This document shows, piece after piece, positions 1-64,000 of a stretch of DNA of 64,000 nucleotides. The translations under genes and the position numbers were made by a program. Numbering within the stretch: the first letter of the stretch is position 1; each line of letters opens with the position of its first letter. The notes under the pieces are model-generated. The model was not told the DNA's origin. It saw nothing but the letters and a program-made list of their open reading frames with translations, and did not search any database. Origin of the DNA: a virus (lineage: Duplodnaviria; Caudoviricetes); the IMG/VR virus record IMGVR_UViG_3300020471_000006, positions 138,520-202,519 of that record; one strand, written 5' to 3'.

Positions 1-522
1 GGTCCAGGATTAAGCGACTTCTGTGCATGTGGTGGTTGTCATGGTCATCAGTGTTGTCACTGGATTGATTCCTACTTTGCTTGTAGAACCAGAATAACAG
101 ATACTGGTAAATCTTGTTCTAGAAGTCAAAGCGAACACTATACAATTAATAGTAGTGATTGCATGGATCAGTGTGAAAAGTATGGTAAGTGGTATTGGAA
201 CGGTCTTACTCCTTATATTCATTATGATTGCAACCCTGGTTGTGGTAACTATTGCATGAAGAAAGACTACCATCCATATCCTGCTATGTACGGTGCTCGT
301 TATGGAGTTGTTAATGGTTACAGAAAGCATACTATGGCAACTTGTGGTAGAACTGAAACACTATGGTTGACAGGTAACAACGGTGGACTCTCAGGAGACT
401 GCTGGAGAAACGGTCCTCCTGGTTCTGGTGGTGTATCTGCTCAGGTGTTTGGTGGTGGTTGCTGCTGTTCTTCTGAGGGTGCTCATGGACTCGTAAGAAT
501 CACTCTATACTGTAAAACATAA
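1..522 (+). CDS. Cys/Gly-rich fibre-like protein, paralog 1 (5' truncated by window edge)
   Basis: Frame is open from base 1 (GPGLSDFCACGGCHGHQCCHW...) through the track ORF 163-522. Its C-terminus GPPGSGG...GGGCCC...GLVRIT matches the next two ORFs. Confidence 0.7.
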   Translation, partial: GPGLSDFCACGGCHGHQCCHWIDSYFACRTRITDTGKSCSRSQSEHYTINSSDCMDQCEKYGKWYWNGLTPYIHYDCNPGCGNYCMKKDYHPYPAMYGARYGVVNGYRKHTMATCGRTETLWLTGNNGGLSGDCWRNGPPGSGGVSAQVFGGGCCCSSEGAHGLVRITLYCKT

Positions 523-532
523 GGAAAGGCAA

Positions 533-1471
533 ATGAATTTACGAGAACTATTAGGAAGAGAATTTGCTTCGACAATACAAGAAACAGTTGCAGCAAATAC
601 TGCACTAGAAAGGAACCACGAAGGTAGAGTATTCTTATTCCATCCTTATTGTAACGAAGGTAACTGTGAAAGTAGTTACAGAGGTTACTGTCTTCAGTAT
701 TGGTGTGTTCCTTGTGGTACTACTCAAGCAACTTTCGAGTTGTGGGGTGGAGGCGGTTCAGGCGGTGGTGCTTGCTGCTGTCAACAAGGTATGCCTGGTG
801 GTGCTGGAGGATACGTAAGAAAGACTCTTGAGTATCCACAGATACAAGGTGGTTGGTGTTATTCACTCTGTGTTGCATCACCTAACTGCTGCTCAAGATG
901 CTGCTGTGGTATTAGAGGATGTAAAACATGGGTTAGTGGTTGTAACTTAAACAACCTCTGTGCTGATGGTGGACTTCCTGGTAAGACATGTTGCTGGGCT
1001 TTCTGGAACTCAACATATAGATGCCAAGATAAAGTTTCTTGGGGTGGATGTGGAGGATGGAGACTTCACGAAGATGGAGCATGCTCCTACGGTGGAGATG
1101 AGATGATTAAGGGAAGACCTGGTGCTTTCATCACTCACTGTAATGATAATAACTGTTGGACAAAAGGATTGATGCCTTATCCTGCTGGTCTTATCAATCA
1201 AAAAGGTGGATGGTTAACACAAAACTATCAAGGTAATGCATGTATACATCAATACATGTATTGCTCAGGTACGACTCCTTGGGCGTACAACATTAACTGT
1301 AACGGTGGTCCAGGACTTCCTGGAACTGGTGCTCCTTCTGCTACTGCGTGTGGTGGTGGATGCTGTTACGGATGGCGTGGTGGCGGTGGATTCATTAGAA
1401 TCACATACTGCTCATGCTGGTTACAGACAAGTTCACAGAACGAAGACTGTGCTTGGTACTACTTTAACTAA
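533..1471 (+). CDS. Cys/Gly-rich fibre-like protein, paralog 2
   Basis: FELWGGGGSGGG...GGAGGY glycine-rich motif typical of phage fibre/adhesin domains; about 34 Cys in 312 aa by hand count. Confidence 0.7.
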   Translation: MNLRELLGREFASTIQETVAANTALERNHEGRVFLFHPYCNEGNCESSYRGYCLQYWCVPCGTTQATFELWGGGGSGGGACCCQQGMPGGAGGYVRKTLEYPQIQGGWCYSLCVASPNCCSRCCCGIRGCKTWVSGCNLNNLCADGGLPGKTCCWAFWNSTYRCQDKVSWGGCGGWRLHEDGACSYGGDEMIKGRPGAFITHCNDNNCWTKGLMPYPAGLINQKGGWLTQNYQGNACIHQYMYCSGTTPWAYNINCNGGPGLPGTGAPSATACGGGCCYGWRGGGGFIRITYCSCWLQTSSQNEDCAWYYFN

Positions 1472-1494
1472 ATAAGAGGACAGAGGCACTATAG

Positions 1495-2400
1495 ATGGCT
1501 AATACAAATTTACGAGATCTATTAGGATTCGTTACATCAGATTCATTGGAGGGACTATCAGCACCCGATGCTACCACAAAACTAGCAAGACTACCGTCTG
1601 CTGGTTATTGTGTACAGTATATTCACGGTGCTTGTGGTTCAACTTGTAGTGAACATTCCACCAATTACAACTACTATAGGTATCCACTCTGGTGTATTCC
1701 TACTGGAGTCTGTGATGTTATCTTCGAAATCTGGGGTGCTGGAGGCGGTGGAGGATCATCCTGCTGCTGTTCTAGGGGCATGCCTTCTGGTTCTGGTGCA
1801 TATGCGTGGAAACGTATTACAGGTGCTGCGTCATCTCTTCAAGGATGTTCATATGATATTCATGTAGGTAGACCTGGTTGTGGTAGAACTGGATCACAGT
1901 GTGGTAATCAAGGTGGTACTAGTTACATCACTGGTTATGGTTTGAGTAACTTCTGTGCTAGAGGTGGACATGGAGGATGCTCATGCTGCTTCCTATGCTG
2001 CTGCACATGGAATGCTCAATCAATGGGTAGTTGCCCTTATGGTTGCTGTGCAACTTATCACGGTGCAGACGGTGGAGCATACGGTGTTCCTGGTGCTGCT
2101 TACGTATTCTGTTACAATAACCATTGCTGGAACAAACAACACGTTCCTTATCCTGCTGGATTAGTTAATGGTAAAGGTGGTTGGATGACTGCTGTTACTT
2201 GTGAAAACAGTGGATGTGGACATTGCATGCTACATTGGGCATCTGCTCAGTTAGGATGGGGTGGATCATTCTCTGATCACAACTATGTACCTGGTGTTGG
2301 TGGACCTTCTGGTTGGACTTGCAGTGGTGGTTGTTGTCGTGGAGAGAACGGTACTGCTGGTATGATCCGTATCAACTTCAAGTACGACGAAAACTTGTAA
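1495..2400 (+). CDS. Cys/Gly-rich fibre-like protein, paralog 3
   Basis: FEIWGAGGGGGSSCCC..GMPSGSGAY and PYPAGLVNGKGGW are shared with paralog 2; about 29 Cys in 301 aa by hand count. Confidence 0.7.
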   Translation: MANTNLRDLLGFVTSDSLEGLSAPDATTKLARLPSAGYCVQYIHGACGSTCSEHSTNYNYYRYPLWCIPTGVCDVIFEIWGAGGGGGSSCCCSRGMPSGSGAYAWKRITGAASSLQGCSYDIHVGRPGCGRTGSQCGNQGGTSYITGYGLSNFCARGGHGGCSCCFLCCCTWNAQSMGSCPYGCCATYHGADGGAYGVPGAAYVFCYNNHCWNKQHVPYPAGLVNGKGGWMTAVTCENSGCGHCMLHWASAQLGWGGSFSDHNYVPGVGGPSGWTCSGGCCRGENGTAGMIRINFKYDENL

Positions 2401-2404
2401 ATAA

Positions 2405-2412
2405 TATAAATA
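2405..2412 (+). promoter_or_regulatory. T4-type late promoter TATAAATA
   Basis: Exact TATAAATA 24 nt upstream of ORF 2437. Confidence 0.7.
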
Positions 2413-2436
2413 GGAAAGTATAGGTAATCAAAGGTT

Positions 2437-3291
2437 ATGGCTTTTACAAAAACATTCACATATAAAGTACCAGATGATTATTTGGCACAAACTGATTCTT
2501 TAGGAAAGACTGCTGAATGGACATATGATGGTCCAAGATGGTTGTTCGTTTTCGTTGATAAGGAAACTAACAAATGGATTCCTTCACAGTCATGTATCGG
2601 ATTGAATAGAGAGCCAACATCTGGTGACATCGAGCATGCAAATGTACGTGCTGGTATAGATGAAATCGCAGTCCAGATTGACATGGCTTCTCCTACTGAC
2701 GAAGAAGCAATCATTGGTTCTATCCTCTTCCCTAAAGATACTGGTAAAGCATCTGGTTATCCACAAAAGGATTACAAGATTTCTGGAGACGATACAGTAT
2801 ATTACTCACGTCCAGAACCAATCTCTCCTGACCATGCCTATGCAGCTGATGAGATCGAGTATGATCCAGCAGCAGGTGCTTGGAAGTCTCCTCTTCCTTG
2901 GTTCAAGCCTTGGATTTCAATGGAACAGCATAAAGCAGCAAGAGATACTCTAGTTGCAGATGCTCAAGCAAACCTAGACGCAGAAGCAACTGAGAATGGT
3001 GGTCAGGGTAACCTTACTGACCAGCAAAGAGCTGCTCTTACAGCATTTATTGGCGAATTAAACGGTATCTATACAAAGTTCCCTGCTGCTGATGGTTGGG
3101 GACCACACATGATTCCATTCCCTGATGATCCTCGTACTCCTTGGATTGATGGATATGACTATCGTGTTACAGACTACGAAGAGTTGATTGATGCTGCAAC
3201 AGGATTAACTAAGTCTTCTGATGTTCCTGCTGCTGATGTTGTTGAAGATGTACAACAACAAACACTTAGAGACGGCACAAAAGCTGATTAA
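2437..3291 (+). CDS. Putative tail fibre assembly chaperone-like protein
   Basis: C-terminal half (W..HKAARDTLVADA...QRAALTAFIGEL...FP..P) resembles phage tail assembly chaperone helices; lies directly after the fibre-like genes. Confidence 0.4.
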   Translation: MAFTKTFTYKVPDDYLAQTDSLGKTAEWTYDGPRWLFVFVDKETNKWIPSQSCIGLNREPTSGDIEHANVRAGIDEIAVQIDMASPTDEEAIIGSILFPKDTGKASGYPQKDYKISGDDTVYYSRPEPISPDHAYAADEIEYDPAAGAWKSPLPWFKPWISMEQHKAARDTLVADAQANLDAEATENGGQGNLTDQQRAALTAFIGELNGIYTKFPAADGWGPHMIPFPDDPRTPWIDGYDYRVTDYEELIDAATGLTKSSDVPAADVVEDVQQQTLRDGTKAD

Positions 3292-3310
3292 AAAGTTCGA
3301 GATGGATCGG

Positions 3311-3338
3311 AAGGACGGAGTAAAATCCGTCCTTTTTT
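3311..3338 (+). terminator. Rho-independent terminator
   Basis: AAGGACGGA-gtaaaa-TCCGTCCTT stem-loop followed by a T tract. Confidence 0.85.
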
Positions 3339-3343
3339 ATGCG

Positions 3344-3351
3344 TATAAATA
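3344..3351 (+). promoter_or_regulatory. Late promoter TATAAATA driving the modification island
   Basis: Exact motif just after the terminator, 48 nt upstream of ORF 3400. Confidence 0.7.
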
Positions 3352-3399
3352 GTAGCGAAGTTGAATAAATCCTTCTATATCATTCTATATTAAAATATT

Positions 3400-4581
3400 A
3401 TGAGACCCAAATCGTTTTTTATTAACGGTGGAGCTGGACGTGTACTATGCTCTATCCCTGCATTTGAAAAATATGCGGAAGACCATCCAGACGAAGACTT
3501 TGTAATAGTCTGCGAAGGTGGTACAGATTTCTATAAAGGTCATCCTATTCTACACAGGAAATGCTACGATCACTGGCATAAAGATCTTTTCGAAGACAAG
3601 ATTAAACACACAGATATAGTTACACCAGAACCATATAGAATCTGGCATTACTATAATCAAAAATGCAATCTCTCTCAAGCATTTGACATTGAGATTAATG
3701 GTTTAAAAGAACCAAGAGAACTTCCTGCACCAACAATCAAACTTTCCAGAGAAGAAGAAACAACTGGAATATTTGTTGTAGAAGAGGTTCGTCAAAGAAC
3801 TAAGAAAAAGAAAACCGTAGTCTTCCAACCTTTTGGTAGAGGAGTTCAGACTGCTGGTAATATTATTATGGATACTTCTGGTAGAAGTTTCGAGTTTAAT
3901 AATGTTGTTAGTATCATTAAGAAGTTGCAGAAAAAATATTCTGTTATTCTTCTATCAGAATTAACAATTGATTTTGAGAAAGAAGGGATGACTGATACTG
4001 TATCTCATCCTGTCAACAGACCATTGAGAGAACTTGCTGGTGCTATTAAAGCAGCAGATTTATTCATTGGATGTGATTCTGTTGGGCAACATATTGCTAA
4101 AGCATTTGGTAAACCAGCAGTTGTAGTTGTTGGGTCTACATTCAAAGAAAATATCAGTTACCCAGATGACAAGAAGTTTAGTGTTCTTGATATGGGTGAA
4201 GGTATGAGAGTATACGATCCTATTCGTATTACTATTGATGAGTATACTAACAGAGTCAATGATCGTATTATGGCGATGAATGATAAGGTTGAAGCTGTTA
4301 TCATGCAAGAGGTTGATAAACTGATGAAGAAGTATTATAAAGCTTCTGATAAAGTTATCAGACTTCCTGATGAGATGCAGCAGCAAGTAGATTATACTTT
4401 ACAGATGGAAGAGGACATGAAGAAGCAAATGGCTTCTGGAAAACAACCAACTGTTCCAACAGGTATGATGAAACAATCCAACAATCCAAATTTGATTCCA
4501 GCATTGATGGCAGATACTAAAGACATTAAACCACTAAGCAAAGTTCCTTCTGGATTTGCTGACTTAGCGAAAGGTAAATAA
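3400..4581 (+). CDS. GT9-family (ADP-heptose) glycosyltransferase-like protein
   Basis: GGAGRVLCSIPAF at the N-terminus and ELAGAIKAADLFIGCDSVGQHIAKAFGKPAVVVVG, matching the GT9 nucleotide-sugar-binding motif. Confidence 0.75.
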   Translation: MRPKSFFINGGAGRVLCSIPAFEKYAEDHPDEDFVIVCEGGTDFYKGHPILHRKCYDHWHKDLFEDKIKHTDIVTPEPYRIWHYYNQKCNLSQAFDIEINGLKEPRELPAPTIKLSREEETTGIFVVEEVRQRTKKKKTVVFQPFGRGVQTAGNIIMDTSGRSFEFNNVVSIIKKLQKKYSVILLSELTIDFEKEGMTDTVSHPVNRPLRELAGAIKAADLFIGCDSVGQHIAKAFGKPAVVVVGSTFKENISYPDDKKFSVLDMGEGMRVYDPIRITIDEYTNRVNDRIMAMNDKVEAVIMQEVDKLMKKYYKASDKVIRLPDEMQQQVDYTLQMEEDMKKQMASGKQPTVPTGMMKQSNNPNLIPALMADTKDIKPLSKVPSGFADLAKGK

Positions 4582-4582
4582 T

Positions 4583-6283
4583 ATGATTATTTTATGTGTT
4601 GCACGTGGTCACAACGGTAGTACCACACTAATGGTAGACGGTGAGATAGTCTTCTATCTCGAAGAAGAGAGGCTTAGTAGATTTAAGTATGATGGATCTC
4701 CTATGCTAGGTATACTTAAAGCATTTGAGTATGTTGATCATATTGATCATCTAGTTGTATGTCATACACATAGATCTGGTCCTAATTTAGATTGGACTGG
4801 TGAGCATATGTATGAGGGATTTGTAAGAAAGATTGCTAGAAAGAAATGGGAATTTGAAACAACTTATATTGATTTGAATCACCATGAGATGCATGCTGCA
4901 TGCGGTTTCTATAATTCTGGATTTGAATCTGCTGCATGTGTTATTGCAGATGGTGCTGGAAGTTTCTTAAATATGCAAGAAGTTCCAGATACTTTGTATG
5001 AATTTGAAACCATCTTCCATGCAGAGTATCCAGAAGAGTTTGAATCTGTATGGAAACATATCGGAACTAAAGCTGCTATTGGTTTCCATGAACCAGAACC
5101 TAATACATTCATTACTGAGTATCCTGGTCATACTAAAATGTATGAAGCAGTAACACAGTACTGTGGATTCCCTGCTATTGAAGCAGGTAAACTTATGGGT
5201 CTTGCACCATATGGTAAACCTAATGATGAACTACCATCATTCTTTAATGGAGAATGGGGTAATAGAGATTTGATTGTTCCAACATATCCTAATGCTGCTA
5301 CTATTAATGAAAGTAGATTCCAAATACTTAAAGATGATCGTAAACAGCATCAACAAGGTGAAGGTGAAAGAATAGATCATACAGATGTACAGAAGGATAT
5401 GGCATATAAGATTCAGGAAGAAACTTCTGAACGTATGTGTCAATTGATTGAGAAAGCAGTTGAGTTAACTGGTGAAAAGAACATTGTAGTCTGTGGTGGT
5501 TATGGTCTCAACTGTGTAGCAAACTATAAGTACTGGGATCGTTTCCCTGATCTAAACATCTATTGTGAACCTATCTCACATGATGGTGGTACATCTATCG
5601 GTGGAGCACTTTATAAGTTACATCAACTTACTGATAATGAAGAACCTAGAAAGCAAGCATCTGTTTATTATGGTCCTCAGTATGATCCTACTACTTATGA
5701 AGATGCTATTGCTGGACGTGATGTAACAGATACTGATTATGATTCAGTTGCTGCACTCATTCGTGGAGGTAATATTGTTACTATCTTCCAAGGAAGATCA
5801 GAAGGTGGTCCTCGTGCTTTAGGTAATAGATCTATTCTCTTTGATCCTACTGTTAAAGATGGTAAGGATATTGTTAATGGTGTTAAGCACAGAGAATGGT
5901 TCAGACCATTTGCATGTTCTATTAAGAAGGAACACGTTCATGAGTGGTTTGATTTGAAAGGAAGAGATGAAACACCACACATGATGTATGCTGTAGAGTG
6001 TCTTGAAGGTGTTGAGGAGAAGATTCCGTCAGTAATTCATGTTGATGGAACTTGTCGTATACAAACTGTAACTGAGGAACAAAATGAACATTACTATAAA
6101 CTCATTAATGCTTTCCATAAAATTACAGATGTACCTATACTCTTTAACACTAGTTTCAATCTTGGAGGCGAACCTCTTGTTGAAACTATCCATGATGCGT
6201 TAGAGACATTAGATAATAGTGAGATCGAGTACATGTATCTCCCAGAAATTCAAAAGCTAGTTAAGGTTCCTAACCGTGACTGA
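4583..6283 (+). CDS. O-carbamoyltransferase, CmcH/NodU/TobZ family (copy 1)
   Basis: EEERLSRFK, HHEMHAACGFY, GKLMGLAPYG, GGYGLNCVAN, GPRALGNRSIL, KHREWFRPFA, HVDGTCRIQTV, NTSFNLGGEP. Confidence 0.92.
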   Translation: MIILCVARGHNGSTTLMVDGEIVFYLEEERLSRFKYDGSPMLGILKAFEYVDHIDHLVVCHTHRSGPNLDWTGEHMYEGFVRKIARKKWEFETTYIDLNHHEMHAACGFYNSGFESAACVIADGAGSFLNMQEVPDTLYEFETIFHAEYPEEFESVWKHIGTKAAIGFHEPEPNTFITEYPGHTKMYEAVTQYCGFPAIEAGKLMGLAPYGKPNDELPSFFNGEWGNRDLIVPTYPNAATINESRFQILKDDRKQHQQGEGERIDHTDVQKDMAYKIQEETSERMCQLIEKAVELTGEKNIVVCGGYGLNCVANYKYWDRFPDLNIYCEPISHDGGTSIGGALYKLHQLTDNEEPRKQASVYYGPQYDPTTYEDAIAGRDVTDTDYDSVAALIRGGNIVTIFQGRSEGGPRALGNRSILFDPTVKDGKDIVNGVKHREWFRPFACSIKKEHVHEWFDLKGRDETPHMMYAVECLEGVEEKIPSVIHVDGTCRIQTVTEEQNEHYYKLINAFHKITDVPILFNTSFNLGGEPLVETIHDALETLDNSEIEYMYLPEIQKLVKVPNRD

Positions 6284-6917
6284 TCATTTTGAAGATATCT
6301 TAGTTATTGATGATGTAATCAGTCCAAGATATCAGGAGCATCTTAGACAATCCGTTATGGATTCTAAGTTCCCATGGTACTTCAATCGTGATATAACAGC
6401 ACCTTTGTGGTATTGGGAACAGAATAAACTTAATGATTCTAAATTAGAAGTTGAGGATGCTCTATTTACTGGGTTTATGCACATCCTTTGGGGGAGAGAG
6501 GGTAAGGAATCTGAGTCGTATGATATCTTCGTTCCTCTCTTGTACTCGATGGAAGAAAAGATCAATATGACTATCAAGGATCTTGTTCAATTAAGATTGG
6601 GTCTCTTTACATTGAACAAGAACAAACACCCTCATCATGTTCCACATGTTGATTATCAGGGTGATGGGTTGAAGTACACAGCAATCTATTACCTGAATGA
6701 TAGTGATGGAGATACACATTTCTTTAATGAATTTTTAGATCCTAGTATCAAAAGGTTCATTAATGGGTATGACCCCAGTCTCTTTACCGTTGCTAAAACT
6801 GTTAAACCTAAATCAGGTAGATTAGTTTTATTTGATGGTCGAAGATATCATGCCTCTCGCTATCCAGAGAGCACAACAGAACGTATTGTATTGAATATAA
6901 ATTTTAACCCTGTTTAA
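6276..6917 (+). CDS. 2OG-Fe(II) oxygenase
   Basis: PHVD...TAIYYLNDSDGDT...LVLFDGRRYHAS...R; HxD...H facial triad. Confidence 0.85.
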   Translation: MTDHFEDILVIDDVISPRYQEHLRQSVMDSKFPWYFNRDITAPLWYWEQNKLNDSKLEVEDALFTGFMHILWGREGKESESYDIFVPLLYSMEEKINMTIKDLVQLRLGLFTLNKNKHPHHVPHVDYQGDGLKYTAIYYLNDSDGDTHFFNEFLDPSIKRFINGYDPSLFTVAKTVKPKSGRLVLFDGRRYHASRYPESTTERIVLNINFNPV

Positions 6918-6919
6918 TT

Positions 6920-8629
6920 ATGTGGATACTTGGTGTTAATAGATCTCATGATGCTGCTATTTGTCTCATGAAAGACAATGATGTAGTGCTGTCCATACAG
7001 GAAGAGAGATTAACACATGTCAAATATGACAGAGAAGTATTCAATGCTCTGGATAAAGTAGCTGAAATTACTAAAGAAATTGACTTATGTGCTTATACAC
7101 ATTTGTACAATACTAAATGTGATTTTGGACCTTACTTTAAATACATTAAACGTATAGGGATTAAAGTCAAGAGGTATGTAGAAGCAAAGGATTATCACCA
7201 TTCTCTACATGCCTCTTGTGCGTACTATAATTCAGGATTTGATAAAGCAGGTATACTTGTAATAGATGGTGCTGGTGCTGACCATGAGTGGGGTAAGGAG
7301 AATGAAAGTATATTCTATTTTGATCAAAATCCCAATGCAGTAACATGCCTAAGTCAAAAGATTATTGGGTATTCAAATCAAAAGGTTGAAGGAGCACCAC
7401 CATTTGTACATCCTACAAAAAATATTGGTGCTGGATTTGTTTACTCTGGTATCACAGAATATCTGGGATGGGATAGTTTAGAGTGTGGTAAAACTATGGG
7501 TCTTTCATCATATGGAGAACCCAATGATAGAATAAAACAAATGATATCTGAGGATGGTGGAAATGAAAATATATTTACCTTAACAGATTTCAATGAACAT
7601 AAGAATGTGAATACTGTTGTTCGTCCTTATGATTACATAGCATATTCTAAGGATGAAGATGATAAGTTCCAAAGACATGCAGATCTAGCATATAGATTAC
7701 AAAAAGATTTTGAAGAGTATGTGTATCAAAGAATTATGGATACACATAGATTAAGTGGATGTAATGATATCATCTTTACTGGTGGATGTGCTTTGAATTG
7801 TGTTGGTAACTATAGAATACTACAAAGATTACCAGAACATATTAATCTATATGTTGAACCTATGTCTAGTGACTGTGGTACTGCTATGGGAGCAGCATAT
7901 ATTACTTACGCAAGGGAATGCCCTAAGCAGTATAGACGTAAAAGAATAAGACCATTATCACATCTTTATTTTGGTCAACCTATTAAGTATGATTATGAAT
8001 TAAAAGATAATGAATTTAAGGTATGTGAGGTTACACCTCAGAGGGTTGCTGAACTTATTAGTGACGGTAATGTAGTTGCTATCTGTCAAGGTAGATCTGA
8101 GAATGGTCCTCGTGCTTTAGGTAATCGTTCTATACTATATGATCCCCGTGCTGTAGACGGGAAAGATATTGTTAATAAAGTAAAGAAGAGAGAACATTGG
8201 AGACCGTTTGCTGGCACAGTACTTGCTGATCATGCACATGAATGGTTTGATATGGATAGGTTGCATGAATCACCACATATGATGTATGCTGTAAATGTAC
8301 TAAAATCAATGATAGAGAAGATACCATGTATCACTCATGTCGATGGTACATGTAGAATTCAAACTCTAACAAAAGATCAGAATCCAAACTACTATAAATT
8401 AATAGAGGCATTCTATGAATTAACAGGTGTGCCGATATTATTCAACACATCTTTTAATTTGGCTGGTGATACTATAGTGGAAACTATAGATGATGCTTTA
8501 CTTACTATGAGAGAAAGTGAAATCTGTTATCTTTACTTACCTGAGAAAGCAGAACTACTATTCATACCTGATGCATCAGAACCATCTATCAAAAGATTAT
8601 CATACAAAGATTGTAATTCACTACTATGA
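6920..8629 (+). CDS. O-carbamoyltransferase, CmcH/NodU/TobZ family (copy 2)
   Basis: HDAAICL, QEERLT, HHSLHASCAYY, GKTMGLSSYG, GGCALNCVGN, GPRALGNRSIL, KKREHWRPFAG, NTSFNLAG. Confidence 0.92.
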   Translation: MWILGVNRSHDAAICLMKDNDVVLSIQEERLTHVKYDREVFNALDKVAEITKEIDLCAYTHLYNTKCDFGPYFKYIKRIGIKVKRYVEAKDYHHSLHASCAYYNSGFDKAGILVIDGAGADHEWGKENESIFYFDQNPNAVTCLSQKIIGYSNQKVEGAPPFVHPTKNIGAGFVYSGITEYLGWDSLECGKTMGLSSYGEPNDRIKQMISEDGGNENIFTLTDFNEHKNVNTVVRPYDYIAYSKDEDDKFQRHADLAYRLQKDFEEYVYQRIMDTHRLSGCNDIIFTGGCALNCVGNYRILQRLPEHINLYVEPMSSDCGTAMGAAYITYARECPKQYRRKRIRPLSHLYFGQPIKYDYELKDNEFKVCEVTPQRVAELISDGNVVAICQGRSENGPRALGNRSILYDPRAVDGKDIVNKVKKREHWRPFAGTVLADHAHEWFDMDRLHESPHMMYAVNVLKSMIEKIPCITHVDGTCRIQTLTKDQNPNYYKLIEAFYELTGVPILFNTSFNLAGDTIVETIDDALLTMRESEICYLYLPEKAELLFIPDASEPSIKRLSYKDCNSLL

Positions 8630-9264
8630 ACTTAACAGATTTAATATTCGAGAAAAAAGACTTCCTTCCTAAAGATGATTGTGAGTCATGGATTGATTGG
8701 TTTTGGTTGAACCAACAATATCATGATAAGGGGGATTCTGGAAATGAACAAAAACATAAGAAAGCTATACAAGTAGATCCTATTGTTGGTGGAGATTTCT
8801 GGTGTCAAATTGCTATAGAAACTGATAGAGCTATCAATGCAATGTATGAATGGGGTGCAAAAGATAAACTTCTTTGGAGAGCACCTTTAGTTTCTTATGA
8901 TCATTCTATGAGATGCTACCCAAAAAAAGATGGGTGGTTTAAAGATCATATTGATCTATCTCCAACAGATCCATTACTATTGTCAAGAGTATATGCTATG
9001 ATAATATATCTTGATGATGTTGAAGAAGGTGGTGAAACAGAGTTTTCATTTTTAGATTATAAAGTTAAACCAGAACAAGGAAAACTTTTAATGTTCCCTT
9101 GTAATCAGATGTATCCATATAGAGAAAACAAACCAATGAGTGGTCCAAAGCATATTGTCACTGCTTTCTTTTGTTCTGATCTACCTGCTCCACATTATGT
9201 AAATAGTCAGCATCCTAATCAACAACATCATAACTTATATTCAAAACACATGGGAATCAAATGA
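8626..9264 (+). CDS. 2OG-Fe(II) oxygenase (prolyl-hydroxylase-like), distal His apparently replaced by Tyr
   Basis: FKDHID, MIIYLDDVEEGGETEF, LLMFPCNQMYPYRE (usually YPHxG). Confidence 0.75.
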   Translation: MNLTDLIFEKKDFLPKDDCESWIDWFWLNQQYHDKGDSGNEQKHKKAIQVDPIVGGDFWCQIAIETDRAINAMYEWGAKDKLLWRAPLVSYDHSMRCYPKKDGWFKDHIDLSPTDPLLLSRVYAMIIYLDDVEEGGETEFSFLDYKVKPEQGKLLMFPCNQMYPYRENKPMSGPKHIVTAFFCSDLPAPHYVNSQHPNQQHHNLYSKHMGIK

Positions 9265-9656
9265 TTATTTGGGTTAATGGTTGCTTTGATGTTCTCCATA
9301 GAGGACATTTCGAATTGCTAAATTATGCTAGGTCTTTAGGATCTATGCTTATAGTGGGTATCGATACTGACCGAAAGGTCAGAGCAGACAAAGGACCAGA
9401 TAGACCCATCTATCCATTAGAGGATAGGAAGTATCAATTAAGTTCTTTGAAAGCAGTGGACGTAATCCATACGTTTGATTCAAGACAAGAGCTTGAAGAA
9501 TTGATAAAAATCATAAACCCTGATATACTAGTGGTAGGTTCTGATTGGAAAAACGGAGACGTAGTAGGACGTGAGTATGCAAAGAGAGTTGAGTTCTTCG
9601 ATAGGATCGGAGAATATTCCACAACAAAAACAATACAAGGTCATCGTTATAGGTGA
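9261..9656 (+). CDS. Heptose-1-phosphate adenylyltransferase (HldE/RfaE domain II, cytidyltransferase fold)
   Basis: NGCFDVLHRGH, GIDTDRKVR..KGPDRP, VGSDW, STT. Confidence 0.85.
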   Translation: MIIWVNGCFDVLHRGHFELLNYARSLGSMLIVGIDTDRKVRADKGPDRPIYPLEDRKYQLSSLKAVDVIHTFDSRQELEELIKIINPDILVVGSDWKNGDVVGREYAKRVEFFDRIGEYSTTKTIQGHRYR

Positions 9657-10410
9657 GACTTGTATAGACAAATACGTTTATGGCAGGTGTACAAGGTTAA
9701 GTCCTGAAGCACCTGTACCAGTAATGGAATACATTCGTACTGAAACAGCAGACGGAATGGCAAGTAATGTAAGACAAAACCTCTTGTCATTTGGTGTGGA
9801 TGTATATTTGATGACCAATGAATTAAAACCAGTCAAGACTAGATTTGTAGATGAAAGATCTAATCAACAACTGATGAGATTGGATGAGAATGATGAGGTT
9901 GCTGACTATGGATGGGAGTTACCAACTGGTGATACTTATCCTACTGGTACACCACATACAGAACCTATTGGTGAACCATTTGATGCCATGATCATATCTG
10001 ATTATGACAAAGGATTTTTATCAGAAGAAAAGATCTTTGAATTGGTAGAAGCATTCAATGGTCCTGTATTCATAGACAGTAAGAAAAGTAAACTACCTAA
10101 GAAAGGATGCTTCATCAAGATCAATGATTTAGAAAACTCTAAGTTAAAAGGTATATACAGAAATAAGATTGTTACTAAAGGTTCTGCTGGTGCTGAGTAT
10201 AAAGGAAAGATATATCCAGGTGAAGCAGTTCCTTGTTTTGATGTAGCAGGTGCAGGAGATACATTCCTTTGTGCTTTGGTTTACTTTTACTTAGAGTATG
10301 GTAAAATAGAAAAAGCAATTCCTTATGCTAATAAGGCTGCTGCTATAGCAGTTCAAAATCATGGTACATACGTTCTTTCTGGAGATGATATAGATGATAT
10401 ACGTAGTTGA
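9577..10410 (+). CDS. Heptose-7-phosphate kinase (HldE/RfaE domain I, PfkB family)
   Basis: VIVIGETCIDKYVYG...RLSPEAPVPV, ISDYDKG, DVAGAGDTF. Start is ATG 9577 or GTG 9571. Confidence 0.85.
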   Translation: MQRELSSSIGSENIPQQKQYKVIVIGETCIDKYVYGRCTRLSPEAPVPVMEYIRTETADGMASNVRQNLLSFGVDVYLMTNELKPVKTRFVDERSNQQLMRLDENDEVADYGWELPTGDTYPTGTPHTEPIGEPFDAMIISDYDKGFLSEEKIFELVEAFNGPVFIDSKKSKLPKKGCFIKINDLENSKLKGIYRNKIVTKGSAGAEYKGKIYPGEAVPCFDVAGAGDTFLCALVYFYLEYGKIEKAIPYANKAAAIAVQNHGTYVLSGDDIDDIRS

Positions 10411-10714
10411 TATAGATGGTACTATAAGTAATTGTCCTACAGGACAATACGAAAAATCCGAACCAATGATGGATCGGATAGAGAAGTTAAATAAAATATA
10501 CGACGAAGGTAACAGTATTATTTTTTATACTGCCAGAGGTATGGGTAGATTTGAAGGTGATGGGATTAAAGCACATGAAGCATTCTATGATCTAACCTTC
10601 AATCAACTCAAGTCATGGGGGTGTAAGTTTGATGAGTTACACATGGGTAAATTTCATGCACATTATTTCATAGATGATAAAGGAGTGAATTCAGATGATT
10701 TCTTCAATACTTGA
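10394..10714 (+). CDS. HAD-family phosphatase (candidate GmhB-like step)
   Basis: VVDIDGT motif I, YTARG, GK, FIDDK. Confidence 0.7.
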   Translation: MIYVVDIDGTISNCPTGQYEKSEPMMDRIEKLNKIYDEGNSIIFYTARGMGRFEGDGIKAHEAFYDLTFNQLKSWGCKFDELHMGKFHAHYFIDDKGVNSDDFFNT

Positions 10715-11243
10715 ACCCGAAGATCTTCTTGATCCGTTTACTGTTGATTGGATCAATAAAGAACTTTATGAATATCCTGTATCATATGGACACAGAGCTT
10801 GTGATGATGGAGATGATTTTTTCGGAAGAATATTCTTTTGGGGTGAATGGCGTGAACAGTTCCATCAGAAGAACCTACCAGCCAGTGTAGATTACTTAAC
10901 TAATTTTGTAGCCACATGGTTACCATCTGCAACTAATAAAGAATTTGTAGATCTAAGAAGAATTGTATTGAATGCTGCATGTCCTAATCAACGTGGAGGT
11001 GTGCATTGGGATTCTAATGACCCATCAGTCTGGACTGTGCTATACTATATTACTGATAGTTCTGGTGATACCAACATATACGATGGAGATTTTGAAGAAG
11101 GTGTTGAGGCAAGAAACCTTGTCCACACATGTAAATACAAGCAAGGAAAGTTTGTTGCTTTTCCTTCTACCTATATTCATAATGCGGAGGCCCCAGAATC
11201 AGGATGGAGAATGAGTTTAGCGTGGGGTATTCAACTCCGATGA
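10695..11243 (+). CDS. 2OG-Fe(II) oxygenase
   Basis: VHWD, TVLYYI, GDT, FVAFPSTYIHNA...R. Confidence 0.75.
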   Translation: MISSILEPEDLLDPFTVDWINKELYEYPVSYGHRACDDGDDFFGRIFFWGEWREQFHQKNLPASVDYLTNFVATWLPSATNKEFVDLRRIVLNAACPNQRGGVHWDSNDPSVWTVLYYITDSSGDTNIYDGDFEEGVEARNLVHTCKYKQGKFVAFPSTYIHNAEAPESGWRMSLAWGIQLR

Positions 11244-11581
11244 AGATTGTACAGAAAGGTTGGGGATATGAGAAGTGGATCTGCAATTCTGAAAAGTATT
11301 GTGGGAAGCTTCTATTCTTTAATGCAGGTAAGAAGTGTTCATACCATTATCACAAGATTAAAGATGAAACATTCTATGTTCAGAGTGGTGAACTAAAGAT
11401 GACCTATGGTTATAGAGATGATTTTATTGATGCAGACACAATCATATTAAAACCAGGAGATAAGTTTTACATACCTCCTGGTCTTAGACATATGATGGAA
11501 GGCATCACAGACGTAGAACTATTCGAATTTTCTACAGAGCATTTTGAGGAGGACTCGTACCGTGTTCTAAGGGGTGATTAA
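11240..11581 (+). CDS. Cupin-fold sugar isomerase-like protein
   Basis: KGWGYEKW, SYHYHKIKDETFYVQSGE, IPPGLRHMM. Start placed at the ATGA overlap at 11240. Confidence 0.75.
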   Translation: MKIVQKGWGYEKWICNSEKYCGKLLFFNAGKKCSYHYHKIKDETFYVQSGELKMTYGYRDDFIDADTIILKPGDKFYIPPGLRHMMEGITDVELFEFSTEHFEEDSYRVLRGD

Positions 11582-12356
11582 TATAGTCCTCTACATTTGT
11601 AAATTCATACTTATTAGCCCAGAACATATCTGCACAGGTATAGAATTGATATTTTCCTTGTAAGTGTACAGGGAAATCTATCTCTTCTATCTGTGCATTA
11701 TATTTGTCTGCAATTATTTCAGCAATATCTCTGAAGGAATGTGGGTGTCCTGTACCAAGATCATATACTCCTGATTCCAATTGGTTGTTCAGAACTAAGT
11801 CAACAACATCACCAACGTATATAAAGTCTCTAACCATCTTCTCAGAGTTCTTAAAGATTTTAATTTTACCTGTCATCTTTGCTTCCTCAGTAAATTTACT
11901 GATAGGACTGCGTTGGTTTCCTTTATGCTCTTCACCTTCTCCATATACATTGAAGAATCTGAATCCTTGAATATTTTCAAATAGATCTATATTGTCTTGT
12001 ACCCAGTAGTCTACTTGAACTTTTGATATAGCATAGTAATTCAAAGGATTGATATTACCTGCTGAGTTTCCATAGACAGATGCAGACGAGGCATACTTAA
12101 CTGGTATACCTAGTTCTATTGCTTTCTTAAATAGTCTTATTGAAAACTCAGTATTGTAAATTGTGATCTTTCCAATATCAGTTTCTGTTGTACTTGATAT
12201 TGCTCCCATGTGAATGATTTCATCGATATCATCCCAGACAGGTAGGTTGTCTAGTAACTGAAAAGCGTTTCCCATTTCAAACCCGATGAATTTTCCATCA
12301 AGTTGATCGGCAAACTTCTTTCCGATGAACCCATTGCATCCTGTAAGAATTTTCAT
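11532..12356 (-). CDS. hldD: ADP-L-glycero-D-manno-heptose-6-epimerase
   Basis: TGCNGFIG, HMGAISSTTETD, YASSASVYG, PLNYYAISK, FRFFNVYG.GE.HKG, RDFIYVGD, YQFYTCAD. Confidence 0.85.
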   Translation of the reverse strand: MKILTGCNGFIGKKFADQLDGKFIGFEMGNAFQLLDNLPVWDDIDEIIHMGAISSTTETDIGKITIYNTEFSIRLFKKAIELGIPVKYASSASVYGNSAGNINPLNYYAISKVQVDYWVQDNIDLFENIQGFRFFNVYGEGEEHKGNQRSPISKFTEEAKMTGKIKIFKNSEKMVRDFIYVGDVVDLVLNNQLESGVYDLGTGHPHSFRDIAEIIADKYNAQIEEIDFPVHLQGKYQFYTCADMFWANKYEFTNVEDYINHPLEHGTSPPQNAL

Positions 12357-12363
12357 ATAAATA
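12356..12363 (+). promoter_or_regulatory. Late promoter TATAAATA overlapping the hldD start codon on the opposite strand
   Basis: Exact motif 31 nt upstream of ORF 12395. Confidence 0.7.
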
Positions 12364-12394
12364 ACTAACGATTGTAATATAAACCCCCAAAGTT

Positions 12395-13525
12395 ATGGCT
12401 ACTTATGGTGCTCTAGCAGCTATAGTCCCACCAGTCAAGACTAGGACAGTTCTTCATGAGGCTCCAGCAGCAAAGCTGGTAGAGGCAAAAATTTCAATAT
12501 CTCACCAAAGTCCATACCCAGTAAGAGTAAGGATCGGAGTTTCAAGTGGTGCGTTGTTGGCTTTCGCTCCATCGAACTACATCCTATATGACATGGAGAT
12601 TCAGTCTGGAGAGACTTATGAAACTCAAACTATGTACTATGCCAATGGGCAAAGTCTGATTGTATATAGTGATTACGAAACTACCTCTTTCTTGGTACAT
12701 GGAGAAGTTGTTGATAACCCAGTTGGTTCTGGATTCTTAAATTCTGCTCTTGTAACTACTGCTAGAACTAATACTAGTATCTACACAGTACCTACTGGTG
12801 AAGACGTAGAACTTTCGATCTTCGTTTCTAACCAGAGTCACACTCCTTCTAGATTCAGAATAGGAATCTTAGAGGATGGACAAACAGAATTACAGACTTC
12901 AAACTACTTAAATTATAACACGAAACTATTTCCTAGAACATTCTATCAGAGAACTGACATTAAAGCAACAGGAGATCAACAGATTATTGTGTGGGCTGAG
13001 GATGCCAACATAATGAGTTTTGCTGTATATGGTAAGTTTAAGTATAACATTATTGCAACTGACTTCAGTGTTAATGGGAACTTTACTGTTGTTGGAGACT
13101 CTGATTTACAACAAAATGTTGGTGTTGGTGGAACTCTTGACGTTACAGGAGCTGCAACTTTTCTTGATGCTGTCACTGTAGACGGTGAACTAGGAGCCAA
13201 AAGTGGTATCAAAGGTGGTGCTGATTTAACTACTCCTACCTTTAGTGTTTCTGCTGCTGGTGCTATTGCTGGTGCTAGTGCTTCTGTTACATCTGCTCTT
13301 GCTTGTGGTACTACCTTCGGGGTTGGTGGTACTAAGTTCACAGTAGATGCAGATGGTAACACAGTTGTAGATGGAACCTTAGATGTACACAGTGGTGTTA
13401 CTGCTGATCTAAGTCTTCTAAATAATAAAATAACGAATCTAGGTAGAGCTACTGCGCCAGGGGATGCAATGTCCAAGACTGCTGTAGACTCCCAAGTAAC
13501 TGCATTAGCAATTGCACTTTCATAA
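12395..13525 (+). CDS. Fibre-like virion structural protein
   Basis: Duplicated N-terminal domain; VGGTLDVTG-type beta repeats; NKITNLG.ATAPGDA..K stalk motif; ALAIALS C-terminus. Confidence 0.6.
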   Translation: MATYGALAAIVPPVKTRTVLHEAPAAKLVEAKISISHQSPYPVRVRIGVSSGALLAFAPSNYILYDMEIQSGETYETQTMYYANGQSLIVYSDYETTSFLVHGEVVDNPVGSGFLNSALVTTARTNTSIYTVPTGEDVELSIFVSNQSHTPSRFRIGILEDGQTELQTSNYLNYNTKLFPRTFYQRTDIKATGDQQIIVWAEDANIMSFAVYGKFKYNIIATDFSVNGNFTVVGDSDLQQNVGVGGTLDVTGAATFLDAVTVDGELGAKSGIKGGADLTTPTFSVSAAGAIAGASASVTSALACGTTFGVGGTKFTVDADGNTVVDGTLDVHSGVTADLSLLNNKITNLGRATAPGDAMSKTAVDSQVTALAIALS

Positions 13526-13548
13526 AAAAGATCGAGGGAAATTAAAAA

Positions 13549-16500
13549 ATGGCTAAAAGGCAAATAAGAGACTACGTTTTCTCACCTGGTCTTTCTGGTG
13601 CTGGAACATTGAAGGTTTTGGATAAAGTCAGTCCTGACCAGATTCTGCTGATCACAAACGTTACAGCAAACGTTGTACTTTATAACTTTGCTGATAACTC
13701 TCAACAGATAGCAGCAGCGTTCACGGAAACATCTGATGGATCTGATCCAGACTTCCCTTTCGCTAGTACGTTATCAAACGGTGTAACTACCATTACATTC
13801 CTGTTTGATACTTCAACATATTCTAATACTGATAACTTAATCATCTTTATTGAAGGTGATGAAGTTAAGATGAGACCATACGACTTCGGTACAGACGCTA
13901 TTGAACGTATGCGTTTTGCTGAGCCTCTTAGTATGCTTGATGCTGACTTTGAGTATGGTATTCAGCCAACTAAATGGCAGACAATTGACCTAGTACGTGG
14001 ATATCCATCTTCCTTCGAGTTTCCAGGTGCTGATGTTGCTGTTAGTTCAATTACAACCGATGCTTCTACAAACAGTGGTGGTATAGGTCCATCTCTTATT
14101 ACAGTAGATACTGAATTGGAACATGGATTCTCTGTTGGTGATCCTGTTACACTTAAGGGTGTTAATGATGGTGTAGAGGGATTCGCTAAGGCAGAAGGTT
14201 CATTCATTATTAGTGATGTTCCAAGTACATCTCAGTTTACTTTCTATGCAAAGGGTAAGGTAGGTCTATCACCTGCTACTAGTCTATTATCTGGATTTGT
14301 TCAGTTAAGGAAAGCAGGTTTCTATACTGGTGCTTCATTAGGAAGCCCTACTCTAGCAGTAGAATCTAATGGTGCTTCTGGTCAAATATCAACTAGAGGT
14401 AATACTGCTGCTGGTGAAAATAGAATTGGTATCAATGCTCCAGGATCACCTCCTCCAATTGGTGCTCCTCTTTCTGCAGCTGGATTACAAGCTGGTACAC
14501 AGATAACTGGTTATGTGGGTTCTGATACCGCTATTAATATTACAACATCATTCACAGCACCTGTTTCTACAATCGTTCTTAACGATACAACAGGAATTGA
14601 TATTGGTGCTGCTCTAGATAACGGTTCTGGAACTACAATTTTTGTTACAAACATCGAAACAAATACTATATCTCTATCTGCACCATATACAGCAGACAGA
14701 ACTGGTAACAGTTTCATCTCTACACCAACATCACCAACTACACTTAACTTTGGTAATGGTACTGGAGCATCATTTGATATACAAAGAACTTCTGGTGCAT
14801 ACACTGGTGTTGATATTAAACAGACAGTAATGTATGATAATGTTCCAGTAGATACGTATAGTGGACAAGGAACCAATGCTACCTTTAACGTTGAAAGGGA
14901 TGGTACTGCTGGTTCAGCATCTTATGCGAATGTGTTTGTATCTAACAGTGGTAGTACATACTCTGCTACAGAAACAATTGTTATCTTAGGTACTAACTTA
15001 GGTGGTGCTACACCAACTAACGACTTGACTATTACAATTGATTCTGTTGATGTTAACGGTCAAATTCAAAGTATTACTCCTAGTGGTACAGCAGCAGAAG
15101 GAACTCCTTACGCTGGAACTGGATATGCTGTTGGGGAACAAATTGTTATCTATGGTAATGTTCTTGGTGGACAGTCACCAGCTCATGACTTAAACATCTT
15201 CATTAAAACAGTTGGTGCTGCTGGTGAAATTCTTACCTTTACTCCTATTGGTCAAGGTATCTTCTCTACTCAGGAATATAATAACGTAACTGGTGCTGCT
15301 GGATCTGGTGTTGGTATCAACTCATCATTCAGAGTTACTAGAACAGGTTCTGGTAGTAAGATAGCACAGATTGATGATGTCGAAGTTGGTGGAATAATAG
15401 AATTTGAAGATTTCTTCTCAATTCAAATAACTGATACTGCAACAAGTACAGTTGAAACATTTACTTATGATGCTGCTACTAATGATGGTATAACAGAAGT
15501 AAGGAACGGACTTATTAATGCTATCAATGATCTTTCTACTGGTTCTGCTTTCGTAAGAGCAAGTGCTGGATCTCCTTCTCAGACTGGTCTTGCAAAAGTA
15601 CAATTGACTGCTATAGTTGCTGGTCAAGCATACTCTGTAGTTGCAACTACTACTGAAGGTGGAGGTGGTACTGCTGATGATCAAACCATTTCTCATGCAA
15701 ACTTTATTCCCAATGAGAATACAACAACCACACCAACATATAGTGCTGTTATAATCAACCCTGGTTCTAGTTACCAACCTAATGATACTGTTATCATTGA
15801 TGGTGGAGTCTTAGGTGGTGAAACTGCTACTAATGACTTAACTGTTACTGTAACCAGTGTTGGTGCATCTGGTGAGATCACTGCATTCAGTATTGGTGGT
15901 ACAGCAGCAGACGGTAATGCAACATTCGAGTCACTTACTGCAAACAATATAGCATTTAATGCAACATTCCTACCTAAAATTTCTGGTGGTAACTATGCTC
16001 CTGAAATTGCTAATGGTGGTAGTGGATATCAAATTGGTTATCAATTCTTAATCGGTGGTCAAGAACTTGGTGGTGATCCAACCATTAACGATATGACTAT
16101 CACTGTCACAGACATTGATTATCTAACTGGAGAGATTACTGCTATCACTGCATCTGGTACTCCAGTATCAGGAGAGAGTATTGCATTCTATCCATCTGTT
16201 TCTTTATCTGCTACAACTAGTGGTATTATTAATAATGGTACTAATATAACTTACTCTGCTATTGCAAGAATAAGTGCAACATTCGCTAACAATCATGGAT
16301 TGGTTCCAGGAAATACAATCCTTGCTGCTATTGATTCTACTGGTAATAACCATGATCTTGCTTCAGGACCATTCTTTATTGAAGAAGTTCCTAACTTAAA
16401 CAAGTTTGTTTATACTACAAGAACTACTGGTACTATTGATACTAATACTGCTCTTACTGGTGAACTCTATACTAGACCAGATTGTTTCTATACACACAGA

Positions 16501-18609
16501 CCATTTGACGGTGGTGTGCAACTAGGAACAGGTTCACCATCACACGGTGCTCAGGCGATTCGTCAATCTAAGAAATATATCAGATACCAGTCAGGTAAAG
16601 GTATTCAGTATACTACTGGTGCTTTGTTCGCTCCTTCATATGACTTAAGATCAGTTAGTGCTGATGGTACTACTCTTGGTAGTGTTATAACTGTAGTTAC
16701 TGATGACGTTGATCATGGTCTACAGGTTGGTGCTGAGATTGCTCTTAATGGTATAACAACTGCTGGATATAATGGTCATTATATTGTTGCAAGTATCGTT
16801 AATGAAATTACATTGACTGTCTTAGCTACAGGAACACTTGCTGATACTAATGCTGAGTTTGGTCAACAACCAAGTATATCTCTGTATAAGTGGAAAGGTT
16901 CTACTGTAAGATCTGGTGCGTTCGATGATCAGAATGGTATCTTCTTCCAGTATGATGGAACAAACTTATCTGTTGGTCTAAGATCTTCTACATTCCAGAT
17001 TGCTGGTACTGTAAGTGCTCAACCAGATAACAACCTTATATCAGGAACTAATACTAAGTTCACTGAACAGTTAACTACTGGTGATAGATTAGTTATTCGT
17101 GGAATGAGTCATGTTGTTACTTCTATTATAGACGATACAAATATGACAGTTAACCCTGACTACAGGGGTGCGGTTGGTGCAGTTAATACAAAGGCTGCAT
17201 TGACTAAGGATATTATTATTCCACAAGCACAATGGAACATTGACAAATGTGATGGTACTGGTAAGTCAGGATACGAACTTCAGATCAATACCATGCAGAT
17301 GATTGGATTCCAGTATACATGGTATGGTGCTGGATTTATTGACTGGATGTTCAGAGGTCCATCAGGTAACTTTGTGTTCGCACACAGACTTAAGAACAAC
17401 AACAGGAACAGAGAAGCATTCATGCGTTCAGGTAACTTACCTGTTAGGTATGAGGTTCTAAACGAAGGACCAAGAACTAAATTGACAACCTCTGTTACTG
17501 ATAGTTTTACTGATTATCTTCCAGTTGAAGATGTAACTCTATTCCCAGAAACAGGTGTTGTATATGTTGGTAACGAATTGATTCGTTATTCTTCTAGGAA
17601 TACAACACTTAACAGATTGGTTGGTCTTACAAGAACAGCAAACTTGAACAACTATACTGCTGGAGCAAACAGAACATACACTGCTGGTGTAGCAGATTCT
17701 TATACTAAGAACGAGGGTGTTATCCTACTCACCACTACTGCAACACCACAGATTAACCACTGGGGTTCTGCATATCTAACAGATGGTGGCTTCGATGAAG
17801 ATAGAGGATACCTCTTCAACTATCAGGAATCTGAGATTGAGATCTCAGTCACACCGTATACGGTCTTCCTAATCCGTCTATCACCTAGTGTGTCTAACGC
17901 ACTGACTGGTGACTTGGGTGAGAGAGAACTAATCAACAGAGCACAGTTGCTACTGAAGAGTGTAGAAATCACTACACAGGGTGGTAGTTCTTCTCAGGGA
18001 GTTATCGTTGAAGGAATTCTAAACCCGATTAACTATCCATCAAACCCTGTTGACATTACTTGGGGTGGTTTGAATACATCTGGTGAAGGTGGACAACCAT
18101 CATTTGCTCAGATTGCATCTGGATCTAGTGCTAACTGGAGTGCTGGTGGTGCTAACATTACTGCTGTTAACCGAAATAGTAGGAACTACTGGGGTAGGTG
18201 GGTTCTTTTCAACAAGACTGACGTTCAGGGAGTTCAGGTAGGTATGCAGGCGACTGGTGGACAACTACCTGGTGGTTCTAGTGTATCAAGAATACAGAAT
18301 GCTAATAGTACTCAAGTATGGATAATCTTCTCTCAGAGCACAATTCCAGGAAATGCAGGTAGTACAACATATACATTCATTGTTCCTCCATATGCTCAGC
18401 CAGGCGAACGAATCTTCTCCTTCGTGGCATCACCAGGACAAAGGGATGGTATTGACTTGACCGAACTTAAAGAGTTAACTAATACTCCTATTGGTGGTCG
18501 AGGTACATTCCCTAATGGTCCTGACGTTCTAGCAATCAACGTTTATTGTACATCAGGTAACGCATTCAACAGCACGATCAACCTCAGATGGGGTGAAGCA
18601 CAAGCATAG
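13549..18609 (+). CDS. Large (1686 aa) virion structural protein with internal repeats
   Basis: Thr/Gly/Ser-rich; four GxxY...LGG..P.NDL.I.V repeats; immediately upstream of neck genes. Confidence 0.7.
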   Translation: MAKRQIRDYVFSPGLSGAGTLKVLDKVSPDQILLITNVTANVVLYNFADNSQQIAAAFTETSDGSDPDFPFASTLSNGVTTITFLFDTSTYSNTDNLIIFIEGDEVKMRPYDFGTDAIERMRFAEPLSMLDADFEYGIQPTKWQTIDLVRGYPSSFEFPGADVAVSSITTDASTNSGGIGPSLITVDTELEHGFSVGDPVTLKGVNDGVEGFAKAEGSFIISDVPSTSQFTFYAKGKVGLSPATSLLSGFVQLRKAGFYTGASLGSPTLAVESNGASGQISTRGNTAAGENRIGINAPGSPPPIGAPLSAAGLQAGTQITGYVGSDTAINITTSFTAPVSTIVLNDTTGIDIGAALDNGSGTTIFVTNIETNTISLSAPYTADRTGNSFISTPTSPTTLNFGNGTGASFDIQRTSGAYTGVDIKQTVMYDNVPVDTYSGQGTNATFNVERDGTAGSASYANVFVSNSGSTYSATETIVILGTNLGGATPTNDLTITIDSVDVNGQIQSITPSGTAAEGTPYAGTGYAVGEQIVIYGNVLGGQSPAHDLNIFIKTVGAAGEILTFTPIGQGIFSTQEYNNVTGAAGSGVGINSSFRVTRTGSGSKIAQIDDVEVGGIIEFEDFFSIQITDTATSTVETFTYDAATNDGITEVRNGLINAINDLSTGSAFVRASAGSPSQTGLAKVQLTAIVAGQAYSVVATTTEGGGGTADDQTISHANFIPNENTTTTPTYSAVIINPGSSYQPNDTVIIDGGVLGGETATNDLTVTVTSVGASGEITAFSIGGTAADGNATFESLTANNIAFNATFLPKISGGNYAPEIANGGSGYQIGYQFLIGGQELGGDPTINDMTITVTDIDYLTGEITAITASGTPVSGESIAFYPSVSLSATTSGIINNGTNITYSAIARISATFANNHGLVPGNTILAAIDSTGNNHDLASGPFFIEEVPNLNKFVYTTRTTGTIDTNTALTGELYTRPDCFYTHRPFDGGVQLGTGSPSHGAQAIRQSKKYIRYQSGKGIQYTTGALFAPSYDLRSVSADGTTLGSVITVVTDDVDHGLQVGAEIALNGITTAGYNGHYIVASIVNEITLTVLATGTLADTNAEFGQQPSISLYKWKGSTVRSGAFDDQNGIFFQYDGTNLSVGLRSSTFQIAGTVSAQPDNNLISGTNTKFTEQLTTGDRLVIRGMSHVVTSIIDDTNMTVNPDYRGAVGAVNTKAALTKDIIIPQAQWNIDKCDGTGKSGYELQINTMQMIGFQYTWYGAGFIDWMFRGPSGNFVFAHRLKNNNRNREAFMRSGNLPVRYEVLNEGPRTKLTTSVTDSFTDYLPVEDVTLFPETGVVYVGNELIRYSSRNTTLNRLVGLTRTANLNNYTAGANRTYTAGVADSYTKNEGVILLTTTATPQINHWGSAYLTDGGFDEDRGYLFNYQESEIEISVTPYTVFLIRLSPSVSNALTGDLGERELINRAQLLLKSVEITTQGGSSSQGVIVEGILNPINYPSNPVDITWGGLNTSGEGGQPSFAQIASGSSANWSAGGANITAVNRNSRNYWGRWVLFNKTDVQGVQVGMQATGGQLPGGSSVSRIQNANSTQVWIIFSQSTIPGNAGSTTYTFIVPPYAQPGERIFSFVASPGQRDGIDLTELKELTNTPIGGRGTFPNGPDVLAINVYCTSGNAFNSTINLRWGEAQA

Positions 18610-18617
18610 GAGGTCAT

Positions 18618-19427
18618 ATGGCACAACCAGCTAGTAGAACACAATTAGCAGATTACTGCAAAAGACAATTAGGTGCTCCTGTACTTGAAATCAATGTTGA
18701 TGATGATCAAGTAAGTGATGCTATCGATGACGCTCTCCAATATTACAGGGAGCGTCATTATGATGGTATGGAGTTGATGTACCTAAAACATAAGATCACC
18801 GCAGCAGACAAAGCTAGATTTGATCTTAAATCTGAGACTATCATGACAGATGCTGATAGTACTAAGTGGGAACGATCAGATAATTATATCAATATCCCTG
18901 AGCATGTAATGGGGATATCTAAAGTATTTGGATTAGCAAGTAATGCTATCCGTAACAACCTATTTGGTATCGAGTATCAGATCTTCTTGAATGACCTGTA
19001 TGCTTTTGGTTCTCTTGATATGCTTAACTACTTTATGGTTAAGCAGTGGTTAGAAACTATTGACATGGTTTTAAACAATGGAGCATTTGTTGAGTATAGG
19101 TTTAACCAGAGACAAGATAGATTGTATCTTGACATTGATGAATCAATGCTGACAGAAGAATTGTATCTTGTCATACAATGCTATAGAGCATTAGAACCAG
19201 ATACTTTCACACAAGTTTATAATGATCCTTTCGTAAAACAATATTCTACTGCTAAGATAAAGAGGCAGTGGGGTCAGAATCTAATCAAGTTTCAAGGTGT
19301 TAACCTACCAGGTGGTGTTCAACTTAATGGTAGAGAATTGTTCAATGATGCTAACGATGAAATTGCAAGACTAATGGAAATGTCTTCAAGCACCTATGAA
19401 CTACCACCTATGGACATGATAGGATGA
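18618..19427 (+). CDS. gp13: Neck protein gp13
   Basis: LGAPVLEINV, KRQWGQNLIKF.GVNLPGGVQLNG; synteny. Confidence 0.92.
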   Translation: MAQPASRTQLADYCKRQLGAPVLEINVDDDQVSDAIDDALQYYRERHYDGMELMYLKHKITAADKARFDLKSETIMTDADSTKWERSDNYINIPEHVMGISKVFGLASNAIRNNLFGIEYQIFLNDLYAFGSLDMLNYFMVKQWLETIDMVLNNGAFVEYRFNQRQDRLYLDIDESMLTEELYLVIQCYRALEPDTFTQVYNDPFVKQYSTAKIKRQWGQNLIKFQGVNLPGGVQLNGRELFNDANDEIARLMEMSSSTYELPPMDMIG

Positions 19428-20305
19428 AGAGTATATATTTTCCTCAGCATGGTGGTGTTGGTAGTGAGCAGTCACTTATACAATCACTTGTTGATGAACA
19501 AATAAAACTATTTGGAACTGACTGCTATTATCTTCCACGTAAGATGATCAAGGACACAACCCTTGATGATGTTTTGTATTCTGAGTTCAAGACTCAGTAT
19601 ATGATTGAGATGTTCCTCATTAATGTAGAGGGATTTGGATCACCATCAGAATTCATTAGTAAGTTTGGTCTCACAATCACAGACGAGATTAGTTTTGTTG
19701 TATCAAAGAATAGATGGAGTCAGGTATTCCAAGAGTTTGCAGATATTACAACTGTAGATGGTAGACCTAATGAAGGAGATTTGATCTACTATCCATTAAC
19801 AAAAGCATTATATGAAATTAAGTATGTAGAAAGAGAAGCTCCTTTCTATCAGTTAGGTCAGACATACCTATATCAGATGACTGCTGAAATCTATCAGATC
19901 GGTGATGATAAGTTTGATACTGGTATTCCAGATGTAGATGTAGTAGAAGAAATATATTCTACTTCTATCTCTATACAAATGGATACTGGTGGCACAGGAG
20001 AATACTCATTAAGTGAAACTGTAACTGGTTCTACATCTGGTGTTACAGGTGAGGTGGCATACTGGGATCGTTCAACCGATATACTAACCATCATAAATAG
20101 AACAGGAAACTTCCTAACTGGTGAGACTCTTACTGGAGGTACTAGTACCACAGCAAGAGAAATCACTACCATTGACAATTTGACAATGGGTGATAGGGCA
20201 GCAGCAGATAATAGAGAAATCGAAGATGCTGCTGATGATTTAATTGATTGGGGTGAGGTAAACCCATTCGGAGAATTTGGTAATTTTACAACAGGTGACT
20301 TTTAA
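19424..20305 (+). CDS. gp14: Neck protein gp14
   Basis: GTDCYYLPR, RPNEGDLIYYP, E.NPFGE; synteny. Confidence 0.92.
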   Translation: MKSIYFPQHGGVGSEQSLIQSLVDEQIKLFGTDCYYLPRKMIKDTTLDDVLYSEFKTQYMIEMFLINVEGFGSPSEFISKFGLTITDEISFVVSKNRWSQVFQEFADITTVDGRPNEGDLIYYPLTKALYEIKYVEREAPFYQLGQTYLYQMTAEIYQIGDDKFDTGIPDVDVVEEIYSTSISIQMDTGGTGEYSLSETVTGSTSGVTGEVAYWDRSTDILTIINRTGNFLTGETLTGGTSTTAREITTIDNLTMGDRAAADNREIEDAADDLIDWGEVNPFGEFGNFTTGDF

Positions 20306-21120
20306 TGTTAGGACCACATTTTTATAATGAAGCAATACGGAAAACGGTTATTGGTTTCGGTACGCTTTTTAATAACATAGAAATCAGAAAGAAGGATAAT
20401 GCTGGAACTGTCATAGAGTCAGAGAAAGTTCCTTTAGCATACGGTCCTAAAAATAAATTCCTTTACAGGTTAGAACAAAGTCCAGACGTAACAAAGAAGG
20501 TCGCAATTAAACTTCCACGTTTGTATTTTGAATTAACTAATGTAACATATGATAGTACTAGAAAGACTAGTGCAATCAAAAAGATTAAAGCTGCTATACC
20601 TGCTGCTGGTAGTGCAGATAATGCAAAGCAGATACAAACACAATTTGTTCCAGTACCTTATGATATGTCATTTGAACTTGGTATCATTGCCAAGTCATCT
20701 GATGATGCTTTACAAATATTAGAACAGATTCTCCCTTACTTCCAACCATCATTTAACATAAGTCTTAAGTTCATTCCTGATATGAATGAAACAAGAGACG
20801 TTGCATGTATTTTGAATGGTGTTGATTATGCAGATGATTGGGATGACAGCTTCCTAGAGAGAAGGAGTATAGTTTGGACTCTACAGTTTACTGTTAAGTC
20901 TTACATCTACGGTCCTTACAGCAAGGCAGATGTCATTCGTAAGGCACGTGTCATTGAAACTGTTGGTGACAAGAACGTCAGTAAGAGGAATGTTGAGAGA
21001 TCTTACTCACCTAAGGCTCTAGAAGATAAGAATGCAGATGGAGTTATTGATACAGCAGATGATAATCTGGTAGTTTCCACAGACGACTTTGGATTCAATG
21101 AAGGATTTGAAATACTATGA
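20305..21120 (+). CDS. gp15: Tail sheath stabilizer / completion protein gp15
   Basis: FYNEAIRKTVIGFGTLFNNI, VPLAYGP, PVPYDM.F.L, QILEQILPYFQP. Confidence 0.92.
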   Translation: MLGPHFYNEAIRKTVIGFGTLFNNIEIRKKDNAGTVIESEKVPLAYGPKNKFLYRLEQSPDVTKKVAIKLPRLYFELTNVTYDSTRKTSAIKKIKAAIPAAGSADNAKQIQTQFVPVPYDMSFELGIIAKSSDDALQILEQILPYFQPSFNISLKFIPDMNETRDVACILNGVDYADDWDDSFLERRSIVWTLQFTVKSYIYGPYSKADVIRKARVIETVGDKNVSKRNVERSYSPKALEDKNADGVIDTADDNLVVSTDDFGFNEGFEIL

Positions 21121-21530
21121 GTAAGTTAGATAAAAATATGGAGGAGATGTTAGACATTGATGTCTCTACTACACCCGAAGGAGGTTGCACTACTAGAAAG
21201 GCAAACCTTAAAGATGTCACAGAAGATAGAGAGAAAGACTATGAGTATACTAGAGGTGAACTCTACAGTCTTATTTCTAAGGGTCAGGAGGCAGTACAAG
21301 GTGCTTTAGAGGTTGCACAGGAGTCAGGGCATCCAAGAGCATTTGAAGTTGCTACAAACGCTATGAAGCAGGTAGCAGACATGACTGATAAACTTATGGA
21401 TCTACAGAAGAAAGTTCATGACTTAGATACAGAGAAGAAAGGTCCGAAGACTGTTACAAACAATGCTATGTTTGTAGGTAGTACAGCAGAATTACAGAAA
21501 ATGCTAAAACAAATGGGGAAATCAAAATAG
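21117..21530 (+). CDS. gp16: Terminase small subunit gp16
   Basis: DYEYTRGELY, HPRAFEV, TNNAMFVGSTAELQKMLK. Confidence 0.92.
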   Translation: MSKLDKNMEEMLDIDVSTTPEGGCTTRKANLKDVTEDREKDYEYTRGELYSLISKGQEAVQGALEVAQESGHPRAFEVATNAMKQVADMTDKLMDLQKKVHDLDTEKKGPKTVTNNAMFVGSTAELQKMLKQMGKSK

Positions 21531-21543
21531 TATTTGTGCTCTA

Positions 21544-21571
21544 TTGAACATTTTTTAAATTATGATATAAT
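21544..21571 (+). promoter_or_regulatory. Sigma70-like promoter ahead of small ORFs inside the late region
   Basis: TTGAAC-16nt-TATAAT with an extended TG. Confidence 0.45.
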
Positions 21572-21576
21572 TAAAT

Positions 21577-21759
21577 ATGGATGACTTGAAAAACATGAGA
21601 CTTAACGAAGCAGATATACATCGTCTTACTACCGCATGTAAACTGTATCAGGAACAAACTGGTTCAGAATATATGTGGGATGAGTATCAACATTTGATTG
21701 ATAAACTTGGTACGATGCGTGAACAGGGATGCTGTTCGTTTTCAAAAAGTATCACATGA
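21577..21759 (+). CDS. Small hypothetical protein
   Basis: 60 aa ORF with ATGA coupling to the next gene. Confidence 0.6.
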   Translation: MDDLKNMRLNEADIHRLTTACKLYQEQTGSEYMWDEYQHLIDKLGTMREQGCCSFSKSIT

Positions 21760-22073
21760 CTGAAGATAAAATTAAATCTATATGTTATACGAAGGAAGAA
21801 GTTGATGAAATGATTGCTGCTGCTGTTGCAGAAGCACGTGCTATCGATGAAGAATCCATGCGTAAACATAATCGTGACGCTACTATTATTTCAATGATTC
21901 TAGGTTTCACTTGTCTAGCATTATTTGTAGATGGATTACTTCGCATACTTGGTATCATTCCACCATTCGCAGGTCTTGACGTTAATATCTTGGATGATAT
22001 TGCAGAGAAGACTAAGGTTATTGTAGAAAATGATCTAGTTAAAAATGGTATAAGTAAAATACAACGATGGTAA
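21756..22073 (+). CDS. Hypothetical membrane protein
   Basis: Hydrophobic segment IISMILGFTCLALFVDGLLRILGII; start at ATGA overlap. Confidence 0.65.
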   Translation: MTEDKIKSICYTKEEVDEMIAAAVAEARAIDEESMRKHNRDATIISMILGFTCLALFVDGLLRILGIIPPFAGLDVNILDDIAEKTKVIVENDLVKNGISKIQRW

Positions 22074-22078
22074 ATTAA

Positions 22079-22378
22079 ATGCTTTCAACACAATATCGAT
22101 TACGCTTAGAAGCGATATGTAAAGATATCGCTTCTGGCACAGAGGTTGGTTTAGAAGATATGATCTGGGCTGATAAACTAGCAAAGGCAAACACATCTGC
22201 TAGAGGTATGTTGAGTAAGGCAAGAAGGTTATCTGTAGATCCAACAGATTCTTTTCTGAATGAGTTGAACATAGGAGACCCCGATTCAACTCATCACAAA
22301 AGGGGTTTTGGTTCTCCAGATGAAATTGTGGAATGGTTCCATCAAGAAAAATCTGATGACTGGAGACAAAGAGATTGA
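22079..22378 (+). CDS. Hypothetical protein
   Basis: 99 aa ORF in operon orientation. Confidence 0.65.
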   Translation: MLSTQYRLRLEAICKDIASGTEVGLEDMIWADKLAKANTSARGMLSKARRLSVDPTDSFLNELNIGDPDSTHHKRGFGSPDEIVEWFHQEKSDDWRQRD

Positions 22379-22394
22379 ATGATGTAGTTTGGTC

Positions 22395-22402
22395 TATAAA
22401 TA
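22395..22402 (+). promoter_or_regulatory. Late promoter TATAAATA
   Basis: Exact motif upstream of the nuclease and gp17. Confidence 0.7.
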
Positions 22403-22404
22403 TA

Positions 22405-22536
22405 ATGATAGCAATACTGTTAGTCGCAGTAGGCATTTTAATATATTGGATTTTTAAATACGATGACTGGAATGACACCACCGTCGAGGAAGAGTTGTTA
22501 CAACTTCCGAGTGACGAAGATAAACAAAGTCCTTGA
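22405..22536 (+). CDS. 43 aa single-TM microprotein overlapping the nuclease 5' end
   Basis: Hand translation MIAILLVAVGILIYWIFKYDDWNDTTVEEELLQLPSDEDKQSP; ATG 2 nt after the late promoter. Confidence 0.4.
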   Translation: MIAILLVAVGILIYWIFKYDDWNDTTVEEELLQLPSDEDKQSP

Positions 22537-22924
22537 TGGTGATACTATTGATGTAACCATTGATCTTGGATTTGATCTGTATAAAAAAGAACGTGTTAGA
22601 ATAGCTGGTGTAGATACACCTGAGAAGAGAACTCGTGATAAGGAGGAGAAAGCACTTGGAATCGACGCAACCAACTGGCTCAAAGAGAAACTCACAAATA
22701 CTATTAACGGTAATGATGAGCTTACTATTAGGACTGAACTTGTTGGTGGGGTCGGTAAATACGGTCGTCTTCTTGGGTGGCTTTATATCGGGGATTCAAA
22801 TATGTCCCTTAATGAGAAAATGATTCAAGAAGGGTATGCTTGGGCATATGATGGTGGTACTAAACAAAAGAATTTTGAAGACTTACGTGTAATCCGTAGA
22901 CAACTTGGTACATTGAATGGCTAG
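22463..22924 (+). CDS. Staphylococcal nuclease (SNase/thermonuclease)-like protein
   Basis: VLDGDTIDV, RVRIAGVDTPE, GKYGRLLG, LNEKMIQEGYAWAY. Confidence 0.88.
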   Translation: MTGMTPPSRKSCYNFRVTKINKVLDGDTIDVTIDLGFDLYKKERVRIAGVDTPEKRTRDKEEKALGIDATNWLKEKLTNTINGNDELTIRTELVGGVGKYGRLLGWLYIGDSNMSLNEKMIQEGYAWAYDGGTKQKNFEDLRVIRRQLGTLNG

Positions 22925-24572
22925 TAAGACTGAGATATATCTTGGTAACCCCAACCTGAAGAAGGCTGGCACTGAGATACAATTTACTAAAGAGCAAGTA
23001 GAAGAGTGGATTAAATGCAAACAAGATCCACTCTATTTTGCTATGAAGTATATGCAGATTATCAACTTGGATGAAGGTCTAGTACCTTTTGAGATGTATG
23101 ATTTTCAGCAGAAGATCTTAATGGATTTCCATGAAAATAGATTTAACATTGCTAAACTTCCTAGACAGACTGGTAAGAGCACCACTGTGGTGGCGTATCT
23201 TTTACATTATTGTATCTTCAATGATAGCGTTAATATTGGGATACTCGCTAACAAGGCTAGTACTGCTAGAGAACTCTTAGGTAGACTACAACTAGCATAT
23301 GAAAACTTACCCAAGTGGATTCAGCATGGAATACTTGTGTGGAATAAAGGTAGTGTGGAGTTAGAGAATGGATCTAAAATATTGGCTGCGTCTACTTCTG
23401 CTAGTGCTGTTAGGGGTATGTCTTTCAATATCCTATTCTTGGATGAGTTTGCTTTTGTACCCAACCATGTTGCAGAACAGTTTTTTGCTTCTGTGTATCC
23501 TACTATTACTTCTGGTAAGTCAACGAAAGTCATAATCATCTCTACCCCTAATGGTATGAACCACTTCTATAAGATGTGGGAGGATGCTAGGAATGGTAAG
23601 AATGGATATGTTACAAATGAAGTACATTGGTCTCAAGTTCCAGGCAGAGATGCTAAATGGAAAGAGGAGACTATGAAGAACACGTCCAAGAGACAGTTCG
23701 CTCAAGAATTTGAATGCGACTTTCTTGGATCTGCTGATACTCTTATATCGCCAGCTAAATTACAGGCGATACCATTCACCGAACCTATAGTTAGTAATGC
23801 TGGACTTGATATTTACGAAAGATCACAAGAAGGTCATGAATATATTATTACTGTCGATGTTGCCAGAGGAATTGGTGGCGACTATTCTGCTTTCATCGTG
23901 TTTGACATCACCACTCTGCCGTATAAGGTTGTTGCAAAATTCAGAGATAATGAGATTAAGCCTGTCATGTTTCCGTCGAGAATATTTCAGGTAGCAAAGA
24001 ATTATAATTTTCCATATATCTTAGTAGAGGTCAATGACATTGGTGATAGTATAGGAGCAATGTTAAACTTTGACCTTGAGTATCCTAATGTACTCATGTG
24101 TGCTATGAGAGGTAGAGCTGGTCAGATAGTAGGTCAGGGATTCTCTGGTACTAAGACTCAACTTGGTGTCAAGATGAGTATCACAGTTAAGAAGCAGGGA
24201 TGTGCAAACCTCAAAGCAATTCTAGAAGAAGACAAATTAACATTCCAAGATTTTCATATACTACAAGAGCTTACGACTTTCATTCAGAAGAAGCAAGCAT
24301 GGGAAGCAGATGAAGGATACCATGATGACTTGGTGATGTGTCTGGTTCTATTCTCTTGGTTAGTCATGCAAGACTACTTCAAAGAAATGACAGATCAAGA
24401 TGTCAGACGAAGGATATATGAAGAGCAGAGGAATCAGATTGAACAGGACATGGCTCCATTTGGATTTATTGATGATGGATTAGGTGACGATACCTTTATA
24501 GATGGTGATGGTGAAATGTGGGCTTATGGTGATACGGAAGAATCTGTAACTTATATGCTTCCTGATTTGTGA
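22917..24572 (+). CDS. gp17: Terminase large subunit gp17
   Basis: LPRQTGKST Walker A, LFLDEFAF Walker B, IISTPNG, DVARG, HDDLVM. Confidence 0.97.
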   Translation: MASKTEIYLGNPNLKKAGTEIQFTKEQVEEWIKCKQDPLYFAMKYMQIINLDEGLVPFEMYDFQQKILMDFHENRFNIAKLPRQTGKSTTVVAYLLHYCIFNDSVNIGILANKASTARELLGRLQLAYENLPKWIQHGILVWNKGSVELENGSKILAASTSASAVRGMSFNILFLDEFAFVPNHVAEQFFASVYPTITSGKSTKVIIISTPNGMNHFYKMWEDARNGKNGYVTNEVHWSQVPGRDAKWKEETMKNTSKRQFAQEFECDFLGSADTLISPAKLQAIPFTEPIVSNAGLDIYERSQEGHEYIITVDVARGIGGDYSAFIVFDITTLPYKVVAKFRDNEIKPVMFPSRIFQVAKNYNFPYILVEVNDIGDSIGAMLNFDLEYPNVLMCAMRGRAGQIVGQGFSGTKTQLGVKMSITVKKQGCANLKAILEEDKLTFQDFHILQELTTFIQKKQAWEADEGYHDDLVMCLVLFSWLVMQDYFKEMTDQDVRRRIYEEQRNQIEQDMAPFGFIDDGLGDDTFIDGDGEMWAYGDTEESVTYMLPDL

Positions 24573-24799
24573 TGGATCTTGATGAACAGTTCGGTTTAGA
24601 ACACCTACTATTCAGAGAAAGAACATGTCGAGTCTGTGGTAGAGACAAAGACTTGATAGCAGATTTCTATTTGATAAGAAAAAATAAGAGAGGCAACCCA
24701 TCTGGATATTCGTATGAATGTAAGTTGTGTACTGTAGAGAGGGTGGTGAGGAACAGAAAGAAAAAACGCACTGTAGAGGAGAACTATCCAGACTGGTAG
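24569..24799 (+). CDS. Small Zn-finger-like hypothetical protein
   Basis: CRVC...YECKLC. Confidence 0.6.
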   Translation: MMDLDEQFGLEHLLFRERTCRVCGRDKDLIADFYLIRKNKRGNPSGYSYECKLCTVERVVRNRKKKRTVEENYPDW

Positions 24800-24839
24800 A
24801 GTGTTCATGCATTGTTTCCCCACTCAAAATACTCCTAGA

Positions 24840-24847
24840 GATAAATA
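24840..24847 (+). promoter_or_regulatory. Late promoter (GATAAATA) for gp18
   Basis: NATAAATA 38 nt upstream of gp18. Confidence 0.65.
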
Positions 24848-24885
24848 ATTTCAGGTAATTTGAATCATCTATAGGGGTTAAAAAC

Positions 24886-27285
24886 ATGGCAAGTCAAATC
24901 TCGCCTGGTGTAGTTCTTAGAGAAAGAGATCTATCCAACGCAGTTGTTGTTGGCACATCAAGCCAAACAGCAGCATTTGCTTCAACTTTCCAGAAAGGTC
25001 CAATTGGTGAGGTTGTTTCAATCTCTGACCAAAAGGATTTACTTAGTGTATTCGGTAAACCAACTGATGCTAACGCAGAAGACTGGTTTGTTGCATCTGA
25101 GTTTCTGGGATATGGTGGACAACTAGCAGTTGTTCGTGCAGAAACAGGAGCATCTAATGCTGTTGATACAGGTCCAACAGTTCTAGTTAAGAACATTGCT
25201 GATTGGGAAGGAGGAACAGGCTCGTCTAAAAAGTTTGTAGCACGTTCTGCTGGTACTCTAGGTAACTCACTTAAGGTAGTCGTTGTTGATAGTGGTGCTG
25301 ATCAGTATCTAACATTCGCAGCAACACCAGCTGGTATCGGTGTCGATGACACAGTTACATTTACTGGTGGTGCAACAGCAAAAGTTCTTTCATGGGTTCC
25401 TGCAACCAAGACTGCTGCTGTGGTTCTAACAACCCCCTCTACTAAGATTACAACTTCTGACACATTAGACATTCCTGATACAGGTGTTGCTGCAACAACT
25501 ACAACACTAGTTGGTGGTACTGGATATACTGCTGGTACAGCAGTTGCTACAACTAACGGATCTGGATCTGGACTAACAGTTGATGTAGCAGTTGGAGCTG
25601 GTGTTCCAAGTGCAATCACACTTACATCTGGTGGTTCTGCTTATGCAACTGGTGCTAACATTGCTACTACAGGTGGCGGTGGTACAGGATTGACAGTTGA
25701 CGTTGTTGTCGCTGGTGGTGTTGTTCAGACTGTAGCAATCAATACTGCTGGTACTGGATACACAGTTGGTGCAACAGTAACAATCGTTGGTGGTGGTTCA
25801 AACGCAACATTTACAGTCGATGCAGCAACAGGTGCTGTAACTGCTGTTACAATCAACGCTGGTGGTACTGGATATCTTGTAGGAGATACAGTCACAGTTG
25901 CTGGTGGTGGTGCTGATGCAACATTCGACATCGCTTCTGTAACTGATACACAGATTGCAATCTCTGAGGTTAGTGACTGGTATACCAACACAGAAATTGC
26001 TGGTACTGGACTTAAGTTGAGTGCAATCGGTCCTCGTCCTGGTACATCTGCATTCGCTGCTGATAGAAGTGTTTCTGGAGACGAAGTGCATGTAGCAGTG
26101 ATCGACACAACTGGTGATGTATCTGGTGCTTCTAGCACAATCGTTGAACGTCTTACATATCTTTCAAAACTCTCTGATGCAAAATCAACAGAGGGTGCAA
26201 ATGTGTACTACAAGGCAATCATCAATGCTGAATCAAACTATGTCTATCATGGTGCTGCTTTAGCAACAACAGTATCTGGTGCTGTTTGGAACGCTGGTTC
26301 TGGTAGTGTATCTGGAGCACTTGCTATTGGTGGTGCTATCGAAACAACACTAACTGCTGGTGTTGATGACTATTCATATACTGCTGGAGAAATTGCATCA
26401 GCATATGATGAGTTTGCTGATGATGAGAATACTGATGTTAACTTCATCCTCATGGGTGGATCACTAGGTACTGAATCAGATACAAAGACAAAGGCAGCTA
26501 AGGTACTTGCTATTGCAGCAGGTCGTAGGGACGCAATTGCATTTGTATCACCTTACAGAGGAAACCAAATCGGTACATCTGGTGCTTTGACTTCTAGACA
26601 ACAGAAGGATAACACTCTTGGATTCTTCAGTGGACTAACCTCCACATCATATGGAGTATTCGATAGTGGATACAAGTACATCTATGACCGCTTTAACGAT
26701 GTATATCGTTACATCCCAACTAACGGAGACATTGCTGGTTTATGTGTTGCTACATCAACTGCAACAGATGACTGGTTCTCTCCTGCTGGTTTGACCAGAG
26801 GTGGAATTCGTAATGCTGTTAAACTAGCATACAACCCATCTAAGACAGATAGAGATGAACTTTATCAGAATAGAATCAACCCAGTTGTTTCTGTTGCTGG
26901 AAGTGGTATTACATTATTCGGTGACAAGACTGCTCTTGCTTCACCATCTGCATTTGACAGAATCAATGTTCGTAGATTATTCCTCAACATTGAGTCTAGA
27001 GTAGAGACCCTTGCCAAAGGTGTTCTATTCGAACTTAACGATGATCTTACACGTTCAAACTTCAGTGCTGCTGTTAACTCTTACTTGAATGAAGTTCAAG
27101 CAAGACAAGGTTTAACTGATTTCTTAGTTGTTTGTGATACATCCAATAACACACCTGATGTTATTGATCGCAATGAGTTTGTTGCAGAATTATTCCTGAA
27201 GCCAACTCGTTCAATCAACTACGTAACAGTTACATTTACTGCAACACGTACTGGTGTTTCGTTCGCTGAAGTAGTCGGACGCTAA
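24886..27285 (+). CDS. gp18: Tail sheath protein gp18 with a repeat insertion
   Basis: SPGVVLRERD, WFSPAGLTRG, RDELYQNRINPV, AFDRINVRRLF, KPTRSINY. Confidence 0.96.
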   Translation: MASQISPGVVLRERDLSNAVVVGTSSQTAAFASTFQKGPIGEVVSISDQKDLLSVFGKPTDANAEDWFVASEFLGYGGQLAVVRAETGASNAVDTGPTVLVKNIADWEGGTGSSKKFVARSAGTLGNSLKVVVVDSGADQYLTFAATPAGIGVDDTVTFTGGATAKVLSWVPATKTAAVVLTTPSTKITTSDTLDIPDTGVAATTTTLVGGTGYTAGTAVATTNGSGSGLTVDVAVGAGVPSAITLTSGGSAYATGANIATTGGGGTGLTVDVVVAGGVVQTVAINTAGTGYTVGATVTIVGGGSNATFTVDAATGAVTAVTINAGGTGYLVGDTVTVAGGGADATFDIASVTDTQIAISEVSDWYTNTEIAGTGLKLSAIGPRPGTSAFAADRSVSGDEVHVAVIDTTGDVSGASSTIVERLTYLSKLSDAKSTEGANVYYKAIINAESNYVYHGAALATTVSGAVWNAGSGSVSGALAIGGAIETTLTAGVDDYSYTAGEIASAYDEFADDENTDVNFILMGGSLGTESDTKTKAAKVLAIAAGRRDAIAFVSPYRGNQIGTSGALTSRQQKDNTLGFFSGLTSTSYGVFDSGYKYIYDRFNDVYRYIPTNGDIAGLCVATSTATDDWFSPAGLTRGGIRNAVKLAYNPSKTDRDELYQNRINPVVSVAGSGITLFGDKTALASPSAFDRINVRRLFLNIESRVETLAKGVLFELNDDLTRSNFSAAVNSYLNEVQARQGLTDFLVVCDTSNNTPDVIDRNEFVAELFLKPTRSINYVTVTFTATRTGVSFAEVVGR
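25501..25945 (+). repeat. Four ~38-40 aa GxGY repeats inside gp18
   Basis: GGTGYTAG / GGSAYATG / AGTGYTVG / GGTGYLVG units separated by GxGxxxTVDV-type segments. Confidence 0.75.
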
Positions 27286-27322
27286 TTCGTTACACTAAAT
27301 ATAAACACAGAGGACAAGACTA

Positions 27323-27907
27323 ATGGCAAATATATCGAGTAACGTCTCAGAATTCCTGGCTAAGGTTGCTCAAGGTGTCAAACCTAATATGTTTGAGGTG
27401 GAGATTGCATTTCCACTTCTAGGTTTACAAGTTGACAATAAACTTGTTAACATGATGTGTAAATCAGCAGCTCTACCTGCATCTAGTCTAGGAACAATCG
27501 AAGTTCCTTTTAGAGGTAGGTCAGTTAAGATTGCTGGAGACCGCACATTTGATAACTGGACTGCAACCTTCATCAACGATAAGGACATGAAGACTCGTGG
27601 TTACTTTGAGACTTGGTTGAACAAGATGAACTCTCATGAGGGTAATACTGCTGAGGCATTCAACCCTGCTGAAGGAGGTCAACGCTACACTGCTGATCTA
27701 TTTGTTACACAAATAGAAAAAGACGCAAGCGAAAAGGGATCAAACTTAAGGAAGTACAAACTATGGTATGCATTTCCTGCTAGTGTTTCTCAGATCGACC
27801 TTGCTTATGACAGCAATGATCAGATTGAAGAGTTCACAGTTGAATTCCAATATTCATACTGGACAGTTGAAGAAGGTGATGCCAAGAATAGCGACATCAT
27901 CAAATAA
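27323..27907 (+). CDS. gp19: Tail tube protein gp19
   Basis: KPNMFEV, IEVPFRGR.VKIAGDRTF..W, EEFTVEFQYSYW. Confidence 0.95.
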   Translation: MANISSNVSEFLAKVAQGVKPNMFEVEIAFPLLGLQVDNKLVNMMCKSAALPASSLGTIEVPFRGRSVKIAGDRTFDNWTATFINDKDMKTRGYFETWLNKMNSHEGNTAEAFNPAEGGQRYTADLFVTQIEKDASEKGSNLRKYKLWYAFPASVSQIDLAYDSNDQIEEFTVEFQYSYWTVEEGDAKNSDIIK

Positions 27908-27924
27908 TAGACTTTTTTCTATCG

Positions 27925-27932
27925 TATAAATA
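27925..27932 (+). promoter_or_regulatory. Late promoter TATAAATA for gp20
   Basis: Exact motif 27 nt upstream of the portal gene. Confidence 0.75.
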
Positions 27933-27959
27933 CTTGCGGTAGTAAAAAACTTTAATATT

Positions 27960-29681
27960 ATGAGTCAGTTATTTGGCTTTCAAATTAATAGGAAGAAGGA
28001 ACTGAAGGGTCAATCTCCAGTTCCTCCTTCTGCTGACGAGCCCGTTGCAGTAGCTGCAGGGGGCTATTTTGGTACTTATGTCGATATGGACAACAGTGCC
28101 AGAGATGAGTTTGAACTCATTCGTCGTTATAGAGACATGGCTCTCCACCCAGAGGTGGATAGTGCTGTCGATGAAATTGTGAATGAATTTGTAGTCAATG
28201 ATACAAATGATAGTTGTGTAGAGATCAACTTAGATAACCTTGAAGTTGGAAAGGGTGTCAAGAATAAGATCCGTGATGAGTTTGATCATATAAAACAACT
28301 ACTCAATTTTGAGAAGAGAGCACATGAGCTTATTCGAAATTGGTATGTAGATGGTAAACTAATTTACCACAAAGTAATAGACCTTGCTAATCCAAAGAAG
28401 GGTATCTTAGAACTGAGATATATTGATCCCCTTAAGATCAAGAAGGTCAGACAAAAATTATCAAGCAACAATAGAACACTAACTCCAGAGGAGAAACAAT
28501 CCGCTAAAGCATATGAGTGGGGTGAGTTTGTAGACTATTGGTTATACAATCCTAGAGGATACCTCAGAGGTGGTGCTCTTGGTCCTGTTGGTGATATGTC
28601 CAACAATCAAGGTATCAAGATTGCTGTTGACTCAATCACCTTTGTTAATTCTGGACTACAGGATTTAAACAAAAGACTTATTCTAAGTTTCTTACATAAA
28701 GCAATCAAATCCTTAAACCAATTGAGGATGATTGAGGATGCTCTTGTAATCTATAGATTATCACGTGCTCCAGAACGTAGAATATTTTACATCGATGTAG
28801 GTAACCTTCCAAAAGTAAAAGCGGAACAATACCTTCGTGATGTAATGGCACGTTACCGTAACAAACTAGTCTACGATGCAAAGACTGGTGAGATACGTGA
28901 CGACAAAAAGCATATGAGTATGCTAGAAGATTTTTGGTTACCTCGTAGAGAGGGTGGTCGTGGAACTGAGATCACCACCTTACCTGGTGGACAGAATCTA
29001 GGAGAACTCAAGGATGTTGAGTACTTTAGGAAGAAACTTTATAATAGCCTCAATCTTCCTCCTTCCAGGCTCACAGATGACAACAAGGGATTCAACTTGG
29101 GTAAAACCACTGAAGTCCTTAGAGACGAGCTTAAGTTCACCAAGTTCATTGGACGTTTACGTAAAAGATTTGGAGAACTATTCCTCGATATACTCAAGAC
29201 TCAACTTATTCTCAAGGGAGTAATTACTCCTGAAGATTGGGATGATATGCAGGAGCATATTCAGTGGGACTGGCTCTTTGATAATCATTTCAATGAGTTG
29301 AAAGAACTTGAGATGGTTACTCAGAGAATGGCAATGGTTGCACAGATGGATCCATTTGTAGGTAAGTATTTCTCTGTCGAACATATCCGTAGAAACATTC
29401 TACAACAGAACGAAACAGAATATAAGGAACTTGATAAGCAGATGAATGCAGAGATCGAATCTGGTCTTGCTATGGATCCTATTGATGTCACTACATTGGA
29501 TACAATGGATCGTCAAAACATTGCTTACCAACCAGAGATTGATGCTGCTGCACAGGACAATCAAGCAGTGTTAGATCAGGCAAGAGCTGATGATGATCAC
29601 AAGAAAGAACTACAGAAAATCAAGGCCCAGCCTAAACCAGTTGCTGCCTCCGCATCTAAACCTAAGAAAACAACTAAATAA
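27960..29681 (+). CDS. gp20: Portal vertex protein gp20
   Basis: YRLSRAPERRIFYIDVGNLPK, MLEDFWLPRREGGRGTEITTLPGGQNLG. Confidence 0.97.
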   Translation: MSQLFGFQINRKKELKGQSPVPPSADEPVAVAAGGYFGTYVDMDNSARDEFELIRRYRDMALHPEVDSAVDEIVNEFVVNDTNDSCVEINLDNLEVGKGVKNKIRDEFDHIKQLLNFEKRAHELIRNWYVDGKLIYHKVIDLANPKKGILELRYIDPLKIKKVRQKLSSNNRTLTPEEKQSAKAYEWGEFVDYWLYNPRGYLRGGALGPVGDMSNNQGIKIAVDSITFVNSGLQDLNKRLILSFLHKAIKSLNQLRMIEDALVIYRLSRAPERRIFYIDVGNLPKVKAEQYLRDVMARYRNKLVYDAKTGEIRDDKKHMSMLEDFWLPRREGGRGTEITTLPGGQNLGELKDVEYFRKKLYNSLNLPPSRLTDDNKGFNLGKTTEVLRDELKFTKFIGRLRKRFGELFLDILKTQLILKGVITPEDWDDMQEHIQWDWLFDNHFNELKELEMVTQRMAMVAQMDPFVGKYFSVEHIRRNILQQNETEYKELDKQMNAEIESGLAMDPIDVTTLDTMDRQNIAYQPEIDAAAQDNQAVLDQARADDDHKKELQKIKAQPKPVAASASKPKKTTK

Positions 29682-29702
29682 TAAACACACTATGTAATTA
29701 TT

Positions 29703-29933
29703 ATGGCAGATCCAGTAACAGATCCAGTGGAACAACCACCCGAAGCGGTGCTTGATACTGCTGATTTGATATCGAATAATAAAAGGGCTGAAGCGATTGA
29801 CGCTATACAAGATTTATTGTATGCACGTGCAGCAGATGCTATGGGGTCTTATAAGAAGACTGTAGCAAATACATTTTTCGATGAACCAAAGGTAGAGGAA
29901 CCATCTAATGAAACTGATAACGGAACAAATTGA
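29703..29933 (+). CDS. Small prohead core protein (gp67/gp68 position)
   Basis: Acidic 76 aa ORF between gp20 and gp21. Confidence 0.55.
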   Translation: MADPVTDPVEQPPEAVLDTADLISNNKRAEAIDAIQDLLYARAADAMGSYKKTVANTFFDEPKVEEPSNETDNGTN

Positions 29934-30552
29934 AAACGTTAATGTAATTAGCGAAGGTAAAGGTGATTCTAAAAAGTTGTATATTGAGGGAGTATTCCTT
30001 CAGTCTGAACTAAAGAATCGCAATGGACGTATGTATCCATTCTCAGTTCTTGAGAAAGAGGTAAACAGATACAATGAAGAGTACATTAAAACATCACGTG
30101 CTCTTGGCGAGTTGGGTCATCCTGATGGTCCTACTGTTAACCTTGACCGTGTTTCCCACCGAATCACATCGCTTTCTGCTGAAGGTAATAACTTCATCGG
30201 AAAAGCACAAATCCTAGACACCCCAATGGGTAAGATTGCTAAGTCACTCCTAGAAGATGGAGTTAAGCTTGGTGTTTCATCTAGAGGTATGGGATCAATT
30301 GATAAGCAAGAAGATGTTAATGTCGTCATGGATGACTTCATGCTTGCTACAGCAGCAGACATAGTTGCTGATCCCTCCGCACCCGATGCTTTCGTGAATG
30401 GAATCATGGAAGGTAAAGAGTGGGCTTGGGATAATGGCATACTTAAGGAGACGAAGGTTGCTAAATATAAGAGTTACATAGACGATGCTACTCGTCAGAA
30501 CCTAGAGGAAAGAACACTTGAAGTGTTTAATAACTTCCTACAAGGCTTGTAA
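29908..30552 (+). CDS. gp21: Prohead core protease gp21
   Basis: LYIEGVFLQ, NRNGRMY, ALGELGHP, LGVSSRGMG, DIVADPSAPDAFV. Confidence 0.96.
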   Translation: MKLITEQIENVNVISEGKGDSKKLYIEGVFLQSELKNRNGRMYPFSVLEKEVNRYNEEYIKTSRALGELGHPDGPTVNLDRVSHRITSLSAEGNNFIGKAQILDTPMGKIAKSLLEDGVKLGVSSRGMGSIDKQEDVNVVMDDFMLATAADIVADPSAPDAFVNGIMEGKEWAWDNGILKETKVAKYKSYIDDATRQNLEERTLEVFNNFLQGL

Positions 30553-30595
30553 TTAATAAATAAACTATAGATAATTCAAATTTACGGGAAGACTA

Positions 30596-31759
30596 ATGTC
30601 AGACATGTTAAACGAAAAGTTTGAGGAATTCGCATCTGAGCAGAAGGATGTTCTCAAAGAATATCAAGATCCTATGCCAACAGTTACTGCAACTGTTATA
30701 CCTGGTACAGGTAGCGATCCAACTCAGGTTTCGGGTGATCCCCAACAGAAAGGTACAGGTAAAGATGAACCATCTGGTTCTTCACCAACAGTACCACCAT
30801 CAGTTGCTAATGGTCAATCAGTAAATGACTTGGGAGGATCATCTACACCACCACTTCATGCTAAGAAGGAAAAGGGTGAAGAAAATCCTGGTGCTAAGGC
30901 AGCAGCTCCTATCTCTCAAGATAGTAGTGCATCATCTCCATCTGGTAAGGGTGGTGACGAAGCTGGTGCTAACAGTCTTGGTGCTGAAATTACACACGGA
31001 ACTTCTAAAGGTCCAGATGTACAGTACCCAATCAAACCATCGTTTGAAGAAGTTGAATTATCTGACGACGTAAAAGCCCTCCTAGAGGGAACAGAACTCT
31101 CTGAAGAGTTTGCTGAGAAAGCCAAGACAATTTTTGAGGCTGCTGTGAAAGCAAAACTCAAGGAAGAGTACGACAAGCTTGTAGAACACTTTACCAAAGA
31201 GCATGAAGAAAAGCTCGCTGCTGCTAAGGCAGAACTCAATGAAGAGGTTAATGGTACAGTTAACTACGCCGTGAATCAATGGTTAGAAGAGAACCAACTC
31301 GCCGTTGATCGTGGAATCAGAAATGAGATTACAGAAGACTTTATTTCAGGTCTGAAGAATCTCTTTGAAGAGCACTACATCTCTATCCCCGATGACAAAG
31401 TGGATGCGGTAGAGAGTATGGCTACATCTATTCGTGAGATGGAAGAAAGACTTGACGAACAGGTCAAGGCTAATGTGAAACTTCAGAATCGTCTTAACGA
31501 GTCTGCAAAAACTGTAATTCTGAAACAAGTTTCAGAAGGATTGGCAGATACTCAGAAGGACAAACTATCAGCTCTCGCTGAGGGTGTTGAGTTTAAGTCT
31601 GAGGAGGAATACTCCAAGAAACTCAATACTATTAAAGAGTCATATTTCCCTAAAGAAAAGGCTCAAGTCAGCGAAGTATCTGACGAAACACCAGTAGAAG
31701 CAGAAGATGTTACACCAGCAATGGGTAGCTATCTAGACGCTTTGAATCGCTGGAATTGA
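30596..31759 (+). CDS. gp22: Prohead scaffold protein gp22
   Basis: LSEEFAEKAKTIFEAAV, FISGLKNLFEEHY; low-complexity N-terminus. Confidence 0.92.
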   Translation: MSDMLNEKFEEFASEQKDVLKEYQDPMPTVTATVIPGTGSDPTQVSGDPQQKGTGKDEPSGSSPTVPPSVANGQSVNDLGGSSTPPLHAKKEKGEENPGAKAAAPISQDSSASSPSGKGGDEAGANSLGAEITHGTSKGPDVQYPIKPSFEEVELSDDVKALLEGTELSEEFAEKAKTIFEAAVKAKLKEEYDKLVEHFTKEHEEKLAAAKAELNEEVNGTVNYAVNQWLEENQLAVDRGIRNEITEDFISGLKNLFEEHYISIPDDKVDAVESMATSIREMEERLDEQVKANVKLQNRLNESAKTVILKQVSEGLADTQKDKLSALAEGVEFKSEEEYSKKLNTIKESYFPKEKAQVSEVSDETPVEAEDVTPAMGSYLDALNRWN

Positions 31760-31795
31760 TTTTAATAATATAAAACACTTTTATAGAGTAAACAA

Positions 31796-33178
31796 ATGTT
31801 TAACGCTAAAGCTCTAACAGAAAAGTGGTCACCTGTTCTGGGTCATGAAGGGTCTACTCCCATCAAAGACAACTATAGAAAGGCTGTAACTGCTGTACTG
31901 TTAGAAAACCAAGAGAAATTCCTACGTGAAGAGCGTGGAATGCTAAACGAGGTAGCAGTTAACGCTGCTGGTGCTATCGGAACAAACGCACTTTCTGGTA
32001 GTGGACTCGACACTAAGACAGGTGGATTAGCTGGTTTCGACCCAGTTCTAATCAGCTTGATTCGTCGTGCTATGCCTAACCTAGTTGCATACGATATCTG
32101 CGGTGTACAACCAATGAGTGGTCCTACTGGACTTATCTTCGCAATGAAGGCACACTACGAAACACGTACTGGCCCCGAAGCATTATTCAACGAGCCAGAT
32201 TCAAACTTCTCTGCTGGATCAGATAACACTAAGGGTGCATACAACCCTGCTAATGATGCAACAGATGGTTCGAACCCTGCTCTACTTAATGACGCATCAC
32301 CTGGAACTTATGAGCGTGGTGTTAAGCCAATGGCTCGTAACGTTGCTGAAGAATTGGGAGAAACAACTCAGTTCCGTGAGATGGCATTCAGCATTGAGAA
32401 GACTGCTGTGACTGCACAGTCCAGAGCCCTCAAGGCAGAGTACACTCTAGAACTAGCCCAAGACTTGAAAGCTATTCACGGTCTAGATGCAGAGCAAGAA
32501 CTTGCTAACATTCTTTCTAGTGAGATCCTTGCTGAAATCAACCGTGAGGTTGTACGTACTGTATACACAATCGCTAAGCCTGGTGCTGCTAACAACGTAG
32601 CAAACGCTGGACGCTTTGACCTTGACGTAGACAGTAATGGAAGATGGTCAGTTGAGAAATTCAAAGGACTTATGTTCCAAGTCGAAAGAGATGCCAACGC
32701 AATCGCACAGGAAACTCGTCGTGGGAAGGGTAACTTCATCGTCACATCTGCTGACGTTGCTAGTGCTCTTGCTATGTCTGGTACTCTAGACTACTCTTCA
32801 GGTCTTACTGGTGCTGGTGGTCCTTCCATCGGTGAAGTCGATGACACTGGAAACCTACTTGTAGGTACAATGAACGGACGTATTAAGGTATACGTTGATC
32901 CTTATTCTGCAAACATTGCTGACAAGCATTACTACGTTGTAGGATACAAAGGAACTTCTCCTTATGACGCTGGTCTGTTCTACTGCCCTTATGTTCCTCT
33001 CCAAATGGTAAGAAGCATAGGTCCAGACACCTTCCAGCCCAAGATTGGATTTAAGACACGTTATGGCATGGTTGCAAACCCATTTGTAACACAGGCTAAC
33101 GGTACACCTGATGCAGAAACACTTACTGCTAACAGGAACCAGTACTACAGACGTGTTCAGGTTGAGAACCTAATGTAA
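31796..33178 (+). CDS. gp23: Major capsid protein gp23
   Basis: ISLIRRAMPNLVAYDICGVQPMSGPTGLIFAM, LKAEYTLELAQDLKAIHGLDAE, FQPKIGFKTRYG. Confidence 0.98.
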   Translation: MFNAKALTEKWSPVLGHEGSTPIKDNYRKAVTAVLLENQEKFLREERGMLNEVAVNAAGAIGTNALSGSGLDTKTGGLAGFDPVLISLIRRAMPNLVAYDICGVQPMSGPTGLIFAMKAHYETRTGPEALFNEPDSNFSAGSDNTKGAYNPANDATDGSNPALLNDASPGTYERGVKPMARNVAEELGETTQFREMAFSIEKTAVTAQSRALKAEYTLELAQDLKAIHGLDAEQELANILSSEILAEINREVVRTVYTIAKPGAANNVANAGRFDLDVDSNGRWSVEKFKGLMFQVERDANAIAQETRRGKGNFIVTSADVASALAMSGTLDYSSGLTGAGGPSIGEVDDTGNLLVGTMNGRIKVYVDPYSANIADKHYYVVGYKGTSPYDAGLFYCPYVPLQMVRSIGPDTFQPKIGFKTRYGMVANPFVTQANGTPDAETLTANRNQYYRRVQVENLM

Positions 33179-33202
33179 ATTTTGGTCACGAGATCATCAC
33201 TG

Positions 33203-33229
33203 AGGGGAGCCTAAGGGTTCCCCTTTTTT
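33203..33229 (+). terminator. Rho-independent terminator after gp23
   Basis: GGGGAGCC-taag-GGTTCCCC followed by TTTTTT. Confidence 0.85.
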
Positions 33230-33267
33230 ATTAAATATAGTATAATATGAATAGATGAGCCCACCTA

Positions 33268-33432
33268 ATGAATGGTAGACTTAGCAAAGTTGACATGACA
33301 TCTAGACTTTTGAAAATCAAAAGCGGTATTGCCACTAAACAATGGCATCGTGAATGGAATGATAAAGAAAGATGGGCAGCACAACAAGCACTAAACGACG
33401 CACTGGACATTCTCGATGAGTACCACTACTGA
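33268..33432 (+). CDS. Small hypothetical protein (54 aa)
   Basis: Hand translation MNGRLSKVDMTSRLLKIKSGIATKQWHREWNDKERWAAQQALNDALDILDEYHY. Confidence 0.6.
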   Translation: MNGRLSKVDMTSRLLKIKSGIATKQWHREWNDKERWAAQQALNDALDILDEYHY

Positions 33433-33670
33433 ACCACTAATTTTTAATCCGAATGGATTTAATCCTGCTGATGCAGAAAAGATTCCTCTAACAGATGAAA
33501 TCTTAGAATTGAGAACCTTTCTCATGACAACCTTAGTTGATGTTGATGTACCTGTAGCAGCAAACCTTTATAGGTTCTGTGATTGGTGGATCTTAACTCA
33601 AGATCACGGCATAGCAAGTGATCCAAATGCAGAAACAAATATCAAAAAAGCATATGCGACTTTTAAGTAG
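33416..33670 (+). CDS. Hypothetical protein
   Basis: 84 aa ORF. Confidence 0.5.
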   Translation: MSTTTEPLIFNPNGFNPADAEKIPLTDEILELRTFLMTTLVDVDVPVAANLYRFCDWWILTQDHGIASDPNAETNIKKAYATFK

Positions 33671-33866
33671 TTACTACAGTGTCGATGAAGTACGACACGC
33701 AAAAGTCTTTGCGATAGAAGACTTTGATCAGAGACCATATCAGTATAGGGTTTACACTACAGATCCTAAAAATAATAATGCCTTTGCTGGACAAATTCCA
33801 TTCAAAGATTTTATACATACAAATGAAGCAGAGGATTTTGCTGAGGACTGGGTGCAAAGGTATTAA
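33654..33866 (+). CDS. Hypothetical protein
   Basis: ORF ending AEDFAEDWVQRY; start placed at ATG 33654. Confidence 0.55.
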   Translation: MRLLSSYYSVDEVRHAKVFAIEDFDQRPYQYRVYTTDPKNNNAFAGQIPFKDFIHTNEAEDFAEDWVQRY

Positions 33867-34034
33867 ATGAATCCATTTTATAAAGTGTTGATGGGAATTG
33901 GTATACCAGGAACAGTTGCTTCCGTGGTAATCATAGTTAATGCTTTAAAACGGAAAGTTAATCCTGAGATATCTGATGAAGAGTACCAAGTACAATGGGG
34001 TAATGGAGCACCCGATCAGTATAAGGATAAATAG
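33867..34034 (+). CDS. Small single-TM protein (55 aa)
   Basis: Hand translation MNPFYKVLMGIGIPGTVASVVIIVNALKRKVNPEISDEEYQVQWGNGAPDQYKDK. Confidence 0.5.
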   Translation: MNPFYKVLMGIGIPGTVASVVIIVNALKRKVNPEISDEEYQVQWGNGAPDQYKDK

Positions 34035-34055
34035 TTAATAGCTTGGGAAGTTGAT

Positions 34056-34568
34056 GTGGCTGCTGAATGGTATAAAGAACAACCTACAAATAGAAATTTT
34101 CTATCCCCAGTAGGGTTTCAGTTTGATCTGGAACTCTTTTCGGGGGTAGATTTTTTCTGTCAGTCAGTAAATCTTCCTGACATTAGTATGCCTGTTGCTG
34201 AGATTCCTAATAAATTTCGTTCCATACCTTTACCTGGTAGTGGTGGCGTACAGTTTGGTGATCTAAACGTACAATTTTTAATCGATGAAGATCTTAAGAA
34301 CTACATGTCAATACAAAATTGGATTAGGGACTTCGGACTCACAGAAGGTCATGCATCTGGGTTGGATAAAACTTCAAGAGGAAGAATCCAAGTTCTTACC
34401 TCTAATTTTAATGGGAATTTCTACGTCAACTTTGAGGAGCTATTCCCTATAGCATTAACAGGTGTTAACTTTGATGCTACCCCTTCAGACATTGATTATG
34501 TAACTGCAACAGCAGTTTTTAAATACACAAGATATAACGTACAGACAGAGACTGGAACTAATTTATGA
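34056..34568 (+). CDS. gp3: Tail completion / tube terminator protein gp3
   Basis: NRNFLSPVGFQF, VDFFCQSVNLP, GDLNVQFLIDEDLKNY; GATAAATA at 34026. Confidence 0.88.
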   Translation: MAAEWYKEQPTNRNFLSPVGFQFDLELFSGVDFFCQSVNLPDISMPVAEIPNKFRSIPLPGSGGVQFGDLNVQFLIDEDLKNYMSIQNWIRDFGLTEGHASGLDKTSRGRIQVLTSNFNGNFYVNFEELFPIALTGVNFDATPSDIDYVTATAVFKYTRYNVQTETGTNL

Positions 34569-35038
34569 ATTTTGAATCCCTTCGTAATAAATTTGACAAA
34601 CTAAGAGAAGAGTGGACAGAAGATAGTCATGTAGACTTTCAGTTCAAGAATAAACAATACAGTGCTGACCTAGCACAGGTCGCACTTGACATTCCCTTCT
34701 GCCATAATAAATATTTAAACCACTATACTGATATTTCTCAGATTAAAACCTCACTTGAATTTGAATTTCGTAAACTAGTTAGAGACAAGCGTGAGTACTA
34801 TGGAGGCGAGTCTGACGCAAAGGTCTATGCCGAAAAACCATTTGGCGGTAGGATCTCAACTCAAGATAAGATGAAAGTCTATGTAGAGTCTGATGATGAA
34901 GTCATCAATCTAGAAGCGAAAATTAAATACCTAGATCAAATGCTTTATTGGTTGGATCAGGTAATGAAACAAATATCAAATAGAGGCTTCCAAGTTAAGA
35001 GTGCTATCGAGTGGGAGAAATTTGTTAATGGACAATGA
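34565..35038 (+). CDS. uvsY: Recombination mediator UvsY
   Basis: KREYYGG, QISNRGFQVKSAIEWEKF; synteny. Confidence 0.88.
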   Translation: MNFESLRNKFDKLREEWTEDSHVDFQFKNKQYSADLAQVALDIPFCHNKYLNHYTDISQIKTSLEFEFRKLVRDKREYYGGESDAKVYAEKPFGGRISTQDKMKVYVESDDEVINLEAKIKYLDQMLYWLDQVMKQISNRGFQVKSAIEWEKFVNGQ

Positions 35039-36501
35039 TGTCACATCTCTCAGTAAAAAAGAAGAATGAAGTCTACGTTACTATTGAATCTCCTGAACAA
35101 CACATACACCATGAGTTAGCAGATTACTTTACATTCGAAGTACCTGAAGCAAAGTATTTAAAAAAGAATCCCAGATATAGACATTGGGATGGAACCATAA
35201 GGTTGTACTCACCTGCTACTGGTGATCTGTATGCTGGATTGTATACTCATTTAAAAGGATTTGCTTTTGATCGTAATTATGATCTGGCAATAAAAAAGGA
35301 TGACTGGTATGGTCATCCTAATGAGATAAATGATTTTGTTTCTCCTCGTGGTATCAAAGTCTTTATGGATAAGATCACTCATGTGAAACCTAGAGACTAT
35401 CAATACGCAGCAGTTTATTCTGCTATTAAAAATAATAGAAAGTTACTTCTTTCTCCTACTGGGTCGGGGAAGTCTCTTATGATCTACGCCATAGTCAGAT
35501 ACTATGCTGCCACCGCAAAGAAGGTACTTATAATCGTCCCAACTACATCCCTTGTTGAGCAGATGGTTGCCGACTTCATCGACTATGGTTGGGATGCGGA
35601 TACTCATATTCACAAAATATATGGTGGAAAGGATAAAGTAACTGATAAGAATGTCATTATATCTACTTGGCAATCAATCTATAAATTTCCTAAGAGATAC
35701 TTTGATGATATAGATTGTGTGATCGGTGACGAAGCACATCTATTTAAGAGTAAATCTTTGACTGGCATCATGACCAAGTTGCATAATGCTAAGTATAGAT
35801 TTGGATTTACTGGTACACTCAACGGAACCAAGACCCATAAGTGGGTGCTAGAAGGTCTCTTTGGAGAGTGTGACCGAGTAACCAAGACAGATGATCTTAT
35901 CAAACGTGGTTATCTCAGTAAGTTTAGGATCAAAATACTACTTTGTAAACATGCTCCGCAACATTTTGAAACATATCAGGATGAGATGGAGTATCTGGTT
36001 AGTCACAAAGGTAGGAATAACTTGATCAAAAATCTAGTTAAAGACCTAGATGGTAACACTCTTGTGCTGTTCAATTATATAGAGAAGCATGGGGAACCTT
36101 TATACGATCTCATAAATAGTAATGTTAAAGAAAATCGAAAGGTATTCTTTGTACATGGTGGCACGGAGGTTGAAGACCGTGAAGAGGTTCGTCAGATAAC
36201 AGAACAAGAAAACAATGCAGTTATTGTTGCGTCCTATGGGACTTTTTCTACTGGTATTAATATTAAGCGGTTGCACAACATCATATTTGCCTCGCCGTCC
36301 AAATCCAGGATTAGGAATCTCCAATCCATCGGCAGGGTACTAAGAAGAGGTGAAGGAAAAACTGTTGCAACACTATATGATATAGCAGATGATATAGGTA
36401 GTATGAATTATACATTAAAACATCTGAATGAAAGAGTAAACATCTACAATGAAGAGAATTTCAAATATGAAGTGATCAAAGTAAACTTAACAGCAAACTA
36501 A
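35035..36501 (+). CDS. uvsW: SF2 helicase UvsW
   Basis: PRDYQ, SPTGSGKS, VIGDEAHLFK, RFGFTGT, ASYGTFSTGINI, QSIGRVLR. Confidence 0.96.
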   Translation: MMSHLSVKKKNEVYVTIESPEQHIHHELADYFTFEVPEAKYLKKNPRYRHWDGTIRLYSPATGDLYAGLYTHLKGFAFDRNYDLAIKKDDWYGHPNEINDFVSPRGIKVFMDKITHVKPRDYQYAAVYSAIKNNRKLLLSPTGSGKSLMIYAIVRYYAATAKKVLIIVPTTSLVEQMVADFIDYGWDADTHIHKIYGGKDKVTDKNVIISTWQSIYKFPKRYFDDIDCVIGDEAHLFKSKSLTGIMTKLHNAKYRFGFTGTLNGTKTHKWVLEGLFGECDRVTKTDDLIKRGYLSKFRIKILLCKHAPQHFETYQDEMEYLVSHKGRNNLIKNLVKDLDGNTLVLFNYIEKHGEPLYDLINSNVKENRKVFFVHGGTEVEDREEVRQITEQENNAVIVASYGTFSTGINIKRLHNIIFASPSKSRIRNLQSIGRVLRRGEGKTVATLYDIADDIGSMNYTLKHLNERVNIYNEENFKYEVIKVNLTAN

Positions 36502-36897
36502 ATGGAAGAAGAATTTTACGCTACTATAAAATTGGTCAACGGAGAAGAGATCGTCGCTAAGGTATCCTTTATGCCAGATGACGATAGTCTTGTATTGGAA
36601 AATCCTCTAGAGGTTGTTCCTGTCCAACAGCAGCGTAGTCAAGATGTTCAAATTAATGGGTTTACTTTAGTAGAATGGATTCGTTCAACGTTTGATCAAA
36701 TGTTTGTACTCCCACGTCGGCACGTGCTCACTATGACAGAGACAGACAAAAAAATAGAGGTCTTCTATTTGAAGACACTCAAGAAAATGCATATAGGTCT
36801 CGACAATAATAAGTTTACTAGAAGTATGGGTCGTTTAGGATCTGTGAGTGAGACCAAAAGGTATCTAGAGAAAATTTATAAGCTACAATCCCCTTGA
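36502..36897 (+). CDS. Hypothetical protein (Sm-like pattern)
   Basis: IKLVNGEEIVAKV...LENP. Confidence 0.65.
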   Translation: MEEEFYATIKLVNGEEIVAKVSFMPDDDSLVLENPLEVVPVQQQRSQDVQINGFTLVEWIRSTFDQMFVLPRRHVLTMTETDKKIEVFYLKTLKKMHIGLDNNKFTRSMGRLGSVSETKRYLEKIYKLQSP

Positions 36898-36912
36898 ACC
36901 CTTGACAGAGTT

Positions 36913-36941
36913 AGTCTATATGTTTTTTGTCACCTTGTCAA
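36913..36941 (-). promoter_or_regulatory. Leftward (antisense) sigma70-like promoter
   Basis: Minus strand TTGACA (36941-36936)-17nt-TAGACT (36918-36913). Confidence 0.5.
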
Positions 36942-36949
36942 GCCCCCTA

Positions 36950-36978
36950 TTGACATTCCCTTGAAACACTGGTATACT
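36950..36978 (+). promoter_or_regulatory. Sigma70 promoter for gp55
   Basis: TTGACA-17nt-TATACT; AGGAG ribosome-binding site follows. Confidence 0.85.
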
Positions 36979-37001
36979 TGATAGGAGTAGCAAGCAATTA
37001 A

Positions 37002-37508
37002 GTGGCAAATGCAACAATGGTTAAAAAGAAAACTGAGTACTACGTAAACAATAAGGAATTTCTAGAGGCTATTACGGTATACCGTAACTCTGTTATAGCA
37101 GCAAAGGAATCGGGTGACACCCGACCTCGTGTGCCGAACTATATCGGTGACTGCTTCCTTAAGATAGCTACACATTTATCATACAAACCAAACTTTGTCA
37201 ACTACATGTTCCGAGAGGACATGATTTGTGATGGGATAGAAAATTGCTTACAGTACATAGACAACTTTGATCCAGAAAAATCCAAGAACCCTTTTGCTTA
37301 CTTCACTCAGATCATATACTACGCATTCTTGAGACGGATTCAAAAGGAGAAAAAGCAACTAGAGATCAAGAATAAAATTTTAGAACGGTCAGGATATGAT
37401 GAAGTTATGCACACTGACACGTTTGAAGGTACAATGACTGGGATGAATCCATCTCAATCTGACATGGGCAGCATCAAAGAGAACATCGAAACTAAAATGA
37501 ACAGATAA
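37002..37508 (+). CDS. gp55: Late transcription sigma factor gp55
   Basis: YYVNNKEFL, YIGDCFLKIATHLSYKPNFVNY, NPFAYFTQIIYYAFLRRIQKEKKQ. Confidence 0.96.
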   Translation: MANATMVKKKTEYYVNNKEFLEAITVYRNSVIAAKESGDTRPRVPNYIGDCFLKIATHLSYKPNFVNYMFREDMICDGIENCLQYIDNFDPEKSKNPFAYFTQIIYYAFLRRIQKEKKQLEIKNKILERSGYDEVMHTDTFEGTMTGMNPSQSDMGSIKENIETKMNR

Positions 37509-38083
37509 TGAAACCATACCAAAACGCTATTCCTCATGAGGATATCAAGTTTAGAGAAACTCTAAAGCAACTACTCCATGACAATGCTTATAGACATGGA
37601 AAGTTTACTTTATCATCTGGACAAGAGTCAGAACATTATGTAAACTGTAAACCTGTCACTTTGTCATGTGAGGGTAATGCTCTGTTGTCTAAACTTATGA
37701 TTAAGTATGTTGATAAGAAAGCAGTAGCAGTAGGCGGCTTGACTCTTGGTGCAGATCCATTAGTATGTGGAGTAGCACAAAGATCATACTATATTGCATC
37801 TCATACTGATTTGGATGCACTTATAATTCGTAAGAATCCTAAAGGGTATGGTACAAAGGAGGTCATTGAAGGACCGAAACCTAAAGAAGGATCAATAGTA
37901 ACAGTATTAGAAGATGTAACCACAACAGGTTCTAGTGCAATGACAGCAGTCAGAGTGTTACGTGGTGCAGGTTACGTTGTTAATCGTGTTGTTGCTATTG
38001 TTGATAGGATGGAAAACCATCAGACATGGATAGATAATGATATTGAATTCTTTTCACTATTCTTACTTAATGATATAACATGA
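37508..38083 (+). CDS. pyrE: Orotate phosphoribosyltransferase
   Basis: FTLSSGQESEHYVNC, VGGLTLGADP, RKNPKGYGT, VLEDVTTTGSS PRPP loop. Confidence 0.9.
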   Translation: MKPYQNAIPHEDIKFRETLKQLLHDNAYRHGKFTLSSGQESEHYVNCKPVTLSCEGNALLSKLMIKYVDKKAVAVGGLTLGADPLVCGVAQRSYYIASHTDLDALIIRKNPKGYGTKEVIEGPKPKEGSIVTVLEDVTTTGSSAMTAVRVLRGAGYVVNRVVAIVDRMENHQTWIDNDIEFFSLFLLNDIT

Positions 38084-38493
38084 CAGAACCATATGATTTT
38101 AATACTGGCATTCATAATAATGTACAGATTACCATTGACTTGAATGAATTAGTAGCTGCAAGAGGAGAGGTTCTATTTAAGGATGATGATGTATCAATGT
38201 CTCATAATCAGATTGGTTACATAGCAGAGAGATTGAGAACTGAATTAACTTGGGATGCACTCTACTCAATGGTTGATGCTTCTATTCTTCAGTTCTATGA
38301 TTGTCATGAGCATCCAGAAATCTGGACAGACAAACATTACGGTGAGATTCAACCTGAACCTGGACGTGAAGCAGAACTAACTAAAAGGGAAGCAGAAGCA
38401 AAGAAAAGAAAACAGTATTTTGAAAAGAATTTTGATATGGTTGAACTGTCTTGTTCAGCATGGACAATAGAAGTACCTGTACGAAAAAAATGA
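38080..38493 (+). CDS. Hypothetical protein
   Basis: 137 aa ORF with ATGA coupling. Confidence 0.6.
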   Translation: MTEPYDFNTGIHNNVQITIDLNELVAARGEVLFKDDDVSMSHNQIGYIAERLRTELTWDALYSMVDASILQFYDCHEHPEIWTDKHYGEIQPEPGREAELTKREAEAKKRKQYFEKNFDMVELSCSAWTIEVPVRKK

Positions 38494-38666
38494 ATCCAGA
38501 TGATAATCCGTATTGGGGGGAGCCGACTCCCACTGATTTGTGGGATGATATGAAAAAGTTAGATAAACTCTATGCTGAACTTGAATGGGATCATAGAGAT
38601 TACTTAGAGATTGCTATAGAAGGTAATCATATTACAATTAGAAACAAATCAAGAGAGGGCAGATGA
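38490..38666 (+). CDS. Small hypothetical protein
   Basis: MNPDDNPYWGEPTPTDLW...; ATGA coupling. Confidence 0.55.
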   Translation: MNPDDNPYWGEPTPTDLWDDMKKLDKLYAELEWDHRDYLEIAIEGNHITIRNKSREGR

Positions 38667-38766
38667 TTCTAGAAATACAGCTTGCTATAGTTAAACGAAT
38701 GCGAGAGTTATATCCTCAGACTAGAGCAGCATATTATATTAATACGAGACGTTGTGATATTATCTT

Positions 38767-39807
38767 ATGAAGATAGCAGTTATAACAGACCAGCATCTAG
38801 ATGGTCGCAAGGGATCACAAGTGTTTTGGAATTACTTTAACAAATTTTATGATGAAATATTTTTCCCAACACTTGAGAAGCACGGTATCAATACCATCCT
38901 TGATCTGGGTGACACATTTGATAATCGAAAGTCTATGGATTATAGTACTTTTGCAAGGATTAAAACTGACTATTTCGACAGACTTGAAAAGTATGATGTA
39001 CACATGATTCTAGGGAACCATTGTACCTATTATAAAAATACCAATAGGATCAATTCCCCAGAACTATTATTGCAAGAGTATAATAATATAACTATCTACT
39101 CTGAACCAACCAAACTTACATTAGGTGGTAAGGAGTTTCTTTTATTGCCATGGATTAATTCAGGCAATCGTGCTGAAGCAGTTGAAGCGATACAGAAATC
39201 AGATGCCCCTATCTGTGCTGGTCATTTAGAGATAGACGGCTTCGAAGTAATGAGAGGTCACAGATTCAACGGTGGTTTCAAATCTACAGACTTTAAAAAG
39301 TTTGATCGTGTATGGTCAGGACACTTCCATCATAAGTCTAAGCATGGTAACATCCAATACTTAGGTAACCCATACCAGATGTTCTGGAATGATTATGCAG
39401 ACACTAGAGGGTTCCACATATATGATACGGATTCAGACAGACTAACATACATCAAGAATCCTTTTGATATCTTTACTAAGATATACTACAATGATGTTGA
39501 GCATGATTATAGTGATTATGCCACCAGCAATCACAAGGATACTTTTGTTAAGGTTGTGGTAGAGGAGAAGCATAAGATAAACGATTTTGAAAATTTGATT
39601 GACGGATTGTATCACAACGGTGCTCATGATGTAAAAATTATTGAGAAGCTGGTTGACACAACCATAGATGATGATGTAGAATTGAATGTGAAAGATACGC
39701 TAACCCTTTTAGGTGAGTACATAGACGAGGTAGATCTACAAGTCGATAAATCCGACCTGAAGAGCCTAATGCAATCCCTATACATAGAAGCGTGTGAAGT
39801 CTCATAA
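38767..39807 (+). CDS. gp47: Recombination endonuclease gp47 (Mre11/SbcD-like)
   Basis: ITDQH, LGDTFD, LGNH, GHLE, SGHFH, YLGNPY. Confidence 0.94.
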   Translation: MKIAVITDQHLDGRKGSQVFWNYFNKFYDEIFFPTLEKHGINTILDLGDTFDNRKSMDYSTFARIKTDYFDRLEKYDVHMILGNHCTYYKNTNRINSPELLLQEYNNITIYSEPTKLTLGGKEFLLLPWINSGNRAEAVEAIQKSDAPICAGHLEIDGFEVMRGHRFNGGFKSTDFKKFDRVWSGHFHHKSKHGNIQYLGNPYQMFWNDYADTRGFHIYDTDSDRLTYIKNPFDIFTKIYYNDVEHDYSDYATSNHKDTFVKVVVEEKHKINDFENLIDGLYHNGAHDVKIIEKLVDTTIDDDVELNVKDTLTLLGEYIDEVDLQVDKSDLKSLMQSLYIEACEVS

Positions 39808-39812
39808 ATTCT

Positions 39813-40118
39813 ATGTTCGTCATCACGATAAAAGATCACCCACAGGGTGTATACTCTGTGTTAGATGCTGATGACGACCGCATCATTCCAATCTTTGTGA
39901 ATAAAAATGATGCTACTAGGTATGTTAATCTAATTGAAATTACTGGCGACAATCCTCCTCTAGAGGTTGTTGATGTCGTCTTAGAACAGATGATGCAAGC
40001 TTGTTCTATGTCTGGTCAACGGTTTAGTATTATTACAGAAGACGACTTTATAGTTCCACCCGATAGTTATGATTCACTTTCGCAAGATACGCTGGAAGAA
40101 CCTCCTGAGCACAGGTAA
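39813..40118 (+). CDS. Hypothetical protein (DUF3110-like)
   Basis: GVYSV...IPIF....DA.RY pattern; sits between gp47 and gp46. Confidence 0.55.
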   Translation: MFVITIKDHPQGVYSVLDADDDRIIPIFVNKNDATRYVNLIEITGDNPPLEVVDVVLEQMMQACSMSGQRFSIITEDDFIVPPDSYDSLSQDTLEEPPEHR

Positions 40119-41814
40119 TACATTCAGCGAGATTGATCTGTCTGCGACTAGAAATACTTTGATTGTTGGAGCTAATGGTTCTGGTAAATCAACTATATTA
40201 GATGCTCTTACATTCTCTCTGTTTGGAAAACCATTCAGAAAGATTAGTAAGAGTATGTTAGTTAATAGTGTCAATGAGAAGGACACTATAGTAGAGATAG
40301 AGTTTACTATTGGTAAGAAGAACTATCATATCATTCGTGGTATCAAACCTAACAAGTTTGAGATTCATTGTAATGGTAAGATGCTGGATCAGAATGCTAA
40401 GGCAGTAGATCAACAGAAGAATTTAGAACAGAATATCTTGAAGATGAACTTCAAGTCATTCACACAGATTGTGGTGTTAGGATCTAGTACCTTTGTTCCT
40501 TTCATGCGTTTACCTAGCGTACAACGTAGAGAGATCATTGAAGATATACTAGACATTCAAGTGTTCTCTATTATGAATACTAGATTGAAGGATAGAGTAA
40601 AGGATAATAGTAATGAACTAAAGGATTTAGATTATCAGTTGCATCTTCTTACAGAAAAGATCGAACTACAGAAAAAATATATGTTCGAATTAGAAAAGAA
40701 GAACCAAGAAGAGATTGATAGAAAGAGAGCAAGGATCACAGAAGCAGAGCAGGAAGAATTAGAAACCAATGGATCTATTCAACGTCTAGTAGATAACGTG
40801 CAAGATTTGCAGCAAGAGATGGAAGAATATGCAAAGTCTGTTGACAAGCTAGAGAAACTTAATACAATTTTAATAAAATTAAATCAGAAATTGAATACAC
40901 TTAAGAAGGAGCATGAGTTCTTTGAGAAGAATCATGTGTGTCCTACTTGTACTCAGGTTTTAACTGAAGAGTTTAGAGGTGAAAAGTTAGAGAATGGTCA
41001 GGCTAAACTAGATGAAATGTATGGTGGGTATGAAGAATTAACTACAACTATTGATGCAGAAAAGAAAAGACATGATAAGTTTGTTGAGTTATCCACTAAG
41101 GTGACAGAAGCAAACGCAGAGATTGCAACATCAAATTATCGTTTGGTAACTATACGCAAGACCATTAAAGAAATTCATGATGAGGTTATGGAATTGGAAG
41201 GTTCCAATCCAGATAAGAAAGCAGAGTTTGTTAAGTTAGAGAAGTTAGTAACAGAGAAGAAAGAGATACAGCAGACAACTATTGATTCTAAGAAGGATCG
41301 TGATGTTCTATCTGCTGCCATTGCTTTGTTGAAGGACAGTGGTATTAAGACTAGGATCATCAAGACTTATCTTCCTACGATGAACAAGTTAATCAATGAG
41401 TATCTTCAAAGGATGGATTTTTATGTTAATTTTACCCTTGATGAGAACTTTGATGAGACAATCAAGTCTAGATATAGAGATGTCTTTACGTATGAGTCAT
41501 TCTCAGAGGGTGAGAAAGCACGTATTGATATCAGCCTATTGCTAACTTGGCGATCTGTTGCTAAGCTTAAGAATAGTGTAGATACAAACCTTTTAATTTT
41601 AGATGAAATCTTTGACAGCTCGCTTGACCAATCTGGTGCTTCTGATCTTGGTTGGATCTTACGTAATTTCGACGATAGTACTAATGTTTTCGTAATTAGT
41701 CATAAAGATCTATTGAATGATAAGTTTGATAGAACTATCAATGTGACCAAAGAAAAGAATTATTCGACAGTACAGGAGACAGTTCACGAAGTGTCACATG
41801 CACTGGTTGGCTAG
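40069..41814 (+). CDS. gp46: Recombination ATPase gp46 (Rad50/SbcC-like)
   Basis: GANGSGKST, CPTC hook, FSEGEKARID, ILDEIFD. Confidence 0.96.
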   Translation: MIHFRKIRWKNLLSTGNTFSEIDLSATRNTLIVGANGSGKSTILDALTFSLFGKPFRKISKSMLVNSVNEKDTIVEIEFTIGKKNYHIIRGIKPNKFEIHCNGKMLDQNAKAVDQQKNLEQNILKMNFKSFTQIVVLGSSTFVPFMRLPSVQRREIIEDILDIQVFSIMNTRLKDRVKDNSNELKDLDYQLHLLTEKIELQKKYMFELEKKNQEEIDRKRARITEAEQEELETNGSIQRLVDNVQDLQQEMEEYAKSVDKLEKLNTILIKLNQKLNTLKKEHEFFEKNHVCPTCTQVLTEEFRGEKLENGQAKLDEMYGGYEELTTTIDAEKKRHDKFVELSTKVTEANAEIATSNYRLVTIRKTIKEIHDEVMELEGSNPDKKAEFVKLEKLVTEKKEIQQTTIDSKKDRDVLSAAIALLKDSGIKTRIIKTYLPTMNKLINEYLQRMDFYVNFTLDENFDETIKSRYRDVFTYESFSEGEKARIDISLLLTWRSVAKLKNSVDTNLLILDEIFDSSLDQSGASDLGWILRNFDDSTNVFVISHKDLLNDKFDRTINVTKEKNYSTVQETVHEVSHALVG

Positions 41815-41834
41815 TATAATTTTTTGTGTATACT
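41780..41834 (+). promoter_or_regulatory. Phage early-type promoter, copy 1
   Basis: CAGTT-N6-GTGTCACA, then TATACT 30 nt downstream. Confidence 0.6.
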
Positions 41835-41856
41835 AGGTATATCAAACAAAAGACCA

Positions 41857-44103
41857 ATGACATACGAGCATCACTCACACCAAAGACAGGAGATCAAAGG
41901 CAACCTTGCAAGACTCCTAGCAACAGAGAACCTTATAGTAGAGCATAGGAAAGATATTCCTACTGCATCATTTGATACTGACCGTAGAGTTCTTCAGTTA
42001 CCACAATGGGATAAAGCAAGTGGTGTTGTGTATGACATGCTTGTAGGTCATGAAGTAGGACATGCTTTGTACACTCCTAATATGGATTACACAGATCATG
42101 TTGAATGTCCAAAGGATTATGTGAATGTCATTGAAGATGTTCGCATTGAGAAATTAATGAAGCGTCAGTATCCTGGTCTTAAGAAGAGTTTTGCTGGCGG
42201 ATACAAAGAATTAAATGATCAAGATTTCTTTCAGATTGAAGGTGAAGATATTTCACAACTTCTATTGATTGATCGTATCAACCTACACTTCAAGGTTGGT
42301 GCTGCTGCTATGATACCTTTTAATCCTGATGAGTATGGTTTTGTTAAACGTGCAGAACTAACTGAAACATTCGAAGAAGTATGTTCTCTAGCAGGTGAAA
42401 TCTATGAGTATGCTAAAGAAGATCAAAAGCAGAAAGCAGAAGCACAAGCAAAATTAGATGAAGAAGGTCTAGAGTTAGAAGATGATTTAGAAGATGGTCA
42501 AGATGCTGGTCAATCAGATTCAACACCACAAAATTCAAAAGAAGGTGAATCAGATGATGGTGAAGAGGATGATCAAGAGTTTGAGACTAGTAGTTCTAAT
42601 GGTGGACAAGGTGGTAGTGGTTCTACAACACCTGGTAATTCAGGTGGCGAAGAAGGTGCAGAGCATTCTCATACACAGAATGCATTTGATAGTGCTTCTA
42701 CTCAACTCTCTAGTAATAATGGTTATAACATTAAGTACTATGAGATTCCAGAAAAGGTAAATCTAGATAAGTTTATTGTTGACTGGAAAGAAGTACATGA
42801 GTGGATTGATTCTAGATTTGCTGAAACACCAGAACCAAGATCTTCTATAGGTGCTGATGGTGAAGTATACTGGAAGCAGATAGGATTAGCAGATGCTGAT
42901 TCTGAGTATAAGTCTCATAGAAAAGAAGCACAGAAAGAAGTTAACTATCTTGTTAAAGAATTTGAGTGCCGTAAATCTGCTGATGCATATGCTCGTGCTA
43001 CTACTGCCAAGACTGGTATACTTGATTGCACTAAACTTCACACATACAAGTACAATGAAGACCTATTCAAGAAAGTAACTGTTGTTCCTGATGGTAAGAA
43101 TCATGGATTGATCTTCTTACTAGACTGGTCTGGTTCAATGTCTGAACAGTTACATGCAACATACAAACAGGTTCTTAACCTTACTGCATTCTGTAAGAAA
43201 GTTCAGATTCCATTTGAAGTTTATGCTTTCACAAATGAGTGGAGAGTTGTTAACTACATTAAGGATAACCAAACTGATCGTGGACACTATTATTACTATA
43301 GAGAACCAGAAAACTTAGTTACTGGTCAGTTCCATCTTGAAGAAGGTAACTTCCATATGATGAATATTCTTTCATCACGTAGTAACTCACGTGAGTATGA
43401 GAGACAGTGCAAGAACATTTGGAGAATAACATATGCTTACGATAATCATCGTACTGGCAGTTATCAAATTCCAGAGGGTATGAATCTATCTGGTACTCCA
43501 TTGAATGAAGCAATTGTTATGCTCAACTATATCATTCCTGAGTTCAAAGCAAAGAATGATTTACAGAAAGTAAATGCTGTTATTCTTACTGATGGTGAAG
43601 CATGCTGCTCTGCTTATGGTAGACTATCAGACAATGAAAGAACTGGTGAGGAAAGAACCTATGCGAGTAAAATAGGTTATGGTAATGCATTGCGTGATCG
43701 TAAGACAGGCATCATATACAGACCACTAACCAATTCATACACTCAAGTAACTAACCAGTTACTACAACAAGTTCAAGATAGAAATGCTGGTGTTAATGTT
43801 CTAGGATTTAGAATCATGAGTGGCAACAGACTTCAAGAGTTTGTTTGTAGGTACTCTAAACTTGGATCAAACTATAGTGAGATTCAAGCACAGTGGAGAA
43901 AGAACAAGTCTTGCATCATCCCAAACCCACTTGGATACACTGCTCTCTATGCTATACAGCAAACCGCACTTGACAACACCACTGACTTTGATATAGAATC
44001 TGGATCAAAGAAAGCAGACATTTCCAGAGCATTCAAAAAAATGTTAAAGTCTAAGTCAACTAACAAGAAGTTGTTGAATTCTTTTATAGGGTACGTTGCT
44101 TGA
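41857..44103 (+). CDS. Metallopeptidase-motif + vWA domain protein (CobT-like MoxR partner)
   Basis: HEVGH (HExxH), NVIEDVRIE, acidic linker, LLDWSGSMS MIDAS, ILTDGE. Start moved to ATG 41857, downstream of the -10 box. Confidence 0.8.
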   Translation: MTYEHHSHQRQEIKGNLARLLATENLIVEHRKDIPTASFDTDRRVLQLPQWDKASGVVYDMLVGHEVGHALYTPNMDYTDHVECPKDYVNVIEDVRIEKLMKRQYPGLKKSFAGGYKELNDQDFFQIEGEDISQLLLIDRINLHFKVGAAAMIPFNPDEYGFVKRAELTETFEEVCSLAGEIYEYAKEDQKQKAEAQAKLDEEGLELEDDLEDGQDAGQSDSTPQNSKEGESDDGEEDDQEFETSSSNGGQGGSGSTTPGNSGGEEGAEHSHTQNAFDSASTQLSSNNGYNIKYYEIPEKVNLDKFIVDWKEVHEWIDSRFAETPEPRSSIGADGEVYWKQIGLADADSEYKSHRKEAQKEVNYLVKEFECRKSADAYARATTAKTGILDCTKLHTYKYNEDLFKKVTVVPDGKNHGLIFLLDWSGSMSEQLHATYKQVLNLTAFCKKVQIPFEVYAFTNEWRVVNYIKDNQTDRGHYYYYREPENLVTGQFHLEEGNFHMMNILSSRSNSREYERQCKNIWRITYAYDNHRTGSYQIPEGMNLSGTPLNEAIVMLNYIIPEFKAKNDLQKVNAVILTDGEACCSAYGRLSDNERTGEERTYASKIGYGNALRDRKTGIIYRPLTNSYTQVTNQLLQQVQDRNAGVNVLGFRIMSGNRLQEFVCRYSKLGSNYSEIQAQWRKNKSCIIPNPLGYTALYAIQQTALDNTTDFDIESGSKKADISRAFKKMLKSKSTNKKLLNSFIGYVA

Positions 44104-44128
44104 CAATTACCCTTTTCGGTATTATACT
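44100..44128 (+). promoter_or_regulatory. Sigma70 promoter
   Basis: TTGACA-17nt-TATACT. Confidence 0.8.
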
Positions 44129-44158
44129 GAATCAAAGTAAGCCAAATCTAACAAATCT

Positions 44159-44707
44159 ATGAGAAAACTCAAACAAATCTGTCCAGAATACAATCAATAC
44201 GCAAATTTCCACAACGATAAGATCTTCACCATGGCGTTAAAACGTCAGATCCAGGAAAACCCAAATGGAACTCAGTTGAAGTTCTTGAAGAAAGCTGCGA
44301 AGGCATATTTTAGGGATAATCCTAAGTACAAGAAGGTGTACGATGAGATGACAGAAAAGGATTGGGGTGATGTTGCAAAACGTTTGAGTTCCATATTCCA
44401 AAAAACCAAGAACGTTAACCCTGCTTTATACAAATTCAGACAGTATGCTCCAAAATTATTTGGACAGAGTAAGCAGGTCTCTCAGGTAAGTGTAAACTTT
44501 GGTGATAAGTTTGAACTATATGAGGATACTCCTCTTCCAGTAGAGGATACTGAAATTCCTGATCAACAGGAACTTGATTTTGAGGTGGTTAAGGAAAAAC
44601 TTCCTAAGAATTTAGATGCCACCTTCTTTTTGGATAGGTACTTTGACAAATCTTCTAGTGTGAGAATGACACTACCAGATAGCACAATGATCCAGTTCAA
44701 TAAGTGA
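44159..44707 (+). CDS. Hypothetical protein
   Basis: 182 aa ORF with its own promoter. Confidence 0.65.
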   Translation: MRKLKQICPEYNQYANFHNDKIFTMALKRQIQENPNGTQLKFLKKAAKAYFRDNPKYKKVYDEMTEKDWGDVAKRLSSIFQKTKNVNPALYKFRQYAPKLFGQSKQVSQVSVNFGDKFELYEDTPLPVEDTEIPDQQELDFEVVKEKLPKNLDATFFLDRYFDKSSSVRMTLPDSTMIQFNK

Positions 44708-44746
44708 CACACACCCCCTTCACAGGGGGTTTTTTCTTGCTATACT
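44693..44746 (+). promoter_or_regulatory. Phage early-type promoter, copy 2
   Basis: CAGTT-N6-GTGACACA, then TGCTATACT. Confidence 0.6.
44713..44736 (+). terminator. Terminator embedded in the promoter spacer
   Basis: ACCCCCT-tcac-AGGGGGT followed by TTTTT. Confidence 0.7.
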
Positions 44747-44771
44747 AAGTACATAACAAACAAAAAGCAAA

Positions 44772-45854
44772 ATGCCAGCACCAAATCCTCTTACAACTAC
44801 ACAGTTAGTTGGTTACTTATCAGAAAAATATGGTACACAGATCAATGCAGATCATGTACGTGAAGCAGCATCACATTTTGGGATTGGGTATGCTACAACG
44901 ACCAAACGTTTACGTCAGTTCTATGTACAACGTGGTACATGGAATATCGAGAAGGTTAAGAAGCAACTTGAAAGGCAAATCACTTCTCCTTCTGTAATAC
45001 CAGAAATTCAGCAGAACCTAAAACCAGTTAAGGATCCAAACTTTGTTCCTTTTGGAAACTTCTCAGATGTTAAGAAAATTATAGCATCTAAACTATTCTA
45101 TCCTACCTTCATCACTGGACTCTCAGGAAATGGTAAGACACTTAGTGTAGAGCAAGCATGTGCTCAACTAAATAGGGAACTCATTCGTGTAAACATCACT
45201 ATTGAAACAGACGAAGATGATCTCATCGGTGGATTCAGACTTGTTAATGGTGAAACTGCATGGCATAATGGTCCTGTGGTAGAAGCACTAGAGAGAGGTG
45301 CAGTTCTTCTTCTTGATGAAGTTGACCTTGCATCAAATAAGATTTTATGCTTACAATCTATCCTAGAAGGCAAGGGTGTATTCCTTAAAAAGATTGGTAA
45401 GTATGTTGAAAGGAAACCAGGCTTTAATGTTATTGCAACAGCAAACACAAAGGGTAAGGGATCTGAAGATGGTAGATTCATTGGTACTAATGTATTGAAC
45501 GAAGCATTCCTTGAGAGATTTGCTTTGACATTCGAGCAAGAGTATCCTTCAGTTAAGACTGAGCAGAGAATCCTTGAGAAAGTATCTGGTAACTTAGGTG
45601 TGCTTGACGAAGAGTTCTGTGAGAACCTTGCTAACTGGTCTGACATCATTCGTAGAACATTCAAGGATGGTGGTATCGATGAAGTTATCTCAACTCGTAG
45701 ACTCGTACACATCATTCGTGCCTTTGCTATCTGGCAAGATCGTTTAAAAGCAATCAAGTTATGTGTAAACAGATTTGATGATGAGACTAAGCAGTCATTC
45801 TTAGATTTGTATGATAAGATTGACGTTAACGTAGGAGAAGAATCCGATGATTAA
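44772..45854 (+). CDS. MoxR/CobS-like AAA+ ATPase
   Basis: GLSGNGKT, DEDDLIGG, LLLDEVD, ATANTKGKG, NEAFLERF, ISTRRL. Confidence 0.9.
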   Translation: MPAPNPLTTTQLVGYLSEKYGTQINADHVREAASHFGIGYATTTKRLRQFYVQRGTWNIEKVKKQLERQITSPSVIPEIQQNLKPVKDPNFVPFGNFSDVKKIIASKLFYPTFITGLSGNGKTLSVEQACAQLNRELIRVNITIETDEDDLIGGFRLVNGETAWHNGPVVEALERGAVLLLDEVDLASNKILCLQSILEGKGVFLKKIGKYVERKPGFNVIATANTKGKGSEDGRFIGTNVLNEAFLERFALTFEQEYPSVKTEQRILEKVSGNLGVLDEEFCENLANWSDIIRRTFKDGGIDEVISTRRLVHIIRAFAIWQDRLKAIKLCVNRFDDETKQSFLDLYDKIDVNVGEESDD

Positions 45855-46014
45855 ATCAGGCGATTGTAGATTCGTAGGCAGTGTCATCTCCCTTAAGGGA
45901 GGTGCTTCTGCTAGGGTGCTCAGTGTACGTGAAGATAAAATTTCAATATTAAATCTTGACGGTTCGCAAAAAGAGTGCTATTATGAAGAGATCAAATATG
46001 TATGGACACCTTGA
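45847..46014 (+). CDS. Small hypothetical protein (55 aa)
   Basis: Hand translation MIKSGDCRFVGSVISLKGGASARVLSVREDKISILNLDGSQKECYYEEIKYVWTP. Confidence 0.5.
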   Translation: MIKSGDCRFVGSVISLKGGASARVLSVREDKISILNLDGSQKECYYEEIKYVWTP

Positions 46015-46319
46015 AGTATAACGAAGACCAACTCATCAAAGAGATTCATGACTACATTAGTCAAACCTACAGAGGACACTACTCTGCTGGTAATGTACAA
46101 ACACTTGACCTCATTGATTCTGTAGGAGATGCAGAGGCATTCTGTAGAAGCAATGTTCTGAAGTATGCTTCACGTTATGACCGTAAAGGATCAGCACGTA
46201 AAGATATTATTAAAATTATTCACTATGGAATTCTCCTTCTACACTTCAATGACAAACGAGCAGCAGCAGACGCTGCATCCACTAGTTCCACCGCCTTCAC
46301 CGTTGACTATGACAAATAA
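46002..46319 (+). CDS. DUF3310-like protein
   Basis: HYS, AFCRSNVLKYASRY..KG...KD..K..HY. Confidence 0.7.
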   Translation: MDTLKYNEDQLIKEIHDYISQTYRGHYSAGNVQTLDLIDSVGDAEAFCRSNVLKYASRYDRKGSARKDIIKIIHYGILLLHFNDKRAAADAASTSSTAFTVDYDK

Positions 46320-46983
46320 AGTAAACCTAACTGGTGACACAGTAAACATTCTAAGGAACTACTGTCACATTAATTCATCTATCGTTTTTAGAAAAGGAAA
46401 TGTTATCAGAACGATCAGTAACGCAGAGAACATCCTCGCTAAGTACACCAGCGATGAAAGCTTTCCGACTGACTTCGCTATATATGATCTTCCACAGTTT
46501 CTTTCTGGTCTCGCTCTGTTTGATAATCCTGAACTGGACTTCTCCTCTGAGAATTATGTTCGGATTAACAGCGGCCGTCAGTCTGTTAAGTACTATTATA
46601 GTGACCCTGAGATTACGCTCAAGTCTGCACCAGAGAAGAATGTAAAGTTTCCTGGTGGTGACATTACATTTGAATTGAATGCTGAGGATCTCAAAAAGTT
46701 GTATAAAGCAGCAGCAGTATATCACTTGCCAGATCTAAACATCACTACAACTGGTGGGAAGATTGAACTTGTTCTTCATGACAATGATAATGATACCAGC
46801 AACACATTTAAAATTGGTGTGCAAGGTACTTATACAAATCAAGATCTAGATCTTGATATTAAGATGGAGAATGTTAGGGTGATGGAGAGAGATTATAACG
46901 TTAAGGTATCATCTCAGTTGATTTCTGAATGGACTTCTTCTGACGACAAATTAACTTATTACATTGCGTTGGAGCCCAAGTAG
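46309..46983 (+). CDS. gp45: Sliding clamp gp45
   Basis: ILRNYCHINSSI, FAIYDLPQFL, YYIALEP; start at ATG 46309. Confidence 0.92.
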   Translation: MTNKVNLTGDTVNILRNYCHINSSIVFRKGNVIRTISNAENILAKYTSDESFPTDFAIYDLPQFLSGLALFDNPELDFSSENYVRINSGRQSVKYYYSDPEITLKSAPEKNVKFPGGDITFELNAEDLKKLYKAAAVYHLPDLNITTTGGKIELVLHDNDNDTSNTFKIGVQGTYTNQDLDLDIKMENVRVMERDYNVKVSSQLISEWTSSDDKLTYYIALEPK

Positions 46984-47927
46984 TGTCGAATGATTTTTTA
47001 TGGGTCGAGAAATATCGACCAAAGGTGATTGATGATTGTATACTCCCAGAGACTATCAAGAATGTATTCAAGGGATTCGTCTCTCAAGGCGAATTACCTA
47101 ATCTCCTACTTACTGGATCTGCTGGTGTTGGTAAGACTACCATCGCCAAAGCATTATGTGATGAGATAGGTGCATCCTACATCATGATCAATGGATCTGA
47201 TGAGGGTAGATTTCTTGATACTGTTAGGACTAGAATCAGAACGTTTGCTTCAACTGTCTCACTGACCTCTGGAGCGTCCCACAAGGTCGTTATTATAGAT
47301 GAAGCAGACAACACAACCAACGATGTTCAACTGTCTCTCAGAAGTGCTGTGGAGGAGTTTCACAATAACTGTAGGTTTATATTTACTTGTAATTTTATCA
47401 ACAAGATTATTGAACCTTTACACTCACGGTGTACAGTGGTTGATTTTCGTGTAAAGAATGGACAGTCTGTAGCATTACAGGGTCAGTTCTTTGAACGTCT
47501 TAGAGTTATATTAAAAAAAGAGAATGCTAAATTTGAAGATAAAGTTCTGGCTAAACTTATTAAGCGGTATTATCCTGATTGGCGTAGGCTTATCAATGAG
47601 TGTCAACGCTATTCTGCTAATGGAGCCATTGATGCAGCTATTCTCGTGGATGTTGCTGACGTTAATCTTGATCATCTTCTTTCGGCATTGAAGCAGAAAG
47701 ATTTCAAGACTGTTAAGAATTGGGTCGTTCAACATATGGATAATGATCCTAGCATGGTAATGCGTAAGATTTATGACAATCTTTATGGTGTACTAAAACC
47801 CAATTCAATACCAGAAGCTGTGTTAGTTATCGCAAAGTACATGAGAGATATCTCAAATGTACCAGACCAAGAGATTAATATGTTAGCATGTCTGACTGAA
47901 ATAATGATGACTTGCGAATTCAAATAA
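46983..47927 (+). CDS. gp44: Clamp loader large subunit gp44
   Basis: LWVEKYRP, GSAGVGKTT, IIDEAD, PLHSRC, YYPDWRR. Confidence 0.96.
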   Translation: MSNDFLWVEKYRPKVIDDCILPETIKNVFKGFVSQGELPNLLLTGSAGVGKTTIAKALCDEIGASYIMINGSDEGRFLDTVRTRIRTFASTVSLTSGASHKVVIIDEADNTTNDVQLSLRSAVEEFHNNCRFIFTCNFINKIIEPLHSRCTVVDFRVKNGQSVALQGQFFERLRVILKKENAKFEDKVLAKLIKRYYPDWRRLINECQRYSANGAIDAAILVDVADVNLDHLLSALKQKDFKTVKNWVVQHMDNDPSMVMRKIYDNLYGVLKPNSIPEAVLVIAKYMRDISNVPDQEINMLACLTEIMMTCEFK

Positions 47928-47994
47928 AGTGTGCTAAATTACTTTAGCAAGTGGAGTTTCCCAATGACTGAATTAAAGAGACCAAATCCTTACA

Positions 47995-48828
47995 ATGCCC
48001 AGAACACTAAAATCACTGAAGACACCACTGCGTTATCCAGGAGGGAAGAGCAGAGCGATAGTAAAGTTGCTGCAATACCTCCCAGACCTTACCCAGGTAA
48101 AAGAGTTTCGTGAACCCTTTTTAGGTGGTGGGTCAGTAGCATTAGAAATTACAAAAAGGTATCCTCACATTGAGATATGGGTCAATGATCTATATGAACC
48201 TCTAGCAAATTTCTGGCAAATATTACAACATGATGGTGAAAAATTACAAGATGAACTTAAACAAATTAAGAAAGAATATCATACTCCCGATCTGGCAAGG
48301 GACATCTTTACCAGATCTAAAGAGTATTTGTCCACGGAAGAAACTGATCCCTTCCGTCGTGCTGTCAGTTTTTATATTGTCAATAAGTGCAGTTTTAGTG
48401 GTCTCACAGAATCTTCGTCGTTCTCAAAACAAGCAAGTGAGTCCAACTTCTCCATCAATGGAATTGAAAGACTCATGGAATACTCCGAGCTTATTGAAGG
48501 ATGGAAAATTACCAATGACACCTACGAATCCCTTCTAACAGATAAGAAGGATGTATTCGTTTATCTTGATCCACCCTATGATATTAAGATTCCTATCTAT
48601 GGGAAGAGGGGTGCTATGCACAAGTACTTTGATCATGATAAGTTTGCTTACGATTGTGACAATCATACTGCTCCTATGTTAATATCATATAACAGTAGTC
48701 AGGTAGTAAGAGACAGATTCAAAGATTGGAATGCTGCTGAGTTCGATCACACTTACAGCATGCGTACTGTTGGTGACTATATGAGGGAACAGCAAGACCG
48801 TAAGGAACTGGTTCTTTTGAACTACTGA
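47995..48828 (+). CDS. dam: DNA adenine methyltransferase (Dam/D12 class)
   Basis: LRYPGGKS, EPFLGGGSV, VNDL, YLDPPY. Confidence 0.92.
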   Translation: MPRTLKSLKTPLRYPGGKSRAIVKLLQYLPDLTQVKEFREPFLGGGSVALEITKRYPHIEIWVNDLYEPLANFWQILQHDGEKLQDELKQIKKEYHTPDLARDIFTRSKEYLSTEETDPFRRAVSFYIVNKCSFSGLTESSSFSKQASESNFSINGIERLMEYSELIEGWKITNDTYESLLTDKKDVFVYLDPPYDIKIPIYGKRGAMHKYFDHDKFAYDCDNHTAPMLISYNSSQVVRDRFKDWNAAEFDHTYSMRTVGDYMREQQDRKELVLLNY

Positions 48829-48830
48829 AC

Positions 48831-48883
48831 CAGTTGAAGAACTGTCACATTTTATTGTCACAACACACACCCTTTGCTATAAT
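48831..48883 (+). promoter_or_regulatory. Phage early-type promoter, copy 3
   Basis: CAGTT-N6-CTGTCACA, then TGCTATAAT. Confidence 0.6.
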
Positions 48884-48909
48884 ACATACAGATAACAAAG
48901 GTACTAACT

Positions 48910-49053
48910 ATGAGATGCGAAGTGAAACTCTATGTTGCTGGCAGAGTCTATAGTGAGTTTGTCGAAGCACGTGATTATCAGGAGGCACGTCAGGTTGCAG
49001 AAGTACGCAACCCACATGCTAAAGTAATGTCTGTGAATGCTGTATTCAAATGA
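48910..49053 (+). CDS. Small hypothetical protein (47 aa)
   Basis: Hand translation MRCEVKLYVAGRVYSEFVEARDYQEARQVAEVRNPHAKVMSVNAVFK. Confidence 0.6.
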   Translation: MRCEVKLYVAGRVYSEFVEARDYQEARQVAEVRNPHAKVMSVNAVFK

Positions 49054-49154
49054 GCAAAACTAATCTACAAGAAAAGATTTCAATAGCAAAAAAGCGAATC
49101 GATGAGTTACTTTTGTTGATCGCACACTGGAAAAAACAAGACGAGGCAAAATGA
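49050..49154 (+). CDS. Microprotein (34 aa)
   Basis: MSKTNLQEKISIAKKRIDELLLLIAHWKKQDEAK; ATGA overlaps at both ends. Confidence 0.5.
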   Translation: MSKTNLQEKISIAKKRIDELLLLIAHWKKQDEAK

Positions 49155-49330
49155 TTTTAGTTTTTATAATCGTAGGATTATTGTTCTTTATTATGGGGTA
49201 TGGATTGTACCTTACAATAGGACCAGGTAAAAAAGATCTAAGAGATCCTATTGACGAGCATGCTAAGATGCATGAGTTAGGTATTGCACACTCACATAAA
49301 GAAGGAACATACAGAGCCCTTAATAAATGA
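49151..49330 (+). CDS. psbN: PsbN-like protein with His-rich tail (59 aa)
   Basis: Hand translation MILVFIIVGLLFFIMGYGLYLTIGPGKKDLRDPIDEHAKMHELGIAHSHKEGTYRALNK; TM helix + GY.LY...GP....L.DP..EH is the PsbN signature. Confidence 0.7.
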   Translation: MILVFIIVGLLFFIMGYGLYLTIGPGKKDLRDPIDEHAKMHELGIAHSHKEGTYRALNK

Positions 49331-49725
49331 AATATCAGTTAAAGGATTATCTCTACACCATCAATCAAACAAAAAAGAATTTGATGGATGAAGACAGTGA
49401 TGCTATAAAAAATTACACACCCTATGTGGTTAATCGGTGTCTGTCTTCATTTACAGATGCCATTCTTTATGCCAATGAAATGAATAAGTCTACACACCTT
49501 CCTAAGAAGATGCAGTACGACTTTTATATAAATAGTCTCAAGCCTAGAAAGCGTTTTTCGCCATGGGCACGTAAAGATTCTATTGATTATCTTGACGTAG
49601 TTAAAGAGTATTATGGTTATAATGATGATAAAGCTCTTCAAGCACTCAGGATTCTCACCAAGGATCAGATTGAACATATAACATATTCATTGAGAAAGGG
49701 TGGAAACAATGAGCGTCGAAACTGA
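49327..49725 (+). CDS. gp62: Clamp loader small subunit gp62
   Basis: YTPYVVNRCLS, QYDFYINS, VKEYYGY...KA.QAL.IL. Confidence 0.9.
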   Translation: MKYQLKDYLYTINQTKKNLMDEDSDAIKNYTPYVVNRCLSSFTDAILYANEMNKSTHLPKKMQYDFYINSLKPRKRFSPWARKDSIDYLDVVKEYYGYNDDKALQALRILTKDQIEHITYSLRKGGNNERRN

Positions 49726-50131
49726 GATCCAGTGGAAACAATCAGACATGATTGAAGTCATGCTGAGTGAACCAGATGATTTTCTGAAAGTGAGAGAGAC
49801 TTTAACTCGGATAGGAGTAGCATCTCGTAAAGAAAAAAAGATTTATCAATCTTGCCATATCCTACACAAGCAAGGTAAGTATTACATAGTTCATTTTAAG
49901 GAACTGTTTGCTTTGGATGGTAAGAAAACTAACTTATCAACAAATGATGTGCAACGTCGTAATAGAATTGTGCAGTTACTATCTGATTGGGGGTTGATTA
50001 AAATTTCTGATAGTAATGCTGTGCTTGACCTAGCACCTCTTAATCAAATAAAAGTGTTGTCATTCAAAGAAAAGGGTGACTGGACATTAGAAAGCAAGTA
50101 TAATATTGGCAGAAAGAAAACTGAATCTTGA
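49709..50131 (+). CDS. regA: Translational repressor RegA
   Basis: PDDFLKVRETLTRIGVAS, QSCHILHKQGKYYIVHFKELFALDG. Confidence 0.96.
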   Translation: MSVETEIQWKQSDMIEVMLSEPDDFLKVRETLTRIGVASRKEKKIYQSCHILHKQGKYYIVHFKELFALDGKKTNLSTNDVQRRNRIVQLLSDWGLIKISDSNAVLDLAPLNQIKVLSFKEKGDWTLESKYNIGRKKTES

Positions 50132-50847
50132 CTGATGAAATAAATGCTCTTGTTATAAAAGAGCAACGTGGTAAATTACATAGATGGAAAACTTGGGAAC
50201 CTAAGACACCATTTGCACCCACCGTAGATGCACATTTGTGGGTAGATTCTTATGGTCCTTTATTAGCAAAGGAGCTTCAAGTATTAATAAAGGAAACACG
50301 TATAGGTAATGTATCAGAAGGTTCGTTTTTAGTAGGACAAGACTTTAAGAAGTGGTGGACAAAGTATAATATTTTTAGTTGGACTGAGTGGACAGTGTTG
50401 TCTATGCTCAGAGAAAGAATTTATATAAGTTATGTAGATTACTGTAAGACACTTGAAATAGAACCATTACAGAGAAAGGATTTGTGGGTTAGAGGATGGT
50501 TTGTAAGACTTGAACAAGGTGATCATATAGGAATGCATTCACACTCTCTACACGAGAATACATTTCTTAGTGGAAACATGAGTCTTAGTACGAATGATAC
50601 TACCACAGATTATTGGATCCCATTGTTTAGTTTGTATCATGGTTATTTCAGAGTAAAGAATGATCCAGGTAATATATGTTTGTTTCCTTCGTGGTTACAA
50701 CATAGGGTTGATCGTCTTAAGGATAGACAGGTACGGTATACCCTAGCATTTGATTTGTTTACTAAAGAATCATTTAATTATATCGAAAAAACCGAAACAA
50801 AAGGTGAGGATCTTGCTAAAATAATCCTGTTGTCAACTAAGTTGTAG
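50128..50847 (+). CDS. 2OG-Fe(II) oxygenase-like protein
   Basis: W...L..GD.I.MHSH, LFPSWLQHRV, RYTLAFD; TTG start. Confidence 0.7.
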   Translation: MTDEINALVIKEQRGKLHRWKTWEPKTPFAPTVDAHLWVDSYGPLLAKELQVLIKETRIGNVSEGSFLVGQDFKKWWTKYNIFSWTEWTVLSMLRERIYISYVDYCKTLEIEPLQRKDLWVRGWFVRLEQGDHIGMHSHSLHENTFLSGNMSLSTNDTTTDYWIPLFSLYHGYFRVKNDPGNICLFPSWLQHRVDRLKDRQVRYTLAFDLFTKESFNYIEKTETKGEDLAKIILLSTKL

Positions 50848-50862
50848 TGTGGTTAAATAGTA

Positions 50863-50881
50863 GTGTCGCCGAAAGGGACAC
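50863..50881 (+). promoter_or_regulatory. GNRA-capped hairpin in the hsp20 leader
   Basis: GTGTC(G)CC-GAAA-GGGACAC, just after TTAAATA. Confidence 0.45.
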
Positions 50882-50912
50882 AATTACACTCGCTTAGAAA
50901 AGGAGAACTATC

Positions 50913-51341
50913 ATGGGTAACCTAACAAGGTATCATGCTGCGGATTTGCCACAGCTACTAGACAGAATAAACAAGAACTCTATCGGAATGGAAGATTTTT
51001 TCGATGGATTTTTTAATGCAACAACAGATAACTATCCACCATATAATCTGGTATCTGTGAACAACATTGAATCCAAACTAGAGATCGCTCTTGCTGGTTT
51101 CAAGAAAGAAGAGGTTGCAGTTTACACAGAGTATGGTAAACTACATGTAGAAGGCAAGAAAGAAAACACAGACACAGAGACAGAATACCATCACAGAGGA
51201 CTAGCACAGAGATCTTTCAAGAGGTCATGGTCTATTTCAGATGATGTAGAAATCAGGTCTGTTGAGTTTCAAGATGGTCTTCTTTCTGTTAGACTAGGCA
51301 AAATCATTCCAGAGCATCATGCGAGGAAAGATTGGCTTTGA
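50913..51341 (+). CDS. hsp20: Small heat shock protein
   Basis: NYPPYNL, LEIALAGF, HRGLAQRSF.R.W, DGLL.V.L; AAGGAG ribosome-binding site. Confidence 0.94.
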   Translation: MGNLTRYHAADLPQLLDRINKNSIGMEDFFDGFFNATTDNYPPYNLVSVNNIESKLEIALAGFKKEEVAVYTEYGKLHVEGKKENTDTETEYHHRGLAQRSFKRSWSISDDVEIRSVEFQDGLLSVRLGKIIPEHHARKDWL

Positions 51342-51342
51342 C

Positions 51343-51371
51343 TTGACAGGTTGTTAAATATACTGTATACT
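51343..51371 (+). promoter_or_regulatory. Sigma70 promoter upstream of the gp43 unit
   Basis: TTGACA-17nt-TATACT. Confidence 0.8.
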
Positions 51372-51395
51372 ATTAAAATCGTAGAAAAATAAATT

Positions 51396-51881
51396 ATGAC
51401 GGATTCAGCTGCGACAGCAACACCACCTGTCCAGGATGGTGGACAACCTGCTGCACCACCAACAATACAACATAATATTCGTATCGTGACACTAGCATCA
51501 GGAGAGAATGTTATCTGCAACTTCACTCAGGTTCGTGAGGAAGATAAGTTTGTAGCATATCAAATGTTATATCCTTTGATCACTACCCTTACAGTGGATG
51601 GCGAAGAAGGTTCACCTGATGCTACTTATCGTGTGGATTATAGAAGGTGGAATGTTTTCACACCTTATGAAGACTTCCGAATTAACCCACAACATGTGGT
51701 GACTGCCATGCCTCCAAATGTGGAGATCATGACAAATTATGTACAGAAGTTAAAGGATGCTGGAGTTGATCTAGGATTCCTACCTAATAATGGAGAGGAC
51801 ATTTTAAATGCAGGAGGAACAACAGGAGAATCGAGTGCAGCTGCTGCTACTGCGGGACCAGTGGGTAGTAGCCCGAGTTGA
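51396..51881 (+). CDS. Hypothetical protein
   Basis: 161 aa ORF, IRIVTLASGENVI. Confidence 0.65.
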   Translation: MTDSAATATPPVQDGGQPAAPPTIQHNIRIVTLASGENVICNFTQVREEDKFVAYQMLYPLITTLTVDGEEGSPDATYRVDYRRWNVFTPYEDFRINPQHVVTAMPPNVEIMTNYVQKLKDAGVDLGFLPNNGEDILNAGGTTGESSAAAATAGPVGSSPS

Positions 51882-52074
51882 AGAACTGGGTGGTGTAGAG
51901 TTTGGTGACCCAGACTGTGTACTATACAACCCTAAAGAAGTGAAAGAAGATGGTGAATTAATACCTTGGCCTCCTCACTCTGAGGATGCTGAGGTTGTCA
52001 TTAGGTCATCTGATATATTAGTATTGGTTAGTCCAAGTAAGAAAGTTCTTGCTCGTTACATTGAATCTGAATGA
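51808..52074 (+). CDS. Hypothetical protein
   Basis: 88 aa ORF with ATGA coupling to gp43. Confidence 0.6.
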   Translation: MQEEQQENRVQLLLLRDQWVVARVEELGGVEFGDPDCVLYNPKEVKEDGELIPWPPHSEDAEVVIRSSDILVLVSPSKKVLARYIESE

Positions 52075-54560
52075 AATTCTACACTAATGTTGAACAAGCT
52101 GGCAATCGCTTGCTAGTGCGTGGTTATGAATCTGGTGTTGCATTCTCATACAGGGTGGCTTATAACCCCACCCTGTATGTTCCTACAAAAAATTATTCAG
52201 AGTGGAGAACACTTGAAGGTGATTGTGTAGAACCACTTCCGTTGGGTTCCATTAAGGAAGCACGTGAGTTTGTTAAAGAATATAAAGATGTACCAGACTT
52301 TGATATCTATGGTAATACTAGGTATCTCTATCAGTACATTCTAAATGAGCATCCAGAGGATCAAATAAAATTTGACACGTCAAAGATACGTGTCTTTAAC
52401 ATAGATATTGAGACAGGTGCTGAGAATGGGTTTCCCGATATCGAATCAGCAGATCAAGAAATATTAGCGATCAGTATTAAGGACTCTTACACTGGTCGCA
52501 TTGTTGTCTTTGGGGCAAGACCATTTGACAACAAGCATGATGATGTAGATTACATGCATTTCAGAACAGAAGAGTCCATGTTGACTGCATTCTTACAGTA
52601 CTGGAATGAAAATTTTCCTGATGTTATTACGGGCTGGAACGTACAGCTTTTTGATATTCCCTATATCGCTCGCCGTATTGATAGGATACTCGGTGAGAGG
52701 GCTGCTAAGAGTCTTAGCCCTTGGAAACTTATATCTCGTAGGGAAATCTATATCAGGGGAAGGAAGCAAATCGCTTACGACCTACCAGGAATTGCTTGTC
52801 TGGATTATCTCCAACTATACAGGAAATTCACTTATACAAACCAAGAAAGCTTTAGGTTGGATCACATCTGTATGGTTGAACTTGGAGCGAGAAAGTTAGA
52901 TCACTCTGAATTTGAAACCTTTAAAGATTTCTATGAGAATGATTGGCAGAAGTTTATTGATTACAACATCCATGACGTTAGGTTGGTAGATCAACTTGAT
53001 GACAAGATGAAACTATTAGACCTTGCGTTTACTATGGCATATGATGCTAAGGTAAACTATGAGGATGTATTCTCACAGGTGAGGATGTGGGATAATTACA
53101 TCTATTGTGAGTTAAATAAAAGAAAGATTGCTATCCCTCCTAAGAAGGAAGCAACTAAAGATATACAATACGCAGGAGCATATGTCAAAGAACCGAAACC
53201 AGGAGGCTATGACTGGATTGTTAATTTTGACCTCAATAGCCTCTATCCTCATCTTATTATGCAATACAATATCTCACCAGAGACCCTCTGGGAGACTAGA
53301 CACAGTAGTGCCAGTGTTGAAGGGATCCTAAACAAAGAGATTGAGGTCAACCCTGAGTTTGCTACATGTGCTAATGGAGCACAGTACAGAAAGGATGTAC
53401 AAGGGTTCCTACCATTGATGATGCAGAAGATGTATGACTCTAGAGTCATATTCAAGAAGAAAATGATTGAGGCGAAGAAGCAGTATGAGAAGACACCCAC
53501 GCCTGATCTTGTCAAAGAGATTGCCAGGTGTAACAACATCCAAATGGCAAAGAAGATATCTCTTAATAGTGCTTATGGTGCTATCGGCAATGAGCACTTC
53601 AGGTATTATAGGTTAGCAAACGCTGAGGCCATTACACTATCTGGTCAGGTTTCTATTCGATGGATAGAGAACAAGATTAATGCTTATCTAAATAAACTAC
53701 TCTCTACAAATAATGAGGATTACGTAGTTGCATCAGATACCGACTCGATCTATCTTAATCTCGGACCTCTTGTTACTAAATTTTTTAGTAATAAGTCTGA
53801 CGATAAGGTTCGGATCGTGGAAATACTTGACAAGATCTGTAAGGATAAGTTGGAACCGTTCATTGATGCCTCGTATGAGGAGCTTGCGTCGTATGTGGAA
53901 GCGTATGATCAAAAGATGATCATGAAGAGGGAGAACATTGCCGAGCGTGGTATATGGACTGCCAAGAAGCGATACATACTTAACGTATGGGACTCCGAAG
54001 GTGTTCGATACAAAGAACCCAAGATGAAAATCATGGGTCTAGAAACCGCTAGGTCATCGACACCAGCATTTTATCGGGAGAAACTATATGAAGCTTATAA
54101 GATCATTGTCAGCAAAACAAATGATGACCTTATCTCTTTTGTCAATGCAGTCAGAGCAGAAACCAGAAAAAGACCAATCGAAGAAATCTCCTTCCCAAGA
54201 ACAGTCTCAGGTTTTGAGAGATACAGCCACAGAACTGACATCTATGGTCCAAGCACACCAATCCAAGTCAGAGGAGCACTCCTCTACAACCACTACTTAA
54301 AGAAACATAAGATTCAAAACAAGCATCAGGCGATGCAGGATGGCGAGAAGATAAAATATGTTTATCTTAACATGCCAAATCCAATACATGAGAATGCTAT
54401 CAGTTTCTTTAATGAGATACCAGAGGAGTTTGGTTTGTCTTCCTTTATTGACTATAAACTACAGTTTGATAAGGGATTCTTGCTTCCTCTGGAAAAGGTG
54501 CTAAACTGTATAGGATGGCACACAACTAAAAAAATAACACTCGGAGCTTTTTTTGAATGA
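52071..54560 (+). CDS. gp43: Family B DNA polymerase gp43
   Basis: DIET, GWNV..FD, YNIHDV, FDLNSLYPH, KISLNSAYG, SDTDSIY, KKRY. Confidence 0.97.
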   Translation: MKFYTNVEQAGNRLLVRGYESGVAFSYRVAYNPTLYVPTKNYSEWRTLEGDCVEPLPLGSIKEAREFVKEYKDVPDFDIYGNTRYLYQYILNEHPEDQIKFDTSKIRVFNIDIETGAENGFPDIESADQEILAISIKDSYTGRIVVFGARPFDNKHDDVDYMHFRTEESMLTAFLQYWNENFPDVITGWNVQLFDIPYIARRIDRILGERAAKSLSPWKLISRREIYIRGRKQIAYDLPGIACLDYLQLYRKFTYTNQESFRLDHICMVELGARKLDHSEFETFKDFYENDWQKFIDYNIHDVRLVDQLDDKMKLLDLAFTMAYDAKVNYEDVFSQVRMWDNYIYCELNKRKIAIPPKKEATKDIQYAGAYVKEPKPGGYDWIVNFDLNSLYPHLIMQYNISPETLWETRHSSASVEGILNKEIEVNPEFATCANGAQYRKDVQGFLPLMMQKMYDSRVIFKKKMIEAKKQYEKTPTPDLVKEIARCNNIQMAKKISLNSAYGAIGNEHFRYYRLANAEAITLSGQVSIRWIENKINAYLNKLLSTNNEDYVVASDTDSIYLNLGPLVTKFFSNKSDDKVRIVEILDKICKDKLEPFIDASYEELASYVEAYDQKMIMKRENIAERGIWTAKKRYILNVWDSEGVRYKEPKMKIMGLETARSSTPAFYREKLYEAYKIIVSKTNDDLISFVNAVRAETRKRPIEEISFPRTVSGFERYSHRTDIYGPSTPIQVRGALLYNHYLKKHKIQNKHQAMQDGEKIKYVYLNMPNPIHENAISFFNEIPEEFGLSSFIDYKLQFDKGFLLPLEKVLNCIGWHTTKKITLGAFFE

Positions 54561-54733
54561 GTAAAACAGTATGGACTGTGACGTATCAAGATGCCCAAGT
54601 AGAGGCACTTGATTCAGATCAGATTAGAGTTTTTGAAGAGCGTGAGGCCGCAAGGTTTTATGCCCAACAACTATCTTTAAAATATGATTATGTTAATATG
54701 TACGAAAGTGAGGTGAGTAAATGGGCTTCCTAG
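54557..54733 (+). CDS. Small hypothetical protein (58 aa)
   Basis: Hand translation [58 protein letters not shown]. Confidence 0.55.
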
Positions 54734-55734
54734 ATACTGTAATAAAAGATAGTGGGAATGAGTTTGCAAGTAGGGTCAGTGACGGAGTGGCTGCTGGAGA
54801 TACATCCAGTTTTGTTGATACAGGTAGCTATATTTTTAATGCTGTCGTTAGCGGTTCTCTTTTCGGTGGCATTCCCTCCAACAAAGTTACAGCACTCGCA
54901 GGAGAATCCTCAACAGGAAAAACTTTCTTTGCCCTTAGTGTTGTACGTAACTTTCTTGATAACAATAGCAACGGTGGGGTTATTTATTTTGAGTCTGAGT
55001 CTGCTCTCTCGAAGGATATTATTGAATCCAGAGGAATTGATTCTAAACGTATGGTCATCTTCCCTGTTGCTACGATAGAAGAGTTCAGGACTCAGGCAAC
55101 TAGGATTGTTGACAAGTATATGAAGGAACCAAAGGATCAGCGTCAACCATTGATGTTTGTCCTTGACAGTCTTGGTATGCTTAGTACATCAAAAGAGATG
55201 GATGACATCTCCAATGATAAACAGGTCAGAGATATGACCAAATCACAGTTAATTAAGGGTGCATTCAGGGTATTGACCTTGAAACTAGGACAGGCAGGTA
55301 TCCCAATGATTGTTACCAATCACACATATGATGTGATCGGATCCTATGTGCCAGCTAAAGAAATGGGTGGTGGTAGTGGACTAAAGTACGCTGCATCTAC
55401 TATAATATATTTGTCTAAATCGAAAGAGAAGGACGGTACTGACGTGGTGGGCAACATCATTAAGTGCGAAGCAAAAAAATCACGATTTACTCAGGAGGGT
55501 TCTAAAGTTGCTACACGATTATACTTTGACGAACGTGGATTGGACCGCTATTACGGACTCTTGGAGCTTGGTGAAAAGTATGGAGTATTCACAAGGGTGG
55601 GAAACCGTATCAAAGTTGGTGACTCTAATGTTTACCCTAAGTCTATACTCAGTAATCCTGAGAAATACTTCACAGACGAAGTGATGGCAAAATTAGAAGA
55701 AGCAGCTCGAACGGAGTATAGTTATGGCAACTGA
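54721..55734 (+). CDS. uvsX: RecA-like recombinase UvsX
   Basis: [45 protein letters not shown]. Confidence 0.96.
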
Positions 55735-57106
55735 AAGGATTGAAGAAACTATCTTACGCAATCTTCTCTTCACTGAAGAGTACTATCGTAAGGTAGTTCC
55801 TTTCCTTAAGCCTGATTATTTTCAAGAGTTCTATGAGAGAGTAATCTTTGAAGAGATTTCTGACTTTGCATTGAAGTATGATAAACTTCCTACCCAAGAA
55901 GTTATCATTATCAATCTACAAAATCGTACTGATTTAACTGAAGATACATTCAATGAATCTCTTCAAGTTATACGTGGACTCACTGACGAATGGGTAGATT
56001 TTGAATGGATGGTCGATGCCACAGAAAAATGGTGTCAAGACCGTGCTATATATCTTGCGTTAATGCAGTCGATTAAGATTGCTGACGGTGGAGATAAGAA
56101 ACTTAGCAAGGATGCTATACCAAGTATCTTGCAAGATGCTTTAGCTGTCTCCTTTGATGAACACATTGGACATGACTACATTGAACAATCTGAAGATAGA
56201 TATGCCTTCTACCATAAAACAGAGGAGAAAATTCCCTTTGATCTGGAGAAGTTTAACTATATTACAAAAGGTGGTCTACCTAATAAGACTCTCAACATCG
56301 CTCTTGCTGGTACAGGTGTCGGGAAAAGTTTATTCATGTGCCATATGGCTAGTGCCTGTCTCACATCGGGCAGCAACGTTCTCTACATTACATGTGAGAT
56401 GGCAGAGGAAAAGATTGCTGAACGAATTGACGCAAATCTTTTAAACTGTAACATCAAAGATATACCAGAACTACCTGAAGTTCTGTATAATTCTAAGGTA
56501 CAGGAGATTGCTAGAAAGACACAGGGTAAACTTATCATTAAAGAATATCCTACTGCTTCAGCACATGCTGGACACTTTAAAGCATTGTTATCAGACTTAG
56601 CTTTAAAGAAAGATTTTAAACCACATATAATATTTGTGGATTACCTAAACATCTGTGCTTCTGCCAGATACAAAGGTGCTATTGTTAACTCTTACACTTA
56701 TGTTAAAGCGATTGCTGAGGAGCTTCGGGGTCTTGCTGTCGAGCATAACGTACCGATTGTTAGTGCTACTCAAACTACTCGTGCTGGTTATGGGTCTAGT
56801 GATCCTGACCTCACTGACACTTCAGAATCCTTTGGACTCCCTGCTACTGCTGATCTTATGTTCGCTCTCATATCTACTGAGGAATTGGAATCCCAAAACA
56901 GATTGTTAGTTAAGCAACTAAAGAATCGTTACAATGATCCTACCTCTAACAAGAAATTCTTGATAGGTATTGACAGATCGAAGATGAGGCTGTATGATGT
57001 TGCTGAGGATACATCAGTTCTAAATTCATCTGCTGAAGAAGAAGAGATGCCTCAATTTTCTGAAACTAAAAATCGATTAAGTAAATTTGCTGAATGGAAC
57101 GTTTAA
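55724..57106 (+). CDS. gp41: Replicative helicase gp41
   Basis: [47 protein letters not shown]. Confidence 0.96.
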
Positions 57107-57109
57107 ATT

Positions 57110-57520
57110 ATGACTAATAATGTTGACTTTGATAAGTACAGTCATTTCGTGGATGCTGTCACAAGCGATTGTTCTAAGGATTTTGTCAGTCTTGCTGACC
57201 GTATGGGTGAACTTGACAGACAAGGTGCAAATATTGAACGTCTTACCACTGCTGGCGTTGGGCTTGCTGCTGAGTCTGGTGAGTTTCTTGAGATTGTTAA
57301 GAAGATGGTGTTTCAAGGTAAACCTTGGAACGACGACAACCGAGAGCATCTTATTATTGAGTTGGGTGACGTTATGTGGTACGTAGCACAAGCATGTATG
57401 GCATTAGATGTACCATTTGATGATGTTGTTCGAGGTAATGTTAAAAAGTTAGAGAAACGTTATCCAGGTGGCAGTTTCTCTGTTGAAAAATCCGAAGTAC
57501 GAGCAAAAGGAGATCGTTAA
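57110..57520 (+). CDS. mazG: MazG-like nucleotide pyrophosphohydrolase
   Basis: GLAAESGEFLEIVKK, ELGDVMWY, NVKKLEKRYP. Confidence 0.9.
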   Translation: MTNNVDFDKYSHFVDAVTSDCSKDFVSLADRMGELDRQGANIERLTTAGVGLAAESGEFLEIVKKMVFQGKPWNDDNREHLIIELGDVMWYVAQACMALDVPFDDVVRGNVKKLEKRYPGGSFSVEKSEVRAKGDR

Positions 57521-57606
57521 TGCATTTAGTTTTACCTATAATTTGTATAGCATTGATAGTGCTAATAATAGTATACTCAGTTATTAATAAATATGACCCT
57601 CACTAA
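57520..57606 (+). CDS. 28 aa single-TM microprotein
   Basis: MHLVLPIICIALIVLIIVYSVINKYDPH; TAATG coupling to mazG. Confidence 0.4.
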   Translation: MHLVLPIICIALIVLIIVYSVINKYDPH

Positions 57607-57790
57607 AACCGTAGAAGAATCTCTAAGAGATGCACAAGAAGATTTACGTAACGCACTAGCATTTGCTGCAAGAAGTGAAAAACCTTATGTTGCTAAACAT
57701 ATTGCTAACATGCTTGCTAACATTGATAACATTATTGACTCGACAAAGATTATTGAGATGTTGGAGGATGATATCAAGGAAAGAGATTAA
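57593..57790 (+). CDS. Hypothetical protein
   Basis: VEESLRDAQEDLRNALAFAARSEKP. Confidence 0.6.
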   Translation: MTLTKTVEESLRDAQEDLRNALAFAARSEKPYVAKHIANMLANIDNIIDSTKIIEMLEDDIKERD

Positions 57791-57896
57791 GGATTATCTT
57801 AAAAAACTCAAAGAGATAAAAAAAGATCTCAAAAGAAACCCAATTGGTACACCATTACGCAAAAGGGATAGAAAGAATAGACCTTCCTCTAAATAA
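57768..57896 (+). CDS. Basic microprotein (42 aa)
   Basis: MISRKEIKDYLKKLKEIKKDLKRNP...; GGAGG upstream. Confidence 0.4.
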   Translation: MISRKEIKDYLKKLKEIKKDLKRNPIGTPLRKRDRKNRPSSK

Positions 57897-57916
57897 CTAG
57901 AAGAAGGTTTTCTATT

Positions 57917-59338
57917 ATGGCTAACGTATCGTGGAGAAAATTAGGTCAGGTAAACAACAAGGGTGATATGTATCTCTTGGTTGTTTTCTCAAAAATGATG
58001 ATGCGTCAAGAATTACAGGTTGAGAGTCACGGCAAAGTTTTGTTGACTGCACCTCAGAAAGTATACGATGACATGGAAGATGTGTTCAATGGTGATCTTC
58101 CATATGATTCTGTTAAAGGAACTGATTCATTTAAGTCAAGATATAGTGGTGCTAAAGGAAAAGTTTTAGAAGTAAGAAAGATAGGTAAGACTAAGTTAGT
58201 AGATAAGATAGGTTTCACAAAAATCTTTAAGTCACCTGAGTTTGGAAGCAATACAGGATCAGGTGCTGGTGCAAAAGCAACAGAGATGTTTGAAAGTGCT
58301 GCATGTTGGATGACTGCTCTTGCATATCAAGCTGGTGGTATTCCAGATGGATATGTTTTGAAAGAATCAGACTTTGAAGGTGTGAAAAAGCATGTAGATA
58401 CAACTGCAACGTTACATGAAGCGTTTATGTTTCTGAATAACAATTCAGATTGGATGACTTCTACTATTAAGACAGCAAACAAACTATATTCAACTAATGA
58501 GTTTAAGAATCCTAAGTTCCATTTCTATAGAGGTAAGAAGGTTGTTGATGTAGTTGAAGAACATTTTAAAACTGTCAATAAGAATGAAGGTAGACCATTT
58601 TCTAACCTAAACAAGTGGACACCTGCTGATATGTACATGTGTGATTGTGATTTTGATAATACAATGATCACAGATACAGTTCTTTTTGCTGATTTGAATA
58701 CTAAGATGCAGATTTTAATTGATCAGAAGAAATTGATTGGTGTATCGTTGAAAGGTATTGGTTCTGGTAGTGCAAATATATCTAAGAAAAATTTCATAGG
58801 AGGACCAGCAAAGCAAAAGAGAAGATTTACTGGTATGAGAGCTAAGAGTTTGTTTGGTTCTATGGATGTATACTTTACAGCATCACCAGGTGATATAGAA
58901 GTACAGTTCCGTGCTACTGATACTGCTGGTAAGACATGGCAAGGTGAGGTAATGGGTGAATCGGCAAAGCATGGTAAGATAGGTGGTGGTGTATTGGATA
59001 ATGTTTTAACGAAAGTCTTAGGTAAAAGCAAAGGATTGTTTGCTAAGACAGGTTATTCAAAGACATCTGCAATAGCATCTGCTGCTAATACATTAGATAA
59101 GAAAATTTTTAAATTAGCCACAGATAACAAGGATATGTTTGAGGATGATGAAGAGATAACACTTGATAGAATCTCTGGCATGACACCAAAGTGGAAGTTT
59201 GCTAAGTATCTTGGTCTTGTCTTTGCTGATATCATGAGAACTGCTGATACAGATGATAAACATGATATTGCTACAAAATTATATCTGTATGCAACATCAG
59301 AATCAGATCAATCTGCACCATATATAAAGGTTTCTTAA
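57917..59338 (+). CDS. Hypothetical protein with a PD-(D/E)xK nuclease-like motif
   Basis: ATEMFES...NKWTPADMY...LIGVSLK; CTAAATA late-type promoter at 57889. Confidence 0.55.
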   Translation: MANVSWRKLGQVNNKGDMYLLVVFSKMMMRQELQVESHGKVLLTAPQKVYDDMEDVFNGDLPYDSVKGTDSFKSRYSGAKGKVLEVRKIGKTKLVDKIGFTKIFKSPEFGSNTGSGAGAKATEMFESAACWMTALAYQAGGIPDGYVLKESDFEGVKKHVDTTATLHEAFMFLNNNSDWMTSTIKTANKLYSTNEFKNPKFHFYRGKKVVDVVEEHFKTVNKNEGRPFSNLNKWTPADMYMCDCDFDNTMITDTVLFADLNTKMQILIDQKKLIGVSLKGIGSGSANISKKNFIGGPAKQKRRFTGMRAKSLFGSMDVYFTASPGDIEVQFRATDTAGKTWQGEVMGESAKHGKIGGGVLDNVLTKVLGKSKGLFAKTGYSKTSAIASAANTLDKKIFKLATDNKDMFEDDEEITLDRISGMTPKWKFAKYLGLVFADIMRTADTDDKHDIATKLYLYATSESDQSAPYIKVS

Positions 59339-60552
59339 TGGCTAACGTAACACAGTTAAAACATCTAGAACATTTGGAAGATGAGATGCTCAACTATGGA
59401 GTTGCTGGATGTAAAGCGTCTGTTAGTTTCTTACAGGAACTGAGAAAGATGCTTGGATGTGATGATAGCACAGGTTTTATGCAAACTAAGTGGGATGGTG
59501 CTCCTTCTATAGTTTGTGGTAAAGATCCTGCAAATGGACATTTCTTTGTAGGTACTAAAGGTGTCTTTGCAAAGACTGAACCTAAGATATGCTATGGTCC
59601 TGACCAAATTGATGAATGGTATGGTGATAAAGCAAACTTAGCTGCTGGTTTGAAACTTGCTTTGGAATATTTTTCTAAGTTAGGTATTGATGGTGTGATA
59701 CAGGGTGATTTTTTATTCACTTCTGCCACAAGAAAGGCAGAAACTATACATGGTGAGAAGGTTTATACATTTACACCAAACACTATTACATATGCTATAC
59801 CTGTAGACCATCCATTAGGTAAGCAAATTGGTCAAGCTAAGGTTGGTGTGGTATTTCATACTCATTATGCTGGAGAGAAGGATGGATGGGACATATCAAG
59901 TATGACTGCTAGACCAGGTGCTAAGGTTAAATCCAGTAAGGACGTTGTTTGTATAGAAAATGACACTCCAATGGACAGAGTTGGGTTGAATCATACTGAA
60001 GAGGTTAAGTTTGATAAGCATGTGTCAACCATTGAAAAATTGTGTGGAGATTGTGGGTATTTCCTTGATGAATTGGTGACAAATACAGGCACAACAGGTA
60101 ACGAAAAGTGGCATGTTGCATCATATTTGAAACAGTTCTTCAATGCAGAGATAAAAGCAGCACGTTCTATTACTAATGTTGATGCTACTTTTGCCAGTCT
60201 CTATAATTTTTATTATGACAAGACTAAGGCTATGCTTGATAAGATAAAGACACCTGCTAATAGGGTGGCTAAGTCTGATCTTGTATACAAGAGTCAAAAT
60301 TATCTAAGAGATAATCAATCTAAGTTTAAATCATTGCTTGGTCTCTATAAAGAGTTGCAGACAGTGAAGCAGATGGTTATAGATAAGTTGGATAAACTTG
60401 AGACCTTTAAAACTTTTGTTAGAACTGATCAAGGTTATAAAGTTACTGGTCCAGAGGGATATGTTATGCATAAAGACGGAGATATGATCAAATTTGTTAA
60501 CCGTCTTGAGTTTTCATACAATAATTTTACTGTAGCGAAGTCATGGCGTTAA
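59338..60552 (+). CDS. Ligase-like nucleotidyltransferase-fold protein (DUF6267-like)
   Basis: TKWDG (motif I), QGDFLF (III), VVFHT (IIIa), PEGYV (IV), IKFV (V) occur in the canonical order. Confidence 0.55.
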   Translation: MANVTQLKHLEHLEDEMLNYGVAGCKASVSFLQELRKMLGCDDSTGFMQTKWDGAPSIVCGKDPANGHFFVGTKGVFAKTEPKICYGPDQIDEWYGDKANLAAGLKLALEYFSKLGIDGVIQGDFLFTSATRKAETIHGEKVYTFTPNTITYAIPVDHPLGKQIGQAKVGVVFHTHYAGEKDGWDISSMTARPGAKVKSSKDVVCIENDTPMDRVGLNHTEEVKFDKHVSTIEKLCGDCGYFLDELVTNTGTTGNEKWHVASYLKQFFNAEIKAARSITNVDATFASLYNFYYDKTKAMLDKIKTPANRVAKSDLVYKSQNYLRDNQSKFKSLLGLYKELQTVKQMVIDKLDKLETFKTFVRTDQGYKVTGPEGYVMHKDGDMIKFVNRLEFSYNNFTVAKSWR

Positions 60553-61106
60553 AGTGTAACAAGTGCTACTTCACATTTGGTAGGTTTCAACCACCTACTA
60601 CAGGTCATAAGGACAATTTTAGTAATGTTAAACGTACTGCTAATGGTGAGGACTATAGAATCTATATTTCACACACTCATGACACTAAAGGTAGTAACCC
60701 ATTACCACCTGATAGAAAATTATTCTGGATGAACAAGATGTTTCCAGAGCATAGAGGTAAAATATTCAGTCTTCCGAAGGCAGATCCAGTAGCATGTTTA
60801 CAGAATATAATGATGTCTGGATATGATGAGGTGGTATTTCTTGTAGGGTCTGATAGGGTTAATGCTATGCAGTGGGTGCATAAATATAATCATAAAGACT
60901 TCACTTTTCGTACTATAGAGATAAAATCTTCTGGTAGTCGAGATGCAGACGGTGATACGTTTACCATATCTGGTACAAAGATGAGACGTGCAGCATTTGC
61001 TGGTGATTTTAAGTCATTTAAGGCAGGTATACCCACTTTAAATGACAAAGATGTGATGACTTTGATGAGTGAAATCAAAAGTAATCTACCAAAAAATTTC
61101 AAATGA
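60543..61106 (+). CDS. Cytidyltransferase-like (HxGH) nucleotidyltransferase
   Basis: FTFGRFQPPTTGH, VGSDRV, SG.RD.D, ISGTKMR. Confidence 0.85.
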   Translation: MALKCNKCYFTFGRFQPPTTGHKDNFSNVKRTANGEDYRIYISHTHDTKGSNPLPPDRKLFWMNKMFPEHRGKIFSLPKADPVACLQNIMMSGYDEVVFLVGSDRVNAMQWVHKYNHKDFTFRTIEIKSSGSRDADGDTFTISGTKMRRAAFAGDFKSFKAGIPTLNDKDVMTLMSEIKSNLPKNFK

Positions 61107-61318
61107 AAATCCTACACAGACTTCCAGTTGATGATTGGTTTGATGACGTTCCACACCCCCATGATACTATGCCTATTGCAAAAGACCCTAATGAGAATCC
61201 TAGACCAGAGGAAGAGATCGCTGATGATATAACTATGCATGAAAAAATGTATAGGATTGCCACAGATAAGTACAATCCGTTCTCTGTAGGTGGTTCTGAG
61301 AGTATCTCTGATAAATGA
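61103..61318 (+). CDS. Hypothetical protein
   Basis: 71 aa ORF with ATGA coupling. Confidence 0.55.
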   Translation: MKILHRLPVDDWFDDVPHPHDTMPIAKDPNENPRPEEEIADDITMHEKMYRIATDKYNPFSVGGSESISDK

Positions 61319-61527
61319 AAGACTTTAGAAAACTGAGAGAGCAGGCTATACGTCAGCAACATAGACATGCTGAAGGACTATCTGTTGGTGATAGGGTAAT
61401 GAATGCTGTTTCAGGTGAAAAGGGAACCATCCATAGGACAGGTGTCAACTACGTTATTTGTGTGACAGAGGGTGGAGACATGTTTCGTGCATGGGTAAAG
61501 GATATTCGTACTATAAATAGATCATAG
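61315..61527 (+). CDS. Small SH3/KOW-like protein
   Basis: VGDRV....GEKGTI...G.NYVI. Confidence 0.55.
   Translation: MKDFRKLREQAIRQQHRHAEGLSVGDRVMNAVSGEKGTIHRTGVNYVICVTEGGDMFRAWVKDIRTINRS
61512..61519 (+). promoter_or_regulatory. Late promoter TATAAATA
   Basis: Exact motif 28 nt upstream of ORF 61548. Confidence 0.7.
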
Positions 61528-61547
61528 AAATCTCTTCAATTTTAGAC

Positions 61548-62159
61548 ATGGAAAAGCAGAAGACAGTTAACAGTCTCGCACATAACGACGACTTTTCTAA
61601 GGCTCTCATGGAGTCTTACTCACGTTGGTCTGGTGGTGACGGTTTCCAGAACACTTCGATTGCTGAGGAAGAAATTCCTACAGGACAGAAGCAGGGTGGT
61701 ACTGCTTTTGCTACATTTGACACACCAATAGGATCAGTTCCTGCACCAGCATCTGATGCATCAACTTCGATTCCTACAATAGAGAAGCAGAAACCTGATG
61801 ATGGTAGCACAAAAGATCCTAAAGCAACATCTAATGGTGGTGAACCTGCTGTTGCACTAAAGGGTTCCATGACTATGGGGCAAGGATCTATGTCAGGTGG
61901 TGTTCCACAAACTAATGGTCAAGCAATCAACTATACTAATGTAGTTGCCAGAGAAGAAGCACAAGGAAGAGAGGCAGAACTCTGGGATGAAGCAACTAAG
62001 ATTCTTACAGAACTAAGTGAGTTAAATAAAACTACTTACACTGTTACAGGTGAGAAGTGGGAGATTGAGGACAAGCCTGTCATTGAAGAAGAGTCAGGAT
62101 GTTCTACTAAAGAGAAGCAGAGAAAGAAAGCTAAAAAAATTATGGGATATGTGAAATGA
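61548..62159 (+). CDS. Low-complexity late protein (possible internal head protein)
   Basis: Late promoter; Gly/Ser/Pro-rich, resembling the gp22 N-terminus. Confidence 0.55.
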   Translation: MEKQKTVNSLAHNDDFSKALMESYSRWSGGDGFQNTSIAEEEIPTGQKQGGTAFATFDTPIGSVPAPASDASTSIPTIEKQKPDDGSTKDPKATSNGGEPAVALKGSMTMGQGSMSGGVPQTNGQAINYTNVVAREEAQGREAELWDEATKILTELSELNKTTYTVTGEKWEIEDKPVIEEESGCSTKEKQRKKAKKIMGYVK

Positions 62160-62320
62160 AATCATACAGACAGTTTTTAGAGTATAGATTGCCAGTAGGT
62201 GACACTTTACCTGTTAATAAGAAAGGAAAAAAGAAAAGAAAAACTGTTGAAGTGATGCCAAAAGTCCCTGATGGACCAAGAGGTAATAATAATGACGCAG
62301 ACAGAGACGACAGAAAATAA
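62156..62320 (+). CDS. Small basic protein (54 aa)
   Basis: MKSYRQFLEY...KKGKKKRKTVEVMPKV. Confidence 0.5.
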   Translation: MKSYRQFLEYRLPVGDTLPVNKKGKKKRKTVEVMPKVPDGPRGNNNDADRDDRK

Positions 62321-62461
62321 GTGTGAACGTCTGGTATCTTTTTTAAAGTTACAACCTGATTATGTTACACCTATACCAAACACTCCTTACCCAGAAGGGT
62401 TGAGGAGATGGTTAAGGGTGCTTAATGAAGCAGACTATATATTCTAGTAGCTAAATTTATA

Positions 62462-63055
62462 ATGACTTTATCAAAAGAGGTTGTATTAGAAGCATTAAGG
62501 TGCTGTAGGGATGTTTACCCTAACGAAAAAGACTTTCTTGTCAGTAGGAAGGTGGAAGGTCATACCATTCTTGCTGTAGAAGGTACGAATGAAACAACAG
62601 ATTGGATCACTAATCTAAAGTTTCTTATTAAACGTGACGATTGTCACAGAGGATTCAAGAACAATGCTAACAGGACACTAGCAGAACTAGTGGTAGCATA
62701 TGAAGGATTGGATCCTAAGAGAAAGCTTGTTATTGCAGGTCATTCTCTTGGTGGAGCTACCGCAACACTTATTGCAGACTTGTTATGGGAGTCAGGCAAT
62801 AAGAATATTGCACTTGTAACTGCTGGATCACCTAGACCAGGTGGACGCAGACTACGTAGGAGGATCAAGGATCTTGAGCACTTGCGTTTTGTTCATGGAG
62901 ATGATATAGTACCTGGAACCCCACCATGGCTAGCAGGATATGTACACACACATCCAGTCATCAAGTTAAAAGACGAGAAGGACACCAGATTTGATGGTGT
63001 TGCTGATCATAACATGGGGTCATACTATGACGCAGCAGTGAAATATTATTCATGA
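62462..63055 (+). CDS. Class 3 lipase (alpha/beta hydrolase)
   Basis: VEGT....DW, HRGF, IAGHSLGGA nucleophile elbow, GSPRPG, RFVHGDDIVP, DH.M. Confidence 0.9.
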   Translation: MTLSKEVVLEALRCCRDVYPNEKDFLVSRKVEGHTILAVEGTNETTDWITNLKFLIKRDDCHRGFKNNANRTLAELVVAYEGLDPKRKLVIAGHSLGGATATLIADLLWESGNKNIALVTAGSPRPGGRRLRRRIKDLEHLRFVHGDDIVPGTPPWLAGYVHTHPVIKLKDEKDTRFDGVADHNMGSYYDAAVKYYS

Positions 63056-63186
63056 TTCTAGAAACCTTCTTGATATTTGCATCACTTCCCTTTGTAGCAT
63101 TGACACTTTACTTTGGTACAAAGGGTGGTTATTATGATAGTGATGACTATACTGGTGATGGTTGTGCTCACGATGTTCAACGATGA
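63052..63186 (+). CDS. 44 aa single-TM microprotein
   Basis: Hand translation [44 protein letters not shown]. Confidence 0.55.
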   Translation: MILETFLIFASLPFVALTLYFGTKGGYYDSDDYTGDGCAHDVQR

Positions 63187-63431
63187 TTGATTTTTTGTTA
63201 AATAATCATGAGTTCTTAGGTAATCATTCAATACCTGAGTTCCTTGTTGGTTACATATTTGGTGCAGCACTTATTATTGGTGCTCCTACAGTGTTCCTTC
63301 TTCTTGCTTTTATGTCTGCTTTAATGAAGACAAGTGGTAAGATGACTGGATACAAAGAGTATGAAAAGTATGGACCATCATCTTGTAATGATGCTCCACC
63401 ATTTATACTTCCAGATCCAACAAAGAAATGA
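63183..63431 (+). CDS. Small membrane protein
   Basis: TM segment [25 protein letters not shown]; start at ATGA overlap. Confidence 0.6.
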
Positions 63432-63571
63432 ATTCAATTTTTAAAATCTTTTATACAAAATGGTTTAGATCTGCACCAGTTGTAGCAACTATTTGGCTAA
63501 CTATTACAGCAGTAATACTCATAGAGTTTAATTACTTCTTCCCAGACCTTTTATTCCATCCAATGTCATGA
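63428..63571 (+). CDS. psaJ: Photosystem I subunit IX (PsaJ)
   Basis: Hand translation [47 protein letters not shown]; SAPV.AT.W...TA...IE.N.FFPD is the PsaJ signature. Confidence 0.9.
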
Positions 63572-63726
63572 TTTTTCTATCTAAACCTTCAGTCTACTTA
63601 CTTCCTGGAACATGGGAAGCACCTGGTGTAGACTATCCTTTCCCTACTATTACAGCAATTAGTACCTTAGTGGTATTAGGACTGGCAGTATGGGGTGTTA
63701 CTCTCTATAAGAATAAAAAAGCATGA
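63568..63726 (+). CDS. 52 aa single-TM microprotein
   Basis: [52 protein letters not shown]. Confidence 0.55.
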
Positions 63727-64000
63727 TTAAAGGAATCTTTAATTACATAAAGGAAGTTAAAGATACTGCTAAATATCTGTTCGATGGTCTATCTGTGACC
63801 TTCGATCACATGAGGAGAAGACCTGTAACAATACAGTATCCTTATGAGAAACTAATACCCTCTGAAAGATACCGAGGACGCATACACTACGAGTTTGATA
63901 AGTGTATAGCATGTGAGGTATGTGTCAGAGTGTGTCCAATAAATCTCCCAGTGGTCGATTGGGTGATGAATAAACAGACAAAGAAAAAAGAACTAAGAAA
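63723..64000 (+). CDS. ndhI: NAD(P)H-quinone oxidoreductase subunit I (3' truncated by window edge)
   Basis: Hand translation [80 protein letters not shown]...; CxxCxxCxxxCP 4Fe-4S motif. Confidence 0.95.

Follow-up and report, generated by a model that had tools for sequence, protein, structure and literature searches.

A heptose and carbamoyl gene island in the fibre module of a T4-like cyanomyovirus: a candidate kit for decorating a virion protein

To what molecule might a marine cyanobacterial virus attach a carbamoylated heptose, and why do the genes lie within its tail-fibre module? These questions are raised by an island in a 64,000-nucleotide stretch of a T4-like cyanomyovirus genome, here called the window (Table 1). 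The phage's psbA gene shares 99% identity with that of Prochlorococcus, and the host is probably Prochlorococcus. The island is already known as the cyanomyovirus cluster T4-GC 302–308, carried by P-SSM2, S-SSM7, S-CAM1, S-CAM3, P-SSM5, S-SSM6a and Sf-FS3 and published as 'LPS genes', or possibly stuffer DNA, with no function assigned (Sullivan et al. 2010, PMC3037559). The genes and their order are the same in that set, at protein identities of 50–70%, except that the island described here has an extra second carbamoyltransferase and three oxygenases. In P-SSM2 the cluster is flanked by tail-fibre genes; S-CAM1, S-CAM3, S-SSM7 and relatives have it with fibre genes on one side and gp13 on the other. 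Every gene named in a preliminary description of this DNA was recovered in its place, and PHROGs assignments bear out the fibre-like genes it had placed on both flanks. A well-supported reading of the sequence is that the island forms one functional unit by which an ADP-heptose-type sugar would be made, transferred and carbamoylated.

Table 1. Features of the island and its flanks in window coordinates. NCBIfam matches of the island genes all lie under the equivalog cut-offs.
Feature	Position	Strand	Assignment or evidence
Three tandem Cys/Gly-rich paralogs	1-522 (partial), 533-1471, 1495-2400	+	phrog_4205
Tail-fibre-assembly-chaperone-like protein, conserved upstream neighbour	2437-3291	+	phrog_9740, E 1e-53
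Terminator-like hairpin and U-run	3310-3336	+	dG -18.8 kcal/mol, z -3.4 (RNA fold)
T4-type late promoter motif TATAAATA	3344-3351	+	49 nt 5′ of GT9-like start codon
Heptose-carbamoyl island	3400-12356		Between fibre-module genes
Divergent GT9-fold glycosyltransferase	3400-4581	+	T4-GC 302, phrog_8954
O-carbamoyltransferase 1, TobZ/NodU/NovN family	4583-6283	+	T4-GC 303; PF16861 200 bits, PF02543 67 bits
2OG-Fe(II) oxygenase 1, P4H-type, variable add-on	6276-6917	+	PF13640 32 bits
O-carbamoyltransferase 2, variable add-on	6920-8629	+	Paralog of carbamoyltransferase 1
2OG-Fe(II) oxygenase 2, P4H-type	8626-9264	+	PF13640 37.6 bits
Heptose-1-phosphate adenylyltransferase-like, HldE domain II type	9261-9656	+	T4-GC 304; TIGR02199 114.7 bits, PF01467
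PfkB-type heptose-7-phosphate kinase-like, HldE domain I type	9571-10410	+	T4-GC 305; TIGR02198 128.5 bits, PF00294
Minimal HAD phosphatase, 106 aa	10394-10714	+	T4-GC 306; DIDGT motif
Third 2OG oxygenase-like ORF, weak, variable add-on	10695-11243	+	PF13640 20.6 bits (cut-off 27)
Metal-binding, sugar-isomerase-like cupin	11204-11581	+	T4-GC 307; Cupin_2, MannoseP_isomer matches
HldD-like ADP-heptose 6-epimerase	11532-12356	-	T4-GC 308; TIGR02197 197.9 bits
Second late motif TATAAATA	12356-12363	+	Overlaps HldD-like start codon; serves downstream tail-fibre-like gene
Tail-fibre-like protein, 376 aa	12395-13525	+	phrog_11338 'tail fiber protein', E 4e-95
Virion structural protein, 1686 aa	13549-18609	+	phrog_5838 'virion structural protein', E 0

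The island start is preceded by a hairpin and then by the late motif TATAAATA. None of 200 shuffled sequences reaches the fold energy of the hairpin, which is terminator-like and would end the transcript of the preceding fibre genes. Relatives keep a GC-rich hairpin and T-run at this position, and a late-type motif stands at the head of the island both here and in relatives, where a TAAATA-type sequence lies directly 3′ of the hairpin. Seven copies of TATAAATA occur in the window, all on the + strand and six of them just 5′ of an ORF; across the genome, the + strand carries 21 copies and the − strand one. The late motif published for cyanomyoviruses is NATAAATA (PMC2984593). The promoter motif suggests late timing for the island. 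The run downstream of this promoter, previously described as reaching HldD, extends from the GT9-like gene through the cupin gene; the HldD-like gene falls outside it because it is encoded on the minus strand. That gene converges with the island, and overlaps the 3′ end of the cupin gene by 50 nt. Two strong sigma-70-like promoters (each 11/12) lie 5′ of the P-SSM2 copy, and island expression may therefore be less than strictly late.

The transferase consists of a GT-B core of ~310 aa followed by an 80-aa helical/disordered tail. It scores 20.5 bits against PF01075, a weak match under the cut-off of 22. In structure comparisons with its AF2 model (pLDDT 91), GT9 structures alone reach Z 18.5–23.9, and other GT-B families stay at 12.9 or below. 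LPS heptosyltransferases I–IV are among the best fold matches, with WaaC/WaaF at Z 19–21; the protein heptosyltransferase TibC scores Z 20.2, and protein heptosyltransferases fit the model no better than enzymes of the LPS type. The alignment begins at TibC residue 96, so the phage protein lacks the N-terminal extension, and the conserved Cys cluster is absent from the phage family. The resemblance to TibC/AAH enzymes proposed in the preliminary description thus holds at the level of the GT9 fold, as an analogy and not as membership. All of 88 sequences compared keep the donor motif D226-S-x-G-x-H231 unchanged, and the transferase family looks viral. Throughout this phage family, Arg replaces WaaC/WaaF Asp13, the catalytic base in WaaC, and acceptor chemistry, or even catalysis, may therefore differ from that of known heptosyltransferases. 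Three further conserved acidic residues, E77, E119 and D158, could provide an alternative base. In the N-terminal acceptor domain, the GGxGR and E-P-Y motifs are kept across phages of differing hosts, Vibrio included.

The system shares with the enterobacterial GmhA/HldE/GmhB/HldD pathway and WaaC/WaaF (CAZy GT9) an HldE-type kinase and adenylyltransferase, an HldD homolog, the GT9 fold and the D(S/T)GxxH motif. It differs in that the two HldE halves are encoded by separate genes whose order is reversed, a 106-aa HAD protein is present instead of GmhB, and the likely host has no Kdo–heptose core. The HldD-like protein is 36% identical to Escherichia coli HldD (E 3e-41) and retains the GxxGxxG, S/Y/K and HKG residues. 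The HAD protein matches the capsule-biosynthesis phosphatase model TIGR01689 (E 2e-11) and is proposed to be a GmhB analogue. GmhA was not found in the phage genome, and the conserved cupin probably replaces it as sedoheptulose-7-P isomerase: the top PDB matches of its profile are D-lyxose/D-mannose isomerases, and its AF2 model (pLDDT 91) gives D-lyxose isomerase, the CapF cupin and Thermococcus PMI as top Foldseek matches. The cupin accompanies the sugar module in Kyanoviridae-type loci, S-SM2, P-TIM68 and a TAG-recoded phage. In the TAG-recoded phage, a GT9-like gene with 31% identity lies beside kinase, adenylyltransferase, cupin and epimerase genes, an unassigned 102-aa ORF occupies the HAD position and a sulfotransferase replaces the carbamoyltransferase. 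RefSeq calls the HAD protein 'phosphoheptose isomerase' and the cupin 'cysteine dioxygenase', product names at odds with the folds described here.

In both carbamoyltransferases the two Pfam domains score well over cut-off. The proteins are paralogs with 38% identity, and the first matches TobZ in the PDB at E 6e-48. Of 80 related IMG/VR loci, 76 have a carbamoyltransferase gene directly 3′ of the GT9-like gene, and in the remaining four the contig stops at that point. Oxygenase 1 is restricted to the closer relatives among related loci and the third oxygenase-like ORF to a subset of relatives. The LPS core of Pseudomonas aeruginosa, which contains 7-O-carbamoyl-heptose and involves a NodU-family carbamoyltransferase and GT9 heptosyltransferases, provides a precedent for this enzyme combination. 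That system is cellular and builds on a Kdo–lipid A core, whereas the present one is phage-encoded and its likely host has no core of this kind.

Among isolates, the flanking fibre-module families are found in island-bearing phages only. The Cys/Gly-rich paralogs (Cys ~10%, Gly 16–18%; phrog_4205 at E 1e-23 to 5e-86, PF21722 Gly_rich_2 weakly) are candidate fibre-tip or adhesin-like proteins and potential acceptors. Their isolate homologs are confined to S-CAM1 and S-CAM3, both island-bearing. Homologs of the 376-aa protein are likewise confined to island-bearing phages, and both it and the 1686-aa protein are rich in Thr, Ser and Gly. Jumbo-phage homologs of the phrog_9740 protein, which have N- and C-terminal motifs in common with it, carry a weak PF16778 Phage_tail_APC match; a gene of this type lies 5′ of the GT9-like gene in most related loci. 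The GT9-like gene is found amid tail/fibre genes in at least four phage lineages, and 3′ of a fibre-chaperone-like gene in three. In a ~350-kb jumbo-phage lineage, genes for a tail fibre, Gly-rich proteins and chaperone-like proteins are followed by the GT9-like gene and then a carbamoyltransferase gene; in another T4-like phage, the genes for a 562-aa protein and a tail-chaperone-like protein precede the GT9-like gene, and gp13 comes next. In Vibrio phages, the GT9-like homolog adjoins a 1756-aa tail protein and the sugar genes are absent.

The best explanation, which we hold tentatively, is a self-sufficient soluble kit under its own late-type promoter that would decorate a protein of the adjacent tail-fibre module. 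The cupin, in place of GmhA, would convert sedoheptulose-7-P to D-glycero-D-manno-heptose-7-P, the PfkB kinase would form the 1,7-bisphosphate and the minimal HAD phosphatase would remove the 7-phosphate. The small nucleotidyltransferase would then yield ADP-heptose and the HldD-like epimerase its L-glycero form. A single heptose would be moved by the divergent GT9-fold enzyme and O-carbamoylated by the TobZ/NodU-type enzymes, with the P4H-type oxygenases as variable extras. The acceptor would be an adhesin, a fibre or its assembly intermediate from the adjoining module rather than the host LPS core. The original suggestion of carbamoyl-heptose on the fibres is partly supported, as regards a unit for making, transferring and carbamoylating the sugar; for the acceptor, a virion fibre protein is tentatively favoured over the host envelope. 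TibC and Aah (BAHT) offer a cellular parallel: these soluble enzymes, encoded beside their own adhesin substrate, O-heptosylate Ser by adding single heptoses to protein in the cytoplasm. Virus-encoded glycosylation of virions is known from mycobacteriophage capsids and tails and from the glycan machinery of chloroviruses and mimivirus. The likeness lies in viral glycosyltransferases encoded beside structural genes, with decoration of the particle being conjectural here; in the mycobacteriophage case the host supplies the sugar donors, and the sugars and enzyme families differ. We know of no virion decorated with heptose or carbamoyl groups.

Somewhat less likely is remodelling of the host surface, in which carbamoyl-heptose would be added to an envelope glycan or a lipid-linked intermediate of the host; this would block superinfection or keep progeny off infected cells and debris. 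The literature treats such genes as LPS genes and proposes that they alter the cell surface (PMC3037559, PMC2984593, PMC7378029). The LPS heptosyltransferases among the best fold matches and the sigma-70-like promoters of P-SSM2 also favour this reading. With its Gly-rich GGxGR loop and Arg in place of Asp13, the transferase would be suited to an anionic acceptor, for example a phosphate or uronate. In S-SM2 and P-TIM68, moreover, the five-gene sugar module has no GT9-like gene and lies away from fibre genes, near hli, with a transketolase and several other glycosyltransferases, in what looks like polysaccharide synthesis. The likely host argues otherwise. Three Prochlorococcus and two marine Synechococcus genomes contain no PF01075 (GT9) match and no HldE/HldD equivalogs, their best HldD and HldE-kinase scores being far under the phage's own, and both heptose and Kdo are absent from the published LPS of marine Synechococcus (PMC4515613). 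These observations weaken the LPS-core explanation; the preliminary description had judged host LPS remodelling the poorer fit to late timing. The island and the phage genome also lack a flippase, ligase, priming transferase, further glycosyltransferase (GT2 and GT4 genes are absent from the genome) or membrane protein, and no island protein has a hydrophobic segment. Retention of the acceptor-domain motifs across hosts with envelopes as different as those of Vibrio, the conserved late motif and the fibre-module position likewise speak against a host-surface acceptor.

It is unlikely that the fibre genes are just a permissive insertion site for cargo that makes a carbamoylated heptose derivative for another soluble or unknown acceptor. 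As a known site of hypervariability, the fibre region also takes up unrelated genes, so position alone is weak evidence, and the host-recognition cluster is known for gathering accessory genes (PMC7029224). At 0.33–0.39, the GC content of the island falls below the 0.40–0.46 of the fibre genes on its flanks, as for acquired cargo; the S-SSM7 island contains denV and a tryptophan halogenase, and the sugar module moves between genome regions. Against this, the GT9-like gene adjoins tail-fibre or chaperone genes in unrelated phages even where sugar genes are missing, and its strict adjacency to the carbamoyltransferase and its Tfa-like upstream neighbour recur across lineages. Less probable again is a GT9-fold protein that is not a transferase but binds nucleotide sugars and has an assembly or structural role in the fibre. 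PnsB1, from the chloroplast NDH complex (Z 19.8), and BimC, described as 'inactive', are non-enzymatic GT9-fold proteins, and both are near fold matches. The family-wide Arg in place of Asp13 would agree with this; the invariant donor motif, the alternative acidic residues and the tight linkage to a dedicated sugar-nucleotide pathway and sugar-tailoring enzymes would not. T4 β-glucosyltransferase is also a GT-B enzyme, and the carbamoyltransferases and transferase might in principle act on hydroxymethylated bases. A phage-encoded TobZ/NodU-family enzyme does carbamoylate 5-hydroxymethylcytosine in DNA, but its clade co-occurs with a dCMP hydroxymethylase gene, and carbamoyltransferases adjacent to glycosyltransferases lay on unmodified contigs (PMC8670742). 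No PF00303 (thymidylate-synthase/dCMP-hydroxymethylase) homolog is present in the complete genome, the island's carbamoyltransferases are linked to sugar genes, and enzymes of the replication stage are ill-suited to a late motif and a fibre-module position. DNA hypermodification is accordingly very improbable.

Decoration of a tail-fibre-module protein is, in our tentative view, the reading that best accommodates these features. What is new for this cluster is the lack of the pathway in five picocyanobacterial genomes, three of them from the likely host genus, the absence of any other glycosyltransferase or membrane protein, the probable use of a cupin for GmhA, a transferase family that looks viral and the recurrence of that family in a tail/fibre context.

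The window makes up the final 64 kb of an IMG/VR virus record that is complete at 202.5 kb. The phage is a T4-like cyanomyovirus in which gp13, gp14 and a sheath-stabiliser gene follow the island region. Its nearest isolates are S-CAM1 and S-CAM3 (~70% protein identity), and its psbA is 99% identical to Prochlorococcus genes, which makes Prochlorococcus the probable host. Pfam and NCBIfam assignments bear out the ORFs that the preliminary description listed at 3400-12356. The genes assigned there to one tightly coupled run are present as listed, but the HldD-like SDR is encoded on the minus strand. Both carbamoyltransferases match Carbam_trans_N (67-95 bits) and Carbam_trans_C (198-200 bits) above cut-off, and their best PDB sequence relatives are TobZ, NovN and GdmN. 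The island quite probably makes a heptose, transfers it and carbamoylates that same sugar.

Features of the island and of the region upstream of it, in window coordinates
Feature	Position	Strand	Assignment
Three tandem Cys/Gly-rich paralogs	1-2400		~10% Cys, 16-18% Gly; phrog_4205, weak Gly_rich_2; directly 5' of island region
Stable hairpin with U-run	3310-3336		
TATAAATA motif	3344-3351	+	
GT9-like protein	3400-4581	+	PF01075 weak; GT9 fold
Two carbamoyltransferases	within island	+	both family domains present in each; mutual identity 38%
P4H-type 2OG oxygenases	within island	+	two clear, third weak
HldE domain II-like adenylyltransferase	within island	+	NCBIfam
HldE domain I-like PfkB kinase	within island	+	NCBIfam
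106-aa HAD	10394-10714	+	DIDGT motif
125-aa cupin	11204-11581	+	complete HxH...E...H metal motif
HldD-like SDR	11532-12356	-	36% identical to E. coli HldD

The first island gene encodes a transferase that PF01075 matches at 20.5 bits, below the gathering score of 22; weak matches to the same model occur in 47 of 88 family members, with a best E of 1e-8. Searching the PDB with the protein sequence returned nothing useful, and profile and fold searches alone succeeded. An AF2 model built on the 88 diverse family members (pLDDT 91) most resembles the Veillonella GT9 protein (3tov; VIA-align Z 23.9), WaaF (21.2), TibC (20.2) and WaaC (18.9), with GT-B families other than GT9 at Z <= 12.9; Foldseek concurs. 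Asp226 and His231 are invariant in the 88 sequences and align with the D(S/T)GxxH donor motif of WaaF and WaaC. The nearly invariant Arg14, within a GGxGR loop, occupies the position of Asp13 of WaaC/WaaF in a MAFFT alignment (G-R versus G-D) that is short, at 15-19% identity, and agrees with the strand-loop-helix of the model. Asp13 lies at the start of helix 1, after a conserved Gly, and is the catalytic base in WaaC. Glu77, Pro78 and Tyr79, located in the acceptor domain, are new family-specific invariants. The family comprises 3899 proteins (E up to 0.001, 90% clustering) in 429 clusters at 50%, and looks viral, going by those members of the nearest Atlas clusters, a minority, that have a taxon on record.

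The phage protein also differs from the TibC/Aah (BAHT) enzymes, which carry a ~95-aa N-terminal extension before the GT-B core and a conserved Cys cluster (the iron finger). Residues 1-315 of the model correspond to TibC 96-395, leaving no such extension, and the 88 sequences contain no invariant or near-invariant Cys column. Because it departs from the hallmarks of both GT9 and TibC/Aah, we place the transferase as a GT9-fold relative outside both known subfamilies. Its linkage to a HldE/HldD-type module suggests ADP-heptose as the donor, whereas the acceptor cannot be read from the predicted fold. The chloroplast NDH subunit PnsB1 (7wff_a, 9grx_1; Z 19-20) resembles the phage protein as closely as WaaC does and illustrates that a GT9 fold can serve purposes other than catalysis.

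The remaining sugar genes resemble those of the ADP-heptose pathway, with HldE-like kinase and adenylyltransferase domains split over two genes. The best NCBIfam match is HldE-type for both the kinase (128.5 bits; equivalog cut-off 345) and the adenylyltransferase (114.7 bits; cut-off 181.5). The HldD-like protein aligns with E. coli HldD (E 3e-41) at the catalytic Ser/Tyr/Lys and a second Lys, scores 198 bits with TIGR02197, under the equivalog cut-off of 274.6, and has part of the NADP-binding region deleted. The HAD protein, with its DxDGT motif, is not matched by a GmhB model and reaches 44 bits with the capsule phosphatase model TIGR01689 (cut-off 162).

No TIGR00441 match to GmhA, the SIS-fold sedoheptulose-7-phosphate isomerase, occurs across the complete 202.5-kb genome. 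The cupin accompanies the sugar module in Kyanoviridae-type loci and in three other contexts examined, and the best-scoring of its 1667 homologs are 60-70% identical, so that it is better conserved than the transferase. The top solved relatives of its profile are D-lyxose/D-mannose isomerases, an L-ribose isomerase and a phosphomannose isomerase, and its model (pLDDT 91) resembles fructose- or mannose-bound D-lyxose isomerase. Conversion of sedoheptulose-7-phosphate to D-glycero-D-manno-heptose-7-phosphate is the seven-carbon analogue of fructose-6-phosphate to mannose-6-phosphate, making a phosphomannose isomerase-like cupin a reasonable replacement for GmhA. On this modelling, the minimal cupin probably substitutes for GmhA; it may instead have an epimerase role like that of CapF, whose cupin is matched by the model together with ~110-aa Thermococcus phosphomannose isomerases. 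RefSeq entries for three of the related loci, P-SSM2 among them (L001, L002, L003), give the name 'phosphoheptose isomerase' to the small HAD-fold protein and 'cysteine dioxygenase' to the cupin. These names look swapped or wrong, since fold and motifs indicate a phosphatase for the HAD protein and make the cupin the likelier isomerase.

The same gene order is found in S-CAM1, S-SSM7 and P-SSM2, where it is annotated as T4-GC 302-308; Sullivan et al. 2010 (PMC3037559) placed T4-GC 304, 305, 307 and 308 among the 'LPS genes'. The island is already catalogued; new here are the reasoning on what it modifies, the GT9 branch with Arg for Asp and the substitution of a cupin for GmhA. Of 80 related IMG/VR loci compared by tblastn with the window proteins, 76 have a carbamoyltransferase behind the GT9-like gene, and the remaining four contigs stop within ~300 nt of that gene. 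Cyanomyovirus-type loci continue in a fixed sequence with the adenylyltransferase, kinase, HAD, cupin and the epimerase on the reverse strand; the oxygenases and the second carbamoyltransferase are variably present. A far more distant example is a Logan contig (L092) that reads TAG as Gln, in which a 31% identical GT9-like gene and the sugar module lie beside ClpP in the order sulfotransferase, GT9-like, small ORF, PfkB kinase, nucleotidyltransferase, cupin, 102-aa ORF and epimerase. The linkage between transferase and sugar module has therefore outlasted very deep divergence, and its predicted gene content suggests that an O-sulfating enzyme can replace the O-carbamoylating enzyme of the cyanophages. 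A jumbo-phage lineage, whose 78-126 kb contigs are 22-35% complete by CheckV and hence imply genomes of ~350 kb, carries the transferase among its fibre genes, in the order tail fibre, Gly-rich protein, two chaperone-like proteins, GT9-like, 272-aa ORF, carbamoyltransferase and MTS methyltransferase, with a HldE-like gene (415-aa ORF) ~17 kb from the GT9-like gene in three of five contigs. The sampled contigs of this lineage lack psbA (L067/G001; ~104-kb contig, 30% complete). One further contig, CALRKN020000004.1 (198,014 bp), is labelled a Bradyrhizobium ivorense MAG and carries a psbA 91% identical to that of the phage; being within 1 bp of the S-CAM1 genome in length, it is probably a misbinned cyanophage genome.

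The late promoter proposed to open the island is present as a motif: TATAAATA, of the cyanomyovirus late type NATAAATA defined in PMC2984593, sits 5' of the first gene and follows the hairpin. This arrangement, a hairpin and then a TAAATA-type motif, is kept at the equivalent spot in relatives. Copies of TATAAATA lie on the plus strand in 7 of 7 cases in the window and 21 of 22 in the genome, and in the window they are nearly always just 5' of an ORF. Two studies supplied four metatranscriptome runs with contigs matching window 1-20000, and in three runs they span the whole stretch of island and flanks; being contigs, they reveal neither strand nor level nor timing, and carried-over DNA is a possible source. 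IMG/VR yielded no exact match to a P-SSM2 locus. Scans of the island for sigma-70 promoter and terminator consensus gave chance-level results, and the PMC7238727 supplements, which do list orthologs, hold no expression class for those of the island. In P-SSM2 (L003:11871-11970), two sigma-70-like promoters (TTGACT, 17 nt, TATAAT; 11/12 each) precede the GT9-like gene; a late-like TATAAAT motif overlaps with them. No promoter of this kind precedes the island in the window, and island timing may differ between phages. The HldD-like gene (11532-12363 region) is reversed relative to the other island genes throughout the cyanomyovirus-type loci. At one end it shares 50 nt with the 3' end of the cupin gene, at the other its start codon overlaps with the tail-fibre gene's TATAAATA, and no promoter was recognised for it; in S-SM2, P-TIM68 and L092 it shares the orientation of the other genes.

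PF01075 has no match in three complete Prochlorococcus genomes or in two from marine Synechococcus. The best HldD-model score in these five genomes is 112 bits versus 198 for the phage protein, and the best HldE-kinase score is 44 versus 128. Marine Synechococcus LPS is reported to be without heptose and Kdo (PMC4515613). Together, these genomes and the LPS chemistry indicate that the phage sugar is new to the cell and that the classical GT9 acceptor is missing there.

A virion protein is, tentatively, the best single reading for the acceptor. In its full form, which we hold with somewhat more doubt, T4-like marine phages would decorate tail-fibre or adhesin proteins of their own, first by O-heptosylation and then by carbamoylation, through a virus-specific Arg-for-Asp GT9 branch, with the ADP-heptose donor supplied by a phage-encoded pathway that has a small cupin in GmhA's place. 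A single cytoplasmic transfer would be the simplest reading because GT2 and GT4 genes are absent from the genome, no flippase, ligase or priming enzyme was found, and hydrophobic segments are missing from all island proteins. In S-CAM1, S-CAM3, S-SSM7 and cyanomyovirus-type IMG/VR loci, fibre genes stand on one side of the island and gp13 on the other, and in P-SSM2 tail-fibre genes flank it. The gene immediately 5' (phrog_9740) shares motifs with proteins bearing a weak tail-assembly-chaperone domain, and another T4-like phage has a 562-aa protein, a chaperone-like protein, the GT9-like gene, DUF6165 and gp13 in that order. In 78-kb Vibrio phages, a shorter GT9-like homolog adjoins a 1756-aa tail protein and the sugar genes are absent, which fits a host that makes ADP-heptose itself. 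The acceptor-domain motifs are kept across phages whose hosts' envelopes differ. Among 50,697 phage records, homologs of the three flanking structural families turn up in island-bearing phages only, a pattern that relatedness confounds. Most P4H-type oxygenases act on proteins as hydroxylases, and their presence leans towards a fibre-module protein, though they are optional here. Pairing the core of the GT9-like protein with the chaperone-like protein encoded upstream gave a complex-prediction score of 0.01, which counts neither for nor against.

The Cys/Gly-rich paralogs may be gp38-like fibre-tip adhesins, and similar proteins occupy the matching place in the jumbo lineage (L067:6854-8436). 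A hydroxylysine/collagen-type glycosylation role for the oxygenases is unsupported here, since collagen-like G-X-Y runs are absent from the island proteins and from flanking ORFs up to 19427.

Several observations count against a fibre acceptor. In S-SM2 and P-TIM68 the five-gene module lies near hli with transketolase and several other glycosyltransferases, and the GT9-like gene is absent. The fibre region counts as a hotspot of hypervariability (PMC7029224), the S-SSM7 island contains denV and a halogenase, island GC is below that of the flanks, and the P-SSM2 copy is preceded by the sigma-70-like promoters. An anionic acceptor, possibly lipid-linked or a uronate, would be in keeping with Arg in place of the base. 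Remodelling of the host surface, the customary idea for these genes (PMC2984593), is a serious rival, which we rate somewhat below the virion-protein reading. Published virion proteomes (S-SM1, S-PM2, Syn9) do not inform on the acceptor, as all come from phages missing from the island-gene match lists. Two other readings concern the enzymes themselves. The carbamoyltransferases could act in DNA hypermodification, a 5hmC carbamoyltransferase being known (PMC8670742), but this is unlikely because the genome lacks a thymidylate-synthase-family hydroxymethylase. It is also possible that the GT9 fold is non-catalytic here, as in PnsB1 or BimC, both of which are among the fold matches; the invariant donor motif and the presence of a dedicated sugar pathway argue otherwise.

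Independent of the acceptor, two points of enzymology emerge: a cupin probably stands in for GmhA, and a GT9 branch is without the canonical catalytic Asp. The island genes are abundant in ocean viromes (3899 transferase and 1667 cupin matches) and have carried the 'LPS genes' label for 20 years, their function never assigned. The acceptor question is directly testable because island-bearing phages are in culture (S-CAM1, S-CAM3, S-SSM7 and P-SSM2). Should a fibre or adhesin protein prove to be the acceptor, virion glycosylation would reach T4-like phages, beyond mycobacteriophages. It would be the first case of a virion carrying heptose, and recognition between phages and hosts in the ocean would gain a new layer, for receptor binding or shielding. 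Adsorption and host range of major Prochlorococcus and Synechococcus phages would then hinge on a phage-made glycan.
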